Part shown: piece by piece, positions 1 through 64,000 of the stretch
Layout of the letters: every line of letters starts with the position of its first letter
Position numbering within the stretch: position 1 is the first letter of the stretch
Origin: Chloroflexota bacterium
GTDB taxonomy: Bacteria > Chloroflexota > Anaerolineae > Aggregatilineales > J027
Reading direction: 5' to 3'
Assembly (NCBI GenBank): GCA_003697365.1
Contig: RFGP01000056.1
Span: 463 to 64,462 of the forward strand
Length of the DNA: 64,000 nt
Made by a program: the position numbers and the translations under genes
The notes under the pieces: model-generated
The model's input: the letters and a program-made list of their open reading frames with translations, nothing else
Told to the model about the DNA's origin: nothing
Databases searched by the model: none

Positions 1-23
1 ATGTACGTTGGGGTGATCAAGCA

Positions 24-713
24 ATGCATGTTGCTGAGCCAGAGAAAAACAAGGCTTATGATTTTATGTTAGTGCGCCAATATGAAATCGTACAAGACCG
101 CCCCGCAGTTTATCATGGACAAGACGTTCTGCGCTTTGGTGATATGAAACTCGAAATTGGTGATCGCGTGGAAGAGGGAAGCCGCAATTACAAACGCCCA
201 CGTTATGCCGAATTTTTAGTATCAATAGGTGAAGACGAACCAGAAGTATGGCAAATTAAACTGGACGGTAAATATCATCGCAAAAAAGATTATCGTGTGC
301 ATGTCACCAGCTATGACTTTGAGAGTGGTTGGTTTCAAGCGTATGGCATTAGTGTTGTAAAAGGTAAACCTAAAGAGTATATCGATGAAACCGAAGAAAT
401 GATAGCTGATGGTATCAGTGCTGATGCGCATATCGGTCACACTGAAGCATTAAGTCTTTCAGCAACACGCCTAGAGGAAGCTAAGCAAAACCCTAACGAA
501 GCAGTTCTACAAAAAGGCGAATCCCGTAATATTCAAAAAGTAGGGATTAAAATCCTAGATATTCGTCCCGGCGCTGTTGATGTGATGTTCCTTTCTCCAC
601 GTGTAGCAAAAACAACGCTTAATCATGGCCAAACATTCGATCTTGGGCGCTATGATGTCACACTCATTGGTGTGCATGGAGACAAAGCAATTTTGCGCGT
701 TGAAGAAGAATAA
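24..713 (+). CDS. hypothetical protein (5' end may lie beyond window edge)
   Basis: 229-codon ORF. ATG at 24, but the frame stays open to the window edge, so the true start may be upstream. No motif I recognise. Stop is followed by the hairpin at 747-775. Confidence 0.45.
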   Translation: MHVAEPEKNKAYDFMLVRQYEIVQDRPAVYHGQDVLRFGDMKLEIGDRVEEGSRNYKRPRYAEFLVSIGEDEPEVWQIKLDGKYHRKKDYRVHVTSYDFESGWFQAYGISVVKGKPKEYIDETEEMIADGISADAHIGHTEALSLSATRLEEAKQNPNEAVLQKGESRNIQKVGIKILDIRPGAVDVMFLSPRVAKTTLNHGQTFDLGRYDVTLIGVHGDKAILRVEEE

Positions 714-746
714 GTATTGAACATCTAACATTTGAATAACATTATC

Positions 747-775
747 CAATAGTGCCTTCTAATTTGGCACTATTG
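747..775. terminator. bidirectional terminator-like hairpin between convergent genes
   Basis: Perfect 10-bp stem caatagtgcc/ggcactattg with a 9-nt loop. U-tracts are weak on both strands. It overlaps the stop codon of the minus-strand gene. Confidence 0.45.
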
Positions 776-1678
776 TTCAACAATGCTCACAGTAATACCT
801 TGCCGATCTACACCTACGATAAAGGTGTCAGCAGCTATCTCATGTTCAGCAAAGGCTTCAACCATTGATTCTGCTATAGATTCATGAAAATTTTCGGCAA
901 TCGCTAGTAAAGCTGGCCCTTTACCTGATACAATCGTAGCGATGGCTCCTGACTCTAACGCTGCTGCATTGACGGCTTCATAGGCAGGAATCCGACCTAT
1001 ATAGTTAGGTTGATGTAACAAGTCTCCCATGCTTTGCCGTAACAAATCAAAATTCCCTAAACGCAACGCTTCAATCATTAATGCTGTTTGCCCCATGTTA
1101 TAGATAGCCTCATCCAATGAAACAAGTTTTGGAAACCCTATTTGATCGCCTTGATAATCTGGTAAAAAGGGAACAACTACTACAATCTTTAAAGGAACAA
1201 TATCTAAGGTATGATAGACAAATTGAGTTTCATTTTCGCTGCAGATACTTAAAGCTCCAAAAAGACCAGCGATGATGCTGGTTGGCGGGATATTCAAACC
1301 ACGAGCAATTTCGATAATATCTTCACGTTTTAAATCAGCTTGAATAAGATTGTTAGCGGCAACAATAGCTGCTAGCTGAATAGCGGCCTCTGCCCCTAAG
1401 CCAGCATCCCAAGGGATTTCACTATCAATTTCCAAATCAAAGCCTGATGGTGCTCGCTCAAAGCGTTGAAAAACCTTAATGGCAGCACGAACTGCTGGGT
1501 TATCAAAACTCGTTGGCATCACATCATTCAAATCACCGTTAAGATATATCTGCATTAAGCCATCATCGCGCGCCGTCATTTCAACAGATGCTCGCAATGT
1601 TAATGCCAAACCCACCACACGCAAGCCGGGGCCAAAATTTGTACTTGTAGCAGGAACAGTTACTTTAACTTTCAGCAC
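770..1678 (-). CDS. GHMP-kinase superfamily protein, homoserine-kinase-like, with degenerate phosphate-binding motif
   Basis: N-terminal 'VPATSTNFGPG' matches ThrB 'PxSxANLGPGFD'. The motif II region reads 'IPWDAGLGAEAA' where the GHMP consensus is 'PxGSGLGSSAA'. C-terminal 'VSGKGPA' matches 'SGAGPT'. GTG start with AAGGA about 9 nt upstream. Confidence 0.6.
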   Translation of the reverse strand: MLKVKVTVPATSTNFGPGLRVVGLALTLRASVEMTARDDGLMQIYLNGDLNDVMPTSFDNPAVRAAIKVFQRFERAPSGFDLEIDSEIPWDAGLGAEAAIQLAAIVAANNLIQADLKREDIIEIARGLNIPPTSIIAGLFGALSICSENETQFVYHTLDIVPLKIVVVVPFLPDYQGDQIGFPKLVSLDEAIYNMGQTALMIEALRLGNFDLLRQSMGDLLHQPNYIGRIPAYEAVNAAALESGAIATIVSGKGPALLAIAENFHESIAESMVEAFAEHEIAADTFIVGVDRQGITVSIVEQ

Positions 1679-1821
1679 AGCTTCATCCTTTTGTATTACA
1701 GCGAAACAACTATATTTTCCACAGCATGAAAATAAGGGACAAGGCTTGTCTCATTATTTTTCAATCGTTATGATGATAATTCATTAATGTTACCCAATCT
1801 CAGCAAGGATACCCATTATTA

Positions 1822-3423
1822 ATGCCTAAAAATCGGTTGAGTATTTATTGTGTCATTATCATAATTCTTTTAGTTCAGTTTGCATTACGTGCTATTAATC
1901 CAACAGCACAGGCATTCTTTTGGGATGAAAATCGCCACATTACACGTGCAGCCTCTATTTTAGAAGGCACCCATCCTGCAAAAGAAAGTAATGGGAAATT
2001 TTTATTATATGTATACCTAGCACCTTTTCATCCATCTCGCCAAATAGCGCTTCATGTTTCACGTACAGCTGTAGCTCTTTTTTCGTTGATCGGTTCAGCA
2101 GCAGCATTCGCCCTAGCTAGACGATTATTCGGACTATCGGCAGCATTAGTTGCTATTTTGTTTTACGCCTTTGTACCCTTTGCACTATTTTATGAGCGCA
2201 TGGTTCTTGCTGACGGAATGGCCGGTGCAATCGCCACATTAACTGCTTATGCGTGCGTGCGACTTGCGCAAAAACCCAGTTATCGTTGGGCAATGCTTGC
2301 AGGAGCACTTGCGGCGCTTGCTTCAATGGCAAAAGTAACTGTTGGTTTTGCTTCAGTATTTCTCCCTATTTTAGCGGGCTATACAATCGGTCAACATCCA
2401 ACAAGTCAAAAGCAAACTATCCCACAATGGGTAATAGCGCGCTGGCGACATTATTGGTGGTATTGGGTCGCAGCAGGAATAACCTATATTGTTTTTTGGT
2501 TGCCTACTTTGGTTCCAGCTTTTATTAGCAGGCTACAAGGCGAACATTATGTTTTAATTGATGCCACATCCCTTGATACTAGCTTTTTGTCGGAAAATGA
2601 CTCTACTCGCTACAATGAATTTCATCGTCAAATTGCTACAATGCTCTCTTGGCCAATGCTCATAGCAATGCTTGGCATCATAGGCATCACCCTCTGGAAG
2701 TATCCTCGCCGCGCGTGGTTACTTATTGGTTGGATCGCTCTTATCTGGGTACCCACTGCTGTTCTAGTGTGGCGAACCCAAACACGTTACTTAATGGCAG
2801 GCGTATTGCCCTTATCTATTTTGCTTGGTGGAGGAACAAGTATCATCACCCAATGGAAAGGATGGCAACAGTGGGGAGGAAAAAAAATAGCTTGGATGCT
2901 AATCGGTTTATTCTTTGTGAGTTGGGTTAGCGGATTCGCCGCACCATTTGCTTATCATGCAATCAACGATCCAACAGCTTTAACCGTCACCCGATGGGAT
3001 AATCGAGACTATTTTCAATCTCCTTGGAATGGATATGGGTTATTAGAGTCTTTACAATATTTACAAGAATATGGGCAACGCGGAGAAAATAATGCTGTTG
3101 AAGTAATGATGGTCGCCCATATGTGTCCATTTATGGACTTATACGAATTTGATAATGTTCAATGGACATGCATTATTGATGATGAAACAAACAGTAAAGA
3201 TTATAATGGTGAAATAGGGCACCCCATGTGGCGCAACGCAACTCAGTTTGCGCTAGAACATGACAATGAGCATGTATATTTAATTCTTGAACAACACCGC
3301 AACACGCTTGAAATTCCGACCATTCCTTTTGAACATCCAAAGTTAATTTGGAAAGAAATCAAGCGCTTTCAAAGACCTCATAACGGGCTCTGGGTTACGG
3401 TATGGGAAGTATATAGTCAATAA
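1822..3423 (+). CDS. integral-membrane glycosyltransferase, GT-C fold (PMT/ArnT, GT39/GT83-like)
   Basis: 533 aa with many hydrophobic helices. Acidic first-loop motif 'FFWDENRH' is typical of GT-C enzymes. Soluble C-terminal domain. Confidence 0.6.
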   Translation: MPKNRLSIYCVIIIILLVQFALRAINPTAQAFFWDENRHITRAASILEGTHPAKESNGKFLLYVYLAPFHPSRQIALHVSRTAVALFSLIGSAAAFALARRLFGLSAALVAILFYAFVPFALFYERMVLADGMAGAIATLTAYACVRLAQKPSYRWAMLAGALAALASMAKVTVGFASVFLPILAGYTIGQHPTSQKQTIPQWVIARWRHYWWYWVAAGITYIVFWLPTLVPAFISRLQGEHYVLIDATSLDTSFLSENDSTRYNEFHRQIATMLSWPMLIAMLGIIGITLWKYPRRAWLLIGWIALIWVPTAVLVWRTQTRYLMAGVLPLSILLGGGTSIITQWKGWQQWGGKKIAWMLIGLFFVSWVSGFAAPFAYHAINDPTALTVTRWDNRDYFQSPWNGYGLLESLQYLQEYGQRGENNAVEVMMVAHMCPFMDLYEFDNVQWTCIIDDETNSKDYNGEIGHPMWRNATQFALEHDNEHVYLILEQHRNTLEIPTIPFEHPKLIWKEIKRFQRPHNGLWVTVWEVYSQ

Positions 3424-3426
3424 CTA

Positions 3427-3792
3427 TTATTCAATCACAGCCACCGCACGATAAACTGTAATCAACAAAATGATGAAGCCAATACTATAAAGCCGTTGCG
3501 CGAGTATTTGATTATCAGTTTGTCGTTCAAAGTAAAAAATAGCTGGCAAAATGATAAGCGCCACCATCCAATATGCGATATTTAATGCGCTAGGACTATT
3601 ATTTGGTGCAACCACTAGGCCGATAAGTGCTAAGAAAACACTCAGCGATACCAATCCACCGCTATACAAAACGCCTGTAAAATACATCTTTGTTACAGGC
3701 TGAAGGCGTATAAGTTGTATAATTGAGAACAAAGTCATAAATGCCACCATTAACAGTGTCGCGCGTGCAATAACTTCATGTACAGTCCACAC
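3427..3792 (-). CDS. small polytopic membrane protein
   Basis: 121 aa, about 4 hydrophobic helices. GTG start 2 nt after the stop of the upstream histidine kinase, so probably co-translated. Confidence 0.4.
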   Translation of the reverse strand: MWTVHEVIARATLLMVAFMTLFSIIQLIRLQPVTKMYFTGVLYSGGLVSLSVFLALIGLVVAPNNSPSALNIAYWMVALIILPAIFYFERQTDNQILAQRLYSIGFIILLITVYRAVAVIE

Positions 3793-3794
3793 TT

Positions 3795-6155
3795 TTATTC
3801 CTCATCACTTACTTTCAATGGCAGGCTAAAAGTAAACGTTGATCCTTTGCCTAATTGGCTAGATACACTAATTTTCCCACCGTGCGCCTCAACTAGTTTG
3901 CGAACAATATAAAGTCCTAAGCCTGTTCCTTCTTGTTTTTCAGCCTCGCCCGACACCCGTGTAAACTTATCAAATAGTGTTGGAATTGCTTGGTCAGGAA
4001 TACCAATACCTGTATCTTCTACATCAACATACACAAAATCACCGTTCACACGTGCTCGCACACAGGCTTGGCCATCTTCAGGCGTATATTTAATCGCATT
4101 ACTCACTAAATTACCAATAACTTGTGTGATGCGTTGCGGATCAATATATAAGGTTGGCAATTCACTCGGTATATCAATATTCACTTGAATGCGCTTGTTA
4201 TCACTTAAAACACGATACTTTTCAACAACCCCTTGTATAATATCTAATATGGAGCATTTTTCTCGTTCTAAACGGATGCCTGCATCAATACGCGCAACAT
4301 TCAACAAATCATCGATAAGGTTAGTCATATCTTCAACGGCTTTCTTAGCACGTTCAATATATAAACTACCGCGTTCGCTTACTTGTTCGGTCATTTCAAG
4401 TAAGCCTATATAACCCTTAATGGCACTCAATGGTGTTTTTAAGTCATGAGAAACAGTAGCCACCAGTTCATTTTTCAGCTTATCAATCTCTTTGAAAAGA
4501 GTAATGTCATGTAATACTAAGGAATATCCGACATCTGCTACTGGGAGCATAAAGGCTTGAAATGATGCGCCATTGAATTCAAATTCTTGGACATACATTT
4601 CTTCAGATGAACGGCCATTTTGATAAACATCAACAATTGGTGTGCCAGTAAAAATAGCGTCTAAAGGTTCATATTCAACATTGCTCTCTAGATTAAAAAT
4701 TTGTCGAGCACTATCATTCACTAATATCAACCGATGTTCAGTGTCTGTCACAATAACACCATCGGCAGTCGTTGCGAGTATTGCATTAAGTTTTTGCCGT
4801 TCTTGTTGGGCTTCGCGCAATAAGCTAGCATTAAACATAGCAACTGAAGCACGATCACATAGCTGAGCAACTCGTGCTCGCTCTGTCACAGAAAAACCAT
4901 CAACAATGTTTTTCTCTAAAGACAACAACGCTATAACATTATTATCCCGCTTTATAGGCACAACGTATTGAGAGCGCGTTTTTGGGGAAAGTGGCAAAAA
5001 GTCCGAATCTGCCTCTATATCTGGCACATAGATTGTTGTCCCCGATTGAACTGCGCGCCCTGTAATACCACGTTCCCAACTATGCCATTGCCCTTCTTCT
5101 AAAACATTGTCTAACATTTGCGGGTCATATCCATAGCTTGCTACCAATTCTAAGCGGCCTTCACGCTCATTCACTAACATCACACAACCAGAATCGGCAA
5201 AAGACAAGCGAATGCCCCAATCAAGCCATAATGTACTCACACGTTTTACGCTTATTACATTATTTAATTCACGATCAATCTGATAAACATAGCGTAACGT
5301 TTCAAGCTGAGCATCCAAACTCTGAATAGTGGTACGTTGCTCGTAAACATAGTTGCTTGCTCGTTCTTGCTGCCACAAATACAATGCCCATGTTCCCCCC
5401 ACCATCAACGGCATGAATGCAAACAATAAGGCAATTGTTGGAAAAAGGCCTACAAGTATTCCGCTCAACAAAAGTGCCGTTGCTATTGCACCCACTACAA
5501 GGCCTATAATTCTAGAACGATGTAAACGCTCTGGCCATGTTAATTGCCACTCAAAATAAGATTCTTCATCAACGACTTCGCGTTCCACAACAAGCGGCTC
5601 AAAACCTGTCAGCTGTAAATGCATATGATGCAGTAATGTGCCCAACAGCTCACGCATATCTTGTAGATAAAACCCTTGATTATCCCAATGAACTTGCATA
5701 AATGCGGGCGTAATATCCCACTGCAAACTCAAAACGCGAAAATGTGGCATACTTACTTTCAAATCTGTATAAGTTAAAGGTTTAAGCTGAAGAGACAACC
5801 AATGATAGATTGTTATTTTGGGAAACAATTTTCGCCAACTAGCGACAGGGTGAGCTTGTACAATTATTTCTGATAAGCAAATATTGAAATAATGAATATC
5901 ACTACAAAGTTGAATAGCGTAATGATAAGATAACCAAAATGCTTCATAAGGATAGTGTTTCTTAGCAATATCCTTAATACTTAGCGCATTTTGTGGATGA
6001 AAGGTTTGGTTGAACAATTCTAACCATTGAGTGAGTACTTTGTTGTTAGCAGCACTTGCTTTTTCAAGCGCATGGTAAACATACAAAATCCACTCACCAC
6101 AAAGAAAAGTTTGATCAGATTGATCAGCAACATTACGAATAGCAATTGTGTTCAT
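3795..6155 (-). CDS. sensor histidine kinase (unknown N-terminal domain, 2 TM, GAF, PAS, HisKA, HATPase_c)
   Basis: H-box '[18 protein letters not shown]', N-box 'LVSNAIKYT', G-boxes 'DTGIGIP' and 'GTGLGLYIV'. A GAF-like block and a PAS-like block lie upstream. Confidence 0.85.
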
Positions 6156-6258
6156 GTAACATAAATCCCTGAGTGCCCAATTGGCGTTTACGAATAGAAA
6201 TCCATTATTGGTTTATCCATATGAAGCTATACATGAGTATTAACTGAGAGCTGAAATT

Positions 6259-6927
6259 TTGCAACTGCTATATAAAATTCGTAAAAGATATAAACAAACT
6301 TCATATCCTGTGTTATCAAGTCAAGAAGCCTACAGACAATGGGCTGATAAATACCCTCCGCTACCGCATAACCCCCTTATGCAAGCAGAGCATGAGGGAA
6401 TGAAAAACTTGATGCCCAATCTTCAAAATTGCACCGTTCTAGATTTAGCCTGTGGAACAGGTCGGTGGGGGAAGTGGGCACTTGAGAACGGCGCAAATTT
6501 TGTAATCGGCATTGACAACAGTATTTCCATGTTAAAGTCTGCTGAACTAGCTCAACGTATACAAGCTGATATGACTACCCTACCATTAGCAAGTAATAGC
6601 ATTGACGTTGTTCTTTGTGGTTTAGCACTAGGGCATTTACCTTCTTACGATATGCAAGCAACGTTTCATGAGTTCAGTCGTGTTCTAAAACCAAAAGGAG
6701 TTGCCCTTATCAGTGATTTTCACCCTATTTTGGCATGGACAGGAGCACAACGCACTTTTCAAGGTAAAGATGGGAAAACCTATGCTGTCCAACATCATAT
6801 TCATAGTTACGCTGATTATTTTGCCGCCAGCCAAAAAGCAAATTTACAATTAACGGGTGTTCAAGAACCCGTGCAACCGCAAACACAAAAACCGCTAGTC
6901 CTAGTTTTACGCTTGACTAAAAGTTAG
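6259..6927 (+). CDS. class I SAM-dependent methyltransferase
   Basis: Motif I 'VLDLACGTGRWG' and post-I acidic residue. TTG start is uncertain. Confidence 0.7.
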   Translation: MQLLYKIRKRYKQTSYPVLSSQEAYRQWADKYPPLPHNPLMQAEHEGMKNLMPNLQNCTVLDLACGTGRWGKWALENGANFVIGIDNSISMLKSAELAQRIQADMTTLPLASNSIDVVLCGLALGHLPSYDMQATFHEFSRVLKPKGVALISDFHPILAWTGAQRTFQGKDGKTYAVQHHIHSYADYFAASQKANLQLTGVQEPVQPQTQKPLVLVLRLTKS

Positions 6928-6986
6928 CGCATCCGCAATAATCAGTTACACCAAAACAGTAAAAAGCATATAAGTAAAACTCCCAT

Positions 6987-8051
6987 ATGACTATTTCCAA
7001 ATTACACAATCTTGATACGAGTTCACTACTCAAACCCATTCAAATTGGCAACATCACCATCAACACTCCGCTCACATTAGCGCCGATGGATGGAATGACA
7101 AACTATGCATTTCGACGTTTAGTGAGAGAATATTCAGGAGAAGATTGTGGCTTAGTTTGTACTGAGCTTTTGAGTAGTCTTATTTTAACAAGCCCACACC
7201 ATCCTCGTAGCCGAGCAAAGTTTGATTGGCAACCGACTATTGAGTTCCCATTTGCCGTGCAGATTTACGGCAATGATCCAGCGATGATGGCAGATGCCGC
7301 ACAAATATTGGTTGAGGCTGGCGCGCCAATTATTGACATTAATATGGGATGTTGGGTACCCAAAATTGCGAGAAAAGGCGGTGGAGCTGGCTTGCTTCGT
7401 GATGTCTGTACAGCTACAGCTGTTGTTGATGCTGTTGTACAAGCCGTTGATGTACCTGTAACTGTCAAAGTGCGAGCGGGATATGAAGTTGGCCAACCTA
7501 CAGCAATCAATTTTGCAAAAGCGGCAGAAGATGTCGGCGCAAAGCTCATTGCCGTTCATTGGCGCTATGCAAAACAAGGATTTCGTCCAATACCACCAGA
7601 TTGGACAATTATTCGCCAAGTAAAAGAAGCTGTGCGTTCAATTCCAGTGCTTGGCAATGGAGATGTAAAAACTACTGCTGATGCTATTAAAATGATGCTA
7701 GAAACCGATTGTGATGGCGTTATGATTGGGCGCGCAGCAGCAGGACATCCTTGGCTATTTAAGCAAATCGCTCATGAAATCCGTACAGGAGAACCTTTTC
7801 CCTTACCTTCAATGGCTACACGAGCACAAGCTGCGCTTGATCACGCCCGTGTCATGGTCGAAACGAGTGAACATTCTGACGAAACAGTGACAATTCTCGA
7901 ATTACGTGGACGCTTGCATCAATATTTTGATGAGTTTGTTGAAGAAGATGAGCGCATTGCGCAACTGCGTTATCATTTAGTACGTGTCAATACACTAGCA
8001 GACATTGAAGCCCTGCTTATGCCATTCATTGAAGAAAGAGAGTATATCTAA
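6987..8051 (+). CDS. dus: tRNA-dihydrouridine synthase
   Basis: 'LAPMDGMTNYAFRRL', 'IDINMGCWVPKIARKGGGAGLL' (catalytic Cys context) and 'DGVMIGRAA' are characteristic of the Dus family. Confidence 0.85.
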   Translation: MTISKLHNLDTSSLLKPIQIGNITINTPLTLAPMDGMTNYAFRRLVREYSGEDCGLVCTELLSSLILTSPHHPRSRAKFDWQPTIEFPFAVQIYGNDPAMMADAAQILVEAGAPIIDINMGCWVPKIARKGGGAGLLRDVCTATAVVDAVVQAVDVPVTVKVRAGYEVGQPTAINFAKAAEDVGAKLIAVHWRYAKQGFRPIPPDWTIIRQVKEAVRSIPVLGNGDVKTTADAIKMMLETDCDGVMIGRAAAGHPWLFKQIAHEIRTGEPFPLPSMATRAQAALDHARVMVETSEHSDETVTILELRGRLHQYFDEFVEEDERIAQLRYHLVRVNTLADIEALLMPFIEEREYI

Positions 8052-8649
8052 TTTGAATTGGGAACTGATCGGTGAAATTGTGCTCATCCAAATTCAATTG
8101 CGGCCTATTAAGCTAGGAGAAATTAAACGTGTTTATGCCCCCAAAGGTTGTTTACAAACTGTTGATAGCATTACACTTCAACCTGAAGGCATCACCACAT
8201 ACTTAAACGATCAAGTCGTTTACGATGTGCATCATAGACATCATCCACAATCACGTTATAGACAAAGTAATGCTGTCTCTTTCGGCTTTACTAGTCACTA
8301 TGAAAAAATGAAAGCGCGCTTCGGCGAAAACATCACGCTTGGTGTTGCTGCTGAAAACATCATTGTTCAAAGCAATACCATTTGGGCAGAATCCGATTTT
8401 GCCAATGGGGTAGCCATACAAAATAATGATGGCGAAAGGGTATTATTAGATGGCATTTTTGCCATTCCACCTTGCAAGCCTTTTACGGCATTTTGCATGG
8501 GAGAAAAGGAAGTTGACGATCAGCGTCAAACAGTCAAAGAAAACCTTCAATTCTTATTTGACGGCACACGAGGATTCTGTGCAGAGCTAGCACAACCTAT
8601 CACTTTTCAAGTCCAAATTGGTGATACATTATGGCGTGCCATACCTTAA
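8005..8649 (+). CDS. MOSC-domain-like protein
   Basis: 'FGENITLGV' and the conserved Cys context 'IPPCKPF' resemble MOSC domains. ATG 8005 overlaps dus by 47 nt. TTG 8053 or GTG 8080 are alternative starts. Confidence 0.45.
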   Translation: MKPCLCHSLKKESISNLNWELIGEIVLIQIQLRPIKLGEIKRVYAPKGCLQTVDSITLQPEGITTYLNDQVVYDVHHRHHPQSRYRQSNAVSFGFTSHYEKMKARFGENITLGVAAENIIVQSNTIWAESDFANGVAIQNNDGERVLLDGIFAIPPCKPFTAFCMGEKEVDDQRQTVKENLQFLFDGTRGFCAELAQPITFQVQIGDTLWRAIP

Positions 8650-8650
8650 G

Positions 8651-9874
8651 CTAAGTTCCGCCTAAGCGCAGTGCACGCCAAACTTGTTTCACTGTTAATC
8701 GCTGTCCATACATTAACATTCCTGCACGGAAAATCCTTGCCCCACCCCACATGATCACTAATAAGCTGATGATTAAAATCAAAATACTGACGTATACCCA
8801 CGCAATAGAAATAGTACCAAAGGATAGTACCATCAATATTGCAAGGGGTGATGTAATAGGAAATAGCAAAAACAGATAAGCAAAAACGTTATCCGACGAA
8901 AAGAAAACACTAATAAAACCTATGGGTAATACCGCCAGTAAATTAAAAATAACAGCGAATTGGCGTGCTTCCTGTTCAGCTGAAAAAATAGCACCAACAC
9001 TTATTGCCAAACCAGAAAACATCAAATAAGCTAAAATATATAGTCCGATAAAGCGCACAAGCTCAAAAATCCCCACGCCAGAAGCAGCAATAAAATCACT
9101 AATATCCGTTTGGATATAAGCCATTCCCCCTCCAACAACACTCCATACAGCAACTTGTGTTAGGCCAATGGCCCCCAATCCAAACATTTTTCCCCATATT
9201 AAGTCGTATACCGTACAGCTACTAGCCAAAATTTCCATCATGCGGTTTTCTTTTTCTTCAACAATACCGCTCATCAAAAATTGCGCAGTAATGGTTACTG
9301 TCAAAAACAAGAAAAATCCAAAGCCAAAAGGAGTGAAAAATCTAGCAATCAGGTCTTCTTGTCCCTCAAAAGTTGAGTTATCTTCTAGAAAATGGAAACG
9401 TTCAACATCAAAGGGATCATCTAGCTGGGCGATAGGGTTTTCAGAAGGCAATAAAGACTTTAAACCTTCAATCAGAATCTTGTTGACTTCTTCTTCTAAA
9501 GCAAGAGGAAAATCGCTTGTTGTCGCATAAAAATCAATTTGCCCGCCATTCGTCATATAATCTTCAGAAACAACAAAATAGGCATCAATGTCGCCATTTT
9601 CTAATGCTAAACGCGCTTCTTCTTCATTAGAAAAACGCAGAAAACGCTCTGGTGGGCTAACATTTTCTAATAACTTAACACTAGAAAGATCAATAAAGCC
9701 TACACGATTAAACCCAGATAGATCGTTTTCATTACTATCAATAAATGTAAAAATTCCATATAGAATAATGCCCAAAATGAGAGGCATTCCAAAAGCAGTG
9801 AACAGATAAATCGGTCGCCGAAAATTCGTGATATATTCGCGCTTTGCAACAATCCAAATTTTATTGGTGACCAT
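8651..9874 (-). CDS. ABC-2 type transporter permease (NatB-like)
   Basis: N-terminal TM helix, large extracytoplasmic loop, then about 5 C-terminal TM helices. ATG at 9874 overlaps the stop of the upstream ATPase gene by 14 nt. Confidence 0.7.
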   Translation of the reverse strand: MVTNKIWIVAKREYITNFRRPIYLFTAFGMPLILGIILYGIFTFIDSNENDLSGFNRVGFIDLSSVKLLENVSPPERFLRFSNEEEARLALENGDIDAYFVVSEDYMTNGGQIDFYATTSDFPLALEEEVNKILIEGLKSLLPSENPIAQLDDPFDVERFHFLEDNSTFEGQEDLIARFFTPFGFGFFLFLTVTITAQFLMSGIVEEKENRMMEILASSCTVYDLIWGKMFGLGAIGLTQVAVWSVVGGGMAYIQTDISDFIAASGVGIFELVRFIGLYILAYLMFSGLAISVGAIFSAEQEARQFAVIFNLLAVLPIGFISVFFSSDNVFAYLFLLFPITSPLAILMVLSFGTISIAWVYVSILILIISLLVIMWGGARIFRAGMLMYGQRLTVKQVWRALRLGGT

Positions 9875-10766
9875 TTTGCACCACCTGAATAAAAATTTCA
9901 TCCAAGCCGGGAATAGCTAATTCATAACGTTGTACAACATAATCAGGGTTAGTTGCTAATGCAGCCATAATTTGTGATGGGGAACAATCAGGTTGTAAAT
10001 GAAGCATTACTTCACGATTATCTTTTATCTCCACATGTGCCACCCCTTGTAATTTTTCCCAATCACCAGTTCCTTCTACGATCACTGCATTTTTAGCATA
10101 TTGGCGACGTACGTCATCAACGTTACCATACAACATACGCTGTCCTCTTGAAATCATCAGCATTCGATCTGCCATTGTCTCCACTTGGTGCATTTGGTGT
10201 GTAGACATCATGATCGTTGTGCCATTTTGCCGCAACTCAAACAAAATATCTTTAATAAGCTGAGTATTCACTGGATCAAGCCCGCTAAAGGGTTCATCAA
10301 TAATGATAAATTCTGGTCTATGCAAAATAGTAGCCACAAATTGAACCTTCTGAGCCATACCACGACTCAGTGCACTGACCTTGCTTTTAGCATGTTCAGC
10401 TAACCCAACACGCTCCAACCAATAATAAGCCTGCTGTTCAGCTTGTTTAGCGCTTAATCCTTTTAGTTGCCCTAGATAACGCAATAATGGGATCAGAGGG
10501 GCATTTTTATATAAACCACGTTCTTCAGGTAAATATCCAATGCGCTCTTTTGTGGCTTCTGTAAAAGGTTCACCAAAAAGTAAGACTCGTCCTTTGTCCG
10601 GCTTAATGATGTCAAGGATAATGCGGATGGTAGTTGTCTTTCCGGCCCCATTCGGTCCTAAGATGGCGAATATCTCACCTTGTTCGATTTCAAAACTCAA
10701 ATCATCAACAGCATGATGATCACCATAGTATTTATCAATATGCTCAACAACGAGCGTTCGTGACAT
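9861..10766 (-). CDS. ABC transporter ATP-binding protein
   Basis: Walker A 'GPNGAGKTT', signature 'LSRGMAQKV', Walker B 'IIIDEPFSGLD', H-loop 'STHQM'. Confidence 0.9.
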   Translation of the reverse strand: MSRTLVVEHIDKYYGDHHAVDDLSFEIEQGEIFAILGPNGAGKTTTIRIILDIIKPDKGRVLLFGEPFTEATKERIGYLPEERGLYKNAPLIPLLRYLGQLKGLSAKQAEQQAYYWLERVGLAEHAKSKVSALSRGMAQKVQFVATILHRPEFIIIDEPFSGLDPVNTQLIKDILFELRQNGTTIMMSTHQMHQVETMADRMLMISRGQRMLYGNVDDVRRQYAKNAVIVEGTGDWEKLQGVAHVEIKDNREVMLHLQPDCSPSQIMAALATNPDYVVQRYELAIPGLDEIFIQVVQNGHQ

Positions 10767-10781
10767 ACTAAAATCCTTCCG

Positions 10782-11573
10782 CTAAGCAAAATTTTGAACT
10801 TTTTCGGCAGCAATTAAGATTCGTGAAATAGTGGGACTTTCCCCTATAGGCTGTAACGTTTTCGTATCAACAATATGCCGTATAGCAAAGCCACTTCGCT
10901 CCATTAACGAGTGAATAGTGCGTAATGGATAGCCACGCAGTACGTGGTGCTCTGCATAACGATTAAAGCCATTATCAGAACGTAGTATTAATGTATAATC
11001 TTGAGCTAAAGCAGATATATCATAATCAAAATTGTTTTCTACCACCAAGAATACATCCGCATTCTTAGCAAGCACTTGAGTTTGAGCACGTTCAACCATT
11101 TGAGAAAGGCCGTAAATCGTATGTAAATCAAACAAAAACATTCGCCCATCAACTAAAGCATAATTTGCACGACGAAAAACGCCTTCTAAATCCCTAGTAG
11201 TATTCACATGATTTAATACATCTAAGGCAAATACAAGATCATAAGTGCTTTGTATAGGTCGAAAAGTCCGAATATCTGCTTTCTCAAATTCGGCGTGTAC
11301 TTCCATATTTTCAAAGCGTTTTCTGGCAAAATCTAGCATAGCAGGACTAATATCCACGCCATGCACGCTAAATCCTAATTTCACAAAAAATTCTGCCGAA
11401 GCGCCCGTTCCACACCCAAACTCCAATACATTGCGCCCTAGCCAACCGTTCATTTGAATGAACTCTAAAAATTCAGGAGTACGAAGAGCAGCATATTGTG
11501 ATAAACCAACGGCATCATACACCGATGGCAAATAGGTATAAAAATTTTTCACCTCTAATTGTGTAGTACTCAT
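10782..11573 (-). CDS. class I SAM-dependent methyltransferase
   Basis: Motif I 'VLEFGCGTGASAEFF', 'VHGVDISP'. Confidence 0.7.
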   Translation of the reverse strand: MSTTQLEVKNFYTYLPSVYDAVGLSQYAALRTPEFLEFIQMNGWLGRNVLEFGCGTGASAEFFVKLGFSVHGVDISPAMLDFARKRFENMEVHAEFEKADIRTFRPIQSTYDLVFALDVLNHVNTTRDLEGVFRRANYALVDGRMFLFDLHTIYGLSQMVERAQTQVLAKNADVFLVVENNFDYDISALAQDYTLILRSDNGFNRYAEHHVLRGYPLRTIHSLMERSGFAIRHIVDTKTLQPIGESPTISRILIAAEKVQNFA

Positions 11574-11683
11574 GTGCCCACCTATCCCCTTGTTGTCTAA
11601 AATGAGCGTTGGTTCATCTACTAAACATCGTTACACTAAACATCAATATTTTTAAGAGTGATTCTACCACAGTGAGTAAAAAG

Positions 11684-12841
11684 ATGGAGTCAAAACAGCA
11701 TTGGCGTTCTGCGCTTTTTTTATGGTTGGGATGGTATCTTGCTCTAATAGCATTTCAACATATGATTTGGGTACGCTTTGATTTAGCCAAGCCAGATTAT
11801 GCCTATTCATGGACAAGTGAACTCACTGAAGGTGAGGTTGATGGCCCTTCAACAGGTGGATGGTTTCATGCCCGCTGGGATAGTTGGCGTTATGTTGAAA
11901 TTGCTCAACATGGCTACGCCGACATCTCATTAGCAACATTTTTTCCCGGTTATCCAATCTTAATGCGAACAGTTGATGAACTCATCTTACGCTGGCTTTG
12001 GCCAAATGCTAACTGGGATGATCGTATGGCATGGGCTGGTGTCATTGTTTCAGCAATAATGTCAGCACTCACCGCTGTTTTACTCTACATTTTTCTGCAG
12101 GAAAGATTAGACGCACAACATGCATGGCGGGGTACGTTCTATGCATTGATCTTCCCTACGGCGATGTTTATGGCCCAACTTTACACAGAATCCACATATA
12201 TGGCGATCAGTCTCCTAGCTCTTGTTTTGACCTATAGGCAAAAACTTTGGCTAGCTGGATTTGTAGCTGCATTTGCTGCCATTACACGCCCAACTGGTGT
12301 ATTGCTTTTTTTCCCGATGGCGACCATATGGCTTGATCATTGGTGGCGCGGAAAAGATTTACCACGCCATACCATTATCCCAATTAGTTTGCCTGTACTA
12401 ACTTTTTTTGGCTTCAACACATGGCTACAAGCGCAAGGACTAAATACCTTTGAAGCACAAGAAGACTTTGGGCGTTATTTTTTGCACCCACTAGCATTAT
12501 GTATCTTTGCGCAACAAATCGCTTGGTTAGGTACCAATGTGGTCGGATTTGTAGCTATTGGGCTTGATATTCTGCTAACGCTATTGGCTACCATACTCAG
12601 TATTTATGAATGGAAATGGCATCCGGGCTTGGCTTTATATGGACTAACTGCAGTTTGGTTACCACTAGGTACAGGACAACTCGTTAGCCAAAATCGATAT
12701 GTATTGATCGTCATTCCTATTTATATGATGCTTGCGCGTTGGGGCAAAAACGCTATTTTTGATCGTCTATGGACTATTGTTAGCTTACTACTCTTCAGCT
12801 TATACACCATTTTATACACGCAAGGTTTTTGGGCAGGATAA
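11684..12841 (+). CDS. polytopic membrane protein, putative GT-C glycosyl/mannosyltransferase (PIG-V-like motif)
   Basis: 'WDSWRYVEIAQHGY' resembles the loop motif of PIG-V-like bacterial membrane mannosyltransferases. Many TM helices. ATG 11684 preferred over TTG 11609. Confidence 0.5.
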   Translation: MESKQHWRSALFLWLGWYLALIAFQHMIWVRFDLAKPDYAYSWTSELTEGEVDGPSTGGWFHARWDSWRYVEIAQHGYADISLATFFPGYPILMRTVDELILRWLWPNANWDDRMAWAGVIVSAIMSALTAVLLYIFLQERLDAQHAWRGTFYALIFPTAMFMAQLYTESTYMAISLLALVLTYRQKLWLAGFVAAFAAITRPTGVLLFFPMATIWLDHWWRGKDLPRHTIIPISLPVLTFFGFNTWLQAQGLNTFEAQEDFGRYFLHPLALCIFAQQIAWLGTNVVGFVAIGLDILLTLLATILSIYEWKWHPGLALYGLTAVWLPLGTGQLVSQNRYVLIVIPIYMMLARWGKNAIFDRLWTIVSLLLFSLYTILYTQGFWAG

Positions 12842-12902
12842 ATTCGCAAGCTATAATCAAATAGCAATTTGATAAATACTCCAGAACACTCATGGACGAG
12901 AT

Positions 12903-13754
12903 ATGATGCAGCGTTATGATTTTAATCCAGCCAATGACGATAAACCAATTTTGCACTTAGCTCATGCGAATGGCTTTCCGCCGCAGGTTTATCACGACCT
13001 TATAGGATACTTTAGCGAAGAATATCATGCTATTTGCTTCCCTGCACGCCCTTTGTGGGAAAATCCCCCAGACTACCAAACATTTGATAATTGGCACATC
13101 ATGGCAGATGATTTGATCGCTGCTTTTGATCAAGAAGGCCTTAAAAATGTAGTGGGAATAGGTCATAGCATGGGAGGCACAGCCACACTATTAGCAGCGC
13201 TTAAGCGTCCTGACTTATTTTCAGCAATAATAGTATTAGACCCAGTTCTTTTTCCGCGAACACTCATTCGGTTGATGACCGTTATACCGCATTGGCTTCC
13301 TCACCCAGAAATCCCACTTGTGAAAGTTGCCTTGCGCCGCAAAAGAGCTTGGGCAACCCCTGAAGAAGCATTTGAACGCTTCCGTTCCCGCACATTATTC
13401 AAGCACTGGTCAGATGAGACAATTTGGCGATATATAGAAGGAATTACTCAACCCGATAGTATTAACGGCGGTATCACGCTACGTTATACACCAGAATGGG
13501 AAGCTCAAATTTACGCAACATCGATGTATTCCCTACGGGGATGGTGGAAATGGCTTAAACAGATACAGGTGCCCACAGCAGCCATTCAAGGTGGAAACAC
13601 TGACACATTCTTGCCTGCAGCAGTTTCTTTATGGCGTAAGACACGCCCTGATTTTCCAGTGGAAGTGTTAGAAGGGCAAGGGCACCTTTTCCCTATTGAT
13701 GCCCCTGCAGAGACTGCCCAAATGATCAAAGCACTACTCAAACGCCTAAAGTGA
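12903..13754 (+). CDS. alpha/beta hydrolase
   Basis: Oxyanion 'HANGF', nucleophile elbow 'GIGHSMGG', C-terminal 'GQGHLFP' (catalytic His context). Confidence 0.75.
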   Translation: MMQRYDFNPANDDKPILHLAHANGFPPQVYHDLIGYFSEEYHAICFPARPLWENPPDYQTFDNWHIMADDLIAAFDQEGLKNVVGIGHSMGGTATLLAALKRPDLFSAIIVLDPVLFPRTLIRLMTVIPHWLPHPEIPLVKVALRRKRAWATPEEAFERFRSRTLFKHWSDETIWRYIEGITQPDSINGGITLRYTPEWEAQIYATSMYSLRGWWKWLKQIQVPTAAIQGGNTDTFLPAAVSLWRKTRPDFPVEVLEGQGHLFPIDAPAETAQMIKALLKRLK

Positions 13755-16496
13755 TTCTGTCGCATAGGGGATCGTAAAAATAAAACGACTCCCCTTGCCA
13801 TATTCACTTTCAACCCATAATTTACCCCCCATCATCTCGACTAAGCGTCTTGAAATTGCCAAGCCTAAGCCTGTTCCTCCAAATTGTCTGGTGGTGCTAC
13901 CATCAGCTTGTCGAAATTCGTCAAAAATTATTTCTTGATGTTCGGGCTTGATGCCAATACCTGTATCGATAACGGTTACAATAGCGCATTGTTGCTCGTC
14001 ATCACGCTCAACGTTCACCGTCACACTACCTTCATCCGTAAATTTAACAGCATTGCTGAGTAGATTATTGATAATTTGACGCAAACGTAATCTATCTGCA
14101 TTCACCAAAACGGTGTGTGGTGGGTGTTCTAAAGTTAACAGCAAGTGCTTTTGATAGGCCTGAGCCTCAATCAACTGCAAGCACCCTGTAATTTCTTCTC
14201 GCAAATCCAAAGGTTGCAATGAAAGTTCCATACGCCCCGCATCAATTTTACTGAGATCGAGTAGATCATCTATTAAAGCAAGTAAATTACGGCCACTAGT
14301 CCGAATACGCTGTAGGCGATCTTGCTGACGTTCATTTAATTCTCCATACATACCTGTGAGCAACGTTTCAGAAAATCCCAAAATACTATTCATGGGTGTG
14401 CGTAATTCATGAGACATTTTGGCTAAAAACTCGCTTTTTAGACGATTGGCTTCTTCTAATTCTTTTGTGCGCTGTTGAAGTTCCTCAAAAAGTTGTGCAT
14501 TACGAATGCTAGTCGCAATTTGGCCAGCCATCGCGCTTACAAATTCAATCTCAGCTTCTGTAAAGTAGTGTGTTTTTTGTTTTGTATCTAACCCTAAAGA
14601 CCCGATAAACTGGTTCTGTACAATTAATGGAACAACCAACAAAGATTTAATCCCTAAACGGGATAATGCTTCGTAGTTGGGTTCTAGTATATCTTGCGCA
14701 GCGGCAAGATCATTCACTACTACCGATTGATGTGTATCGATCATTTGCTCATGCAAAGCGTAATCTTGCAATTGTAGTCGTGTGCCAATTGCGCCAATAA
14801 GTGGATATTCAGCTACAACAGTCCCTCTCTGACCATCCGCATCAAACAAAACAATGCCCGCATGATCAACTTCAGCGATAGTCTCCACTACGCTTTGGCA
14901 AGCTGAAATAAGTACCTGTTTAGTTGCTAGTTCGCTGCTAACCCGTTTGGCAATTTCTGACAAACCGCGAAACAAGCGTAAACGTATTAAATAATCAAAG
15001 TTTCTTAAAGCCGAAGCGATATGGCTACCTATTGCCGTTAAAAGACGTGCTTCATCGCTGCCAAATTTAGCGCGATTACGTGCTACAAGAATCACACCCA
15101 AAGGATCATCTTGAACACGTAAAGGAGCAACCAAGATATTTTCCAAATGAATATATTGCATCAACGCCACATCAGGCCCAGTCGAGAGATCGCCAGCGTT
15201 AATATATTGGGGATGCCCACTATTAAAAGCCAAAGCTAATAAGCTACGTGCTGCGTTCGCTGCAAACTGCGATTCAAACAGTTGAGCATCCACTCCAAAT
15301 CCTGTTTTCATTGGAATAAGTACATTATCTTGACGATCATAGGTGAAGATGACGATTGCTTCAGCAGAAAGCATTTCCTTTGTCAGGTTCAGAACATTTT
15401 CGATAGCCTCTTGAAAATCCATATGACGTGATGCAATTTCAGAGAGCTTAAGTAAAGATTGGCTCTCATTGAGATGATTACGCATTTCAATCAATAAACG
15501 CTGACTGTTAATCCCTAAAGCCACCTGATCTAAAGGAAATTGCAAATATTGAATACGCCTAGCAGTAAAAGATTGATGACGATAACGCAAAAGCAAAACG
15601 CCACCAATCACCTTATTACGAGCAGCGAGTGGCATTATGAGTAAACTAAATGGTAATCGTCCTAGTCCATCAATAGGCAACTCAGAATCACTATTAACCC
15701 CATTCAAAATAATTGGCTTTTGTGTGTTATGCATTAAGTTTAAAAGTTGGGTTGATATTAATTCTACATTTAAGTTGGGTTGATATTGTTCTTTATGCCA
15801 AGCAGCAATCCAATGTTCCGAGATGGACTCCCCTTCTACAACCATCACACAAGCATCAACATCCGCATACACTGCAATTATTTGCACTAATTGGGGTAGC
15901 TGTTCACGAATGGAACGTTCACCTGTTGCAATCCGCGATATTTCGTTGCGTAATAAAATATCGGAATGTGCATCTTGAAGCTCAAAATAATTAGCACGTA
16001 AACGGTTATAAAGACGTGAAGTATCGATCACAAGTGCAGCCTGATCAGCTAGCGCTTGCAAAATAGCAAGATGATCTTCGTTATAAGCGTTTTGCTTTCG
16101 ACTTTCGATGCTAAGCACCCCCAACAAACGTCGCCCATGTATAATTGGCACAGCTAATTCTGAAACAATATCAGGATCAAGCATTCGATAGCGCAAGTCT
16201 TGCCGAACATCAGGGATGTTAAGCGGCTCTTGAGACTGAGCTACGGTGCCAATAATTCCTTCTCCTAATCGTATAACTGGCATCTTTTCCTGATAGTATT
16301 CGGCATTGATACCTGCATAGAAAGGAATTAAAACCTCTGCGTCAGAATCCCACAAAGCCAAAATACTAACATCAAAAGGCAACAATCGTTGTACACTGCG
16401 CAATAATGTTGATAATAATTGTTGTGGCTCAATTGGGGTTTGCGTTTGTTCTTGTGCTTGAGTTTGCTCAATCATATTCATAAACCTAAAAATCAT
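13746..16496 (-). CDS. multi-GAF sensor histidine kinase
   Basis: Several GAF-like blocks, H-box 'MSHELRTPMNSILGF', 'LLSNAVKFT', 'DTGIGI', 'GTGLGLAISRRLVEMMGG'. 3' end overlaps the convergent hydrolase gene by 9 nt. Confidence 0.85.
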   Translation of the reverse strand: MIFRFMNMIEQTQAQEQTQTPIEPQQLLSTLLRSVQRLLPFDVSILALWDSDAEVLIPFYAGINAEYYQEKMPVIRLGEGIIGTVAQSQEPLNIPDVRQDLRYRMLDPDIVSELAVPIIHGRRLLGVLSIESRKQNAYNEDHLAILQALADQAALVIDTSRLYNRLRANYFELQDAHSDILLRNEISRIATGERSIREQLPQLVQIIAVYADVDACVMVVEGESISEHWIAAWHKEQYQPNLNVELISTQLLNLMHNTQKPIILNGVNSDSELPIDGLGRLPFSLLIMPLAARNKVIGGVLLLRYRHQSFTARRIQYLQFPLDQVALGINSQRLLIEMRNHLNESQSLLKLSEIASRHMDFQEAIENVLNLTKEMLSAEAIVIFTYDRQDNVLIPMKTGFGVDAQLFESQFAANAARSLLALAFNSGHPQYINAGDLSTGPDVALMQYIHLENILVAPLRVQDDPLGVILVARNRAKFGSDEARLLTAIGSHIASALRNFDYLIRLRLFRGLSEIAKRVSSELATKQVLISACQSVVETIAEVDHAGIVLFDADGQRGTVVAEYPLIGAIGTRLQLQDYALHEQMIDTHQSVVVNDLAAAQDILEPNYEALSRLGIKSLLVVPLIVQNQFIGSLGLDTKQKTHYFTEAEIEFVSAMAGQIATSIRNAQLFEELQQRTKELEEANRLKSEFLAKMSHELRTPMNSILGFSETLLTGMYGELNERQQDRLQRIRTSGRNLLALIDDLLDLSKIDAGRMELSLQPLDLREEITGCLQLIEAQAYQKHLLLTLEHPPHTVLVNADRLRLRQIINNLLSNAVKFTDEGSVTVNVERDDEQQCAIVTVIDTGIGIKPEHQEIIFDEFRQADGSTTRQFGGTGLGLAISRRLVEMMGGKLWVESEYGKGSRFIFTIPYATESL

Positions 16497-16658
16497 CTAG
16501 CTAAGCATCATAAAACAATAAGCCATGATAACCAACCTAAGAAAAGTAAATCCTAGCAATGTGTTTTTAAGAAAAATGCTAATTATCACTACAATATTAC
16601 AGAAATATCGTCTAAAACAAAGATTAGCACATAATACAAGCATAAAGGAAATCAAATC

Positions 16659-18077
16659 ATGACTGCAAAAATTGGAACAGCAGAAAATCCATTACGTGTT
16701 GCTATTATTGGTGCAGGGCCAGCAGGTTTTTACGCAGCAGAAGCATATCAAAAGCAAAAAGATTATGTGGTTCAGATTGATATGTTTGATCGTTTGCCAA
16801 CTCCTTATGGGCTTGTTCGCGGTGGTGTAGCCCCCGATCATCAGAAAATCAAATCTGTCACAAAAGTCTATGACCGTATTGCCACACAAGAAAATTTTCG
16901 TTTTTTTGGCAACGTCAACTTTGGCACAGACATTACTCATGATGATTTAGTAGCACACTATCATCAGATCGTTTATACAGTGGGAGCACAATCTGACCGA
17001 CAATTAGGCATACCGGGAGAAGACTTAGCAGGCAGTCATGCTGCAACTGAATTTGTCGCATGGTACAACGGCCACCCTGATTATCGTGATCGTGAATTTG
17101 ATCTTTCGCAAGAATCCGTTGTAATTGTTGGCGTTGGCAACGTTGCAATGGATGTAACCCGTATACTTGCCAGTTCTTATGAAGAACTTTATGAAACTGA
17201 TATTGCTGACTATGCCCTTGAAGCGCTCAAGAACAGTAAAATTAAGCGCATCTATGTTCTTGGTCGTCGTGGGCCTGCCCAAGCCGCCTTCACCAATCCA
17301 GAAATTAAAGAACTTGGTGAATTAGCTGAAGCTAACATTACAGTTCCACCAGAAGAAGCAGAACTAGACGAACTCAGTAAAAAAGAATTAGAAGCTAGTG
17401 AAGATCGCACACAAAGCCGCAACGTTGAAATCGTCCAAGAATACGCACAACGCCCCATTGATCCTAACAAGCCCAAAACAATCATTCTAAGATTTTTAGT
17501 CTCGCCTGTTGAAATTATTGGTAATGATCACGTTGAAGCCGTGAAAATCGTTAAAAATCAGCTCGTCGCTACAGAGCGCGGGTTGCGGCCAAAACCAACT
17601 GAGGAAACTGAAGTTATTCCTGCTGGGCTTATCTTTCGTTCGGTTGGCTATAGAGGCGTACCATTGGCAGGAGTGCCATTCCGTGAAGATTGGGGCATTA
17701 TCCCCAATGATAAAGGACGTGTCCAAGATTTAGAGACTGGAGAGGTAATTATTGGTGAATATACAGCTGGTTGGATCAAACGTGGCCCTAGCGGAGTAAT
17801 TGGCACCAATAAACCCGATGCTCAAGAAACTGTCAAAATGGCTCTAGAAGATGTTGCCTTAGGAAAAACTTTACAGCCAAGCCATCCCGATCCTGAATCT
17901 ATAGAAAAGCTCCTCGCCGAACGAAATATTCAATATGTAACTTATGCTGATTGGCAAATCTTAGATGAGATTGAGCGCAAACGTGGTGAAGCAGTTGGCC
18001 GTCCTCGCTTGAAGTTTACTCGTGTTGCCGATATGCTAGAAGCACTAGCAGCGCATAAGGCACAAGTAACGGAGTAA
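16659..18077 (+). CDS. NADPH:ferredoxin/adrenodoxin reductase-type flavoprotein (FprA-like)
   Basis: FAD GxGxxG 'VAIIGAGPAGFYAA', second dinucleotide site 'VVIVGVGNVAMD', 'YTAGWIKRGPSGVIGTNK'. This is the architecture of FprA/AdR-type reductases. Confidence 0.75.
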   Translation: MTAKIGTAENPLRVAIIGAGPAGFYAAEAYQKQKDYVVQIDMFDRLPTPYGLVRGGVAPDHQKIKSVTKVYDRIATQENFRFFGNVNFGTDITHDDLVAHYHQIVYTVGAQSDRQLGIPGEDLAGSHAATEFVAWYNGHPDYRDREFDLSQESVVIVGVGNVAMDVTRILASSYEELYETDIADYALEALKNSKIKRIYVLGRRGPAQAAFTNPEIKELGELAEANITVPPEEAELDELSKKELEASEDRTQSRNVEIVQEYAQRPIDPNKPKTIILRFLVSPVEIIGNDHVEAVKIVKNQLVATERGLRPKPTEETEVIPAGLIFRSVGYRGVPLAGVPFREDWGIIPNDKGRVQDLETGEVIIGEYTAGWIKRGPSGVIGTNKPDAQETVKMALEDVALGKTLQPSHPDPESIEKLLAERNIQYVTYADWQILDEIERKRGEAVGRPRLKFTRVADMLEALAAHKAQVTE

Positions 18078-18081
18078 AAAC

Positions 18082-18567
18082 ATGAGCCTTACCACTCGTA
18101 TTCAAGCTATTAAAGACAATCTAAATCAAAGTCAGCAATATCTAAACACGATCCTTGAACAAGTCGATAATCGTTGGGAAACCCCTGTATATAGTGATGG
18201 TGCAGCATGGAATGTCCGCCAATTACTGATTCATCTCAGCGTTGCTGATAAAGGAATGCTCGGTCAAATTCAAAGGATTGTTGCGGGTGAAGAAGGTGTG
18301 CCTGAAGATTTTGATCTAGAACGATATAATCGTCGTTCTGTTGAAAAACGTGAAACCATGACCGTTGAAGAAGCTCGTGCCGCCATTGAAAATGCCCATC
18401 AAGAGATTTTGCAATGGCTTGACAACATTGAAGATGAAAGTGTGCTTGATCTTGAGGGTCGTCATGGCTCGTTAAATATCATGACCATAGAACAAATCTT
18501 AATCATAATTGGCAATCACAAACGTGATCATGCTAAAGATATAGCCAAAGCGCTCAATATAGAATAG
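18082..18567 (+). CDS. DinB-family protein
   Basis: His-containing helices 'LLIHLSVADKG' and 'IGNHKRDHAKD' fit the DinB four-helix-bundle metal triad. Starts 4 nt after the upstream stop. Confidence 0.6.
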   Translation: MSLTTRIQAIKDNLNQSQQYLNTILEQVDNRWETPVYSDGAAWNVRQLLIHLSVADKGMLGQIQRIVAGEEGVPEDFDLERYNRRSVEKRETMTVEEARAAIENAHQEILQWLDNIEDESVLDLEGRHGSLNIMTIEQILIIIGNHKRDHAKDIAKALNIE

Positions 18568-18578
18568 AAGAGATGTTT

Positions 18579-18618
18579 CGCGCCCACACTGCATAAAACG
18601 TGGGCGTGTTTCATCGTT
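18579..18618 (+). terminator. intrinsic terminator after the DinB gene
   Basis: Stem cgcccac/gtgggcg (extendable by a G-U pair) followed by tgtttcatcgtttt. Confidence 0.5.
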
Positions 18619-19860
18619 TTAATGTATGGTAAAAAGCAAAACCGTTGTTGTTCCCAAACTTATGCGTGAATAATGTCGCAGCGGAAATGGTGAAAGTGGT
18701 TGAAGTGTTGTTGAATTCACCACTGTATGAAGCGTACTCCCTTGATCAATAATGAAGAAATCACCACTATCATCTTGAATAATATGCGCATGATTGCGTG
18801 AAACGTTACGATCCCCATTAAAGTTCAAATCGCGACTTAAACGGCCAATAGTAAATGGTGATTTCGTAATGGTTACTTCAGTCCCTACCATGCTCTCATC
18901 ACGTGATTGTTCTACCCGTAAATGCCCTGTTGGGCGCTTCACTGAGCCGGGCGAAAAAGTCTCGGCATCATCTAATTCTGAGGATGGAGCAGCATTTGTT
19001 GAGTATCCCGACATACTCGCTTCAGCAAAAGCCGTTGCAAATTCACTCGCCGTTGGATAACGCTCTTTGGGGTCTTTGGCCAGCGCCCGATGAATAACTG
19101 CAGACACTTTTGAGGGTATATCACGTTGTAACAAGTGCACATCTGGCGGGCGAACTTCGCAATGTTGTTGCATTAACTCGTAAGGGCTGCTGTCACTATC
19201 AAAGGGTAACTGCCCTGTTAGCAAGAAAAAAATAAGTATTCCTAAAGCGTATTGATCTGTGGCTGGTGAAAGCGGTTCATCGCGCCATTGTTCTGGTGCC
19301 ATATAAGCAGGTGTTCCCAAAATCATCCCTGCCCCAGTAAGTTTGCTAAGCGAACTGTCAAGTAACTTTACAAGCCCAAAATCAACTAGAAACGCATGAC
19401 CAGAGTCATCAAACATAACATTACTAGGTTTAATATCCCGATGAATAACATTGCGTGCATGAGCATAGTCAAGAGCACCAGCAATTTGTTGTAATAGCCG
19501 CGTGATCTCTTGTAAACTAGCACGAGGCCGCTTACCTAATAAAACTTGTTCGATATGATCAGACAAACTGCCCCCTGATAACAAACGCATAACAACATAG
19601 TTCATTCCATTTTCTGTACCATAGTCATAAATTGGGACAATATGGGGGTGTTCTAAAGAAGCCGATATTTCGGCTTCGCGATGAAACCGCTTCACTTGTT
19701 CCGGGCGATTTGCTTGAGAGTCTGAAAGAATTTTTACAGCGACATATCTCTTCAAACGGGGTTGAAACGCTCGATAAACAACCCCCATGCCACCCTTACC
19801 CAAAAATTCTTCTAGTTCATACTGACCAAGCGTACTACCCACGAGATTTTGAAAAGCCAT
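18619..19860 (-). CDS. Ser/Thr protein kinase with C-terminal FHA domain
   Basis: 'GKGGMGVVYRA', 'VAVKIL', 'HRDIKPSNV', 'DFG', 'APE'. C-terminal FHA: 'FTIGR', 'SRNHAHI'. Confidence 0.85.
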   Translation of the reverse strand: MAFQNLVGSTLGQYELEEFLGKGGMGVVYRAFQPRLKRYVAVKILSDSQANRPEQVKRFHREAEISASLEHPHIVPIYDYGTENGMNYVVMRLLSGGSLSDHIEQVLLGKRPRASLQEITRLLQQIAGALDYAHARNVIHRDIKPSNVMFDDSGHAFLVDFGLVKLLDSSLSKLTGAGMILGTPAYMAPEQWRDEPLSPATDQYALGILIFFLLTGQLPFDSDSSPYELMQQHCEVRPPDVHLLQRDIPSKVSAVIHRALAKDPKERYPTASEFATAFAEASMSGYSTNAAPSSELDDAETFSPGSVKRPTGHLRVEQSRDESMVGTEVTITKSPFTIGRLSRDLNFNGDRNVSRNHAHIIQDDSGDFFIIDQGSTLHTVVNSTTLQPLSPFPLRHYSRISLGTTTVLLFTIH

Positions 19861-19921
19861 TATTTCTAACCAGCCTCAATGCTTAAATGTTGTCTTTAGA
19901 AGTGTACAAAAACTTACCCTG

Positions 19922-20389
19922 TTATGGCAACTCTATAGAATGCATTTCTAGCCAAGGGATGCCATATCCAAAAAGTGCGCGCCCAGCAGTTGCTATTGCA
20001 TGAGTTTGTTGGGAGACATCTTGAAATTCCCACCATGCATCATCATTAGGCAACAGCTTAGCATCAAAAACATGCCACATAACCCATGATAACGTCTTTT
20101 CATCTTGATGTTCATATAAAGTTTTTGCACGTGCTATACGCCCTTGATTACGTAAAAGAGTTATTTGAAAACGAGACACAGGGCTTTGTCGAAATGCTAA
20201 AAGTTGCCATTCAACAAACCCATACACATCTTCTCCTAAATTTTCTAGCGGTTTTTGAAAACGAACAAGTCCACGCTGTTGCTGTAATTGATCTTGTTCT
20301 AAGTTATACCCTGCTGCATTTAATGCCTGACCAACAATAGTTAATATCATTTGCATAAAACGTCCTGTTTCTTCTATATTATAAAACAT
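19922..20389 (-). CDS. hypothetical protein
   Basis: 155-aa ORF between the kinase and the divergent receiver gene. No motif I recognise. Confidence 0.4.
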   Translation of the reverse strand: MFYNIEETGRFMQMILTIVGQALNAAGYNLEQDQLQQQRGLVRFQKPLENLGEDVYGFVEWQLLAFRQSPVSRFQITLLRNQGRIARAKTLYEHQDEKTLSWVMWHVFDAKLLPNDDAWWEFQDVSQQTHAIATAGRALFGYGIPWLEMHSIELP

Positions 20390-20498
20390 CTTGAACTCCT
20401 TAATCTGTATTGTTTAATAGTTGCAAGATAAAGCCTGTCAGTGCTACACTCAATAATGCATTCATGAACTGTTCACTATAACAAGGACGGAGCCCTTA

Positions 20499-20882
20499 AT
20501 GAAGCGCATTTTAGTGGTTGACGATGAAATGGGGGCACGTACCCTCATTGGTATTATGCTAGAACGTGGCGGTTTCGAGGTACTTAAGGCCCAAAATGGC
20601 CGAGAGGCACTTGAAATGTTAGATACAATTGAACCACCGGACATGTTTATTTTAGATGTCATGATGCCAGAAATTGATGGTATTCAATTGTGCCGTATGT
20701 TACGTGAGCGTGATGACACTAAAGCCATACCGATTCTAATCTTATCAGCACGTGGAGACGCTAAAAGTGTAATTCAAGGTATGGAGGCAGGCGCAACTGA
20801 TTATATATTAAAGCCGATCTTCCACCATAATTTAGTCGATAAAGTTCGCAGTTTGCTTAATATGGGAGCAACAGCCGAATAG
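20499..20882 (+). CDS. stand-alone response-regulator receiver (CheY-like)
   Basis: 'ILVVDDE', phospho-acceptor context 'FILDVMMPEIDG', 'ILSA', 'LKP'. Confidence 0.85.
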   Translation: MKRILVVDDEMGARTLIGIMLERGGFEVLKAQNGREALEMLDTIEPPDMFILDVMMPEIDGIQLCRMLRERDDTKAIPILILSARGDAKSVIQGMEAGATDYILKPIFHHNLVDKVRSLLNMGATAE

Positions 20883-20895
20883 GATACGCCCTTAA

Positions 20896-21906
20896 ATGGC
20901 TAAAATTGAAGTTCGTGTGATTGATAGTGCAGGTAATCAAACTTATTTACCGCTTCCCAACGATAGGCCATTAAATGAGCTTATTCCGGCTATTGTGACT
21001 TTGCTCGATCTAAACACTGCTTTGTCATATCGCATTTTTGCTCCACGCTTTCAGCGGGTTTTGATCGGCACACAGAGCTTATATGCCAATGGCATTCAAG
21101 ATAGCGATACTATTCGGCTTGTTACCCCTCCCCAAACTACACAAGTTGAACTCGAACTTCTTGATGAACCTAGTCCCGGCGCACGTCTAGCACTTCCTCA
21201 ACAAAACATCGTTAAAATCGGGCGCGGTTCTATCAATGACATTGTTATTGCGCACCCTTCCATTAGCCGTGAACATGGCGAGTTTATTTGGCAAGATGGT
21301 ATACATATCTTCCGTGATCTAAACTCAGCCAATGGCAGCATGATTAATAATCAAGTTGTATCAGAACCTACGCCGATTAGTCTTGGCTCAATTTTAACCT
21401 TAGGGGATAGTGTGCGCCTTGTTTATCAAGAAATATCTCCCCACTACGATATTGGTGTTGAGGAAACCAATGCTCAAATAGGTATGGATAGTAGCACAAC
21501 CACCAAACTAAACCCTTTGCCTAGTGGGTTAGTGTTTTTGAGCTATCACCCCAGTGATATGGTTTTAGCCAAGCGCATTGTGCAAGTGTTACGAGAGGCA
21601 AATTATCACGTGTTTTGGGCGGAAGAGATTCCACCGGGCAGCAATTTTCAAGAAGCGTTACGAAACGCTTTACGCTTATCTGATGCCCTAGTAGCAATCT
21701 TAACACCAGCAGCACTTGAAAACAGCAACCTCATCGATCAATGGCATGAGTTCTTCTTAATGCGCCGCCCAATGGTATCACTGGTCTATCAAAAATCAGA
21801 AGACTTGCCACATATTTTCTTAGAACATCCTGTCGTAGAATTCAAAGGAGATGTCAACCGTCTTGCCCAAGAAACAGTTGACACCTTAAAAAATATTATG
21901 TCTTAG
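20896..21906 (+). CDS. beta-grasp (YukD/ubiquitin-like) - FHA - TIR domain protein
   Basis: Residues 1-78 are beta-grasp-like ('KIEVRVIDSAGNQTYLPLPNDRPLNELIPAIV...DSDTIRLV'). FHA core: G109-R110, S123-R-E-H126, N145-G146. C-terminal residues ~211-336 are TIR_2-like ('VFLSYHPSD', 'VAILTPAALENSNLIDQWHEF'), with Glu285 where TIR catalytic Glu sits. Confidence 0.7.
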   Translation: MAKIEVRVIDSAGNQTYLPLPNDRPLNELIPAIVTLLDLNTALSYRIFAPRFQRVLIGTQSLYANGIQDSDTIRLVTPPQTTQVELELLDEPSPGARLALPQQNIVKIGRGSINDIVIAHPSISREHGEFIWQDGIHIFRDLNSANGSMINNQVVSEPTPISLGSILTLGDSVRLVYQEISPHYDIGVEETNAQIGMDSSTTTKLNPLPSGLVFLSYHPSDMVLAKRIVQVLREANYHVFWAEEIPPGSNFQEALRNALRLSDALVAILTPAALENSNLIDQWHEFFLMRRPMVSLVYQKSEDLPHIFLEHPVVEFKGDVNRLAQETVDTLKNIMS

Positions 21907-23350
21907 CAGCTTTATCACGCACTAAATGTTGTGCGGTAGATAATAGTTCGTTCATCAAACTTTCCGAAGTTGCCTCAGCATATAAACGTAACACTGGCTC
22001 TGTACCGCTTGGACGAATGAGGAGCCAACTGTCATCAGCCAATACAAACTTGATGCCATCATAGGTCTGAATATCTTTTACTCGTTCACCACCTATCACT
22101 GATGGCGCATGATCAACCAAAAACTGTACCATTGTCTTCTTATCAATTGGATATTGCAAATATTGATCAATACGCTTGTAGTGTGTGGGGCCAAACTGAT
22201 TTTGCAAATCATCAATAATTTCATGTAAAGGTACTGAACGCCCGGCTGCTGCTATAACTTCCAATAGAAGTAAGCCCATTAGCACACCATCCCCTTCGGG
22301 GATATGCCCTTTTATGCTAATACCCCCTGATTCTTCGCCACCAATTAATACATCACCATTGAGCATATACTCTGAAATGTGGTTAAAACCAACTGGTGTT
22401 TCGTGTACTTTTAAGCCATACTTCGCTGCGATACGATTTACCATTGCAGTTGTGCTCACTGTTTTAACAACATCGCCCGTCATACCGCGCTTTTCAACAA
22501 GATGGCGCAAGCACAACGCAATAATTTGGTGAGGACTCACAAAGCGCCCATTTTGATCCATAGCGCCAACACGATCGGCATCGCCATCTGTTGCAATTCC
22601 CACGTCTGCATGGTCTTGTCGTATAGCAGCAGCTAATAGGTCTAAGTTGCGCTCAATAGGTTCTGGGTGAATATGTTCAAAACCCGGATTCATATATCCA
22701 CGAATCTCACGGACACGGCATCTTGTACGACTCAATACATCGCGCAAAGCACCACGGCCAGAACCAAACATTGGATCAGCGATGACCCGTAACTCACCTT
22801 CAGAGATAGTATCCATGTCCAGCAACGATGTAATATGCTCATAATAAGTCCAAGAAGGATCAAAGCGATGAATAATGCCATCTTCAATGCCACGCTGCAG
22901 TTCCATAACATGAGGTGTTCGTCGTTGAGAGAAATTTTTCTGTAGGTATTCTTCAACTCGACGGGCAGCTTCTGGAGGAGCAGAACCGCCATAAGCAGCT
23001 TTCAGCTTAAACCCATTGTAACGCGGGGGATTATGGCTTGCTGTGATCATCACTCCAGCTAAAGCATTTTTAGCTTTCACATTATAAGACAAAGCTGGAG
23101 TTGGCGTATCGGCGCGCGTCAACCAAGTTTCAATACCATTAGCCGCCATAACCCGTGCTACCTCTGCCGCAAAACGATCTGATAAAAAGCGTGTATCAAA
23201 ACCAATGACGATAGAAGGCTTTTCACCCGCTGGTAACAAATCATTGAGAATATAGTCAGCGACAGCTTGCGATACAAGCCGCACATTTTCAAAGGTAAAT
23301 TCATCTGCAATAACTGCTCGCCAGCCGTCTGTACCAAATTTTATACTCAT
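21896..23350 (-). CDS. phosphohexomutase (phosphoglucomutase/phosphomannomutase family)
   Basis: 'FGTDGWR', active-site 'TASHNPPRYNGFK', metal loop 'TDGDADR', 'GGEESGG', 'RPSGTEP'. ATG 23350 preceded by GAAAGGG. 3' end overlaps the convergent TIR gene by 11 nt. Confidence 0.85.
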   Translation of the reverse strand: MSIKFGTDGWRAVIADEFTFENVRLVSQAVADYILNDLLPAGEKPSIVIGFDTRFLSDRFAAEVARVMAANGIETWLTRADTPTPALSYNVKAKNALAGVMITASHNPPRYNGFKLKAAYGGSAPPEAARRVEEYLQKNFSQRRTPHVMELQRGIEDGIIHRFDPSWTYYEHITSLLDMDTISEGELRVIADPMFGSGRGALRDVLSRTRCRVREIRGYMNPGFEHIHPEPIERNLDLLAAAIRQDHADVGIATDGDADRVGAMDQNGRFVSPHQIIALCLRHLVEKRGMTGDVVKTVSTTAMVNRIAAKYGLKVHETPVGFNHISEYMLNGDVLIGGEESGGISIKGHIPEGDGVLMGLLLLEVIAAAGRSVPLHEIIDDLQNQFGPTHYKRIDQYLQYPIDKKTMVQFLVDHAPSVIGGERVKDIQTYDGIKFVLADDSWLLIRPSGTEPVLRLYAEATSESLMNELLSTAQHLVRDKAAKT

Positions 23351-23364
23351 ATAAGCCCTTTCTT

Positions 23365-24393
23365 TCAGGATAACCATAAAATGACAGCGGTTGCGTCATC
23401 ATGTAATTTGAAGCGTGGGTATTGTTCATGGGCACTGTCGGTTCGTTCGGCTTGTCGCAACGCAGCAATATATTCTAGTAGCCCATCTTGGCGAATGCGC
23501 TGCCACATTTGCCGCACACGCTTATCATAGTCTTGCTCGGTTTCATGCAAAGTTGCCGGCCACCAAAAACCATCACTAATCACCATCACAGCTTCAGCAT
23601 CTTGAATCATCGCAATACCGCTCTTAATGTAGTCTTCCAGCTCTGGTAATCCGTTCACAACCCCGACACCGCGTTCAGGAACAGTTTTTCCTTGCTCATC
23701 AACATAATTATGATAAATACGATGATCACGATCCAAAGCTCGTATAAAAGGATCATCAAGAGCATCTTTCATGCTTGTTTGTCGCTTTAAGGCCGTTTGG
23801 CTAGCAAGCGCCAATGCAGATTCATAATCCATTAGTGGTTGTTTGTGGCGCGTAGGAACTTCTACATGTCCATCATCGTAGCAAATTAATAGCGCAGTAT
23901 CTCCAGCATGAGCGTAACGCAGTAAACCCACATCAGTATCAATAGTCACCACAGTTAATACAGCAGCAGGTAAAAATAATCGAAACTTACGCGGGTCGTT
24001 TAACAACTCTTGGCTAGTAGGCTGTATTTGTTTGATCTGCTCTACATCAAAAATGCCGGGAGCTACTTCATCCAACAATTGTCGCAAAGCATCATTAGCA
24101 CGCAAAATTAACTCGCGTGGATCAATATCGTCATTATGCCCTTGCCCCAACATTGCTAAAATTGCGTCTCGTGTAACTGTAGCAGCAAGCGATGCGGGGG
24201 TGATATTGTTGCGCTGTGTGGTTAAATAATGTTGCAATGGTGCAAAGTTCGCTACAGAAGTTGCGCCATCTATTGCGGCTAAAACATAGCGCGGTTGTCC
24301 ATCATCACGTTGATATGCAACAAAAGCATCTTCATTAGGGCGTTCTGAAACACCTTGACTAATTGCTTGAAGCATCATTTGTCTTATCCTCAC
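23365..24393 (-). CDS. PP2C-family (PP2C_2-like) Ser/Thr phosphatase
   Basis: 'RPNEDAF', 'AAIDGATS', 'HAGDTALL', 'VISDGFW', 'HDDATAVIL'. GTG start overlaps the upstream stop (GTGA). Confidence 0.65.
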   Translation of the reverse strand: MRIRQMMLQAISQGVSERPNEDAFVAYQRDDGQPRYVLAAIDGATSVANFAPLQHYLTTQRNNITPASLAATVTRDAILAMLGQGHNDDIDPRELILRANDALRQLLDEVAPGIFDVEQIKQIQPTSQELLNDPRKFRLFLPAAVLTVVTIDTDVGLLRYAHAGDTALLICYDDGHVEVPTRHKQPLMDYESALALASQTALKRQTSMKDALDDPFIRALDRDHRIYHNYVDEQGKTVPERGVGVVNGLPELEDYIKSGIAMIQDAEAVMVISDGFWWPATLHETEQDYDKRVRQMWQRIRQDGLLEYIAALRQAERTDSAHEQYPRFKLHDDATAVILWLS

Positions 24394-25289
24394 TCGTCTT
24401 CAAAAGGCCAAGTGGGTAAGGGTTCTCTATGCATAATCCATTCTCTAGGAATTCCCGATACCCCAACAGCACAAGCAACTATACCACCCACCATTGCGCA
24501 AGTGGTATCTATATCTCCTGCGGCAAGTGCTGTATGCCATAAAGCAGCTTCAAAGTCCTTCAAATAATGTGCAGACATCCATAACACTAGCGGCACCGTA
24601 TCTTGGGCTGATACCAAACTACCATTACCAAGTATTGCGACAAGTTCTTTTAAAGATGTTTCTTTGGGCAATGTTCGGGCAATTTCAACTTTATTTTTTA
24701 CCGTGCTCTCTGGAATATGTGATGAGATCATGCTTAAAAAAGCATCACTTGTTAATGCGTCATGTTGATGTTGCCAAGCAATAGCAGCACCAACTGCGAC
24801 GGCAATCGCTCCAGCAATTCCTTCTGGATGAGTATGAGTAATAACCGATGAACGTTGTGCATTTTCAATGAGTGCATCCATATCATCCGCAAAAAAAGCA
24901 CCTAAAGGTGCTATACGCATAGCAGCACCGTTCCCATAAGAGCCCTTTCCGCCAAAAAGCTGTGGCGATATTTCTTGCCAGTGATACCCACTTTGAATAG
25001 CACTTAATAAACGAGCGGCCCCCATGCCATAACCGCGCCCCCAATCAAAATGCTTAGCGAAACTTTGGGCCAAGTCGGTTTGCACAATTTCGCCATATTT
25101 ACGCAAATTCTCATAGATTGACAGCGCCATATTGGTATCATCTGTCCAAGCCCAAACGCCATCAGGCACAATGCGATTCGTGACAATATGCTCCAAATTT
25201 CGCGCTTGGCTTGCAAGTTTCTCGCCAAAGCTATCGCCAACAGATAATCCCTCTAAAGCAATTCGCGCACGTGACAGCCGCTCATCCAT
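24390..25289 (-). CDS. ADP-ribosylglycohydrolase family protein
   Basis: 'GLSVGDSFG', 'WTDDTNMAL', 'AAGDIDTTCAMVGG' (binuclear-metal ligand motifs of the ARH/DraG family). ATG shares one base with the upstream stop (TAATG). Confidence 0.8.
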   Translation of the reverse strand: MDERLSRARIALEGLSVGDSFGEKLASQARNLEHIVTNRIVPDGVWAWTDDTNMALSIYENLRKYGEIVQTDLAQSFAKHFDWGRGYGMGAARLLSAIQSGYHWQEISPQLFGGKGSYGNGAAMRIAPLGAFFADDMDALIENAQRSSVITHTHPEGIAGAIAVAVGAAIAWQHQHDALTSDAFLSMISSHIPESTVKNKVEIARTLPKETSLKELVAILGNGSLVSAQDTVPLVLWMSAHYLKDFEAALWHTALAAGDIDTTCAMVGGIVACAVGVSGIPREWIMHREPLPTWPFEDE

Positions 25290-26656
25290 TAAAAATTCTC
25301 CACTTCGGGATAAACTTCTCGCAGCCATGCTACTAGCTGCTCTTTATAAGCTAGAGCTTCTGCTTCCGTATAGGCTTCAAAGCGCAAGCTCAAAACAGGT
25401 TCAGTGCCAGAAGGTCGCAAAAGCCCCCAACCATTCGGGAAAATAACCCTCAAACCATCAACATCAACGCAAGGTAAATTTCCTATTCGTTCTTTCACAC
25501 CAGCAATGACAGCGCTTTTGCGTTCCTCTGGGCAATAAGGACGATACTCAGGAGTTGTGAATAGATGAGGAAGTTCAGCAACTTGTGTAGATAAGGGCTT
25601 TCCACGTTCAGCAAGTAATTCTACAATTCGAGCAGCAGCATATATTCCATCGTCAAATCCAAAATATCGATCCGCAAAGAACATATGCCCGCTGCTCTCG
25701 CCGCCTAAAACTGCCCCTTCGCGTTGCATCTTATCTTTTATGCGCGCATGACCAGATTGCCACAGAATCGGTGTGCCACCATATTTTTTTACAACATCAA
25801 AAACAGCTTGGCTGCTCAAAACATCGCCAACAAATATGCCACCACCATTACGCGGAATAATATCTGTTGCGAGCCACGCCATGATCTTATCCGCAGAAAT
25901 TAGCTCGCCGTTTTCATCCACCACACCTACCCGATCAGCATCTCCATCGAAGGCTAGACCTATATCAGCGCCTACTTCACGAACTTTAGCTGCCAATTCA
26001 GCAACATTTGCTGCTTTTTCAGGGTTAGGGTGATGATTCGGAAAAGTACCATCAGGTTCACAGTAAAGCTCAATAACTTCGTGCCCCATACGGCGCAAAA
26101 CTATGGGGGCATAAGGGCCACCCATGCCATTACCAGCATCCACCACAATTTTTAACTTCGGTGTAAAACGATATGCCGAGCCTAAATAGCTCAAGTAATT
26201 TTGGCTAACATCAAGATATTTATAGGCATTGGCAGGCGCGCTCTCAAAGTCATCATCTTCGATAATAGCGCGTAGTGTTTGAATCTCTTCCCCATATATG
26301 ACTCGGCGACCGACCACCATTTTAAAGCCATTATATTCTTTTCCTAAATGGCTTGCCGTGATCATAATACCTGCTACTCCCATGCGTAACGCAGCCCAAT
26401 ATAAAACAGGTGTTGAGACCATGCCAATATCATAAGTATCAACACCAGCTGTTTGTAGGCCACTTGTCAACATGCTTCGCAAATCGTCAGAACTAGTACG
26501 CATATCGTAGCCAACTAAAACGCGATCTTGTCGATACTGACGCTTGATATAAGTTCCAAACGCACGCCCGATATACATAGCATCATGAGCTGTAAGTTCC
26601 TCTCCCACTTTGCCACGAATATCATACGTTTTGAAAATACGAGGGTTAATGTCCAT
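25289..26656 (-). CDS. phosphomannomutase/phosphoglucomutase family protein (variant active-site loop)
   Basis: 'IFKTYDIRG', 'TASHLGKEYNGFK' (family consensus SHNP), 'FDGDADR', 'GGESSGH', 'RPSGTEP'. ATG lies 1 nt after the upstream stop. Confidence 0.8.
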   Translation of the reverse strand: MDINPRIFKTYDIRGKVGEELTAHDAMYIGRAFGTYIKRQYRQDRVLVGYDMRTSSDDLRSMLTSGLQTAGVDTYDIGMVSTPVLYWAALRMGVAGIMITASHLGKEYNGFKMVVGRRVIYGEEIQTLRAIIEDDDFESAPANAYKYLDVSQNYLSYLGSAYRFTPKLKIVVDAGNGMGGPYAPIVLRRMGHEVIELYCEPDGTFPNHHPNPEKAANVAELAAKVREVGADIGLAFDGDADRVGVVDENGELISADKIMAWLATDIIPRNGGGIFVGDVLSSQAVFDVVKKYGGTPILWQSGHARIKDKMQREGAVLGGESSGHMFFADRYFGFDDGIYAAARIVELLAERGKPLSTQVAELPHLFTTPEYRPYCPEERKSAVIAGVKERIGNLPCVDVDGLRVIFPNGWGLLRPSGTEPVLSLRFEAYTEAEALAYKEQLVAWLREVYPEVENF

Positions 26657-26657
26657 G

Positions 26658-27977
26658 CTATTCTTCACTCACTTTACCTGTAGCATCGACCAAGCGCGTT
26701 TCTTGTAAGCTATATAAACGTTGCCCCTCCAAAATATCTTGCGTCACATTGGTAAAAGCACCGACTTCGGCCCCAGCTCCTATTTTTACACCCGGCATAG
26801 TGCCAGACTGAATACCAATAAATGCGCCTTCTCCAATCATTGCACCCAATTTATTTCGCCCCGTAACTAGGCGTTCGCCTTTTACAGAGCTTTTTACAAA
26901 GCCTCCATCAATACGCAGATTTGCCGTAATACACCCCGCTGAAAAATTGACGCGATCTTCAAACACACTATCAAGTACAACGGCACGATGTAAGTTGACT
27001 CCTTGCCCTAGCCAACTTCGCGCAACTTCACTAACATGCCCAACAACACTTTTTTCGCCGATCATACTCTCACGTACAAGAGCCCCATTTCCAACAATTG
27101 CATCTGGCCCAATATAAGCTGGCCCAACCACAGAAGCACCATGAAACAAGCGTGCACCAGCTTCAATAATAACATTTCCACTAATAGATACTTCTCCCAG
27201 TATTTTTGCTTCTGGGTGAATGTGTTGCCCATCAATATGGTCTAGATAAAATTTCATAACATCAAGCACATGCCAAGGATACTTGATAGGATGCCATTTT
27301 CCATCATAACGTACACACTCAAAGCGATAATCATTCATCATGGCAGCCATAGCCACTTCATAATGATCATCGTGTGGATGATTAGATGCATACAAACGAT
27401 GAATATGTTCAAACAAAATCGCTGTTTCAGTATGCACATGTGCAACAATATTTACCACATTAGAAGGTTCATGTCCGATGCTCGGTTTTTCTTGAATGCC
27501 AACAATACGTTGCCCATCATCACCTAAGACCAAGTAGCCGCCCGGGAAATATGTACTAACCTCAAAACCTGTTAAATATGCATGGGCACGCCCTGACTGG
27601 GCGGCTTCATAGAGTCTATGGTGCAGTTGGGCTTCTACAACATCATTCACTTGGCAAATATAAATTGGAGGGTATCCAGCTTCACGCAATAAATCTTCAG
27701 CCTGCAAAATAGCATGACCCATACCAAGGGGTTCTTGTTGAACAACAACGTTATAGGAAATCGTGCTTTCCAATGCCGCCATTGCATTTACGATCAAGGA
27801 ATAATTAGCAGGATTTGCGATGATAATTGCATTTTGAAAGCCCGCTTCTGCGTAAACTTTTAGTTGGCGAGTAAGAAGTGGCTCATTCATAAATGTATAC
27901 AAAGATTTTTCGCGTAATGGCCAAAATCGGCTATTGGCCCCACCCGCAAGAACAATGGCTATAGGGGACTGCGACAT
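26658..27977 (-). CDS. sugar-1-phosphate nucleotidyltransferase with C-terminal left-handed beta-helix
   Basis: 'IVLAGGANSRFWPL' (compare ManC 'AGGSGTRLWPL'). Hexapeptide-repeat-like C-terminal half ('IGEGAFIGIQSGTMPGVKIGAGAEVG'). AGGAGG 4 nt upstream of ATG 27977. Confidence 0.7.
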   Translation of the reverse strand: MSQSPIAIVLAGGANSRFWPLREKSLYTFMNEPLLTRQLKVYAEAGFQNAIIIANPANYSLIVNAMAALESTISYNVVVQQEPLGMGHAILQAEDLLREAGYPPIYICQVNDVVEAQLHHRLYEAAQSGRAHAYLTGFEVSTYFPGGYLVLGDDGQRIVGIQEKPSIGHEPSNVVNIVAHVHTETAILFEHIHRLYASNHPHDDHYEVAMAAMMNDYRFECVRYDGKWHPIKYPWHVLDVMKFYLDHIDGQHIHPEAKILGEVSISGNVIIEAGARLFHGASVVGPAYIGPDAIVGNGALVRESMIGEKSVVGHVSEVARSWLGQGVNLHRAVVLDSVFEDRVNFSAGCITANLRIDGGFVKSSVKGERLVTGRNKLGAMIGEGAFIGIQSGTMPGVKIGAGAEVGAFTNVTQDILEGQRLYSLQETRLVDATGKVSEE

Positions 27978-28070
27978 GTAACCTCCTAACGACTTTTGTA
28001 CTATGAGTATACAGTGCACACACTTATACCATCACTACAACGCAAAATCCAATAGCTGTATAACGCTTCC

Positions 28071-28101
28071 AAAAAAAAATGAGCGCCATTGTGCGCTCAT
28101 T
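28071..28101 (-). terminator. rho-independent terminator of the LysM-hydrolase gene
   Basis: On the minus strand: 9-bp stem aatgagcgc/gcgctcatt, 6-nt loop, then a U-run (A9 on the plus strand). Lies 25 nt past the stop. Confidence 0.85.
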
Positions 28102-28125
28102 AAAATATTTTTGAATTGTAGATAA

Positions 28126-29583
28126 TTAACGTACAGCAGCAGCCAAAGTACTACATGCTGGGCAGCTACCATCTGGACGCACAATCGCATATCCCCCTTG
28201 TGGATCATCGCCATATTGCGTAAAGTCGACATTCCAAACGATCATCAAAGGTACACGCCCACTGCTACGAGAAAGCGCCGCAGCTTCACCTAGCCATTGT
28301 GCTTGTTCGGCAACTGAAGTATCAGCGGCCCAAGCAAACGCCCCCGGTAATGGCCCATAACCTTCAGGCGATAAATATCCAAGTTCTGTCCAGCAAACAG
28401 GTTTTTGCCCGCCAAAGGCATTATAGTAAGTGTCCAACATGCCATAAAAATAGCGGGTATAATACGGATTACGCGGATCACCACTGCGTTGTGTTGGGCT
28501 AATAATGCCCTCGTTGTAATGTGCACCAACACAATCTAAATAGTTTGTTGCACCAGCGGCGCGCATTTGTTGAATAAATGGTAAATCGTCACATCCATTT
28601 GCTGTACAGCCACCAAAAAAGCCTGTTGGTGCTGGAGCACCACTAATAACCCACACATTTGGGTTTGCCGCTTTGATAGCGTTATAGGCTTTTTGTAGCA
28701 AAATCGTATAGTTGGTTCCACTAATTGCGCCTACAGGCCATTCATTGGGCAAATTAGGCTCATTCCAAATTTCAATGGCATTCGGCCCTAAAGCAGCCAC
28801 CTGCCCTACAAAAGCAGCATACTCATTTGTGTATTGCTCAAAGTCTCCCATTTGAGCGGGCACGCCTACGATACTCAATAAGATATTAAAACCATTGTTG
28901 CGCGCGGCCTGTATGGCATTAGCCGCTGCAGCAGTACCCTCACCACGATTCCAGCGGATTTGTTGTTTAACCCAAGTCATCCCTGCCGAACGCATTGCGC
29001 CTACTTGTCCATAACCCTGAATATGTCCTCCCAAAGCAAAACCACTGGGAGCAGGCCCACTTGGTGGTGGTGAAGGGGGACTTGGAGCGGGATCAGTCGA
29101 TGGTGGAGGCGGTGCACTGCCGCCGGGTAGATTAATGACTTGTCCAGCATAGATCAGGCTAGGATTAGGTATCACATTAATCGCTAAAATAGCGCTTAGA
29201 GTGGTATTAAAGCGCCTCGCAATACGAGATAAATTATCACCGGGTTGTACAACGTAGGTACCTCCGGGTGCGGGCTGTGGCGCAGGCTGTTGTGGCGGTT
29301 CAGTCGAAGGAGGTGAGGGAGGCGTTGCGCCTGTAGGAATGACCAATACCTGCCCAACATAGATAAGATTGGGGTTCGGGATACCATTAGCGGCAACAAT
29401 CGCCCCCACAGTTGTATTGAACCGCAATGAGATTCGATATAAATTATCGCCGGGTTGTACAACATAGGTCGTTTGACTGCCATCTTGAGCTGCCACACGC
29501 TCAGAGGGAGATAAAGCAAATACTAAAGTTATTATCAGGATGCCGCCAACAGCATAACGCCACCAATTCTTAAATTCAAACAT
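28126..29583 (-). CDS. secreted 2xLysM - Pro-rich linker - clan GH-A glycoside hydrolase
   Basis: TM/signal helix. Two LysM repeats ('YVVQPGDNLxRI..RFNTT...IPNPxLIYxGQV'). PPSP-rich linkers. 'IEIWNEPN' (acid/base Glu context) and 'CWTELGY' (nucleophile Glu context). AAGGA 7 nt before ATG 29583. Strong terminator downstream. Confidence 0.7.
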   Translation of the reverse strand: MFEFKNWWRYAVGGILIITLVFALSPSERVAAQDGSQTTYVVQPGDNLYRISLRFNTTVGAIVAANGIPNPNLIYVGQVLVIPTGATPPSPPSTEPPQQPAPQPAPGGTYVVQPGDNLSRIARRFNTTLSAILAINVIPNPSLIYAGQVINLPGGSAPPPPSTDPAPSPPSPPPSGPAPSGFALGGHIQGYGQVGAMRSAGMTWVKQQIRWNRGEGTAAAANAIQAARNNGFNILLSIVGVPAQMGDFEQYTNEYAAFVGQVAALGPNAIEIWNEPNLPNEWPVGAISGTNYTILLQKAYNAIKAANPNVWVISGAPAPTGFFGGCTANGCDDLPFIQQMRAAGATNYLDCVGAHYNEGIISPTQRSGDPRNPYYTRYFYGMLDTYYNAFGGQKPVCWTELGYLSPEGYGPLPGAFAWAADTSVAEQAQWLGEAAALSRSSGRVPLMIVWNVDFTQYGDDPQGGYAIVRPDGSCPACSTLAAAVR

Positions 29584-29761
29584 AATCTTATCCTTCACAA
29601 GCTGCTTTGAACATAAATACATTTTCTATCATAGAGGATTTTTAGACAAATGTGCTTGACGTATTAAATACGCATTTTCCCTAAAATTTAGGAGAGCTTT
29701 TAACACCCGTTCTCAGTTATCCTATAAAGGCAAGCATAAAAGATTTGGAAGGCTTCACATT

Positions 29762-30682
29762 ATGAACCCGCAACAATTACTAGATGCTCTACACTATCCT
29801 ACCCCAGAAACACGGCGCATTAGTGCTTGTATTATTGGGGTTGTTGAAGAAACAAGCCTGCTTATAGCCCTCCATGAGAAATACACGCAAGAAACAGATG
29901 CTCCAACCCAAAAGATAATGCTGTGGGCCGGAAAGCGCCTCATCGCTGCTGAAAAACGAGGCTACAAAACACTTGATGAAATTTTTCGCCACTTTGGTAT
30001 TGATCGTGAACTGGAACACCGCCAAACAGAAGAAGAGATTCGTCTTTTAGAACAAATGAACGCAGAGCTCGAAAATGAACTCATAGGAAAAGAAAGTAAA
30101 GCTAAACAAAAACAACTATTGCTCACTGCTGGTGTTTTACTGTTACAAGCACAGCAAAGTGGTGGTATAGTTGCAATACCCGGCGCACCAATTTCTGGTG
30201 CAGAAATAGCATCTTCCAATCTTGGGCCAGTTCGGCAACAAATATCTAGAGAACGTACACCTCCTCTAAGACCATCTAATACCGACATCTCTGTTTGGGT
30301 AAAGCGCCTACAAAACGATACAGACTCTCAAATGCGTATTGCAAGCGTGCGCGAATTAGCATTACAAAATAACATCAAAGCACTGCCCATACTCGCTACT
30401 CAATATCTTAAAGAATCTAATGCAACAGTAAAAGAAGAGATCGAGCGAGCAGCCAAAATTTTGTACTGGAGCGCTATCTATTGGCAGATGAGCCAAGATG
30501 GCTCTCTAGAAAAAGAAATCAATGAACGTTTAACAATTATGATGGCTGAAACTAGTTTTGTTGATAGTACTTCTGAGAATGGAGCGGACGCGCATGAGGT
30601 GATAAACAATAATGAAGACATAAGCGAAATTCTACGCCGTGTTGAAGCAAAACGTAGATCAGCAAGAAAAAGGAAAAAATAA
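29762..30682 (+). CDS. HEAT-repeat-like protein with basic C-terminal tail
   Basis: PBS-lyase/HEAT-like helical repeats ('ETRRISACIIGVVEE', 'SQMRIASVRELALQNNIKALPIL'), central coiled-coil-like stretch, tail 'KRRSARKRKK'. Confidence 0.45.
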   Translation: MNPQQLLDALHYPTPETRRISACIIGVVEETSLLIALHEKYTQETDAPTQKIMLWAGKRLIAAEKRGYKTLDEIFRHFGIDRELEHRQTEEEIRLLEQMNAELENELIGKESKAKQKQLLLTAGVLLLQAQQSGGIVAIPGAPISGAEIASSNLGPVRQQISRERTPPLRPSNTDISVWVKRLQNDTDSQMRIASVRELALQNNIKALPILATQYLKESNATVKEEIERAAKILYWSAIYWQMSQDGSLEKEINERLTIMMAETSFVDSTSENGADAHEVINNNEDISEILRRVEAKRRSARKRKK

Positions 30683-30690
30683 GGTTATTA

Positions 30691-31026
30691 TCAACCTCTA
30701 CCATTTTGGCTTGGCGTATGAGTAGCTTCTGACCAAAGCGGTTCTTTTACTTCAACAATATTTCCATCTAAAAGGCGTTTAAGGCGCACAGTTTTACGGT
30801 CTTTTAGTTGTGGGAACTGAATTCGATCTTCGGTGCGCACAAAAAAAGTGACTATATCGTCAGTTTTATCTTCGGTATACCCCGTGATATAGAAAAACCA
30901 ATAATAAGCGATGTAAAGCGGTTGACCTTTGAAGGGGCCATCTGTTATGACAATATCGTTTTCATCAACATCAAACAAACGTAGTAGTTCTTCTCGATTC
31001 ATCGAAACTTCCGCGCTGAAAATCAT
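30691..31026 (-). CDS. hypothetical protein
   Basis: 111-aa ORF with no recognised motif. Alternative ATG at 31002. Confidence 0.35.
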   Translation of the reverse strand: MIFSAEVSMNREELLRLFDVDENDIVITDGPFKGQPLYIAYYWFFYITGYTEDKTDDIVTFFVRTEDRIQFPQLKDRKTVRLKRLLDGNIVEVKEPLWSEATHTPSQNGRG

Positions 31027-31080
31027 CCTACTTTAGCGGGTAGTTGCTGACACCAACGTTTCCCAAAATTTGAAAAGCGT

Positions 31081-31111
31081 CGATACCCTACTCTATTCAA
31101 GTAGAGTATCG
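31081..31111 (-). terminator. terminator-like hairpin after the acidic-repeat protein gene
   Basis: cgatac-c-ctac / gtag-a-gtatcg stem (6+4 bp with one C-A mismatch), 9-nt loop, moderately U-rich tail on the minus strand. Confidence 0.45.
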
Positions 31112-31130
31112 AGCAAGCTAAATTCAAAAA

Positions 31131-32165
31131 CTACTCAAGCACTGTAATAGAAGCAACGAGGGCCTCAAAAGCGCTTTCATAATCAGACCAGCTATCGCTT
31201 GCAGCACTACCTTGAATCAGTAAGTAGCCCGTAGCCTCTTCATCAGCAAAAGACACAACGTAGAAGATACCATCTTTGCCAGAAGTTTCATTCGTGAAAC
31301 GAACCCGTACTGCAGGGGCACCAGCAACTTCAGTCATTGTTTGATCTAAAACTTCCGAATCACTACGAATCAAAGCGCTAACGATTTCCTCAGCTGTTGC
31401 TGCTGTCGTCAAACCGAAAGCTGGTAAGTCTTCGCTGGTAAATGTTGTATAGATCACCACATAGCTATCTACGCTATCAGGAGTTGAAACATAAGCATTA
31501 GCAGTATCTTCATCTGCAGCCATCACAACAACAGGAAACAAGAAGAAGCTCGTGTTTTCAACCGCGACATAATCAGCAGGTAGGTTCACGCTAAAATCAA
31601 TGTTGCCAGCAGAATCTTCATAAACTTCTTCGCTAAGCACTGCTACCTCAGCAACTTCCTCTGTAGCCTCAACCATAGGTTCTTCAGTAGCCTCTTCAGT
31701 GGCCTCAACCATAGGTTCTTCAGTAGCTTCAACTGCAGGCTCTTCGACTGCGGGGCAATCATTGACAAGTTGAGGTTCATCGACAACTAGCGCATTTTCA
31801 GCAACCGTAAAGGTGATAGAAACATCTGTATCGTCTAAAGAAACGGTGTAAGTAACACCAGCTTCAAATGCTGCCGCCACTGTCACAACTGCGCCATCAG
31901 CGCTAGCTTCTACGCCTTCAAGCGCATTACCATCAGCATCGCTTACTGTAACAGCGACAGTTTCGGGCTCAGCTGATAGTGTAAGCGTCACGGTTGTGGG
32001 CACAACGCCTAATATCGCACCATCAACAGGCGCACTACAAACCAGCGCCAAATCATCTTGGGCGCTTACGGGTGTTGCTGCAAAAATAAGACCAAAAGCT
32101 AAAAGACTAACTAAAATAGAACTTACTAATGTCCGCACGGGAAAATCCTCCATACGTAATATCAT
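31131..32165 (-). CDS. secreted protein with acidic tandem repeats
   Basis: Signal peptide ending 'VSAQDD'. Ig/CopC-like N-terminal segment ('SAPVDGAILGVVPTTVTLTLSAEP'). 'VEATEEPMVEATEEATEEPMVEATEE' repeats. Confidence 0.5.
   Translation of the reverse strand: MILRMEDFPVRTLVSSILVSLLAFGLIFAATPVSAQDDLALVCSAPVDGAILGVVPTTVTLTLSAEPETVAVTVSDADGNALEGVEASADGAVVTVAAAFEAGVTYTVSLDDTDVSITFTVAENALVVDEPQLVNDCPAVEEPAVEATEEPMVEATEEATEEPMVEATEEVAEVAVLSEEVYEDSAGNIDFSVNLPADYVAVENTSFFLFPVVVMAADEDTANAYVSTPDSVDSYVVIYTTFTSEDLPAFGLTTAATAEEIVSALIRSDSEVLDQTMTEVAGAPAVRVRFTNETSGKDGIFYVVSFADEEATGYLLIQGSAASDSWSDYESAFEALVASITVLE
31660..31740 (-). repeat. in-frame 36-nt tandem repeat encoding acidic EEPMVEATEEAT units
   Basis: The 26-nt core gcctcaaccataggttcttcagtagc occurs at 31666-31691 and 31702-31727. 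Confidence 0.8.
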
Positions 32166-32276
32166 CGGGTATTGAGTTTACACGCAAGTTTAACATGACC
32201 AGTGTCTTGGGGCATTATTCAAAACCCCAAAAGAGAACACCCTGCCAACTTTAGCTTAATCGGCGTGATTTGCCAA

Positions 32277-33536
32277 CTACTTTTGTACGTTTAAGTTATT
32301 CATCTCACTCAAATCTTCTTCGGGTTTGCCAATAGGCAGCAAAACACGGCACGTTGTGCCTAGCATTTTTTGCTCGTCGCGGCCGGGGCTTTCTAAGATA
32401 ATTTTACCACCATGTGCATCAATAATCCCCTTAGAGATTGCTAAACCTAATCCGGGGCCACCACCACGAAAAGCTGTTTTACTAGAGGAATGCAGGCTTA
32501 CATTGTTCCCACCTTGATAAAATTTCTCAAATACATAGGGAATTTGATCAGGTTCAATGCCAATACCTCGATCCGCAATAATAATTTCAAACGCATGACC
32601 TAAATCCACATCCATCACTTCTCGCGAAATAATATCGATCACAGAGTTATCAGGTGAGTATTTAATGGCATTGGAAAGCAATTGATAAAATACTTTACTC
32701 AATAAAACCGGATCGCCGTTAATGAAGGGAACTGTTGGGGTTTTCTGATGGTGCTGGCGAATAGTAATATTGCGCTCTTGGAGTGCTTTTTCAAAAACGT
32801 GCAATGTCTCTGAAAAAATCATGCGAGGCAAAACAGGCACAAATGCAACTTGTAGGGTTTGGCTATCGATCTTGCTTACATCCAACATGCTATTAACTAT
32901 TTCAAGCATTCTTTCGGTACCTTCGCTCATGCCATTTACAATACGTGGCAAGTCAGGATCGTTTTGCACAAGTGGATGCATAGCCAAAACATCGCGATAA
33001 CCACGAATAATCGTAATTGGTGTACGCAATTCATGTGCTGCAACTTCGATAAAATCGAGTTTGGCGCGATCTAGGCGTTGTAAAGCCTCATAAGCTGCTC
33101 GCATTTCTTCTAATTGCAAACGATCGTTAACCCGTAAGCGGTCAATCGTTTCGCGCACAATATCGAGTGCCAATGTGGGATTCGCAGCCAATATATCCAT
33201 CAAGGCTTGACGATCAATCTCTAGCACTGTTGTTGCTGTTAAAGTGCGTACTGTTGCAACACGCGGGCCATTCACAATAATGGCCATCTCACCAAAAAAT
33301 TCACCCTTCCCTAAGGTGCGTAAAAGACGCTCGCGTTCTGTTCCTGCAACGTCAAACTGCTTCAGAATTTCAACTGTTCCTTCTTGAATAAGATAAAAAG
33401 TATCCTCATAAGCACCTTCTTGGCAAAGAATCGTACCCGGTGGGTACGTATGCGAATGTGACAGTTTCAATAGTTGTTCAACTGCTTCTGAAGACAAGTT
33501 TGGAAAAGCTTTGCGTATTAAATCTGTTAATTCCAT
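32277..33536 (-). CDS. cyclic-nucleotide-binding domain histidine kinase
   Basis: cNMP-binding 'FFGEMAII...RVATVRT', H-box 'AAHELRTPITIIRGY', 'LLSNAIKYS', 'DRGIGI', 'GPGLGLAISKGIIDAHGG'. ATG 33536 preferred over GTG 33551. Confidence 0.8.
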   Translation of the reverse strand: MELTDLIRKAFPNLSSEAVEQLLKLSHSHTYPPGTILCQEGAYEDTFYLIQEGTVEILKQFDVAGTERERLLRTLGKGEFFGEMAIIVNGPRVATVRTLTATTVLEIDRQALMDILAANPTLALDIVRETIDRLRVNDRLQLEEMRAAYEALQRLDRAKLDFIEVAAHELRTPITIIRGYRDVLAMHPLVQNDPDLPRIVNGMSEGTERMLEIVNSMLDVSKIDSQTLQVAFVPVLPRMIFSETLHVFEKALQERNITIRQHHQKTPTVPFINGDPVLLSKVFYQLLSNAIKYSPDNSVIDIISREVMDVDLGHAFEIIIADRGIGIEPDQIPYVFEKFYQGGNNVSLHSSSKTAFRGGGPGLGLAISKGIIDAHGGKIILESPGRDEQKMLGTTCRVLLPIGKPEEDLSEMNNLNVQK

Positions 33537-33643
33537 AAAATAGTTCCACACTTACTATAATTAGGCGGAATTGTTCTCAAGAATCATTTTAATCATGAGA
33601 TTATCGTTCTGACAACATTATTATCTTATTATTGCGGTAATTA

Positions 33644-33673
33644 TTGACAACATAATAAACTCTACCCTATACT
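33644..33673 (+). promoter_or_regulatory. candidate sigma-70-type promoter upstream of mutS2
   Basis: TTGACA (33644-33649), 18-nt spacer, TATACT (33668-33673). Confidence 0.3.
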
Positions 33674-33787
33674 ACCATAGCCTTGTACCATTGCTCCTAG
33701 TGATCTGCTATATATTATGCTGCGCATCGTAAAAATTGCTACTATTGGCACTCAGTAATGAGTCTATAACAGAGACAAGAACATCAT

Positions 33788-36205
33788 ATGAATCAAAAAT
33801 CTGCTGAAACGCTAGAGTTTCCCAAAGTTTTAGCATTGCTTGCTAAACATACATCTTTTTCTACTTCACGCGAGTTGGCGCTGAACTTACACCCCACAGC
33901 TGACTTAAACGTTGCACGTGAATTGCAACGCGAAACAAGCGAAGCACGTGAGTTGTTAGAGCTAAAACCCGGCTTTATTATGGGCGGCGTTAGCGATGTG
34001 CGCCACGAAGCATTGGCTACACAGCGTGGCATTGTTTTAGATGGGCCAACGCTCTTAAAGATCAAAAGCACGCTTCGACGTGCTAGCATCGTGCGCAGAA
34101 CACTAAGCCGTGCTAGCGGTCAATTTCCTCTATTAGCAAGGCTTGCAGATCAACTAGAAGAATGCGAGGGCCTACAAGAAGAAATAGATCGCGTCATTGA
34201 TGAAAATGCAGAAGTAAAAGATAGTGCTAGTGCTCGGCTTGCAATCTTGCGGCGCGAAGTCCGTGTAGCGCATGATCGGCTACTCAGCAAAATCACGAAT
34301 ATCGCCACTAGCTCTAGCAATGCTAAATACTTACAAGAGCAACACGTCACACAACGCAACGGACGCTATGTCATTCCTTTGAAAGCAGAATTCAAAGGCC
34401 GTATTCCGGGTGTAGTGCATGACCAAAGTTCAAGCGGTGCAACCCTATTCATTGAACCACTATCGACTGTGGAATTGAACAACCGCTATCGTGAACTTCA
34501 AATTGATGAAGAGAACGAAGTTCGACGAGTATTAGCAGAATTATGCGAGTTAATAGCCCATGAATCTGAGCGCATCGTAGCAACTGTGGAGGGGCTTGCT
34601 TATCTTGATCTTGTGCTAGCACGCGCTAAATACGCAACTGAGCTGAACGCTAATGAGCCCAAACTCGTTGACTTTAAAGTCATCCCTAATCATCCCAAAC
34701 ATCCGGGCAGTACCATTAAGCTCATTCAGGCAAGACATCCGTTGCTTGATCCCGACACTGTTGTTCCTATTGATGTTGAGCTTGACGATGATACATATGC
34801 ATTAGTGATCACAGGCCCCAACACGGGTGGGAAAACAGTTGCCCTCAAAACAATCGGCTTAATGGTGTTGATGTCACAATGTGGCTTACATCTGCCAACA
34901 ACTGTTGGTAGTGAACTCAGTGTCTTTGAAGATATTTACGCTGATATTGGCGATGAGCAGAGTATTGAGCAATCGCTCAGCACATTTTCAGCACACATGA
35001 CCAACATCATCCAGATATTGCAATCGGCAAATCAGCGTTCGTTGGTTATCTTAGATGAGCTGGGCGCTGGAACTGACCCAACTGAAGGTTCAGCACTAGC
35101 AAGGGCAATTTTATCCCACCTCTTAGAACGTGGCATCACCTGCTTAGTTACTACACACCATCCAGAATTAAAAGCATTCAGTTATAACCGACGTGGTATT
35201 CGTAATGCGAGTGTGCAATTCGATTTAGAAACTCTTTCGCCAACATATCGCCTTGTCGTAGGATTGCCGGGGCGCTCAAATGCATTAGCAATTGCTGAAA
35301 GATTAGGATTGCCTCAAGAAATTATCGAAGAAGCGCGCGGCATGGTTGCAACAGAAGAGCTCAAAGTGGACAATCTTCTCGATGAAATTCAAAAAACACG
35401 CGATGAAGCGAGTCGAGCTCTTGATCGCGCTCGACAAATTGAGCAAGAGCAAGAGCATTTACGGGCAGAATTACAGTCTCGTCTTGACCAGATAGAGGCT
35501 GAACGTATTGCCAAATTACAAGAAGCCGAAGAGCAAGCAGAAGCCGAGCTCGAAGTCTTGCGTCGTGATATTCGTCGGCTCAAGATGCAGCTAGAAAGTG
35601 TGGGGCAGCCATTAGATGCAATTCGAGAAATGAAAAAAGTGGCCAGTGAAATGCAAGCAAGAGATTATGTCAATTTACCAGAACCTGAGCTGGAATTGGT
35701 ATATGAAGAGGATGATGATAAGCCACACACATTCCGCTTAGGTGAGATAGTACAGGTGCCCTCATTATCATCTACAGGTCAAATTACCGAAATAACATCT
35801 GATGATGTTGAGGTAACAGTTGGTCGTTTGCGAGTTCGGGTTAAACCTGAAGAACTAGCGCCATTAAACAGCCAACAACGTAAAGCTGCACGACGAGAAC
35901 AAGAAAAACGCCAAAAAAGTGATCTTATTTCTACACCAGAGCGTGGCAAATCACCGGGATTAGAGCTAGATTTGCGTGGTGAACGAGTTGAAGTAGCAAC
36001 CCAACGTGTTGAGGAATATATCGACGCTGCTTACATGGCTGGCTTGCCGTGGGTGCGCATTATTCATGGTAAAGGTACAGGCGCATTGCGTAAAGCTATT
36101 CGAGAATTGTTAGCACATCATCCACTTGTTGTTAAACAAGCGTCTGGCAGCGAAAAAGAAGGCGGAAGTGGGGTCACAATTGTGCATCTTGCTACACAAC
36201 ATTGA
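33788..36205 (+). CDS. mutS2: endonuclease MutS2 (MutS domain + C-terminal Smr)
   Basis: Walker A 'GPNTGGKTV', 'LDELGAGTDP', 'TTHH', long coiled coil, Smr domain 'LDLRGERVEVA...IIHGKGTGALR'. Confidence 0.9.
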   Translation: MNQKSAETLEFPKVLALLAKHTSFSTSRELALNLHPTADLNVARELQRETSEARELLELKPGFIMGGVSDVRHEALATQRGIVLDGPTLLKIKSTLRRASIVRRTLSRASGQFPLLARLADQLEECEGLQEEIDRVIDENAEVKDSASARLAILRREVRVAHDRLLSKITNIATSSSNAKYLQEQHVTQRNGRYVIPLKAEFKGRIPGVVHDQSSSGATLFIEPLSTVELNNRYRELQIDEENEVRRVLAELCELIAHESERIVATVEGLAYLDLVLARAKYATELNANEPKLVDFKVIPNHPKHPGSTIKLIQARHPLLDPDTVVPIDVELDDDTYALVITGPNTGGKTVALKTIGLMVLMSQCGLHLPTTVGSELSVFEDIYADIGDEQSIEQSLSTFSAHMTNIIQILQSANQRSLVILDELGAGTDPTEGSALARAILSHLLERGITCLVTTHHPELKAFSYNRRGIRNASVQFDLETLSPTYRLVVGLPGRSNALAIAERLGLPQEIIEEARGMVATEELKVDNLLDEIQKTRDEASRALDRARQIEQEQEHLRAELQSRLDQIEAERIAKLQEAEEQAEAELEVLRRDIRRLKMQLESVGQPLDAIREMKKVASEMQARDYVNLPEPELELVYEEDDDKPHTFRLGEIVQVPSLSSTGQITEITSDDVEVTVGRLRVRVKPEELAPLNSQQRKAARREQEKRQKSDLISTPERGKSPGLELDLRGERVEVATQRVEEYIDAAYMAGLPWVRIIHGKGTGALRKAIRELLAHHPLVVKQASGSEKEGGSGVTIVHLATQH

Positions 36206-36337
36206 TAAGATCAAACAAAGCCTCAAAGGCATTACATATAGGTAATTTGGAAAGAAACACGCGACACGTGGCAAATTTGCGTTATAATTCAAATACACTC
36301 GGCTGAATATATAGATCATAGTGAGTACGAAGCGACA

Positions 36338-37009
36338 ATGACTGACTCTCCAGAATTCAAAGACGAAGAATCTATTCGACGAGGGCAAGAATTTATTAAC
36401 GAAGTTTATCGTAAAATGTCACGCATAGCTGAAGAATTTGCAGCAGGCGAGATTAATCGTGCCCAATTTCATCGTCTGTACAATCGTTATCAGCGCCAAA
36501 TTATGACAGTATCTCAAATGATTGCTGAATCCGATCCAAGCGGTTGGGAAACAGCAGTGAAATCAGATGAAAGCACTTTACATATTCGCAGGCAATTTGA
36601 AGCAAAGGCAATTGGGCTTAGCATTTACGATAACCGCACAGGAATGCCTATTGAAACGATTGGCGATTTTAGCTTAGATGCTGAGCTCATTGTTCCCATG
36701 CTCAGTAGTTATCGGCAAGCAACAGCTGAAATTTTTCAAGCAGGAGTCCGTAGCACAGAGATGGAAAACGGACAATGGCTATGTTTTATGAGTGGTGCTT
36801 ACACAACATTAATTGTGCTTTTTTCAGTAGAACCCTCAAGTAATCGTATTATGCTGCTTGATCGAATGCATCGAGATTTTGAAATTGCCAACGCAGAATT
36901 TTTGGAACACGGCTACACAAGCGCCGATCAACTAGCTTACCCATTTTATTCGTTTATTAAGCGCAGCCCATTAGATACGCAAGACTTAGAAACAGAATTA
37001 GACGAATAA
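36338..37009 (+). CDS. hypothetical protein with C-terminal Roadblock/LC7-like region
   Basis: Helical N-terminus. Residues ~88-190 ('KAIGLSIYDNRTGMPIETIGDF...TTLIVLFSVEPSS') follow the Roadblock/MglB-like alternating pattern by eye. Confidence 0.4.
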   Translation: MTDSPEFKDEESIRRGQEFINEVYRKMSRIAEEFAAGEINRAQFHRLYNRYQRQIMTVSQMIAESDPSGWETAVKSDESTLHIRRQFEAKAIGLSIYDNRTGMPIETIGDFSLDAELIVPMLSSYRQATAEIFQAGVRSTEMENGQWLCFMSGAYTTLIVLFSVEPSSNRIMLLDRMHRDFEIANAEFLEHGYTSADQLAYPFYSFIKRSPLDTQDLETELDE

Positions 37010-37017
37010 GTTTCTTC

Positions 37018-37884
37018 CTACTCCTCTTCATCTAGTGAAGAGGTGTTTGTATCTACTGAGAACCAGCGCTTTGTTTCAGGATCAATTTTCCCTTGTAAAG
37101 CAGAGTGAAAATCAGCAGCAAAAGCTGCAAGATCAGGATAGGCTAGCTCCTTACGATGTGTCAACCCACGTAATAATACTGAGTGAACTAGCGGAGATAA
37201 GCCCTCAGCAGAGGGTTGTTCAACCTTACGAACTTCAGAACGTGGATCGCTAAAAGGCAAACGGCCACCTGTCAAAAGTTGATAGATAAAAGTTGCCAAT
37301 GCAAATATATCAGCAGCCAGCTCTGGTGTAGAGTTAAAGAGACGATCGGTAAAGATATAATGTTCTTGAAGTAATGTTGCCTGTCGAGGAACAAGACCAA
37401 AATCACGAATATGTGCCATAGCTAAATCAGTAATAGTAGGATTACCACCACGATCTACAAGAATATTGGTGGGTTTCAAGCTACCATGTGCAACTTCTTG
37501 ATCATGTAAAAATTGTAGTCCTTCAATAACAGTGTCAATAATCCTAAGATGATGTTTTGGAGGTATGGGCTTTCCTTGAGCGAAAAAATCGCCAATTGAA
37601 GCAGCAGCTAATGGCATCACCACTGCCAGCATCCCACCATCAATATCTGTATCAATAACTTCTAAAATTGGGTGCAATATAGGATGTTGAATACTCGCAG
37701 CAAAATCCAATATTTCAGCAGCAGCCCCCCGATCCATTGCTGACTGAACATCAATTTTATTGAGAACTTTTATGGCAACTTGCTCACTGGTTTGGATAGA
37801 TTGGGCAACAAACACTGTTCCCATATCTCCCTCGCCCAATTTTTGCCTTAGTTGATACTGTCCAATTTGCATAGATAGCTCCAT
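37018..37884 (-). CDS. protein-kinase-fold pseudokinase
   Basis: G-loop 'GEGDMGTV' and 'VAIKVL' are present. The catalytic loop reads 'HGSLKPTN' (HRD Asp replaced by Ser) and DFG reads 'DLA'. ATG lies 2 nt after the FemAB stop (or TTG overlapping it). Confidence 0.65.
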   Translation of the reverse strand: MELSMQIGQYQLRQKLGEGDMGTVFVAQSIQTSEQVAIKVLNKIDVQSAMDRGAAAEILDFAASIQHPILHPILEVIDTDIDGGMLAVVMPLAAASIGDFFAQGKPIPPKHHLRIIDTVIEGLQFLHDQEVAHGSLKPTNILVDRGGNPTITDLAMAHIRDFGLVPRQATLLQEHYIFTDRLFNSTPELAADIFALATFIYQLLTGGRLPFSDPRSEVRKVEQPSAEGLSPLVHSVLLRGLTHRKELAYPDLAAFAADFHSALQGKIDPETKRWFSVDTNTSSLDEEE

Positions 37885-37886
37885 TC

Positions 37887-38960
37887 TCAAGATCGCCAGC
37901 GCAAATATGCACGATATAAATTATAGATCAATGGGTTGTAAACATAGTCCCAAGCGCCAACGGTACGCACTATGCGTCCCCCCCAGCCACGCTTGAATCG
38001 ATAAACCCCCCACAAACCATCATGGCGATTCTCAAATTCAGCTTCTAGAATATGCGGTTCAACATCTGGTATACCCACCATATCGTAGGTATGAGCTCCT
38101 TGTTCGCGTGCCCACAAAATTGCTGCCCACTGTACACCAAAAGAAGCCATACGTTGGCGCTCTTCATTGCTACTTGCACCATAAACATACCAACTCTGCG
38201 TTCCTAATGCAAAAACGAATACACCAGCTAAATCGTGTTCCAGCCCTTGTGCATCTGTATAACTTGCCATCAATAATGTTGCTTTTACAGGACTTTGAGC
38301 CGTAATAAATAAGTCATAAACACGCTCATAATAACGAGGTGTATGTACCCCAAAATCTTGACGCTCTGAAGTCATTGCTAGCAAATGGTTAAAATTAGCC
38401 ACATCCTGACGTGAGCCATGACGAACAGTTACATCATGTTTCTCGCTTTTGCGAATATTGCGGCGTGTACCTTGGTTCATTCGTGCAAGAATGACGGATT
38501 CATCAATAGAATCTCCATCATCTGTTTGTCCATTGATGTCAATAAGAATAGTGCGGGGAGGTTGTACGGTTTGTGGGCTAAGACGAAATCCAAGTGCTTG
38601 TAAAGTTTGTATTGGAACATCATAGCCGGGTTCTATTTTCAGAAAAGCAGCTTTTCTTTGACGTGTCGCTAGATGAATGGCCTTCATCAACGCTTGCACT
38701 TGAAGAGTATCTTGCCAATCAACAAGTGGCCCAAGAGGTATGTAGGCTAATTGGCTGAATTTAGCAACTAGTGGTCGGTATAAGATTTGAGCCCCAGCAA
38801 CAAGCTGGTCATGCTTCACAATACCAACACGCTGGACATCCCAACCAAACTCTGCTTTCAGCTTTCCCCAAGCACTAACTTGAAAGAAGCTAGCACGCAA
38901 ATGAGATGCCACGAAGGCATCCCATTCTTCATCATTAATCTCAAGGCAAATGGTATACAT
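37887..38960 (-). CDS. FemAB-family peptidoglycan interpeptide-bridge aminoacyltransferase
   Basis: 'WDAFV..H..ASFFQVSAWGKLKAEFGW', 'RRNIRKSEK', 'YVYGASS', 'GVYRFKRGWGG' are typical FemX/FemAB blocks. Confidence 0.8.
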   Translation of the reverse strand: MYTICLEINDEEWDAFVASHLRASFFQVSAWGKLKAEFGWDVQRVGIVKHDQLVAGAQILYRPLVAKFSQLAYIPLGPLVDWQDTLQVQALMKAIHLATRQRKAAFLKIEPGYDVPIQTLQALGFRLSPQTVQPPRTILIDINGQTDDGDSIDESVILARMNQGTRRNIRKSEKHDVTVRHGSRQDVANFNHLLAMTSERQDFGVHTPRYYERVYDLFITAQSPVKATLLMASYTDAQGLEHDLAGVFVFALGTQSWYVYGASSNEERQRMASFGVQWAAILWAREQGAHTYDMVGIPDVEPHILEAEFENRHDGLWGVYRFKRGWGGRIVRTVGAWDYVYNPLIYNLYRAYLRWRS

Positions 38961-39030
38961 AAATGATCATCCTCCTAAATAAAATAGTCTATCGAAGGAG
39001 GATGTGAAAATAAACCCAATCTGTTATCCG

Positions 39031-39549
39031 CTAGTAACCTCGCCACTGGCGTTTGCCATAGTGATCAAAAATTAAGCCATCAAGACACTGAAAATCACCC
39101 ACATCTTCACGAGCAGCTGCTACCATGCGATACAGTTCCATGAAACCATGTGGCTTCACCAAAAAGGCATTACATCCTTTTTCAAATGCTTCGCGGATCA
39201 TAGCGCGTTCATCATGCATGGTTGCCATAACAATAACGACATCAGGGAATTTTTGGCGGATGGATTCGAGAATCTCTATACCTGTTCCATCAGGAAGCTG
39301 GCGATCAAGCATCACTAGCTTAATACTATCGCCCAACTCAGACATAATTTCTAATGCACGTTTTCCTGAACCTGCTCCATGTACCTCTAGCTTGGCCTGT
39401 TGTAATAGTCTCACTAAAAAATCTCGATTGGCGGGCTCATCATCAACAACAAGTGCATGAATGTCATTGGGGGGAACAGTCGGTTGAACGCTTGGATCAC
39501 TCATAGAAAGTTCTACTTTAGAGTCGTTTCTAATCCCTACATCAGTCAT
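39031..39549 (-). CDS. response-regulator receiver protein
   Basis: 'ALVVDDEPANR', 'LVMLDRQLPDGTG', 'VMAT', 'LVKP'. ATG overlaps the upstream stop by 8 nt. Confidence 0.8.
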   Translation of the reverse strand: MTDVGIRNDSKVELSMSDPSVQPTVPPNDIHALVVDDEPANRDFLVRLLQQAKLEVHGAGSGKRALEIMSELGDSIKLVMLDRQLPDGTGIEILESIRQKFPDVVIVMATMHDERAMIREAFEKGCNAFLVKPHGFMELYRMVAAAREDVGDFQCLDGLIFDHYGKRQWRGY

Positions 39550-40480
39550 CTTTCACTTCCGTCATATTTTTACTATCAGAGGACTTTATAGATTCCGTTG
39601 CAGTGGCTGTCTTTTCTTCATCAACTTCAGTTGTAGGTTGTTGAAGTGCAGGGGTAGAAGAGATAGTCTCTTCATCAGTCGACGCAAGCTCTTTAGATTC
39701 TTCAGAAGAAGGAGGCTGAGAAGTCGTTGAGTTTTTTTCTACTGTTGCTTCAGAATTTGAGGTTACAGTTGTCCTATCCTTTTCCTCAGAAGTAGGTGAC
39801 ACTGCTTCTTCAGCAGTTGAGGAATCCTTTACATCAGTTTTGTCATCAGGTATAACTGCAGTAGTAGCAGCTGATTCAGCTTCCTTCTTTTCAGAAGGAA
39901 CATCTTGAGCAGAAATAGGTTCAGATTCTACGTTTTTTTCAACCGAGCTCGTACTTGCATCTTCTTGACTTACTTCAGGTTGAGATTCTGCGGCAGCGGT
40001 TGGCTTTTCAACAGAAGGTGCGGTATCAGATGTTGGAGTAACAGCAGCAGATGTTCCCCCTCGAATAACAGAGGGTTCTGCATTTGTAACTTCAATGGGA
40101 GGCACTGGCTCAGGTTTCACATTAGAAGGATCATATTTCGCTAAGATTTGGAGAAAATCAACAATGGGGATAGGCTTTGGCAAATAATCATCACAGCCTG
40201 CTTCAAGAATGCGCTCTTTATCACCGCGCATTGCATATGCTGTTACGGCTACAATAGGCCGTTTATCGCCGCGTGCGCGCAACCGACGAGTCACTTCCAT
40301 GCCATCAAGTTCGCCGTCAAGTTCTATGTCCATCAAAATCAGATCAACTTGCTCATTTTCTAAGGCTTTGAGGGCTTCTACACCATTTTTATAAGAAAGA
40401 ATTGTATGCCCCCCCATGCGCGCCACACGCTCAACTAGGGCTAAATTTACCATGTTGTCTTCAACATACATAATTCGCAT
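39542..40480 (-). CDS. response-regulator receiver with ~190-aa S/T/E/P-rich disordered tail
   Basis: 'IMYVEDN', 'LILMDIELDGELDG', 'VTAY', 'LPKP', followed by a low-complexity tail. Confidence 0.8.
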   Translation of the reverse strand: MRIMYVEDNMVNLALVERVARMGGHTILSYKNGVEALKALENEQVDLILMDIELDGELDGMEVTRRLRARGDKRPIVAVTAYAMRGDKERILEAGCDDYLPKPIPIVDFLQILAKYDPSNVKPEPVPPIEVTNAEPSVIRGGTSAAVTPTSDTAPSVEKPTAAAESQPEVSQEDASTSSVEKNVESEPISAQDVPSEKKEAESAATTAVIPDDKTDVKDSSTAEEAVSPTSEEKDRTTVTSNSEATVEKNSTTSQPPSSEESKELASTDEETISSTPALQQPTTEVDEEKTATATESIKSSDSKNMTEVKDD

Positions 40481-40504
40481 AAAAACTATTTACTCCTCAT
40501 CACT

Positions 40505-42007
40505 TTAAGATGCATGTTCCTCTGCAGTTTCCCATTCAGCATTTGGATCATGCATATAGCGTGGGAATGAAACATAAAACGTTGACCCCTTCCCAACTTC
40601 ACTTTCAAGCCAAATATCACCATTCATCAACGTAAGGAGCTCTTTAGAGATTGCTAATCCTAACCCAGAGCCTTCGCGTTTCATCTTGCGGCCACTTTCA
40701 CCTTGTTGGAAGGCTTGGAATATTGATTCATGGTGTTCAGGAGGAATACCGGGGCCTGTATCTGAAACCGAAACGATCACACGTTCATCTTCTGGTACCA
40801 CCTTGAAGGTAATAGCGCCTTCTTCTGTAAACTTAGCCGCATTACTCAATAAGTTGAGCAATACTTGCCGCACCCGTAATGGATCGCCTAATACCATAGG
40901 CATCTTTTCTGGTGTTTCACGGCGTAACTCGATAGGTTTTGTTGCAATTAAACCAACCCCTGTAGAAAGCAGCCCTTTGAGAATAGGCTCCAAATCAACA
41001 GGTTGAATCTCCACTTCCAAACGCCCCACATCAATTTTGCTCAGGTCAAGAATATCATTAATAATACCAAGCAAATGCCGACCACTGTTGTAGATACGTT
41101 CCAAGTCCTGATGATATTCCTTAGGCAGTGGAACATTATCATACATCATAGGAAAGTTCAGCATTGTCTCACTAAAACCAATAATCGCGTTAAGTGGTGT
41201 TCGTAATTCATGGCTCATATTAGCCAAGAACTGCCCACGAAACTGCTTTGCCAACTCAGCTGCACGCCTTGCCTCGTCAAGCTCTTCGTTAATTTGCTGC
41301 AACTGCATGGTTAAGTTCTTCTGTTTTAGAAGACTTTTTTCAACTTCTGCACGGCTCTCATGCAGTTTTGTAGCCGTTTCACGTTCTTTGCGATAACTCT
41401 CTAATGCCCATTCAGCAATACTAAATAACTCACCGCTTACTTGAGTCACCAACAACGTCGCGACTGCCATTAAAACAAGCCCAAAACCACCTGTTGTCGT
41501 TACAGGTATCTCTCCCCGTAGTATCCAAGCCGGCAAAATCATTGACAAATACATCAAAAATACGAGTAGCACTGTTTCTTTCACTGAAAGCAACATCCCG
41601 ATGATAAAGATAATAAGAATACCAATCATCGGTGCAGCTGTATTTAAATCAGGGCTTTCAGGTATGGTTAAGCTACTCGCAGAAGCTATTAATCCAAGAC
41701 TATAAGCCCATGTTGCTACATGGTAACGATCCGCTTTGAGAAAAAAGCGCGTTGCCAAACTGGCAACAACCGTAAATATTACAGGCAAAACAAGGTCGCT
41801 AGCATCTGCATCACTACTGCTTGCCGCTAAGATAAGCAATAACCATGCCAATATAAGAACAAAAGCAAGTGTCGTCTTCCACAAAGTATCAAGACGATCT
41901 GTACGAATTTCATCAACAAACGTCAATTTAGATTGAGATACATCAATATCAGACTGGGTGGCAGCTGCCTCCACTGCGGCCATAGAGCTAACTAGAGGTC
42001 CTGTCAT
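40505..42007 (-). CDS. membrane sensor histidine kinase
   Basis: About 6 N-terminal TM helices, coiled coil, H-box 'MSHELRTPLNAIIGFSE', 'LLSNAAKFT', 'DTGPGIP', 'GSGLGLAISKEL'. Confidence 0.85.
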   Translation of the reverse strand: MTGPLVSSMAAVEAAATQSDIDVSQSKLTFVDEIRTDRLDTLWKTTLAFVLILAWLLLILAASSSDADASDLVLPVIFTVVASLATRFFLKADRYHVATWAYSLGLIASASSLTIPESPDLNTAAPMIGILIIFIIGMLLSVKETVLLVFLMYLSMILPAWILRGEIPVTTTGGFGLVLMAVATLLVTQVSGELFSIAEWALESYRKERETATKLHESRAEVEKSLLKQKNLTMQLQQINEELDEARRAAELAKQFRGQFLANMSHELRTPLNAIIGFSETMLNFPMMYDNVPLPKEYHQDLERIYNSGRHLLGIINDILDLSKIDVGRLEVEIQPVDLEPILKGLLSTGVGLIATKPIELRRETPEKMPMVLGDPLRVRQVLLNLLSNAAKFTEEGAITFKVVPEDERVIVSVSDTGPGIPPEHHESIFQAFQQGESGRKMKREGSGLGLAISKELLTLMNGDIWLESEVGKGSTFYVSFPRYMHDPNAEWETAEEHAS

Positions 42008-42054
42008 GATCGTTTCACCAATGCGTTAGTATTTTTAAAATTTGGGCACAATTT

Positions 42055-43488
42055 TTATTTAATTATATTGAGAAAACGATGAGCAGGCAAATGTTTTATT
42101 ACTTCTAGTTGCAGCAGACTTACATCTGTTTTTTGTAATGTTGCATTGCTTACAATAATATGATTAGGTTGTGTGTGTTGATGCATATGTAGTAGCTCAT
42201 TTAAAGCTGCCCCAGCCATTTCAACCATACGCAAACTATCACCGCGCACAACAATAGTGCCTGTATGTACCGCCATACGATAAGGAACATCGCTCACTTC
42301 TTTTAATTGCTGAACAATTTCTAGAATCTGCATTACATTCGTAGATTCCATATTAAATGCTGCGATAAGCCCATCGGAAAGAAGCGGTTGAATTAATGCT
42401 CCTTTCGCTTGTAATGTTTTCATGAGGTTTTCGATACGCTGTGTCAGAGCATTTAATAAAGCGGTAGGATCAGCTACATTAATGTCATATCCCGTTAATT
42501 GTAAGCTAACTAAAATTGCATCTATACGATCAGCAGTTATGTTGCTAGCCGATAAGCGATAACGAGATAGCTCAGCAAAATTTGTCGCGTTTTCAATCGC
42601 AATCGCAGCATAATCTGATAATGCGCTGAGCATCGCAGCATCTTGTTTGCGAAATGGTCGCGATTCAGTCGAATAGTTACTGACAAGCAACACACCAATA
42701 ATACGAGACTGTCCGATCACCATAGGTGTGACTAATACAGCATAAGGACGATCACCGTCTGCTACAATAGCATCAATTTCCGCACGGCTCAAAACGAAGG
42801 GTCTACCTGTTTCTAATGCTTTTTGCGCAAATCGATTTTTCTGAGGTTGATTGACTGCATAAATTTGTGGGTCTTGGGGTGATTTAATAGCACGCGCAAT
42901 CAAAGTATCGTTTTGAACTAAGAATAAGCTGCCGGCTTCGCTCCCTGTAATATCTACAGCAGCACGCAGAATTCGTGGCAACAAATCATCTAATTTTGTT
43001 AATGATGTCACGCTCTTGCCAACTTGATATAGCATATTCAGCTCACGAATACGCTGATTCATTTCGCTATTTGCGGCAAGTAATCGCTCAGTAAGAGCTT
43101 CTTTTTCACGACGCAAGCGCACTTCAGATAAGGCCCGTGTGATAACTTCAGTCATTTCTTCAACTGAAAATGGCTTTTTAACGTAATCTCTTACCCCTTT
43201 ACGATAAACTTCAACGGCGATCTCTTCACTGCCATGAAACGTCATCAACACCACTGGCACATCGATCTCTTCAGCTTTCATCGCATCTAGCACTTCGAGA
43301 CCGCCCATTTTGGGCATCTGAAGATCAAGCAAGACCAAATCCACCGATTGTTGACGCAAAATTTCCATTGCTTCCAAACCATTGCGAGCAACAAGCGGTT
43401 CAAATTGATTAGGTTGCATAATGTATTCAATAATAAATTCACGATTTTCGCGTCCATCATCACAGATGAGAATACGTTCGCCAGCCAA
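42055..43488 (-). CDS. receiver - GAF - cyclase-homology-like (partly degenerate) protein
   Basis: REC: 'ILICDDG', 'LVLLDLQMPKMGG', 'KKPF'. Central GAF-like block. C-terminal block 'ILVSLQLTGY...LLSDGLIAAF...RMAVHTGTIVV...GAALNELLH' aligns by eye to the class III cyclase core, with Gln at the first metal-Asp position. Confidence 0.65.
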   Translation of the reverse strand: MAGERILICDDGRENREFIIEYIMQPNQFEPLVARNGLEAMEILRQQSVDLVLLDLQMPKMGGLEVLDAMKAEEIDVPVVLMTFHGSEEIAVEVYRKGVRDYVKKPFSVEEMTEVITRALSEVRLRREKEALTERLLAANSEMNQRIRELNMLYQVGKSVTSLTKLDDLLPRILRAAVDITGSEAGSLFLVQNDTLIARAIKSPQDPQIYAVNQPQKNRFAQKALETGRPFVLSRAEIDAIVADGDRPYAVLVTPMVIGQSRIIGVLLVSNYSTESRPFRKQDAAMLSALSDYAAIAIENATNFAELSRYRLSASNITADRIDAILVSLQLTGYDINVADPTALLNALTQRIENLMKTLQAKGALIQPLLSDGLIAAFNMESTNVMQILEIVQQLKEVSDVPYRMAVHTGTIVVRGDSLRMVEMAGAALNELLHMHQHTQPNHIIVSNATLQKTDVSLLQLEVIKHLPAHRFLNIIK

Positions 43489-43535
43489 TGGGTACTCTCC
43501 AATAAAATTAAAAAGAACAAAGCTATGATTGTATT

Positions 43536-44573
43536 TTAGCGTATATCAGGTGGCAGAATAGTAATAGGTATGTTTATATCAGCAAATAATATATCGCTTG
43601 TATAACTATAAGTCAGTTGCACACTACCATCGGGTTCTAAGTCGTTTAAGCCATACCCAACAAGTAATGGATTTGGTGTGCCTCTTATACCAAAAACGTA
43701 CTGTTCAAAAACACGGCGGCTCGTTGTCGTGTCAAGCCATAATGTCAATGTCATTTCAGCATCATCATTCGCAAAAGCAGCTATTAGTCGTTCACGGCCA
43801 ATTACTCCTGAAAAAGCAGCCGCTAATACACGTATCGGATCAAATGTGATTAGTATTTGGCGAGTTGTCACTTCAGCGCCAGCCCCATTAAGAATCACAT
43901 CACCTTCTGATACGAGCTCAATATCAGAGATCAATTCTAGGAAGAGCGGGCTGTTTACAATCCCAATAAAATCAATACCAAAAACAGGATTAGAAGACAT
44001 AATCGGTGGTGGATCAGGCAAAAATCGTCTTAAGTTAATACCTTGCAATGCCTCAAATTGATTAGGATTTTCAGTAACATCGTGCCAAGTAAAATCAGGC
44101 ATTGGTGCTAAATTCTCTGAGCCGCCATTCCGTAATGCTTGTATATATAAACGCCCATCATAATAACGCGCGTTGACAACGACCTCATAGTTTTCACTGA
44201 GTTGAATACCATTTCCAAAATCACTATTAGATAGCACTTCAACCGTCAACAACGCATCGCTATTATAATGTAACTCAGAGGTATGTGGGTTTGCATCATA
44301 GGCGATATTAATGACTGAAGTAATAGATTGATGATTTTCAAATACCGTCCCTTCAGTCACGATAACCCGCTCACGATAATTTTGAGCATCGATCTGTAAG
44401 ACACGATAAGACTGCCATGTTGCCTGCTCTGCCAAAGATGCCTCCACTTGCGAAATTAAGGCAAGTTGTTGAGGTGTAAAAACACGATCATCATCTTGAG
44501 CAACAATGGTTGCTTGTGTTACAGTCAATAACATTATGATCAATGCGACAATAGCAAGTTGTTTACTCATCAC
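43536..44573 (-). CDS. secreted hypothetical protein
   Basis: Signal peptide 'LAIVALIIMLLTVTQATIVAQDD'. First gene of the same-strand phosphorelay cluster. No motif recognised. Confidence 0.45.
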   Translation of the reverse strand: MMSKQLAIVALIIMLLTVTQATIVAQDDDRVFTPQQLALISQVEASLAEQATWQSYRVLQIDAQNYRERVIVTEGTVFENHQSITSVINIAYDANPHTSELHYNSDALLTVEVLSNSDFGNGIQLSENYEVVVNARYYDGRLYIQALRNGGSENLAPMPDFTWHDVTENPNQFEALQGINLRRFLPDPPPIMSSNPVFGIDFIGIVNSPLFLELISDIELVSEGDVILNGAGAEVTTRQILITFDPIRVLAAAFSGVIGRERLIAAFANDDAEMTLTLWLDTTTSRRVFEQYVFGIRGTPNPLLVGYGLNDLEPDGSVQLTYSYTSDILFADINIPITILPPDIR

Positions 44574-44621
44574 TTTATATCTCCAAAATAAAGTTTAGCA
44601 CACAACATCGGGATAACGACA

Positions 44622-45539
44622 ATGCATCATATCATTATTTTTCTAGATGGGATTGGTTTAGGGGATGATGATCCCGCAATAAATCCTTTTGCTGTTATCA
44701 ATGCCCCTACCCTACATCAACTTGCTGGAGGGCAGCGTTGGCTCAGGAGTACGCCTTATACTGAAACAGAGCGTTCTATCTTTATACCTACAGACCCGCG
44801 TTTAGGCGTAGAAGGTCGCCCACAAAGCGCCACTGGGCAGGCTAGCATTTTGACTGGGCGTAACGTGCCAGCCGAGTTAGGAAGACATTATGGGCCAAAA
44901 CCAACGCCACAGATTCGCGCCATTTTAGATGAAAACAATTTATTTAAGGCAATAATTGAAGCCAATCTATCAGCGACACTTATTAACCCCTATCCACCAC
45001 AGTTTTTTGAGGTAATACAACGTGGCAAAAGACTTCCAAGTAGTATTCAACATGCGGTTCTATCTGCAAATATTTCGCTAAAAACAGTTGAAGACTATTA
45101 TCAAGGAGAGGCCATTTCGCCAGATTGGACAGGAATCGGCTGGACAACATTTTTAGGTTATCAGGATGCCCCAGTATATACTCCGCAAGAGGCAGGGCAA
45201 CGCCTCGCTAAGTTAGCACAAAAATACAATCTTACATTCTTTAGCACGTGGATCACAGATGAGATAGGGCACCGAGGCCCCTTTGAAGATGGCGTTGCCT
45301 ATATGCAAACTTTCGATGGTGTAATGGAGGGACTCTTAAATGAATGGGATGATGATAATGGTCTTATCATTATCACTTCAGATCACGGCAACCTAGAACA
45401 ACAAGGTGATCGTCGTCACACAGAGAATGATGTCCCCACAATTATCATTGGCAAAGAGCGCCATCGATTCGCAGAAGGGTTTTCAAAGCTAACTGATATT
45501 ACCCCTAATCTATTACGCATTATGGGCCTAGCAGATTAG
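44622..45539 (+). CDS. metalloenzyme (alkaline-phosphatase-core, iPGM/phosphopentomutase-like) family protein
   Basis: 'IIFLDGIGLGDD', 'SATGQASILTG', 'ITSDHGN' are metal/nucleophile motifs of the metalloenzyme superfamily. Confidence 0.6.
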   Translation: MHHIIIFLDGIGLGDDDPAINPFAVINAPTLHQLAGGQRWLRSTPYTETERSIFIPTDPRLGVEGRPQSATGQASILTGRNVPAELGRHYGPKPTPQIRAILDENNLFKAIIEANLSATLINPYPPQFFEVIQRGKRLPSSIQHAVLSANISLKTVEDYYQGEAISPDWTGIGWTTFLGYQDAPVYTPQEAGQRLAKLAQKYNLTFFSTWITDEIGHRGPFEDGVAYMQTFDGVMEGLLNEWDDDNGLIIITSDHGNLEQQGDRRHTENDVPTIIIGKERHRFAEGFSKLTDITPNLLRIMGLAD

Positions 45540-46339
45540 CTGGCGCGACGAAGTACCCAACGCCCACTAGGACAATCACTACCCAGCTCTGATTCATATA
45601 AAATAATCGTTGCCCCTTCATAAAAAGATTGGACACGATGCTCTCCGGGCCCCGGTATGTATTGTTCACCTTCCAAGACACCACCAGCGATATATTCATA
45701 AACAGCGCTGTGTTCAATCTCTGAAGTCAACGCCCACCCCAAGCGCTCACGAATATCTGAATTCTCTCGCCATATTTTTCCGAAACCACGAATAGGTTGC
45801 TGAATAGAAGCATCTGTAAATTGCGAGGTTGTCGTTATGCCAGCAGGTGGTTGAAAAGTCGGCAAAAATTCAGGCTCACCTTCTTGGAAAGTATCCCTAA
45901 AACATAGCCATTCTCCTGAGGTTGGATCAACATCATCACCAATAAGCACAGCAACACGTCGAGTGTCTCGAAACCAAATCATGCGCCCACGCTCAAAAAC
46001 TTGTTCAACAATACTTACAAGCTCCACTCGTGGTGTAGGGAAAGCACTTGGGCGTAGAGTTTCTGTGGGCATAGGTGTCAAAGTAGGCGGCACTATAGGA
46101 GTCGCAATGGCAAATTGTGTTGGCGATACTACCAATTGTGATTCATAAGCCGCGATGGTTTCTAACAATTGCGCTTTTTCAGTTTGTAAGGCCACAATCG
46201 TGGCACTAAAATTCTGATTTGCAGACTCAGTAGCTGCGGGTGTAATGATCACAAACTCTGTAGCAACAGGTCTATTGTTACCCTCACATGCTACCAAAAA
46301 AAGCATACCCATAACTATGCTAAGCCAATAGCGTCGCAT
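45536..46339 (-). CDS. lipoprotein, function unknown
   Basis: Lipobox 'LFLVAC'. Convergent 4-nt overlap with the upstream gene. Confidence 0.5.
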   Translation of the reverse strand: MRRYWLSIVMGMLFLVACEGNNRPVATEFVIITPAATESANQNFSATIVALQTEKAQLLETIAAYESQLVVSPTQFAIATPIVPPTLTPMPTETLRPSAFPTPRVELVSIVEQVFERGRMIWFRDTRRVAVLIGDDVDPTSGEWLCFRDTFQEGEPEFLPTFQPPAGITTTSQFTDASIQQPIRGFGKIWRENSDIRERLGWALTSEIEHSAVYEYIAGGVLEGEQYIPGPGEHRVQSFYEGATIILYESELGSDCPSGRWVLRRAS

Positions 46340-46369
46340 TCAGATGTTCACTTTCCGTCAAACAACATT

Positions 46370-46406
46370 AATAAAACAAAGAAAAATCATAGCAGGCCTT
46401 CGCTAT
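46370..46406 (-). terminator. weak terminator-like hairpin after the flavin reductase gene
   Basis: 5-bp stem atagc/gctat with an 8-nt loop, followed on the minus strand by gatttttctttgtttt. Confidence 0.3.
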
Positions 46407-46435
46407 TAAAGACACAGATATTTGCTAAAAGTTCC

Positions 46436-46957
46436 CTATGATTGGGAAACGAGATCATGATAACCACGATTATAGTAGACCAAAGGAGGTGTAGAACCAT
46501 CATCAGGTGTTGAGAAAACATCTAGAACTTCGCCCACAAAGATGTAATGCGTAGAACCATCATGTTGTGCCCATAAACGGCAATCAAAAGCTGCCAATGC
46601 ATCAGCCAATAAAGGAACACCACTTGTAAGCTGACGCAAAGACAGATCGTCAAACCGATCAGAGCCTTTAGGGTATTTTGGATCAAAGCCCGCAAAACGT
46701 ACTGATAAATGTGCTTGTTGATGACTTAAAATTGAAATACCAAAAACTTGACTTTCTAAAATTGCCTTAGCAAGCTCAGCTTCTTTATAGACACAGATCA
46801 ATAACAATGGCGGTTCTAAGGATACCGAATTGAAAGAACTTACTGTAAGACCAATCGGCGGTTGTGCAGGCAATTGAGTTGTCACCACAGTTACACCGCT
46901 AGGCCAATGCCGCAACCCCGCACGCACCAAATCACTTGAAGCAGTCATTCTTGGCAT
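46436..46957 (-). CDS. flavin reductase (FMN-binding split-barrel)
   Basis: 'LRHWPSGVTVVTT', 'GLTVSSFNSVSLEPPLL' are typical of the flavin reductase-like domain. Confidence 0.7.
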   Translation of the reverse strand: MPRMTASSDLVRAGLRHWPSGVTVVTTQLPAQPPIGLTVSSFNSVSLEPPLLLICVYKEAELAKAILESQVFGISILSHQQAHLSVRFAGFDPKYPKGSDRFDDLSLRQLTSGVPLLADALAAFDCRLWAQHDGSTHYIFVGEVLDVFSTPDDGSTPPLVYYNRGYHDLVSQS

Positions 46958-47016
46958 TTATCCTATTCTTGTACAAAACGGGTAAACTAGTAGCAGTATA
47001 CCGCATTGAGCTATTC

Positions 47017-47044
47017 TTAACAGTATGAGGAATTTTGCTATAAT
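47017..47044 (+). promoter_or_regulatory. candidate promoter of the receiver-kinase-receiver operon
   Basis: TTAACA (47017-47022), 16-nt spacer ending in TGc, TATAAT (47039-47044), i.e. an extended -10 TGnTATAAT. Confidence 0.45.
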
Positions 47045-47158
47045 GACAGTGGCTCGTTAAGATCAATGCGCCAGTTTATTGAGAAATTTCTATCCAATAC
47101 TAGGGATGTAAAGAACGACAATCACAATTTATCATCACAAACCTGAGGAGGCACGCCC

Positions 47159-47575
47159 GTGGCATCATGGATGCTTGTTGAAGATGAGGAAGATATTCGC
47201 AATATTGTTAAAGTGATGTTCCAAGTTTGGGGTTATCAAGTCATCGAATTTTCTAATGGGCATGATGCCGTGAAATTTATCGAAGACGTTGATGCGGGCA
47301 GATATGAGGGAGAACTTCCTGAATTATTGTTGAGTGATATTCGGATGCCCGGCCCAAATGGCAATGAAATTGCTCATCGGATACGTCAATCAGAAAAGCT
47401 CAAAGAAATTCCAGTCATACTCATGACGGCATTCCAATTATCCGAAAGTGAACAAAGTGCTTTTCGTACAAATGACGGTGTAAACCGCATTATATTCAAA
47501 CCATTGCCAGACTTTGACAAGTTCAATCAAATGATCATGGAAGTCGTCAACGGTACATACAAACCGCCATTCTAA
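47159..47575 (+). CDS. stand-alone receiver-domain protein (paralog A)
   Basis: 'WMLVEDEEDI', 'LLLSDIRMPGPNG', 'LMTA', 'FKPLP'. GTG start 8 nt after GGAGG. Confidence 0.75.
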   Translation: MASWMLVEDEEDIRNIVKVMFQVWGYQVIEFSNGHDAVKFIEDVDAGRYEGELPELLLSDIRMPGPNGNEIAHRIRQSEKLKEIPVILMTAFQLSESEQSAFRTNDGVNRIIFKPLPDFDKFNQMIMEVVNGTYKPPF

Positions 47576-47596
47576 AATTTTATAGAAAGCACAGCC

Positions 47597-48877
47597 ATGC
47601 AAAACCCACCTTCTTCTCAACCTTTATCTGGTGACACGACCCAACAATTTCGGGGTTTTTTGCGCGTCGTAAATGAGCTGGGCACGGCGACAGATACCCT
47701 TTTTCAACGCATTTATGGCAGCCTAAGTCGCCGCCGTAAAACACTCGTTGATACTGAGGCACTTCGACGTGCACAAGCCCATGCACGCGCATTACAACGC
47801 CGCAGTCGCCAACAAAGTCTAGAACTTGCTCGCTTAACCGCAGCACTAGCGACGTTGGAAGAAGGTGTCATCATGCAAGACCCACAAGGTCGCATTGTCT
47901 TGATGAATGATAGCGCTAAGCAAATGATTGGTTCAATACAGGCCTTCTGGGATGGGCCACTGGGAGAAAAGTTTCGCGCACATCAAGCAGAGCCCATTTC
48001 TTCCTCTGCTCATAGCCATATGGAATTTATTGGAGAGCCTGACAAAATCATTATAGGAGAGCGCACATTAGGAATACGGATGGCCCGTGCGTTCTCAAAT
48101 CGTGGCAATGTTTTGGGAACATTGATGATCATCAAAGAACTATCATCTCAACCTCAACAATCATTACCAGATCGATTAAAAACATCCTTCATCACCCAAA
48201 TGACCCATGAGCTACGCACCCCACTCACCTCTATTAAGGGAATGAGTGATGTCTTACTCAATATGCCAGAAGGCCGTCCCCCCAATCGCCGTTTTTTAGA
48301 AGCAATTGGGCGCAATGTTGCGATTTTAGATCGTATGATTGTTGAACTGCTCGACCTATCTGAAATTGAGGCAAACAGCTTTCAAATCCGACAGGATGAT
48401 ATTCGACTAGATGAACAAGTGTTCGCTGTCATACAAGGCATGGAACCTCGATTAACAAAAGCTAAATTAACCGTAAATATTATGGTTGTTCACCCTGAAA
48501 AACTTCAGATACGAGGGGATGCTCGCCGTTTGCAGTGGGCACTGGGACATTTGATCGAAAATGCCATTCAATATACCTTGCCCGGTGGTGAGATTGTGGT
48601 ACATTTAGGGCGTGTTAGGGATGGGCAACTCTTACTCAAAGTTATTGATACAGGTGTTGGCATTCGCTCTGAGGATTTGCCGCATATATTTGAGCGTTTT
48701 TATCGCGGAGAAGCCCGCACCCCCGATGGCAAAGTCATTGATCCGCGTGGATTAGGACAAGGGCTCTACATTGCTCGCGCTGTTGTAGAAGCTCACGGCG
48801 GTAGCATCAGCGTTGCCAGTACACTATATGAAGGCAGTACATTTACGATTGCACTACCAATTTCAGGATTGGCCTAA
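47597..48877 (+). CDS. cytoplasmic PAS histidine kinase
   Basis: No TM helix. PAS-like 'EEGVIMQDPQGRIVLMNDSAKQMIG'. H-box 'MTHELRTPLTSIKGM', 'LIENAIQYT', 'DTGVGI', 'GLGQGLYIARAVVEAHGG'. Confidence 0.85.
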   Translation: MQNPPSSQPLSGDTTQQFRGFLRVVNELGTATDTLFQRIYGSLSRRRKTLVDTEALRRAQAHARALQRRSRQQSLELARLTAALATLEEGVIMQDPQGRIVLMNDSAKQMIGSIQAFWDGPLGEKFRAHQAEPISSSAHSHMEFIGEPDKIIIGERTLGIRMARAFSNRGNVLGTLMIIKELSSQPQQSLPDRLKTSFITQMTHELRTPLTSIKGMSDVLLNMPEGRPPNRRFLEAIGRNVAILDRMIVELLDLSEIEANSFQIRQDDIRLDEQVFAVIQGMEPRLTKAKLTVNIMVVHPEKLQIRGDARRLQWALGHLIENAIQYTLPGGEIVVHLGRVRDGQLLLKVIDTGVGIRSEDLPHIFERFYRGEARTPDGKVIDPRGLGQGLYIARAVVEAHGGSISVASTLYEGSTFTIALPISGLA

Positions 48878-48948
48878 CTTAAGCATTACTTTTATGATGA
48901 ACCATGTCTTTATGATAAATAATTCAAGGCTTTAGGAGAACGTATATT

Positions 48949-49473
48949 GTGTCAACATGGATGGTAGTAGAAGACGAGCCCGACATCTATGATGTCTTGC
49001 TTGCAATGTTTGAATTATGGGGGATTGAAGGCATAGCTTTTGTCGATGGTGCAGAAGCTATCGCATGGATTGAAGCCGTTGATGAAGAGCGAGTTCATGG
49101 CGATTTGCCAGAGCTAGCAATTTTAGATATTCGATTGCCAGAAGCCAGTGGGCCAGAAGTTGGAAATCGCTTACGTAAGAGCGCAAAACTCAACAACACG
49201 GCCATTGTGCTAATCACCGCTTATCGCCTATCTGCGGAAGATGAACGCGCCGTGATTGAGCAAGCAGGAGCAGATTATCTTATGTATAAGCCATTGCCTG
49301 CTATGCCGGAGCTGCGCGCCATCTTAGATGATGTCGTCTCTAAGCGCCGTAAGCTCAAAGAAAACACCGAAACGTCTAAATCAGAGTCTGCTAACAAAAC
49401 AAAGCCCACATCATCGTTGTCATCATCCGAATCCATTAAAGAATCAGAAAAGAAGCCGCCAGCTAAGCCGTGA
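48949..49473 (+). CDS. stand-alone receiver-domain protein (paralog B) with S/K/E-rich tail
   Basis: 'WMVVEDEPDI', 'LAILDIRLPEASG', 'LITA', 'YKPLP'. Roughly 40-45% identical by eye to the 47159 product. GTG start after AGGAG. Confidence 0.75.
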   Translation: MSTWMVVEDEPDIYDVLLAMFELWGIEGIAFVDGAEAIAWIEAVDEERVHGDLPELAILDIRLPEASGPEVGNRLRKSAKLNNTAIVLITAYRLSAEDERAVIEQAGADYLMYKPLPAMPELRAILDDVVSKRRKLKENTETSKSESANKTKPTSSLSSSESIKESEKKPPAKP

Positions 49474-50603
49474 ACACATTAACATCAACGCAAAATACTG
49501 CCTCCATAATGCAACAAAAAGAAATGCCAGCTTTGCGATTTCAAGGTTGGATTGTTTTCTTAACTTTCTGGATATGCTTTGGAACAATTATTCTGCTCAA
49601 TAGCTTTGTGTTTACATACATCATTGGCGATGGCACCTTCACATATCCTAGTTCTACACGAGATACTGCATATTCAATTATTGCTATTTGGGGAACAGCT
49701 TATGTTGTTGGGATTGTGACCGGCTTAACAGCCAATACACCAACGGTTTCCATTTGGCATGTAATAAGCAGTGTTGTTTTAGGATATTTATTCGCCATTA
49801 CGCTTTATGTGATGATACTTGGGCCATTCCCCAACATACCAACTGATAGCTTTGGTGTTCTACGTGACCTTGTTTCAATAGAGCCTTTGCCCGTTTACTA
49901 TGTCTTCATTTTGATGAGCTTGGTTTTTGGGCCGATTTTGATAGGTGTCGCAACCTATACGGGTTATTTGGTTGCCAATGAATATCTACAATTAAAACTC
50001 AAAGCCGTTCCGAATCTTCAGCCTATTACTATCATTTTTGCCACTATCGCGCCGCTTTCAATTGCATTAATGCTGATCGGAGGGCTAAATGTGTGCGATA
50101 TTGAAGATGGACTCAGTAATCTCAGTGACATATGTAGTTATGAAGATGAACAGGCACTTCTCCGCAGCTATCAGCGCCAAGTCAGAAATGTCAACCAAAC
50201 CCTGCCCTACAATGAACAAGAAACAGTTCCCACCATTCTTATTTTCCATCTCGATTTACTCGTCAATCCTTTATTTCATGCCTTTTTAGCACTGTTTATT
50301 GGAGGCATCATTGGATTGAAGCGCAATGCATCACCTACAGTTCACGCTTTTAATGCAGCAATTGGCACTATGATTTATATAACTTTAGCGCTTATATTGA
50401 ACGAGATATTTAAACCTAGTACGGGAGGATATATAGACTACAGTTTAGTTTATCAAGACCGACTAGGAGACTTAGCTCATCCAAATGCCATTGTGTTCAT
50501 GACCCTTTGGAGTATCCCGCCAATTGTAGCAGGTGCAAGTGCATTTGCGGTCAGCACGCTTAGAACACAACGTGCGACTCATGAAATAGCTACTACTCAA
50601 TAA
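49470..50603 (+). CDS. polytopic membrane protein, function unknown
   Basis: About 8 hydrophobic helices. GTG start overlaps the upstream stop (GTGA). Confidence 0.5.
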   Translation: MNTLTSTQNTASIMQQKEMPALRFQGWIVFLTFWICFGTIILLNSFVFTYIIGDGTFTYPSSTRDTAYSIIAIWGTAYVVGIVTGLTANTPTVSIWHVISSVVLGYLFAITLYVMILGPFPNIPTDSFGVLRDLVSIEPLPVYYVFILMSLVFGPILIGVATYTGYLVANEYLQLKLKAVPNLQPITIIFATIAPLSIALMLIGGLNVCDIEDGLSNLSDICSYEDEQALLRSYQRQVRNVNQTLPYNEQETVPTILIFHLDLLVNPLFHAFLALFIGGIIGLKRNASPTVHAFNAAIGTMIYITLALILNEIFKPSTGGYIDYSLVYQDRLGDLAHPNAIVFMTLWSIPPIVAGASAFAVSTLRTQRATHEIATTQ

Positions 50604-51792
50604 GTGCACTAAAACTGTCGCCAAGCAGAGTTTCAAGGTATGGAGTTACATTCCACATAGACTTTAACGCAATATATTCTCGAATGTGATTTTTATCAGC
50701 TACGTTGCCATCGTATACAGCACGAATCATCAAATTACGCGCTGTGTGCTCAGAAGAAACAAATTCAATAACTTGCGTTTTATAGCCTAGAATACGCAAA
50801 ATTGCTGCACGAAAACTATCTGTTAAAATGTCTCCCATCCGCTCACGTAAAATATTATGCCTTAAAACAGGTTCAAATGGCGATATAACAACACTATTTT
50901 CAAGTTGCTCTTGTAAATGATGATGACAACAGGGCACACTAAAAATAAGTTGGCTTTTAGACCAAATTGCTTTTGCTAAAGCCTCATCAGTTGCAGTATC
51001 ACAAGCATGTAAAGCCAATACAATATCAGGTTGAAAAGTGGGTTCATATTCAATAATAGTACCAATTTCAAAATGAATGTTGTCCCACCCCATTTGTTCA
51101 ACGATCGCTTGGTGACGCTGTAGCAATTTTTCGCTAATGTCAACGCCAACAGTTACTGTCGGAATTTGTAACTTGTGATTTAAATAGTGATGAACGGCAA
51201 ATGTTAAATACGCACTTCCACAACCACAATCGAGAATATGAAGTGGTGTATGCTCAAAGCGTTTAAGTTCCGCCATCTCTTCTACGAGTTGTAAAAATTT
51301 ATTGATCTGCACAAATTTTGAACGTTTATTAGCGAGCACTTGCCCTTGCGCATTCATGATCCCGCTAGCTTGTAAATAAGGATCATGAACATGATCAGGC
51401 AGTGGTAAATGTTTACGACGATCATGATTCATATTTGGCAAGGATGTTGAGGTACGCTGTTTTTTAATGAGCGCCTTACCTTTTTTTGTAATGCGAATAT
51501 GCAATTCATCTTCAGTAGTACGCACAAAATAATGACTGAAGGGCATTGCTAATAAGTCTTGCAAGGCTTTCTCTGCAGCCTCTTGAGTAACATTTTCACG
51601 AATATCATGCCGACCATCAAAATAAATAATTTGCAGATGCCATGCCCCTTTGAGCATTACAGGACGCAAAGTAATCTTCTGCCACTGCAAGGTTTGATGA
51701 CGACGTACTCCTGAGAATGTTGCACTAACAAAACCACTTGGCTCAAGCACACGTTCTTGAATCAGAGTTTCAAAGCGTTCATTTACGGCCAT
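50593..51792 (-). CDS. SAM-dependent methyltransferase with N-terminal extension
   Basis: Motif I 'ILDCGCGSAYLTF', 'VGVDIS'. ATG 51792 ('MAVNERF') preferred. 3' end overlaps the convergent membrane-protein gene by 11 nt. Confidence 0.65.
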   Translation of the reverse strand: MAVNERFETLIQERVLEPSGFVSATFSGVRRHQTLQWQKITLRPVMLKGAWHLQIIYFDGRHDIRENVTQEAAEKALQDLLAMPFSHYFVRTTEDELHIRITKKGKALIKKQRTSTSLPNMNHDRRKHLPLPDHVHDPYLQASGIMNAQGQVLANKRSKFVQINKFLQLVEEMAELKRFEHTPLHILDCGCGSAYLTFAVHHYLNHKLQIPTVTVGVDISEKLLQRHQAIVEQMGWDNIHFEIGTIIEYEPTFQPDIVLALHACDTATDEALAKAIWSKSQLIFSVPCCHHHLQEQLENSVVISPFEPVLRHNILRERMGDILTDSFRAAILRILGYKTQVIEFVSSEHTARNLMIRAVYDGNVADKNHIREYIALKSMWNVTPYLETLLGDSFSALIE

Positions 51793-52022
51793 TATTGAAC
51801 ATCTATCTACCTTATAATGCAAAAATCCCAATCATCTCAAAAGCAACATTTCCTTAGAGTAAGATTAAAATTGCTCCAAGAATTTTTGAACCTATTGAAA
51901 AGCATCATAGTAAACTAATCAGATACCCTAGAATGTAACTATTTAAGGGTTAGTTACTTTTGGATTTTTCTACCTACTTTAGAGATTAGGGTAAACAGAA
52001 TCAAGAGTAGTTTGTGTTTATC

Positions 52023-52050
52023 TTGCATTCTGTACCCAAATTGCTATAAT
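52023..52050 (+). promoter_or_regulatory. near-consensus promoter of the SBP gene
   Basis: TTGCAT (52023-52028), 16-nt spacer ending in TGc, TATAAT (52045-52050), i.e. an extended -10. Confidence 0.55.
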
Positions 52051-52056
52051 CTGTAG

Positions 52057-52206
52057 CGTAGAATAAATCGTGGTAATCCTTCATGATTACCAGAGCCCAG
52101 AAATTGCAACGGGCTTTTGTAAAATTATGGTCTACCATGCTTACTGAGGCTACGGTCAGTAATAATTTGTTAGTTTTTTTTAGCCCTCTAGGAGAAGCAA
52201 AAACCT
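52057..52206 (+). promoter_or_regulatory. structured ~150-nt leader of the SBP gene (candidate attenuator or cis-regulatory RNA)
   Basis: Hairpin tggtaatc/gattacca (52071-52092). Hairpin gagccc/gggctt followed by ttg (52093-52116). Hairpin ttactga/tcagtaa (52141-52162), extendable by aaattat/ataattt, followed by gttag + T8 (52174-52181). Then the AGGAG RBS. Confidence 0.35.
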
Positions 52207-53988
52207 ATGTTTAAGAATGCTTTCCGTACTGCGGCAACTGTTGCGATTTTAGCAACTATGGTTGTAGCATTGTTGCCAACCAATTTTGCATTGGCTGGTG
52301 ATGCTGAGTTCACTTATGTCGCTCAGTATCGTCAAGACGTACCTGTCACCCGTGATACTGCATCTACCTCTGAGATCAGCACTCTCGATCCAGCGGTTGC
52401 TTCAGACTCAGTATCCATCACTCCCATTGAAAACCTCTTCTTAGGTTTAACCAACTATGATCCCATTACTGGTAACGTGGTTTCTGAACTAGCCATTTTG
52501 CCAGATGATGTGACCGAGTTGGTAAGCGAAGATGGTTTGACATGGACATTCACCCTTCGTGATGACGTAATGTGGATGCGCTATGATCCTGCCAGTGGCG
52601 AAGCTACTGAAATCCGCCCCGTTGTGGCTTCAGACTTCGTTTACGGCATCAAGCGTGCTTGCGACCCGCGTTTGGGTGGTTACTATGGTACAGTTGCAGC
52701 CAAAGTGATTGCTGGTTGCGATGTTGTCAACCTCTCTGATCCTGAAGAAGTTACCGACGAATTGGTCTTTGGTGACACCATCCAAGTGAGTGCTCCCGAT
52801 GACACCACCGTCGTCATTACATTGCAATTCCCTGCAAGCTACTTCTTCAGCATGACACCCATGTGGATGTTGCGCCCTGTACCCCAAGAAACCATTGAAG
52901 AATTTGGCGACGACTGGACCCAACCCGGTAACATCGTTACCAACGGCCCATACTTCGTAGCTGAAAATACACGCGGTGTACGTCGCACATTCGTCCGCAA
53001 CGAAGCCTTACCAGCTGATTTGTTCTCTGGTGATGGCAACATTGAAGTTATTAATCAACCCCTCATCGAAGATGGCGGTACAATTTTTGCACTCTATCAA
53101 GACAACCAACTTGACAGCACTGGCGTTCCTACCGCTGAATTACAAGCGATTTTGAACGATCCTGAATATGCTGATCAGTTGCTCCAAGTCTTCGACTTAG
53201 CTGTCTTCTACTTTGCATTTGCTCATGACAAACCACCATTTGACAACGTCCATGCACGTCGTGCATTCAGCGCTGTCATTGACCGTGAAGCATTTGTCAG
53301 CCAAATTCGTCAGAATCGTGGTGTACCCATGATCCACTTCACACCTCCCGGCATGGCTTATGCTCCTCCCATCAACGAAATTGGTGTGGGCTTCAACCCA
53401 GACTATGCTCGTGAGCAAATTGAACTCGCTGGTTATCCTAACTGCGAGGGCTTCCCCAACGTTGAAATCGCAACCTATCAAGGCGCTGGTACTTGGGCTG
53501 AGTTCTGGGCTGCTGGTGCTGAAGAACATCTTGGTTGTGATCCCGGCATTTTCCAAGTTGAACAACTTGAATTCTCCGTGTTGTTGGAAGTTATCGATGC
53601 CAGCACACCCACCCAAGATCGTCCCAACGCTTGGACACTCGGTTGGGGTCCTGACTATGGTGATGCCAACAACTGGGTTAATGACGTATTGAGCTGCACT
53701 GCTGACAACGCTTTCTTGCGTCCATGCACCGAAATCGATGATCTCATCGATGAAGCTGCCCGTGAAGCAGATCCCAATCGTCGTGCAGAGCTCTATGCGG
53801 AAATCGAAGAAGGCTTCTTTGGCCCAGAAGGTGAACACCCGATTGCGCCAATCTTCTTGCGTTCAGACTACGTCTTGGTGAAGCCATGGTACACCGGCCC
53901 ATTTGAGACTGATGGACTCTTTGGTGGCGCTCACTGGGGTGCTTTCAGCATCGACATGGCTGCCAAGTTGGCTGCTCGTGGAGAATAA
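52207..53988 (+). CDS. ABC transporter substrate-binding protein, family 5 (peptide/nickel type)
   Basis: Signal peptide 'ILATMVVALLPTNFALAGD', 'PIENLFLGLTNYDP' and size/architecture typical of OppA/DppA-like SBPs. Strong C-ending codon bias. AGGAG RBS. Confidence 0.85.
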   Translation: MFKNAFRTAATVAILATMVVALLPTNFALAGDAEFTYVAQYRQDVPVTRDTASTSEISTLDPAVASDSVSITPIENLFLGLTNYDPITGNVVSELAILPDDVTELVSEDGLTWTFTLRDDVMWMRYDPASGEATEIRPVVASDFVYGIKRACDPRLGGYYGTVAAKVIAGCDVVNLSDPEEVTDELVFGDTIQVSAPDDTTVVITLQFPASYFFSMTPMWMLRPVPQETIEEFGDDWTQPGNIVTNGPYFVAENTRGVRRTFVRNEALPADLFSGDGNIEVINQPLIEDGGTIFALYQDNQLDSTGVPTAELQAILNDPEYADQLLQVFDLAVFYFAFAHDKPPFDNVHARRAFSAVIDREAFVSQIRQNRGVPMIHFTPPGMAYAPPINEIGVGFNPDYAREQIELAGYPNCEGFPNVEIATYQGAGTWAEFWAAGAEEHLGCDPGIFQVEQLEFSVLLEVIDASTPTQDRPNAWTLGWGPDYGDANNWVNDVLSCTADNAFLRPCTEIDDLIDEAAREADPNRRAELYAEIEEGFFGPEGEHPIAPIFLRSDYVLVKPWYTGPFETDGLFGGAHWGAFSIDMAAKLAARGE

Positions 53989-54015
53989 GCCTTAGGCTTC
54001 TAGAATAAACCCTTT

Positions 54016-54126
54016 TAGTGCTGGTGCTGCACGCCCCCTAGCGATAGGGGGCACAGCCATAAACAAAAGCCCCGTTGCGATACCTTATAAATAGACATTC
54101 TGGGTATTCAAGCAGCGCCAGCACTA
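54016..54126 (+). other. GC-rich nested stem-loop element in the SBP 3' region (REP-like element or structured RNA)
   Basis: 15-bp outer stem tagtgctggtgctgc (54016-54030) / gcagcgccagcacta (54112-54126) with one G-U pair. It encloses an 8-bp hairpin gcccccta-GCGA-tagggggc (54033-54052) capped by a GNRA loop. Confidence 0.45.
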
Positions 54127-54200
54127 GCACACTCCTCAACAAACTTCTACAATAGAAACAATCAATCTAACAACACAATAACTCAGGATATATTTAGCTC

Positions 54201-56168
54201 ATGCAACGAGTGCTGATTCTTGACAATGAAATTAGTTTTATTGTGCGTTTGCGCAAGGCCCTTGAATCACAAAATTTTGAAGTTAAAACAGCACGTCGCC
54301 CTTCCAATGCATATGAAGAAATCACTGCGGGGCAATATGATATAGCTATCATTGACATTGACTTTGACGAGTTTGAAGCAGTGCTCAAACATCTTCGCAC
54401 ACATCACCCTAAGCTGCCCATAATCCTCTCTGGGCACAGCAAAGAAGATGTAGAAGCTGTACAACATTTTTCTGTTGACGCATACATCAACAAACCCTAT
54501 GTTGCGCGCGATCTCATCACAATTATTGAATGGACATTAGCCCAAGTTGCCCAACACGGGCCTTCAGAAGGTGTCTCTAATAAAAGTGTGACAATTGAAG
54601 AGCCCCCCATTAATGAAGATGCTACCATTGGCGACATGATGACGGCATTATTAACGCCAGACAATGAAAGCGGTGTTGTTGTTCACACGGCTATACCTGA
54701 TACATTACCAGAATCAACATCGCAATTAGAAGAGCGCCTTTTAGATGAACCACCAATCTCGGCAGAAGATTCAGTTGCAAGCCGCGTATTGCGCTTGAGC
54801 CATGATGATAACCAACTTAAAAAATTATTACACTCTTTTGAAGCAGAATTACGAGTTCGTCCGTTGCCTTCTTGGCATAAATTGCCACCATCAGAAGCTC
54901 AAGATAAAGTTATTGCATTATTAGGCGAACTGCCACCTATGGTGTTGCCTCCTATACCAAGTGCTACCCCCACACAGCCGGTAGCATTACCAGAATTAGA
55001 CCTTATTCCTGAAGACCCAACACCATTATCACATCTTTCGATGCGTAGCCAACAACTAAATCATGAATTGTTAGATGCTCTTGCAGAAGCTGAGGACATT
55101 GAAGATAGTCGTCTACAAGCTGTGCTTAGCCAAATACAAGACTCTCAGCAAGAAGAGCCTGTTTTACAGGAAGAATTAGTCCCCACGACTGTCAAAGAAA
55201 TCACACAATCAATGGGCATTGTCTTAGATGAAGAAGATGAATCATCTAGCGAAATAGATGAGGAAATTAATCCAGAAGAGGCAGAATTAACGCTTGTTGC
55301 CCAAGCGGCTTTACAATTAACTCAATTATCTCTAGAAAGCGCCGCAATTGGCACAATGCTCACCTATGATGATCGCATTATTGCAAGCATTGGTGATTTG
55401 TCAAAACCACTTTGGCAAGACTTGGCCGCGCAAGTGATACTTGCTTGGGAACAAAGCGATGGAGGCAACACACGACTGATCTATCGCACCTTAGAGCGAT
55501 ATGGACAAGTATTATTATTTAGCTTGAAGACAACAGATGATTTAATCTTGACGCTCATTTTCAATGCCAACACGCCATTGAAAACCATTCGCCGACAAGC
55601 TAAGCGCATCACGGAAGCACTCGCTAACGTTGAGCCAGATGCACTGTCCGCCGAGCTAGGAACTTCCTATCCTATTACCCCCATTAAGGAAGAACCATCC
55701 GCCGCTACGACCTTGCCAAGTCGCCCAACAGACTTGCGTCCCCCTCAAGACCTTCGGCGTACAACAAATGTTGCTGAAGCTGTTTCCATTACTCGAAAAG
55801 ATGAAAATTATACTGGATATGCACTAGCGTGGCTTATTGAAAACGAAGAAATCGTCCTTCATGATGAGCTTCAACAAGCGTTGGAAACTTGGCTCTATCG
55901 CATAGCAGAAGAAAACTTATGGGAAATCATAGCACTTGATATTCAAGATAAGTGGATCAATCTTCATATTGAAGCGCCAGCCAAAGAAATGCCAAATGTC
56001 ATTGCAGAAACTTTAATGCAACAAACAGCACAAGCTATACGAGACACTTATCCAGCGCTACGAGATGAAACAATACCGATATGGTCAGAAGGGTACAGTA
56101 TCCTAACACCCGGACGATTAATGAGCGAGCGCGAGATAGAACGCTTCATCCGTTATAGCAATAATTAA
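54201..56168 (+). CDS. receiver - acidic/Pro-rich linker - Roadblock/LC7-like - IS200/IS605 TnpA-like (HUH-degenerate) fusion protein
   Basis: REC residues 1-112 ('VLILDNE', 'IAIIDIDFD', 'ILSG', 'INKPY'). Low-complexity residues ~113-360. Roadblock-like residues ~361-476 ('AAIGTMLTYDDRIIASIGDL...LILTLIFNANTPL'). Residues ~535-655 ('YALAWLIENEEIVL', 'WEIIALDIQDKWINLHIEAP', 'IWSEGYSILTPGR..SEREIERFIRY') parallel the Y1 transposase fold. Confidence 0.65.
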   Translation: MQRVLILDNEISFIVRLRKALESQNFEVKTARRPSNAYEEITAGQYDIAIIDIDFDEFEAVLKHLRTHHPKLPIILSGHSKEDVEAVQHFSVDAYINKPYVARDLITIIEWTLAQVAQHGPSEGVSNKSVTIEEPPINEDATIGDMMTALLTPDNESGVVVHTAIPDTLPESTSQLEERLLDEPPISAEDSVASRVLRLSHDDNQLKKLLHSFEAELRVRPLPSWHKLPPSEAQDKVIALLGELPPMVLPPIPSATPTQPVALPELDLIPEDPTPLSHLSMRSQQLNHELLDALAEAEDIEDSRLQAVLSQIQDSQQEEPVLQEELVPTTVKEITQSMGIVLDEEDESSSEIDEEINPEEAELTLVAQAALQLTQLSLESAAIGTMLTYDDRIIASIGDLSKPLWQDLAAQVILAWEQSDGGNTRLIYRTLERYGQVLLFSLKTTDDLILTLIFNANTPLKTIRRQAKRITEALANVEPDALSAELGTSYPITPIKEEPSAATTLPSRPTDLRPPQDLRRTTNVAEAVSITRKDENYTGYALAWLIENEEIVLHDELQQALETWLYRIAEENLWEIIALDIQDKWINLHIEAPAKEMPNVIAETLMQQTAQAIRDTYPALRDETIPIWSEGYSILTPGRLMSEREIERFIRYSNN

Positions 56169-56202
56169 AAAGTGCCTTCATTAAAAATGGTAAGGCACTT
56201 TT
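56168..56202. terminator. bidirectional terminator hairpin between convergent genes
   Basis: 11-bp stem aaaagtgcctt/aaggcactttt with a 13-nt loop. The A/T runs within the arms give U-tails on both strands. Confidence 0.65.
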
Positions 56203-56232
56203 CAAGAATGCAACCAGAACAAACCTCAATCT

Positions 56233-57546
56233 TTAGGGATAAATTCCTCGTGTCATTGTCGCTTGTGCGACGCGATTGATAGCATACATTTGGGCCGCCG
56301 TTCGCATGGTTACATCATGTTTTTCAGCAAATTCAGCAACATTATCGTAGGCTTTGAGCAAAATACGTCGTAACTGTCGGAATACTTCTTCAACGTCCCA
56401 CGAAAACATCTGTAAATCTTGCACCCATTCAAAGTAAGATACTGTAACACCACCCGCGTTGGCCAAAATATCGGGTACTACCGTAATCCCCCGCTCTTGG
56501 AAAATCTCATCTGCTTCAGGAGTTGTTGGGCCGTTAGCCCCCTCAACAATCAGCTTAGCCTTAATCTTATGAGCATTTTCTTCAGTGAGTTGATCTTCTA
56601 GGGCAGCAGGAATTAGAACATCACATTCAAGCTCTAGGAGCTCTTGATTTGTTACGAAATCAACATCATTGTGTTCATTGGCATAATCTTTGAGAGTTGG
56701 CATTGGACGACGTTTTTGGCGAGTATACTCAAACAGTTTTTGAATATCTAAGCCTTCAGGGTTATAGACACCACCACTAATATCGCTAATCCCGACAACC
56801 TTATAACCTAATTGTTGAGCATATAAAGCAGCATGAGAACCGACATTACCAAAACCTTGAACAATTAGACGAGTGTTTTGGTTATCAAAAATTCCCTCAC
56901 GGCGTAATGCTTCTTCCATAATGATAATCACACCGCGCCCAGTAGCTTCTTCTCGCCCTTCACTACCTCCAATATTGAGAGGCTTGCCAGTAACTACGGC
57001 TGGAACAGAATAACCAACCGTCATGGAATATGTATCCATCATCCATGCCATTGTTTGAGAATTAGTTCCCATATCTGGGGCAGGAATATCGCCATAAGGG
57101 CTAATAATCGACACCATCTCAGAAGTAAATCGACGTGTTAAACGTTCATTTTCAGTTAAAGATAAGTCACGCGGATCAACAATAACGCCGCCTTTCGCTC
57201 CACCATAAGGCAAACCCACTAGTGCACATTTCCATGTCATCCACATTGCAAGCGCGCGCACTTCATCCAAAGAAACATGTGGGGCATAACGAATTCCGCC
57301 CTTAGAGGGGCCAAGCACAATATTATGATGCACACGGTATCCCGTGAACATCCGCACATCGCCATTATCCATCTTAACAGGAAAATTAAAGGTATATTCG
57401 CGCTTTGGGTAGCGCAGAAATTGCTGCAAACTGTCATCTAGACCCAATCGTGATGCAGCGCGGTCAAACTGTGCAAGAGCCGTTTCATAAGCCTTGCTTG
57501 GTGCATGATTTGGTGATGTCAAAATCACGGTTTGGCTTTGATTCAT
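56233..57546 (-). CDS. gdh: glutamate dehydrogenase
   Basis: 'GPSKGGIRY' catalytic Lys motif, 'GGAKGG', NAD(P) fold 'VQGFGNVG'. ATG 57546 lies 10 nt after AGGAG. Confidence 0.9.
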   Translation of the reverse strand: MNQSQTVILTSPNHAPSKAYETALAQFDRAASRLGLDDSLQQFLRYPKREYTFNFPVKMDNGDVRMFTGYRVHHNIVLGPSKGGIRYAPHVSLDEVRALAMWMTWKCALVGLPYGGAKGGVIVDPRDLSLTENERLTRRFTSEMVSIISPYGDIPAPDMGTNSQTMAWMMDTYSMTVGYSVPAVVTGKPLNIGGSEGREEATGRGVIIIMEEALRREGIFDNQNTRLIVQGFGNVGSHAALYAQQLGYKVVGISDISGGVYNPEGLDIQKLFEYTRQKRRPMPTLKDYANEHNDVDFVTNQELLELECDVLIPAALEDQLTEENAHKIKAKLIVEGANGPTTPEADEIFQERGITVVPDILANAGGVTVSYFEWVQDLQMFSWDVEEVFRQLRRILLKAYDNVAEFAEKHDVTMRTAAQMYAINRVAQATMTRGIYP

Positions 57547-57750
57547 CGAAAAATAGCTCCTCATAAACGTTGGATAATAAACCGATAGCACCCCATTCAC
57601 CTATCACATTAGGTGAATTTTTTGCACGGTATGTCCTAACAAGTATCCTAGCAAATTTTTCTTCTTAAAGACATATAAATTATTTAAAATATTTTAGCTT
57701 TTTAATAAATTTTCAGTTAAATTATAACACATTTTGCTAAAATTCGGAAC

Positions 57751-57777
57751 AAACAAAAACCCGACAAAAGTCGGGTT
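57751..57777 (-). terminator. rho-independent terminator of the lipoprotein gene
   Basis: On the minus strand: aacccgac-tttt-gtcgggtt followed by tttgtttgtt. Lies 20 nt past the stop. Confidence 0.8.
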
Positions 57778-57797
57778 AATTTGCTTACCTCACGAAA

Positions 57798-58220
57798 TTA
57801 CGCGACATCAAACTCAAGAGTATCAACGACTTCGCCATCGATGAGAATCTCGACCTTCCAAGCGCCAGATCGCCAAAATGCTATATCGTCTTCGGCAACA
57901 CCAGCATTTAATTGCTCATAATCAAGCCCTAATACAACACTACCGACATCACTGCTGACCTTCGTTTCAACGATATTCCCTACTTGTTCACCTTTAGGGT
58001 CGATAAAACGAGCGCCTACAGTAACGCCATCATGTTCATTGAGTTTTACAACAACATTCAAATCTTCATTATTGCGAAAGAACTCGGTCTGGGTTAAGCC
58101 CAGAATATTTGTGCTTTCGCCACGAGCTGTATAGGCAAGATTATAAACATCACCAGAGCAAGCTGATAACGTAAAAATGAGGAGAACGGCTATTATGAAA
58201 AACAAATTCTTTTTTGCCAA
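57798..58220 (-). CDS. lipoprotein, function unknown
   Basis: Lipobox 'FTLSAC'. TTG 58220 with AGGGAG 9 nt upstream is preferred over ATG 58268. Rho-independent terminator downstream. Confidence 0.5.
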   Translation of the reverse strand: MAKKNLFFIIAVLLIFTLSACSGDVYNLAYTARGESTNILGLTQTEFFRNNEDLNVVVKLNEHDGVTVGARFIDPKGEQVGNIVETKVSSDVGSVVLGLDYEQLNAGVAEDDIAFWRSGAWKVEILIDGEVVDTLEFDVA

Positions 58221-58339
58221 TTTTATATACTCCCTTTGATCACGCAAAAAAGCTAACGTATGTGACATATCATTATACAGTACACATCGTTAGCTTCAAA
58301 TGTTCGGAAATCTTACAAATGAGATTGAGGCACCAGCAC

Positions 58340-58624
58340 TTATTCAGTGAGTTGTGCTTGTTCAAGTAATGGACGGAACTTATAGCCATAAACAATCATA
58401 CCAGCAGGTCCCTCCGTCCGTAGTTTGCGTGTGACCATTTCAACTGGCATTCCAATTTCGACAGGGCCATCAACGTCTGTCAACTGAGCCGTTACAATTG
58501 GGCCATCATCCATTTTGACAAGCGCCAGTATATAGGGCGCTTGTTCACGATAATCGGCAGGCGCATCTGCGACAATTGAGAAACTATATACAATGCCCTT
58601 ACCACTTAAAGGACGATTCGTCAC
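58340..58624 (-). CDS. DUF35-type OB-fold protein (acyl-CoA-associated OB fold), lacking the N-terminal ribbon
   Basis: 'LSGKGIVYSFSIV', 'PYILALVKMDDGPIVTAQL', 'IGMPVEMV' follow the DUF35 OB-fold pattern. GTG start with AAGGAG 7 nt upstream. Confidence 0.6.
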   Translation of the reverse strand: MTNRPLSGKGIVYSFSIVADAPADYREQAPYILALVKMDDGPIVTAQLTDVDGPVEIGMPVEMVTRKLRTEGPAGMIVYGYKFRPLLEQAQLTE

Positions 58625-58642
58625 CAGCTTAGCTCCTTAAAA

Positions 58643-58849
58643 TTACGCCACGCTTACAAAGGAGGACTCAGTTTTCTTGATATGTTGATTTTGTTGCGCT
58701 GTTTCTGTAGATACAGCAATTTCATAACGTTCATCTTGGCGCTGCTGGATTTTCGGACGTGGCGGAAAGTTGACCCGACCTTCATTATCCACAACAGCAT
58801 TCATCATATAACGTTGGTTGTTAAGCCGCCAGTGTTGTGCAACTCTCAT
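58643..58849 (-). CDS. small protein resembling a Cys-less DUF35 N-terminal ribbon
   Basis: 'HWRLNNQRYMMNAVVDNEGRVNFPPRPK' parallels the DUF35_N pattern 'W...QRY.L.G..C..CG...FPPR..CP.C', but every Cys is replaced. ATG 58849 after GAGGTG. Confidence 0.35.
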   Translation of the reverse strand: MRVAQHWRLNNQRYMMNAVVDNEGRVNFPPRPKIQQRQDERYEIAVSTETAQQNQHIKKTESSFVSVA

Positions 58850-58909
58850 TATTTTCACCTCACAACATAATTTGTTCCAAGTTGCACAAACTATATAACA
58901 AGTTCACTT

Positions 58910-58960
58910 TCAAAAGCTCCCAAATATGTAAATTGAGAGCTTTTGAGAGCTTTTGAGAGA
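58910..58960. repeat. 10-nt tandem repeat with an upstream inverted copy (alternative hairpins)
   Basis: tcaaaagctc (58910-58919) is complementary to either copy of gagcttttga (58937-58946, 58947-58956). The tandem unit is gagagctttt, 2.6 copies. Confidence 0.6.
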
Positions 58961-59010
58961 ATGTCATAAGCCTGCAATACTGCGTATTTAAGCCATCTAA
59001 GAGCTGTCTG

Positions 59011-61326
59011 CTACTGCACAGTAGGCTGGGGTGGACGGCGGAAATAGTAATTCATGACTTCGCGGACAACAGGCATAGCGCGCTGTGATCCTTCACCAGC
59101 ATTATAAAGAAATGCGAGCACAATAATCTCAGGATCATCTGCAGGAGCATAGCCAACATACCATGCATGAGAAGGCCAACGACCGGGAATACACAACCCT
59201 TGAGGGGCCGCAATGTCATCACAATATTCAGCAGTGCCTGTCTTTCCCCCTTCTCCACCGGGCAAGCTCAAAGGTGGATATTGCGGATTCACAGAAGCGC
59301 TGGCAGTACCACGTGTAACAACTTCTCGCATCCCTTGTTGTGAAATGGAGATACTTTCTAAACTCGCAACTGGCGGAACATATCCACGCCCAATAGTCTG
59401 AAAAACAAGCGGATCACATAAGCCTGCTGTCCAGCGATAATCAAACGGCACATTAACTACATAGCTCACGACTTCATCCACACCATCATCAGGATTTGGA
59501 TCATATGTAGCCGAATAATTGATCGGGTCACAACGATCTGGTGCATACCAATCAGAAGTCCGTTCACAACGACACGCAAGGCTGTTTTCCCCTTGTATTA
59601 AAGCGTCTTCTTGGATGTGTAAAACCATTGGGCTACCATCTGTCGGTGGGACTAAAGTACGAATAACTTGCGGCACAAACTCTGCATGTACTTTTCCGTT
59701 CGCATCCGTCACAACAACCATGTTATTTTCAGAGTCTTCAAATTGTCGAATCAAAGTAGGTTGCATCTGCACCCCATTATTCACAATGGTTGCTACATAA
59801 GAAATTTGTTGCAAAGGCGTTACTGTAATGTACCCTTGTCCAAAGGCTGCGTTATAGGTGTCTCCCAAAGACCAGCTTTCTCCATATAAGCGTCGTTTCC
59901 AATCTGGTTCAGGCATTTGGCCGGGAATTTCACCAAACACTTCTACCCCCAACCGAGAGCCAATCCCAAAAGCTGTAGCCCATCGATACAAATCAATAAT
60001 GCCAAGACCTCCGGGACGCAAGCGAGCAGGCGAGACTTCAGGGTTTCCTCCACCAACTTGATAGAAATAAACGTCGCAACTGTTTGCGATAGCATCGATC
60101 AAGTTTTGATTTCCATGACCATTCCGATTCCAACATACAAACGTTTGACTTGCAGCAGGGTCATTTGGCGCATACGCATTTGGCAAAACCAAACGTCCGG
60201 GATCAACAAGCGTGGTCGTTGGCTCTATGACCCCTTCATCAACAACAGCAACTGACGTGATCATCTTCCAAACAGAACCCGGAGGATATAAAGAGCTAAT
60301 AGCAGTATTCACTAATGGGCGCAATGGGTCATCTGCTACTTCAAGATAATATTCAGCATCAATTGCGCGCGCAAAGCGTGAGTTATCGTATGTTGGCCAA
60401 GATACCATAGCGAGGATTTCACCAGTACGTGGATTCATGACGATCACAACACCCGATTGGGTACGCAACCGCTGTTCTTCAGCATTAATTGCATTGATAC
60501 GATTTACCAGCGCTTCTTGAGCAAAACGTTGTAAATCAAGATCAATTGTTAAGCGAATATTGCTACCAGCAATCGGTGCTTGACGATCCACAATACGTTC
60601 ACGACGACCAGCAATATCAACTTGATAAGTGATGCTGCCATTTGTGCCCGCTAGCTCATTTTGAAAGAATTGTTCAATCCCCGCATAACCGATGCGGTCA
60701 AAAGCTGGATCAAGGCCTAGTTCACGCAATTCTTGGGCTTGGTCTGCGGGAATAGGGCCAAGGTATCCTACAATTTGAGCAGTCGTCATTCCTGAAGGAT
60801 AATTTCGTACAGCACGAACTTCAACATCTACGCCGGGTAATGATTGTTTGGTTTCCAAAATTTCCATCGCAATTTCTTTGTCGATGTCTACCGCAATCAC
60901 TACAGGGCGATATGGCGCTAGACCTTCACCTTCAGTAACGAGCTCATCAATACTGCGCTCATTCCGTCCAGAAGCAATAGCAACAGCGCGAGTAGCTGGC
61001 ACATCCACAAATGCTGATAGACGATTGTATATAGCAAGCACCTCTGCTCGATCATCAGGTAACAAGGCAGGAGTCACAGTAACCAAAAATGCGGGGTCAT
61101 TTAAGGCTAGAGGATTGCCGTATCGATCATAAATTTGCCCACGTGTTGCTTGAACAGGTACGGTTTGGAAACGATTTTCATCTGCATCTTGCCGAAATGA
61201 TACCCCTTGCACAAATTGGAGTTGCCATGTTCTTAGGATCAAAATCATAAATAAGCCAACGGCTATGGCACGGAAAAAAGTGACTCGCCATCCTTGAAAA
61301 GGCAATAGCGTTTTGGATGCTCGCAT
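59011..61326 (-). CDS. mrdA: penicillin-binding protein 2 (elongasome transpeptidase) with large insertion
   Basis: N-terminal TM helix. 'TRGQIYDRYGNPLA'. SxxK 'GSVWKM' (S351), SxN-type 'NSCDVYF' (S416), 'KTGTAE' (K695). Located downstream of mreC-mreD. Confidence 0.85.
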   Translation of the reverse strand: MRASKTLLPFQGWRVTFFRAIAVGLFMILILRTWQLQFVQGVSFRQDADENRFQTVPVQATRGQIYDRYGNPLALNDPAFLVTVTPALLPDDRAEVLAIYNRLSAFVDVPATRAVAIASGRNERSIDELVTEGEGLAPYRPVVIAVDIDKEIAMEILETKQSLPGVDVEVRAVRNYPSGMTTAQIVGYLGPIPADQAQELRELGLDPAFDRIGYAGIEQFFQNELAGTNGSITYQVDIAGRRERIVDRQAPIAGSNIRLTIDLDLQRFAQEALVNRINAINAEEQRLRTQSGVVIVMNPRTGEILAMVSWPTYDNSRFARAIDAEYYLEVADDPLRPLVNTAISSLYPPGSVWKMITSVAVVDEGVIEPTTTLVDPGRLVLPNAYAPNDPAASQTFVCWNRNGHGNQNLIDAIANSCDVYFYQVGGGNPEVSPARLRPGGLGIIDLYRWATAFGIGSRLGVEVFGEIPGQMPEPDWKRRLYGESWSLGDTYNAAFGQGYITVTPLQQISYVATIVNNGVQMQPTLIRQFEDSENNMVVVTDANGKVHAEFVPQVIRTLVPPTDGSPMVLHIQEDALIQGENSLACRCERTSDWYAPDRCDPINYSATYDPNPDDGVDEVVSYVVNVPFDYRWTAGLCDPLVFQTIGRGYVPPVASLESISISQQGMREVVTRGTASASVNPQYPPLSLPGGEGGKTGTAEYCDDIAAPQGLCIPGRWPSHAWYVGYAPADDPEIIVLAFLYNAGEGSQRAMPVVREVMNYYFRRPPQPTVQ

Positions 61327-61350
61327 AATAGCTTCCTCTCCAATACCAAT

Positions 61351-61860
61351 TTAGTCAATCAGGCTCGGTCGTGATGGACGTAAAAAGGCAAGAACTGCTC
61401 CTATTGTCCGAAACACAATGAGCACCAATAGCATATTTTCTATAGTGCTAGGTAAAATTACGTAGGTTAGCACTGCAAACTTCGGTACAGGCCACCCAAT
61501 AATGACTAAGATCGCAAAAATATAAAGCATATAAGCCACAGTAGCTGCACCAATAGTCAAAATAGGAATTAGTAAACTTCGCCAATTCAATTTTGGCAAA
61601 TAAAGATCAATTACAATAACCAAAATCACAAAAAATAATGATGATGAACCAGTCGGTATTTCTGATAATAAATCTCGGAAAACCCCTCCAAGAATTGCCC
61701 ACGGCAGAGCTTCGCGCAAATCCACTAGTAAAGCCCAAGACACTATCACCATCAACATTAAGTTTGGCCCACCACCCCACAACCATAGTAAAGTCATTAG
61801 CGTAGTATCAAAAACAGCTACCAAAATTAATAGAGGGATTCCCACATAATACGTTGACAT
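61351..61860 (-). CDS. mreD: rod shape-determining protein MreD
   Basis: 169-aa protein with about 5 TM helices, starting immediately after the mreC stop. Position and size are typical of MreD. Confidence 0.6.
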   Translation of the reverse strand: MSTYYVGIPLLILVAVFDTTLMTLLWLWGGGPNLMLMVIVSWALLVDLREALPWAILGGVFRDLLSEIPTGSSSLFFVILVIVIDLYLPKLNWRSLLIPILTIGAATVAYMLYIFAILVIIGWPVPKFAVLTYVILPSTIENMLLVLIVFRTIGAVLAFLRPSRPSLID

Positions 61861-62709
61861 TTACGGCTCGTCTTCATCAAAAACTGCGAGATCAACCGGT
61901 TCCCAATTTGTAATGATGAGCACAATCTCTAAACGATTAAAATCTACAAAGCTCACCATTGGAGCCTCTCGGAATAAGCGATCTTCACTAAGGGTGGGAT
62001 TTGTAATTTGCCCCACAATAATATCTGGCGGAAAACGTTGGGTTGCACCAGAAGTCAGCACTAAGTCATTAGGGATAATTTGCGCATCTGCGTCTACAAA
62101 ACTTAGCACTATATCGCCGCTCAAAGTTCCGCGAACAAGGCCCAAATCGCGCGTACTTTGTAGACGCACCTCAACGGCACTTGTTTGGTCAGTAATCAAC
62201 AAAACTTCACATCCTGTTGCTGAAACTTGGGTCACACGCCCTACAAGTCCTTGATCTGTGACAACAGGATCACCTATTTCTACACCGTCGCGCGTTCCTT
62301 TATTCAAATGAATGACGCGCACAGTTGGCGAGGAATCGCGTCCGATCACATCTGCTGCCACAAATTGCCAATCATCGCGCGTAAACGTGACATAATTTAC
62401 CAGTGCGGCTAAGCGTTCATAGTCATTACGAATCTCACGGGATTCTGCCACTTCGGCTTGAAATGCAGCTAGGGCTTCTTCTAATTCTTGATTACGTTGA
62501 CGTAACGAACGCACTTCTGCTAACTCAGCGCTTGTACTATTGATTGTGGTACTAATCTCGCCAAAGATATTTTGCAGAAAAGTCAGAGGTATTCGTGCTA
62601 CATTTTCAACAGGTGATAGTGTACCAATTAAGCTCAAAATAATAAGCGCAATAGATATAAAAATCGAAAAACTAATCGCAGTAGAACGTGGAGAACGATT
62701 CGTCAACAA
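61861..62709 (-). CDS. mreC: rod shape-determining protein MreC
   Basis: N-terminal TM helix, coiled coil ('LRQRNQELEEALAAFQAE'), beta-barrel blocks 'GDPVVTDQGLVGRVTQV' and 'LVLTSGATQRFPPDIIVGQI'. Confidence 0.85.
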   Translation of the reverse strand: MLTNRSPRSTAISFSIFISIALIILSLIGTLSPVENVARIPLTFLQNIFGEISTTINSTSAELAEVRSLRQRNQELEEALAAFQAEVAESREIRNDYERLAALVNYVTFTRDDWQFVAADVIGRDSSPTVRVIHLNKGTRDGVEIGDPVVTDQGLVGRVTQVSATGCEVLLITDQTSAVEVRLQSTRDLGLVRGTLSGDIVLSFVDADAQIIPNDLVLTSGATQRFPPDIIVGQITNPTLSEDRLFREAPMVSFVDFNRLEIVLIITNWEPVDLAVFDEDEP

Positions 62710-62789
62710 AGCCCCTTATTCCCCTTTCAACTTTCGTGACTGACTATTATAGCAAAATGCGTTCCGAATTAGAGGCTGAAATGTCCTCG

Positions 62790-63989
62790 TCAGCTAGACG
62801 TGGCAAGAGGGTCATCTTCTGTGTTCGGTAAAACATCGTACATTAAAGCTGCTATGCATCCCCAAAACAAAATCTGATAAGGCATCAATGCCCACCAGAA
62901 AAATTCAAACCAGCCTATCGCCAGCCATGCCACAATACCCACCAATATCCCCCAAGCTGAAAGCGGCATGTGTCGATAATTGCGTAGTAAAAAACCAATA
63001 ACAACAAGTGCTGTTATTGCGAATAAGCCACTACCTACTAAACCTATTTCAGCTACCGCTAAATAATACACACGATGAACATTATCTCCTCTAATTCGCA
63101 AATCAGGACGCTGTTGCAATAATCGTTGGCTAGCGTAAGGGAAGTTGCCAATACCAATGCCTGAAAAAGTATGTGCATTAATAATTTTTTGAGCTTGCTG
63201 AAGATAAATTTGTCTTGAAACAACGCTAATCGGTTCTATAGAACTTTGGCCCTCATCTCCTATGCCAACACGTACATTTACAAGCGGTTGATAAAATATA
63301 TAAAATAATCCCGCTAAAAACCCCAACAAAACCAAAAAAGCGCGCCACTCATGCCTATTAATTTGCTTTGTTGTCAATGAACTTATACCTAAAAGCATTG
63401 TGCCTAATACTAAGCCACCTATTGAAGCTCGACTAAAAGTTAAAAAAAGCCCCCATAGCATGATCACGTGCATGACAATGACCATTGCTCGGCTTTTGGA
63501 TGCATGTTGCCATAGCCAGAAACTGCTCAAAACACCTAATACAAGAACAGGAGCTAACAAGTTTGGATGTGGAGTTAAACCTTGCGCGCGCAAAAAGCGC
63601 ATACCATTGCTTTGTATGACATTTGCACCAGAAAGCTCTGGGTTTAGATCGAATTCATATATTCCTATACCAATCCTAAAAACTCTGTCATCAACAAGGT
63701 GGATGCCGACTTCATGTTGAAGCAATGTTTGCACAATACCTAAAAGAGCTTGAAAAACAGCCCCCCCTAATATAGCAAGGCTTACCATACGAGTTGATGG
63801 CCCTACACATGAAATCACAAGCACTAATAAAAACACCAAAAACCATTGGCTCGCTTGGTTTTGAGCCGCAAAACTATTTTCTACACTCCAACCAATTGAT
63901 AACACTATCCAGAATATCGCTAGCCCAAAACTTAACACCCAATACCAACGTCCACTTAACACGAGTTGCCGTAATCCGCGAAACCCCAT
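62790..63989 (-). CDS. O-antigen ligase-like (Wzy_C) polytopic membrane protein
   Basis: About 10 TM helices. 'LTFSRASIGGLVLG' resembles the Wzy_C loop motif. The frame is open to the window edge, so the start is uncertain. Confidence 0.5.
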   Translation of the reverse strand: MGFRGLRQLVLSGRWYWVLSFGLAIFWIVLSIGWSVENSFAAQNQASQWFLVFLLVLVISCVGPSTRMVSLAILGGAVFQALLGIVQTLLQHEVGIHLVDDRVFRIGIGIYEFDLNPELSGANVIQSNGMRFLRAQGLTPHPNLLAPVLVLGVLSSFWLWQHASKSRAMVIVMHVIMLWGLFLTFSRASIGGLVLGTMLLGISSLTTKQINRHEWRAFLVLLGFLAGLFYIFYQPLVNVRVGIGDEGQSSIEPISVVSRQIYLQQAQKIINAHTFSGIGIGNFPYASQRLLQQRPDLRIRGDNVHRVYYLAVAEIGLVGSGLFAITALVVIGFLLRNYRHMPLSAWGILVGIVAWLAIGWFEFFWWALMPYQILFWGCIAALMYDVLPNTEDDPLATSS

Positions 63990-64000
63990 CAAAACCCAAA

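Follow-up and report, generated by a model that had tools for sequence, protein, structure and literature searches.

What is a TIR domain for when it is fused to a phosphothreonine reader? The usual interpretation of bacterial TIR domains today is that they are immune enzymes which consume NAD+, and it was in this sense that a first-pass annotation had interpreted a protein encoded on a contig of a Chloroflexota bacterium: a β-grasp–FHA–TIR protein retaining the NAD+-cleaving glutamate, and hence a potential NADase or ADPR-signal synthase, recruited or gated through phosphothreonine. We followed this proposal through the protein itself, the whole 64-kb stretch of DNA in which its gene lies (hereafter the window) and 18 orthologous loci, which are cited by number (L001 and so on) where they need to be told apart.

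A three-domain family of the Anaerolineae

Both the open reading frame, on the forward strand, and the three-domain layout proposed for it hold (Table 1), the latter through Pfam for the FHA and TIR_2 domains and through AlphaFold2 and Foldseek for the N-terminal β-grasp domain. As modelled, the protein consists of a rigid ubiquitin-like (Ubl)–FHA unit, a disordered linker and one TIR domain. A 'hypothetical protein' from a Phototrophicales MAG matches it at 100% identity, and the set of distinct full-length orthologues numbers 29. The family is confined to the Anaerolineae (Chloroflexota), at a locus in core-genome synteny; its inheritance is vertical, in the core genome and outside defence islands. 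A search for the Ubl–FHA module on other output domains found none, the matches being tandem-FHA proteins without a Ubl only, and our literature searches found no earlier account of any FHA–TIR family. Among the relatives are a kinase–TIR fusion (P0184) and a TIR–TIR–FHA–TIR fusion (P0174) which, like the target, join TIR_2 to Ser/Thr phospho-signalling domains, but do so in other architectures, without a Ubl and with Glu-bearing TIR repeats.

Table 1. The Ubl–FHA–TIR gene, the parts of its product and the neighbouring genes, in window coordinates
Feature	Position	Strand	Description
Hanks-type Ser/Thr kinase with C-terminal FHA domain	18619..19860	-	Pfam Pkinase E 1e-51, FHA E 5e-12
155-aa orphan (p155)	19922..20389	-	Divergent from the receiver–target pair; 14 lineage-restricted clusters
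CheY-like single-domain receiver	20499..20882	+	127 aa; Pfam Response_reg E 4e-29; 13 nt from its end to the target gene
Ubl–FHA–TIR protein gene (target)	20896..21906	+	336 aa; stop TAG 21904-21906; ORF list
Ubiquitin-like β-grasp domain	20896..21129	+	aa 1-78; AlphaFold2, Foldseek; Pfam YukD subthreshold
FHA domain	21145..21435	+	aa 84-180; pThr-binding set intact: G109, R110, S124, H127, N146
Disordered linker	21436..21525	+	aa 181-210; ends in conserved [DS]S-x3-T203-x-L-[NST]-P-L-P-x-G
TIR_2 domain	21526..21903	+	aa 211-336; degenerate active-site motif; Pfam, hhalign, column statistics

A ubiquitin-like domain coupled to a putative phosphothreonine reader

The N-terminal domain had been described as β-grasp of the YukD/ubiquitin-like kind. 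The fold stands: the AlphaFold2 model is ββαββ with a pLDDT of 90.4, and its PDB matches by Foldseek are led by SUMO/ubiquitin (TM 0.70-0.79), with the Ubl of EccD (7npt) at rank 41. The YukD assignment is less secure, the window protein scoring 23.5 bits against Pfam YukD (PF08817), below the gathering score of 27; among the 21 orthologues scanned, 15 match YukD at E<0.01 (best E 7.7e-7).

T7SSb is marked by YukD-like Ubl domains and by FHA domains, and we therefore considered whether the target could be an accessory protein of a type VII-like secretion system. The subthreshold YukD match in most of the scanned orthologues and the EccD Ubl among the fold matches are in keeping with this reading, as is the contact made within the core complex of T7SSb, where free YukD docks on the FHA domains of YukB and rigidifies them (PMC12637312) - a precedent for a Ubl:FHA unit. 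The target thus has in common with YukD/EsaB and YukD–YukB(FHA) a β-grasp fold, a weak profile similarity and a Ubl coupled to FHA, but its Ubl is fused rather than free, and closer in fold to SUMO and ubiquitin than to the T7SS Ubls. The surrounding genes speak against it too: Pfam scans of 37 window ORFs (1822–42007) hold no EssC/FtsK-type ATPase, EssC/EccC, WXG100, EssB or EccD, and the Pfam listings of loci L001–L005 no T7SS core genes. We rejected the T7SS reading because of this absence, and consider it extremely unlikely.

The FHA domain, for its part, is as canonical as had been claimed. Pfam FHA (PF00498) matches aa 106-170 (E 1e-15; 58 bits, cut-off 20.7), the fold agrees with the 11-strand β-sandwich of FHA domains, and the core motifs - GR (G109-R110), SxxH (S124-H127) and NG (N146-G147) - are invariant in the 29 orthologues, every one of which keeps the wider GRG/SRxH/[NG]SxNG pattern. 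Its best Foldseek matches are GarA, OdhI and FhaA (E 1e-9 for GarA/OdhI; TM normalised by target 0.79-0.92), and the actinobacterial GarA/OdhI, FhaA and FhaB/FipA are its closest relatives by sequence and fold alike, with pThr-binding residues intact. Judging by its residues, the target FHA has the complete set for phosphothreonine binding and is predicted to be a pThr reader.

Could the protein also carry its own mark? The linker is predicted to be disordered (pLDDT <50 over aa 183-208), with a mean pairwise identity of 0.17 as against 0.69 for the motif at aa 203-212, in which T203 (codon 21502-21504) is invariant across the 29 orthologues. We infer that T203 is a candidate phospho-acceptor. 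A conserved Thr in a disordered segment beside an FHA domain recalls the ETTS switch of GarA, except that the target's candidate Thr lies C-terminal to the FHA domain. The classic FHA preference is for a hydrophobic residue at pT+3; the context of T203, T-x-L-[NST], differs from this, and a structural role for the residue is possible instead. The target further resembles the actinobacterial FHA adaptors in having a Hanks-type kinase encoded nearby, and differs from GarA, OdhI, FhaA and FhaB in its added N-terminal Ubl and C-terminal TIR domains and in its pairing with a two-component receiver.

A TIR domain with glutamine at the catalytic position

The C-terminal domain is of the TIR_2 type, as proposed. 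Pfam TIR_2 (PF13676) matches aa 213-306 (E 1e-14; 55.5 bits, gathering score 28) and is found in all 21 of the orthologues scanned, and AlphaFold2 (pLDDT about 80-90) predicts a flavodoxin-like alternating β/α fold: βA 211-216, αA, βB 237-240, the BB-loop, αB, βC 264-269, αC 277-288, βD 293-297, a strand at 313-315 and a C-terminal helix at 320-335. The BB-loop, a main TIR:TIR contact element, is retained as E244-I-P-P-G248 and conserved among orthologues as E244-x-P-x-G248; retained likewise is the βA Ser (S216), which in active TIRs adjoins the catalytic Glu. The Pfam family, the β/α order, the βA 'SY' motif and the 'E-I-P-P-G' of the BB-loop are all held in common with the TIR_2 NADases AbTir, PdTIR, BtpA, ThsB, Cat1 and Cap12/TIR-SAVED.

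What sets the target apart from these enzymes is the active site. The first-pass annotation had placed the catalytic Glu at E285, within 'DQWHEF'; the residue is indeed there, but the alignments put Q282 (21739-21741) at the catalytic position. Among 438 related TIR stretches in an HMM-based alignment, 381 have E opposite Q282; opposite E285 (21748-21750) stands Y, L, H or F, and the βC-to-βD interval is free of indels in 427. An independent hhalign comparison (probability 99.9%) pairs 'NSNLIDQW' with 'SEYCQHEL', and Cat1 (9mud), aligned by HMMER, likewise has its Glu opposite Q282. The proposal that the NAD+-cleaving Glu is kept thus fails, as it depends on a residue in the wrong register: E285 lies one helical turn beyond Q282 on the same helix, αC. 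A 'retained Glu' in genome scans for TIR domains should accordingly be placed by alignment register, and not by proximity in the sequence. The remainder of the motif has gone the same way: the canonical S-x-[YW]-C-x-x-E aligns with N276-S-N278-L-I-D-Q282, such that N276 stands where 395 of the 438 stretches have the motif Ser, and N278 where 257 have Y or W, and both positions are variable among orthologues. The NADases AbTir, PdTIR and BtpA match in sequence only up to a point before αC; Hydra TRR2 and MyD88, both scaffold-type TIRs, align over nearly the full domain and are the PDB sequences that the target TIR profile matches best at full length.

The orthologues carry the same substitution: position 282 is Q in 25 of the 29, H in three and E in one (P0019). 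Nor is E285 conserved, on which the earlier claim had been made to depend: 13 orthologues have E, and the other 16 have R, H, Q, A, T, S, F or D. In ThsB, changing this Glu to Gln (E85Q) kills TIR catalysis, and AbTIR, BdTIR and TcpO all need it (PMC10022894). On sequence grounds, then, the canonical active site is gone from the target TIR, and with Gln at a position where Glu is essential, a signalling adaptor is likelier than an NADase.

On the reading that the TIR is nonetheless an active enzyme, an NADase or ADPR-signal synthase under gating by the FHA domain and phosphothreonine, the acid would have to be E285, or else Q282 with unusual chemistry. The solid TIR_2 profile match, the preserved BB-loop and βA Ser, the E285 that follows Q282 by one turn in 13 orthologues, the E at position 282 of P0019 and the Glu-bearing TIRs that are the closest relatives could all be called upon for it. 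It must contend, however, with an E→Q exchange equivalent to the engineered dead mutant (PMC10022894), with a motif Ser and aromatic that are lost and variable, with an E285 that is replaced in more than half of the orthologues in spite of strong purifying selection on the domain (TIR dN/dS 0.033-0.094), and with surroundings that offer no conserved effector or sensor of an ADPR signal, an ADP-ribosylglycohydrolase (ARH) being absent in most lineages. We regard it as quite improbable. As a counterpoint, E285 might substitute as the acid in the subclade formed by the window protein and 12 other orthologues.

Relatives and a remodelled helix

Profile searches point to bacterial, Glu-bearing multi-TIR proteins (5-7×TIR) as the nearest relatives, and such multi-TIR giants are common in these bacteria. 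Could the Glu-less TIR be a regulatory subunit - a nucleator, cap or inhibitor - that co-assembles with catalytic TIRs encoded elsewhere, these giants for instance? Single repeats of the 5-7×TIR relatives carry Q, A or Y at the Glu column beside Glu-bearing repeats, one TIR repeat of P0174 has a similar 'DQ·WSHF' helix, the BB-loop is kept in the target, and the kinase–TIR and TIR–TIR–FHA–TIR fusions join such domains to phospho-signalling. This reading, under which a TIR NADase would be placed under Ser/Thr-kinase and two-component control, is countered by the gene neighbourhood, as neither the 64-kb window nor the ±8 kb flanks of the orthologues (18 loci) encode a second TIR, catalytic or otherwise, or a second Ubl. 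We think it distinctly unlikely.

The αC helix itself is conserved in a form particular to the family, DQW[HN]xF or, more broadly, D/E-Q-W-[HN]-x-F…R-[KR]-P. W283, F286 and R290 are highly conserved on this remodelled surface, and F286 is invariant in the 29 orthologues, as are T203, E244 and the FHA motifs. Strong constraint on the TIR domain persists despite the loss of the canonical active site.

Gene neighbourhood

The most constant neighbour of the target is the CheY-like receiver. Its gene is the one immediately upstream in every one of the 18 orthologous loci, with 61-94% identity, and it has the residues expected of a receiver, from the acidic pocket and the acceptor Asp to the Ser/Thr and the Lys (D8, D9, D53, S83, K105). 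The remark in the first-pass annotation that no Thoeris-type effector is adjacent, and that the wiring, if the protein is active, would be a different one, is correct on both counts: neither the window nor the 18 loci hold a SIR2/SLOG, Macro or TM effector as a neighbour, and the conserved partner is this receiver. Profile scores agree, ThsB giving 18 bits and ThcB4 24 against a cut-off of 220, both far below cut-off. A reading as a defence system was likewise rejected: PADLOC gives weak partial TIR matches only, and the window belongs to the core chromosome and holds neither defence-island nor mobile-element genes. The single TIR of the target, without an effector or sensor partner and in core synteny, is in this respect too unlike the TIR_2 NADases.

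Beyond the receiver, conservation is looser. The divergent p155 is a frequent but not universal neighbour (11 of 18 loci), with no match in Pfam, NCBIfam, PADLOC or the PDB and no annotated homologue; scanning the divergent intergenic region for promoters and terminators gave nothing informative. In the window, as in seven of the 18 loci (L001, L002, L006-L009, L018), p155 is followed by the kinase–FHA gene, so that the target often faces a divergent operon of the two; the kinase has its catalytic motifs present (VAVK40, HRD140, DFG160, APE188), and is a candidate writer of the pThr mark. Its PD-T4-6 matches look like generic Hanks-kinase similarity and not a defence assignment. Part of the synteny, kinase included, may merely reflect genome relatedness. 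A 342-aa neighbour (p342) was considered as a PP2C phosphatase but, with a subthreshold Pfam SpoIIE match and no PDB sequence relative even by profile, is no more than a lead. The ARH, encoded two genes downstream, looked like a partner for a TIR product, but we rejected it, as most orthologous loci lack the gene (L003-L006, L008, L010-L018); it occurs in three lineages only, and sits in a convergent sugar-nucleotide operon.

That operon, for sugar-nucleotide synthesis (PGM, PMM, NTP_transferase), adjoins the target in most loci, and raises the question of whether the degenerate TIR could be a ligand sensor, binding NAD+, an ADPR-type molecule or a sugar-nucleotide without turnover and signalling by way of its FHA domain and the receiver. 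With Q in place of E, the active site is reminiscent of a substrate trap, and the αC surface is remodelled yet highly conserved; on the other hand, the aromatic and the Ser of the canonical αC motif are lost and variable, and the bulky W283 and F286, in place of small or aliphatic residues, may fill the pocket. We know of no precedent for a sensor TIR, and hold this to be very unlikely.

A phosphothreonine-dependent adaptor?

We favour the reading, with about even confidence for and against, that the target is a phosphothreonine-dependent signalling adaptor of the Anaerolineae core genome, whose TIR is a non-catalytic interaction module, and not an NADase effector. A Hanks-type kinase, probably the neighbouring one, would make pThr marks on itself, on a client or on T203 of the linker; the target FHA would read the mark, as adaptors of the GarA/OdhI/FhaA type do, and this reading would drive recruitment or head-to-tail self-association. 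The non-catalytic TIR would then serve protein–protein assembly, as TIRs of the MyD88/TLR type do, whilst the receiver, phosphorylatable at D53, would couple the complex to histidine-kinase input. The output would probably be housekeeping regulation, with cell-envelope or sugar-nucleotide metabolism suggested by synteny only.

The likeness to animal scaffold-type TIRs (MyD88, TLR/TRR) deserves some thought, as these are also without the catalytic Glu and keep the BB-loop. It is by analogy with them that we propose an assembly role, although the nearest profile relatives of the target are the bacterial multi-TIRs, and the target has neither a death domain nor a receptor context. Taken further, bacteria might employ non-enzymatic, MyD88-like TIR adaptors in everyday phospho-signalling, and the Glu-less TIR could be one of these, polymerised by FHA–pThr contacts, the kinase marking T203 and the FHA domain reading it in trans, so as to join Hanks-kinase and CheY-like inputs and perhaps to nucleate or cap catalytic multi-TIRs encoded elsewhere; in this full form we consider the idea unlikely, if conceivable.

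Against the prevailing view of bacterial TIRs, the Ubl–FHA–TIR family stands as a counter-example: strongly constrained, with the Glu naturally a Gln, and tied to phosphothreonine and two-component signalling. Should the adaptor reading be true, the scaffold-type function of TIR domains would not be an animal invention, and this family would offer a tractable model of TIR assembly without catalysis.

Domain architecture

The three-domain architecture that the first-pass annotation assigned to this 336-residue protein is real, as Pfam matches, AlphaFold2 models and fold matches together show. In a model built from 21 orthologs (mean pLDDT 82.6), aa 3-76 fold as a ββαββ β-grasp and aa 84-179 as an FHA β-sandwich; aa 183-208 form a disordered linker (pLDDT <50), and aa 211-335 a TIR domain of alternating β/α elements. 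Modelled separately, the N-terminal domain reaches a pLDDT of 90.4 and among PDB folds resembles SUMO and ubiquitin (TM 0.70-0.79), with the EccD ubiquitin-like domain (7npt) ranking 41st; its modelled fold is solidly that of a ubiquitin-like (Ubl) β-grasp. What stood less well was the family label: 'YukD' is weak, with a score under the gathering threshold here and profile matches in 15/21 orthologs (E<0.01). The FHA domain finds its best matches in GarA, OdhI and FhaA, in fold as in sequence, and its sequence marks it as a predicted intact pThr reader that forms a rigid unit with the Ubl in the models. The protein thus belongs to both the TIR_2 and the FHA families. Its sequence is shared in full (100% identity) with a 'hypothetical protein' from a 'Phototrophicales bacterium'; the window itself comes from a Chloroflexota MAG.

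Features of the locus and its surroundings (residue ranges refer to the Ubl–FHA–TIR protein)
Feature	Position	Strand	Remarks
Ubl–FHA–TIR gene	20896-21906	+	ATG start, 336 aa, in ORF list; position agrees with first-pass annotation
YukD match	aa 11-75		Pfam 23.5 bits, gathering score 27
FHA domain	aa 106-170		Pfam E 1e-15, 58 bits, gathering score 20.7
TIR_2 domain	aa 213-306		Pfam E 1e-14, 55.5 bits, gathering score 28
155-aa orphan and Hanks kinase operon	18619-20389	-	Divergent from receiver–Ubl–FHA–TIR pair
916-aa histidine kinase	13746-16496	-	Syntenic in orthologous locus L001, counterpart there GAF-rich
cNMP-binding histidine kinase	32277-33551	-	Syntenic in L001
342-aa conserved orphan (p342)	23365-24393	-	Between PGM and ARH/PMM genes
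ADP-ribosylglycohydrolase (ARH)	24390-25328	-	Pfam E 6e-53; inside PGM–PMM–NTP-transferase sugar-nucleotide operon
290-aa protein-kinase-domain ORF and FemAB-family peptidyltransferase gene	37018-38960	-	ORF directly downstream, overlapping

The position of the catalytic glutamate

To judge from its alignments, the TIR domain very probably lacks the canonical catalytic Glu. Exhaustive profile searching with just the TIR part returned 22,530 relatives at E≤1e-3, and 438 TIR stretches from the best 150 representatives of these were aligned to the family profile. They share an αC motif, S(395/438)-x-[Y220/W37]-C(245)-x-x-E(381)-[ILV]-x-x-A(349), opposite which our protein has N276-S-N278-L-I-D-Q282-W-H-E285-F286; the family-wide Glu column therefore falls on Q282. 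This register is flanked by the βC ('ILT/S-P') and βD ('K-[RP]-I-I-P') anchors, and 427/438 stretches carry no indel. Compared by hhalign with 120 MAFFT-aligned canonical stretches (probability 99.9%), the family pairs 'TPAALENSNLIDQW' with 'SPDSVTSEYCQHEL', and the solved NADase Cat1, aligned by HMMER, falls into the identical register. The proposal that E285, in 'DQWHEF', is the counterpart of the NAD+-cleaving Glu was thus not borne out. Nor is E285 conserved, which on the sequence side is the outcome that the first-pass annotation had itself named as refuting its reading: first 21 and then 29 distinct orthologs were examined, and only 13 of the 29 have E there, the others having R, D, H, Q, A, T, S or F; among the relatives this column is Y/L/H/F, with E in only 17 of 438 stretches. 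Position 282 is Q in 25 of the 29 orthologs, H in three and E in one, and positions 276 and 278 vary. According to PMC10022894, the same Glu→Gln substitution in ThsB (E85Q) serves as a catalytically dead control.

An active NADase, working through the E285 that some orthologs keep or through unusual chemistry, is accordingly quite unlikely. Against the NADases AbTir, PdTIR and BtpA, sequence matches of the family TIR profile stop just short of αC, and the scaffold-type TIRs Hydra TRR2 and MyD88 align over nearly the entire domain.

Constraint on the TIR domain and the linker

On sequence grounds the TIR domain is not decaying: in comparisons with unsaturated synonymous sites its dN/dS is 0.094, 0.064 and 0.033, beside 0.009-0.055 for the FHA and 0.024-0.049 for the Ubl. 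The BB-loop E244-x-P246-x-G248 is kept across the 29 orthologs, E244 and P246 being invariant and G248 nearly so. In place of the catalytic motif, αC bears a family-specific surface that includes Q282, W283, F286, R290 and P292, with W283 in 27/29 orthologs and F286, Ala in relatives, in 29/29. Such a constrained, Glu-less domain could be imagined as a non-hydrolysing ligand sensor, which we consider very unlikely.

The flexible, disordered and otherwise unconserved linker holds one conserved element just before the TIR, [DS]S-x3-T203-x-L-[NST]-P-L-P-x-G, with a mean pairwise identity of 0.69 versus 0.17 for the linker; T203 is invariant in the 29 orthologs.

Relatives of the TIR domain

Two to seven TIR stretches occur in 145/150 of the nearest TIR representatives, often with WD40 repeats, and the closest relatives (P0059, P0062 and others) are giants in which 5-7 TIR_2 domains in tandem accompany WD40 repeats. 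In occasional single repeats, beside Glu-bearing ones, the Glu column is filled by Q, A, Y or T, which suggests that these proteins mix putatively catalytic and non-catalytic TIRs in one array. Could the Ubl–FHA–TIR protein serve catalytic multi-TIR proteins, encoded elsewhere, as a regulatory subunit? We find this unlikely; neither the 64 kb window nor the ±8 kb around the orthologs holds a second TIR or Ubl ORF. Links to Ser/Thr signalling are sporadic among the relatives: P0184 (492 aa) joins a Hanks kinase to TIR_2, P0106 has an FHA, and P0174 is a TIR–TIR–FHA–TIR protein (596 aa), one repeat of which has a 'DQ·WSHF' helix resembling our family. A search for the Ubl–FHA module on other output domains found none.

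Genomic neighbourhood

The family is limited to Anaerolineae-type Chloroflexota, with a full-length copy in 13 species-representative genomes. Its obligatory neighbour is a single-domain CheY-like receiver, directly upstream on the same strand in 18/18 orthologous loci (gap of 13 nt in the window), which carries D8, D9, D53, S83 and K105 and is 61-94% identical across loci, versus 42-79% for the Ubl–FHA–TIR protein. The start contexts of the two genes (20486-20501 and 20883-20898) are almost identical, 'gagcccttaATG' and 'acgcccttaaATG', and could reflect a common translation-initiation signal or a duplication remnant. The two histidine kinases flanking the region are possible cognate kinases for this orphan receiver.

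Across a 109-nt spacer lies the divergent operon. Its 155-aa orphan, without recognisable family or domain, is divergently upstream in 11/18 loci and is lineage-restricted (14 clusters, every one unannotated); it is followed in the window and 7/18 loci by a Hanks-type Ser/Thr kinase with its own C-terminal FHA domain and intact VAVK, HRD, DFG and APE motifs, predicted from these to be active. In NCBI names, the locus tags CUN55_06590 and CUN55_12255 belong to the Ubl–FHA–TIR protein and its 155-aa neighbour, respectively; in this window only 0.5 kb separates the two genes, so the sequence may stem from another assembly of that organism than the one behind the NCBI record.

The genes downstream form a PGM–342-aa–(ARH)–PMM–NTP-transferase operon on the opposite strand. 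We rejected ARH as a TIR-product hydrolase partner: the window, L001/L007 and L002/L009 have the gene, and it is missing from the corresponding operon of L005, L008, L010-L015 and L018. Limited to the window and two further lineages, it is no conserved partner. The invariant motifs of p342 (E21-D22, D42-G-A-T45, H162-A-G-D165, S273-D-G275, D332-D-A-T335) look like metal-binding signatures of the PP2C/SpoIIE type; the SpoIIE profile of Pfam reaches just 22 bits against a gathering score of 25, and even profile searching yielded no PDB relative. If p342 is a phosphatase, it could act as eraser in the adjacent kinase/FHA circuit.

Pfam annotation of 37 ORFs of the window (1822–42007) shows an ordinary stretch of core chromosome (Dus, ABC transporter, glycosyltransferases, MutS2, FemAB, histidine kinases), with no mobile-element or defence-island genes among the 37, and GC content at the gene is that of the remaining window. 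The kinase-domain ORF next to FemAB is another kinase beside a cell-wall gene.

Discussion

We propose, with moderate confidence in the reading as a whole, that this protein is an FHA-type signalling adaptor with a non-catalytic TIR, behaving like the GarA/FhaA class of kinase adaptors. A Hanks kinase would write pThr, whether on itself, a client or T203; the FHA would read this mark, leading to recruitment or head-to-tail self-association; and the TIR would then offer a protein-assembly surface, as in MyD88/TLR signalling, whilst the receiver would bring in histidine-kinase input. YukD physically contacts FHA in the B. subtilis T7SSb core (PMC12637312), a precedent for a Ubl stabilising an FHA domain. 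That our protein is itself a T7SS accessory is highly improbable: unlike T7SS YukD it has neither the gene context nor an above-threshold profile score, and EssC/WXG100-type genes were absent among the 37 scanned ORFs. Synteny alone suggests cell-envelope or sugar-nucleotide metabolism as the output process, and part of the synteny at these loci may be due to common descent rather than functional linkage.

Enzymatic TIRs are defined by a catalytic Glu and its motif, and Thoeris by an effector partner, both missing here; in function the protein would instead resemble FHA adaptors and scaffold-type TIRs combined. In the searchable literature we came upon no account of a family with an FHA–TIR or Ubl–FHA–TIR architecture. 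Our analysis predicts a natural, conserved 'E→Q' TIR that would be wired to two phospho-signalling systems.

Follow-up and report, generated by a model that had tools for sequence, protein, structure and literature searches.

The window analysed here, a 64-kb stretch of a Chloroflexota genome, carries on its plus strand a gene (54201..56168) whose 655-aa product joins a receiver (REC), an acidic and presumably disordered linker, a Roadblock domain and a dead Y1 (TnpA-fold) domain. The ORF starts with ATG, its N-terminus is in line with the homolog N-termini in the alignment, and the entire protein has a net charge of -59. The first-pass annotation had divided this ORF into four parts and knew of no signalling protein built in this way. 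All four parts were verified and a literature search found no such protein. The four-part protein is a real, conserved signalling protein of Chloroflexota, and its combination of receiver, acidic linker, MglB-like Roadblock and dead IS200-type fold is previously undescribed. This novelty holds for the whole architecture; a receiver with a Roadblock-like output has a precedent in the archaeal NitrOD3 domain (PMC5847659). In a survey of HuH proteins, unexpectedly long fusion proteins were thrown out (PMC6006769). A PADLOC search gave no defence-system match.

A probable promoter lies at 54125..54153 on the plus strand, recognisable by a TAGCACA -35-like and a CTACAAT -10-like element with a 16-nt spacer; CTACAAT is invariant in seven orthologous upstream regions. 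Directly upstream of the gene we found a structured element (54015-54127) containing a hairpin at 54033-54052, which is unique in the window. The element is conserved in 7 orthologous loci and limited to one sub-clade, other clade members having ordinary terminators at this place, and an Rfam search with it returned no match. A second hairpin lies over the stop codon (56165..56205, inverted repeat I11, MFE -16.8 kcal/mol, z=-4.1) and probably terminates transcription in both directions, serving the convergent GDH gene as well.

The receiver comprises aa 1-120 (54201..54560, plus strand). Pfam Response_reg (PF00072) matches residues 4-109 with E=2.9e-11 and 43.9 bits (cutoff 30.2), receivers were also matched in the PDB, and the signature 'DEDSK' is complete, with the acidic pocket D8/E10, the phospho-acceptor D52, S77 and K98 all present. 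The domain is thus a plausible phospho-accepting receiver, as first annotated. The full D-[DE]-D-S-K pocket is found in the clade of our protein and, overall, in 29 of 126 receiver-bearing relatives; the acceptor position is Ala in some of them. As receiver pockets are degenerate in most relatives, the proposed phosphorylation control is plausible in this clade only and is not the general mechanism of the family. No histidine kinase gene directly adjoins the gene. A REC-HisKA/HATPase-REC cluster at 47159-49473, about 5 kb upstream and with its kinase gene at 47597-48877, is a candidate source of the cognate kinase; it is syntenic in two of three relatives examined, whereas the upstream 10 kb of the third lack it.

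The linker (aa 121-360, 54561..55280, plus strand) is 240 aa long and highly variable in length among homologs. With 21% D+E, 5% K+R, 11% Pro and a net charge of -38 it is acidic and Pro-rich as described before, whereas its 5% Gln does not justify the earlier label Gln-rich. Its composition and variable length suggest that it is disordered. Two short linear motifs stand out by conservation from an otherwise fast-evolving linker, taking the family forms T[IV]GD and [KR]PLPSW. The first is A-T-I-G-D (aa 141-145, 54621..54635, plus strand), in which 135 of the 137 sequences not gapped at this column have T142, and D145 is conserved too. The second is R-P-L-P-S-W (aa 220-225, 54858..54875, plus strand), whose P-L-P-S-W is near-invariant (W225 in 131/134 sequences having the region) and occurs in 38 of 46 genome loci. 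The stretch joining the Roadblock domain to the Y1-like one was modelled with low confidence (AF2, pLDDT ~40) and carries the motif S-R-P-T-D-L-R-P-P (aa 507-515, 55719..55745, plus strand), which is partly conserved family-wide.

The middle domain (aa 361-478, 55281..55634, plus strand), with the conserved block 'AALQLTQLSLES', had been annotated as a Roadblock/LC7 (MglB-like) segment. This assignment is borne out by fold and not by sequence. Pfam Robl_LC7 (PF03259) gave no match at E<=10, neither with our protein nor with 16 members scanned singly, and a profile search of the PDB was negative. The AF2 model (pLDDT 81, pTM 0.76) has the topology a-b-b-a-b-b-b-a, and the top 28 Foldseek matches in the PDB are all MglB or Roadblock/LC7 proteins (E 8e-6 to 8e-5, TM 0.58-0.66), headed by MglB (3t1r, 1j3w, 6hjm) and Roadblock 3kye; MglB-MglA complexes are also among the best matches. 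Structure comparison of the model therefore points to an MglB/Roadblock fold. A crude G1-G3-G4 motif screen for small Ras-like GTPases found none within +/-10 kb of the gene in 46 loci and none in the 64-kb window.

The Y1 (HUH) fold proposed for the C-terminus (aa 537-655, 55809..56165, plus strand) was recovered both by profile and by structure. Pfam Y1_Tnp (PF01797) matches residues 540-651 with E=9.3e-10 in the full protein and 2.7e-11 with the domain alone (39-44 bits, cutoff 23), and phmmer against the PDB found Sulfolobus IS200 TnpA 2f4f (E=1.7e-7). The domain was modelled with high confidence (pLDDT 92-95), and its top 29 Foldseek matches are all IS200/IS605 TnpA; the best is 2fyx (E=5.6e-9, target TM 0.75), and 2fyx, 2f4f and 2ec2 together reach E~1e-8 with target TM 0.73-0.75. 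The block register first proposed agrees with the HMMER alignment: DHIHL of 2f4f pairs with DKWINL, placing W585-I586-N587 (55953..55961, plus strand) at the former HUH triad, and KKYI pairs with ERFI, placing F649 (56145..56147, plus strand) at the former catalytic Tyr. An ortholog survey extends this degeneracy to the whole family. The H-u-H motif occurs in none of the 162 family sequences analysed, the triad reading WVN/WIN or YVY, with Y-V-Y in most relatives, and the Tyr position is Phe in 147/162. Y652, three residues after F649, was rejected as a displaced catalytic Tyr because its column is mostly Phe (107/162, against 45/162 Tyr). The cutoff of the NCBIfam equivalog NF033573 (transpos_IS200) was not reached (41.4 bits vs 55).

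The charge of the TnpA-fold domain is equally changed. Its net charge is -12 at a pI of 4.4; across the family the median is -9, with 99% of 162 members net negative, compared with +9 and +10 (pI 9.6) for two genuine IS200 TnpAs. Of 18 K/R positions in 2f4f, 15 are lost: only 3 are still basic and 9 have become acidic, and the 'KYRR'-type block of TnpA reads E-N-E-E. The earlier idea of a domesticated module for binding ssDNA or hairpins is not supported by these values. Nucleic-acid binding is less likely with an acidic surface, although metal bridging or a small basic patch could still permit it, and the protein most likely works via protein contacts and not DNA.

The family is large and previously undescribed: searches at E<=1e-30 yielded 482 representatives (of clusters at 50% identity). 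The family is confined to Chloroflexota; the 46 genomes are mostly Anaerolineae and carry one locus per assembly. The full-length fusion was present in 21 word-index homologs, in each of the best 150 exhaustive matches and in the 46 genome loci, so that the ORF is no assembly or frameshift chimera. The Roadblock and Y1 pair is the constant core and lies C-terminally in all of the best 150 exhaustive matches. Purifying selection acts on every segment of the gene, as seen from dN values of 0.14-0.40 across segments (Roadblock 0.14, Y1-like 0.27) and a few usable dN/dS ratios (0.12-0.5), dN/dS being not computable for most segments because dS is saturated.

The gene is single-copy within the window, and the synteny around it is kept between relatives at 38-41% protein identity. 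We found no IS ends, terminal structures, REP arrays, repeated palindromes or tnpB around it, in accordance with the earlier view that it does not encode a transposase. JGI pipelines automatically name relatives 'RayT transposase'. In the clade of our protein the gene is located a few kb from mreC-mreD-PBP2; this neighbourhood was rejected as a functional clue since it is shared only within this clade, where synteny is generally conserved. In most of the family a tightly conserved V4R-like protein is encoded two genes upstream, and a miaB - V4R-like - SH3 - RR cluster occurs among its genomes. Its V4R match was obtained with 9 of 9 members, stayed below Pfam's cutoff (best E=8.9e-5), and a profile search of the PDB with this neighbour was negative.

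Taking these observations together, we lean on balance towards an orphan response-regulator-type scaffold or adaptor, with protein-protein interaction and neither catalysis nor nucleic-acid binding as its output. The characterised relatives of the Roadblock domain, like those of the TnpA-fold domain, are obligate homodimers, and the C-terminal half of the protein is therefore probably dimeric or chain-forming. We infer that this half would dimerise into a constitutive platform, or assemble it as a chain, that binds partner proteins, that the linker motifs may find their docking sites either on partners or on other domains of the same protein, and that in the clade of our protein phosphorylation of D52 by a kinase would alter this docking.

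It is unlikely, although conceivable, that the protein is instead a small-GTPase regulator, whose Roadblock domain would have an MglA/Rup-type GTPase from another locus as its target and act on it as the GAP MglB, or else MglC, does, with receiver and linker in the role of RomR, controlling cell polarity, gliding or filament behaviour in Anaerolineae. Structurally the middle domain is closest to MglB and MglB-MglA complexes, MglA-family groups 1 and 5 and Rup GTPases are present in Chloroflexi (PMC4316618), the receiver with its Pro-rich/acidic linker parallels RomR (PMC12719032), and the proximity to mreC-mreD-PBP2 would fit as well. However, MglB genes typically adjoin their GTPase gene (PMC4316618), whereas our crude motif screens of +/-10 kb around the 46 loci and of the window came up empty, the Robl_LC7 profile does not match and the mre neighbourhood is not kept outside the clade.

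We regard as improbable that the dead TnpA domain retains recognition of ssDNA or RNA hairpins as a phosphorylation-controlled output, for example on the upstream hairpin. In its favour, the TnpA fold is intact in a model of high confidence, and the conserved structured element adjoins the gene in 7 orthologous loci; but the domain occurs throughout the family and this element in one sub-clade only, and the negative charge of the domain, of nearly all its relatives and of the whole protein, together with the loss of the basic TnpA positions and of the 'KYRR'-type block, speaks against such binding.

A bolder idea, to which we attach only a slim chance, starts from the former active-site cleft, which is lined by aromatics (Y/W-V-Y/N plus an invariant Phe on the former Tyr helix). 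The cleft might have been re-purposed as a peptide pocket for the protein's own [KR]PLPSW motif, forming an intramolecular latch switched by the receiver, and the Roadblock dimer might, in most family members, build with the V4R-like neighbour (Bet3/TRAPPC3-fold lineage) a bacterial Roadblock+V4R platform reminiscent of eukaryotic Ragulator/TRAPP. If this holds, a transposase catalytic fold would here for the first time have been exapted to recognise peptides in signalling.

There is next to no chance that the locus is an artefact or product of decay, be it a chimera, an IS200 remnant in decay that became fused by chance, or an unusual transposase that is still active, since the automatic transposase label and the Y1_Tnp score over cutoff are outweighed by the same full-length fusion in 46 independent genomes and 482 cluster representatives, by dN far under dS, by the absence of HUH or Tyr throughout the family, by a single copy lacking IS ends, REPs and tnpB, and by the missed IS200 equivalog cutoff.

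The TnpA catalytic fold of this protein has lost metal site, nucleophile and basic surface alike, yet purifying selection keeps it as a fixed domain of a signalling protein across a bacterial lineage. Read as a scaffold, the protein would exemplify cleanly how a transposase fold can be exapted to a role outside nucleic acids, and would be a new type of response-regulator output. Known domestication of IS200/IS605 elements has led to RNA-guided nucleases (TnpB to Cas12, TldR) and to RAYTs, which are still active enzymes. RAYTs, with HUH and Tyr retained, have flanking REP hairpins as their targets. RAYT/TnpA-REP (4er8) share with our protein a kinship to IS200 TnpA, domestication by the host and a single chromosomal copy; unlike them, our protein has no HUH, Tyr or REP arrays, and its structural match to RAYT is much weaker than to IS200-type TnpA (E=9e-5 vs 5.6e-9). 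With IS200/IS605 TnpA itself (ISDra2 2fyx/2xm3, Sulfolobus 2f4f/2ec2, ISHp608 2a6m/2vih) the domain has the b-a-b-b-a-b-a fold in common, at 23-27% identity and Pfam E~1e-10, with the structural Trp/Tyr core W544, W628 and Y632 conserved. In contrast to these enzymes it lacks HUH and catalytic Tyr, has an acidic instead of a basic surface, and forms the C-terminus of a 655-aa signalling protein that is single-copy, syntenic and not mobile.

The signalling half has its own counterparts, and with this family the poorly studied Anaerolineae gain a signalling protein that contains a Roadblock domain. Having clade-specific intact and degenerate receivers, the family is also tractable for studying receiver control of disordered-linker scaffolds. 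The middle domain shares its predicted fold, including the C-terminal helix, with MglB/MglC and Roadblock/LC7 proteins (T. thermophilus and M. xanthus MglB, S. avermitilis 3kye), but in contrast to them it has no sequence-profile similarity, is not a stand-alone protein of ~130 aa and has no adjacent GTPase gene. Archaeal (Thaumarchaeota) REC-NitrOD3 regulators combine a receiver with a Roadblock/LC7-related output domain (PMC5847659); likened here by architecture, they differ in being archaeal and in having neither a long acidic linker nor a TnpA-fold domain. RomR of Myxococcus xanthus, a polarity scaffold, consists of a receiver, a Pro-rich linker and a Glu-rich C-terminal region (PMC12719032), and thus likewise has a receiver at its N-terminus and, behind it, a long low-complexity region that is Pro-rich/acidic, although homology of the two linkers is unlikely. 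Unlike our protein, RomR has no Roadblock or TnpA-fold domain, and its Roadblock partners MglB and MglC are separate proteins. Its output is protein interactions and not DNA binding (PMC12719032), the same output as we propose here, and by analogy the design of our protein resembles a RomR fused to an MglB/MglC-type Roadblock module.

The open reading frame at 54201..56168 on the plus strand (the query) encodes 655 aa, as given in the first-pass annotation, whose account of its parts and their sequence register was borne out element by element except for the Gln content of the linker. The protein differs from P0001, the MAG protein CUN55_09545 (annotated in GenBank as 'hypothetical protein' and derived from a Chloroflexota MAG labelled Phototrophicales), only at residue 470 (codon 55608-55610), which is Ile (ATC) in the query and Leu in P0001. 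The receiver domain matches Pfam with E=2.9e-11, exceeding the gathering score, and carries D8/E10/D52/S77/K98, the set by which a phosphorylatable receiver is recognised, in agreement with the earlier reading of a plausible phospho-acceptor. The linker (residues 121-360) is acidic (D+E 21%, K+R 5%, net charge -38) and Pro-rich (11%) as proposed, but 'Gln-rich' was overstated because Gln makes up just 5%. The C-terminal 120 residues pass the Pfam Y1_Tnp profile (E=9.3e-10, or 2.7e-11 when the domain is scanned by itself) and match the Sulfolobus IS200 TnpA in the PDB with E=1.7e-7 (plain phmmer). The HMMER alignment sets D-H-I-H-L of TnpA opposite D-K-W-I-N-L of the query and the Tyr of 'KKYI' opposite F649, which reproduces the proposed register with a W-I-N triad and Phe at the Tyr position.

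Two AF2 models were used for structure comparison. In the model of residues 358-655 the Y1-like domain has a pLDDT of 92-95 and the order b-a-b-b-a-b-a, and its first 29 PDB structure matches are all IS200/IS605 TnpA (ISDra2, Sulfolobus IS200, ISHp608; best E=5.6e-9, target TM 0.75), with the RAYT structure 4er8 far lower (9e-5); the suspected Y1/HUH fold is thereby confirmed. About 50 residues joining this domain to the preceding one are modelled with low confidence. The model of residues 358-480, built from a 16-sequence alignment (pLDDT 81, pTM 0.76), shows the order a-b-b-a-b-b-b-a, which is the Roadblock/LC7 topology plus an extra C-terminal helix as in MglB. Foldseek against the PDB returned exclusively MglB or Roadblock/LC7 entries at ranks 1-28 (E 8e-6 to 8e-5, TM 0.58-0.66), followed by Rag and LAMTOR roadblock domains. 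No sequence method detected Roadblock similarity in this domain, neither Pfam Robl_LC7, scanned with the query and singly with 16 members, nor a PDB profile search, so the assignment as an MglB-like Roadblock/LC7 segment comes solely from the predicted fold.

That the protein is an active transposase is readily dismissed. Among 162 family sequences none has an intact H-u-H; the first His is kept in 7 and both in 0. The triad is most commonly Y-V-Y, with W-[VI]-N in the query's clade and other variants elsewhere, and the catalytic-Tyr column holds Phe in 147 sequences, while 9 have Tyr there and 6 have Ile/Val, so that the degeneracy noted in the query extends to the whole family. W544, W628, Y632, P593 and R639 form an invariant structural core. 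Y652, three residues past F649, was considered as a relocated nucleophile and rejected because its column is mostly Phe (107 of 162, Tyr in 45). The catalytic death of the Y1-like domain is both ancient and complete.

The gene is real and not mobile. Whole-gene dN/dS is 0.12-0.15 where computable; in the closest ortholog comparison, with synonymous sites saturated, dN is 0.14 for the Roadblock, 0.27 for the Y1-like, 0.27 for the receiver and 0.40 for the linker part. Relatives just 38-41% identical retain the gene order SBP_bac_5, query gene, glutamate dehydrogenase (minus strand), small lipoprotein, OB-fold protein and PBP2-MreD-MreC. A genuine TnpA as search query matches this locus alone within the window. 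No REP arrays or IS-type ends were found around the gene, nor any tnpB; the query falls short of the NCBIfam IS200 equivalog threshold, and PADLOC gave no defence-system match. The verdict 'not a transposase' is upheld by the missing HUH and Tyr, the single copy, the conserved synteny and the absence of mobile-element hallmarks.

Another reading is that the dead domain still binds ssDNA or hairpins, as the first-pass annotation suggested. The charge of the domain speaks against this. In the query it is -12 (pI 4.4), in a whole protein of net charge -59, and in the family the median is -9 (pI 4.5) with 99% of members net negative, as compared to +9 and +10 (pI 9.6) for two bona fide IS200 TnpAs over their aligned parts. 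At the 18 K/R positions of 2f4f, the Sulfolobus IS200 TnpA, the query is basic at 3 and acidic at 9, and 18% are basic family-wide. Acidity together with the lost basic positions favours a role in protein interaction over nucleic-acid binding. Both the Roadblock fold (MglB) and the TnpA fold (IS200/IS605) are homodimeric in characterised relatives; two dimerisation modules per chain could stabilise a dimer or link dimers into chains.

The query belongs to a large, undescribed family and is not a one-off. A word-index search gave 21 full-length relatives, and an exhaustive HMMER scan with a Roadblock+Y1 profile gave 1877 cluster representatives at E<=1e-3 (482 at E<=1e-30). The module was C-terminal in all of the best 150 of these 1877, in proteins of 260-1471 aa. 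An N-terminal receiver is present in 133 of the 162 sequences analysed, and most genome loci without one are truncated by contig ends. A scan of GTDB species representatives found at least 46 loci, one per assembly, a lower bound because a single peptide pattern was used; all are from Chloroflexota (labelled Anaerolineae, Aggregatilineales, Anaerolineales, Thermoflexus or Phototrophicaceae), with a single exception, a bin that bears the label Planctomycetales. Existing labels are automated only, e.g. 'CheY-like / RayT', and our literature search found no description of a REC - Roadblock - dead TnpA architecture.

In the query's clade the receiver pocket, D-[DE]-D-S-K, is complete. In most other clades position 8 is N/H/T, position 10 is Q/N and Lys is missing at position 98, with D52 usually retained; non-canonical signatures such as N-Q-D-S-A or T-N-D-T-V occur in most family members, and three (loci L022-L024) carry Ala at the acceptor position (D-D-A-[AC]-K). 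Most 'long-form' members carry such pseudo-receivers within one orthologous family. The proposed phosphorylation control is plausible for the query and its clade, but is not the family's common denominator because most other clades lack the complete pocket. No kinase gene adjoins the query. A candidate source of phosphoryl input is the cluster at 47159-50603, which encodes a REC protein (138 aa), a HisKA/HATPase kinase (426 aa), a second REC protein (174 aa) and a multi-pass membrane protein (377 aa); two relatives (P0007 and P0008 loci) keep it in synteny with the gene, but a third (P0015) lacks it within 10 kb. The window is generally dense in signalling genes, recognised by eye from translations only: at 39031-43488 two receiver proteins are grouped with a membrane histidine kinase (40505-42007) and a further receiver protein of 477 aa (42055-43488), the stretch 18619-21906 includes a single-domain receiver at 20499-20882, and two ORFs (18619-19860 and 37018-37890) have Ser/Thr-kinase-like N-termini.

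The linker varies from ~240 to >800 residues in the family and diverges fast outside its motifs. T[IV]GD (T142 in 135/137) and [KR]PLPSW (W225 in 131/134) are near-invariant, as are EPP and TQP. This pattern is characteristic of docking motifs within disordered sequence, which may act in cis or on partners, and the linker is more than a mere spacer.

The intergenic region 53989-54200 contains a ~113-nt three-way structure (54015-54127; MFE -52.9 kcal/mol, z=-6.7), closed by a 13-16-bp stem (54016-54030 / 54112-54126), of which the previously noted hairpin 54033-54052 is an inner arm. It has no Rfam match. Seven loci conserve it, each with one copy, upstream of the orthologous gene. All 7 can pair the core stem, with two-sided changes at two pairs and a covariation score of 0.19 (shuffles 0.134; 5/500). 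At this position, clade members that are more distant show plain T-run terminators; the element may serve the SBP gene as an unusual terminator or as part of its 3'-UTR. Abutting its 3' arm, at 54125-54153, 7/7 orthologous upstream regions conserve T[AG]GCACA and, 16 nt on, an invariant CTACAAT, which probably give the gene a promoter of its own (-35 and -10 elements). A 14-bp inverted repeat at 56165-56205 (z=-4.1) overlaps the stop codon between convergent genes and is probably a bidirectional terminator common to the gene and glutamate dehydrogenase (56233-57600, minus strand).

Outside the query's clade, in 18-23 of the 46 loci (mostly Anaerolineae), the family gene is preceded at a distance of about 2-4 kb by three same-strand genes, for a MiaB/RimO-like methylthiotransferase, a Cys-cluster protein of ~212 aa and a secreted protein of the Big_7/SH3_3/CARDB kind (L016, L020, L027-L030, L033, L035-L038, L042, L044, L045, L048, L050-L052); the trio is absent from the query's clade, and the window holds no homologs. 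The ~212-aa protein is 79-91% identical among nine aligned loci, and the response regulator genes beside it are far less conserved (26-32% identity to the query's Roadblock+Y1 module). It matches Pfam V4R in 9/9 members, all below cutoff; V4R is held to be the prokaryotic counterpart related to TRAPPC3/Bet3 (PMC10933270). In 14 loci the family gene is followed downstream by DNA polymerase I, which is likewise not seen in the query's clade or the window. MglB genes usually adjoin their GTPase, and MglA/Rup GTPases occur in Chloroflexi (PMC4316618); a crude motif screen found no small GTPase genes within +/-10 kb of any of the 46 loci.

Overall, the architecture, the degeneracy and the non-transposase nature recognised at first reading stand, ssDNA/hairpin binding is not supported, and phosphorylation control is plausible only for the clade with the complete D-[DE]-D-S-K pocket. 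By fold the query combines REC, Roadblock/MglB and IS200-type TnpA; it is a receiver protein, Roadblock-like by fold only, and neither a Y1 transposase nor a RAYT, since both hallmarks, HUH and Tyr, were checked and are missing. It is thus a response regulator whose composite output is novel, with its function inferred. No earlier case of a signalling protein with a catalytically dead TnpA fold as a fixed part came up in the literature search; the exaptation is unusual and the family large. A receiver with Roadblock-like output exists elsewhere in archaeal REC-NitrOD3 (PMC5847659). In design it is closest to RomR, whose receiver, Pro-rich linker and acidic region together scaffold MglB and MglC, both Roadblock proteins (PMC12719032); in contrast to RomR, the query has the Roadblock module fused into the same chain.
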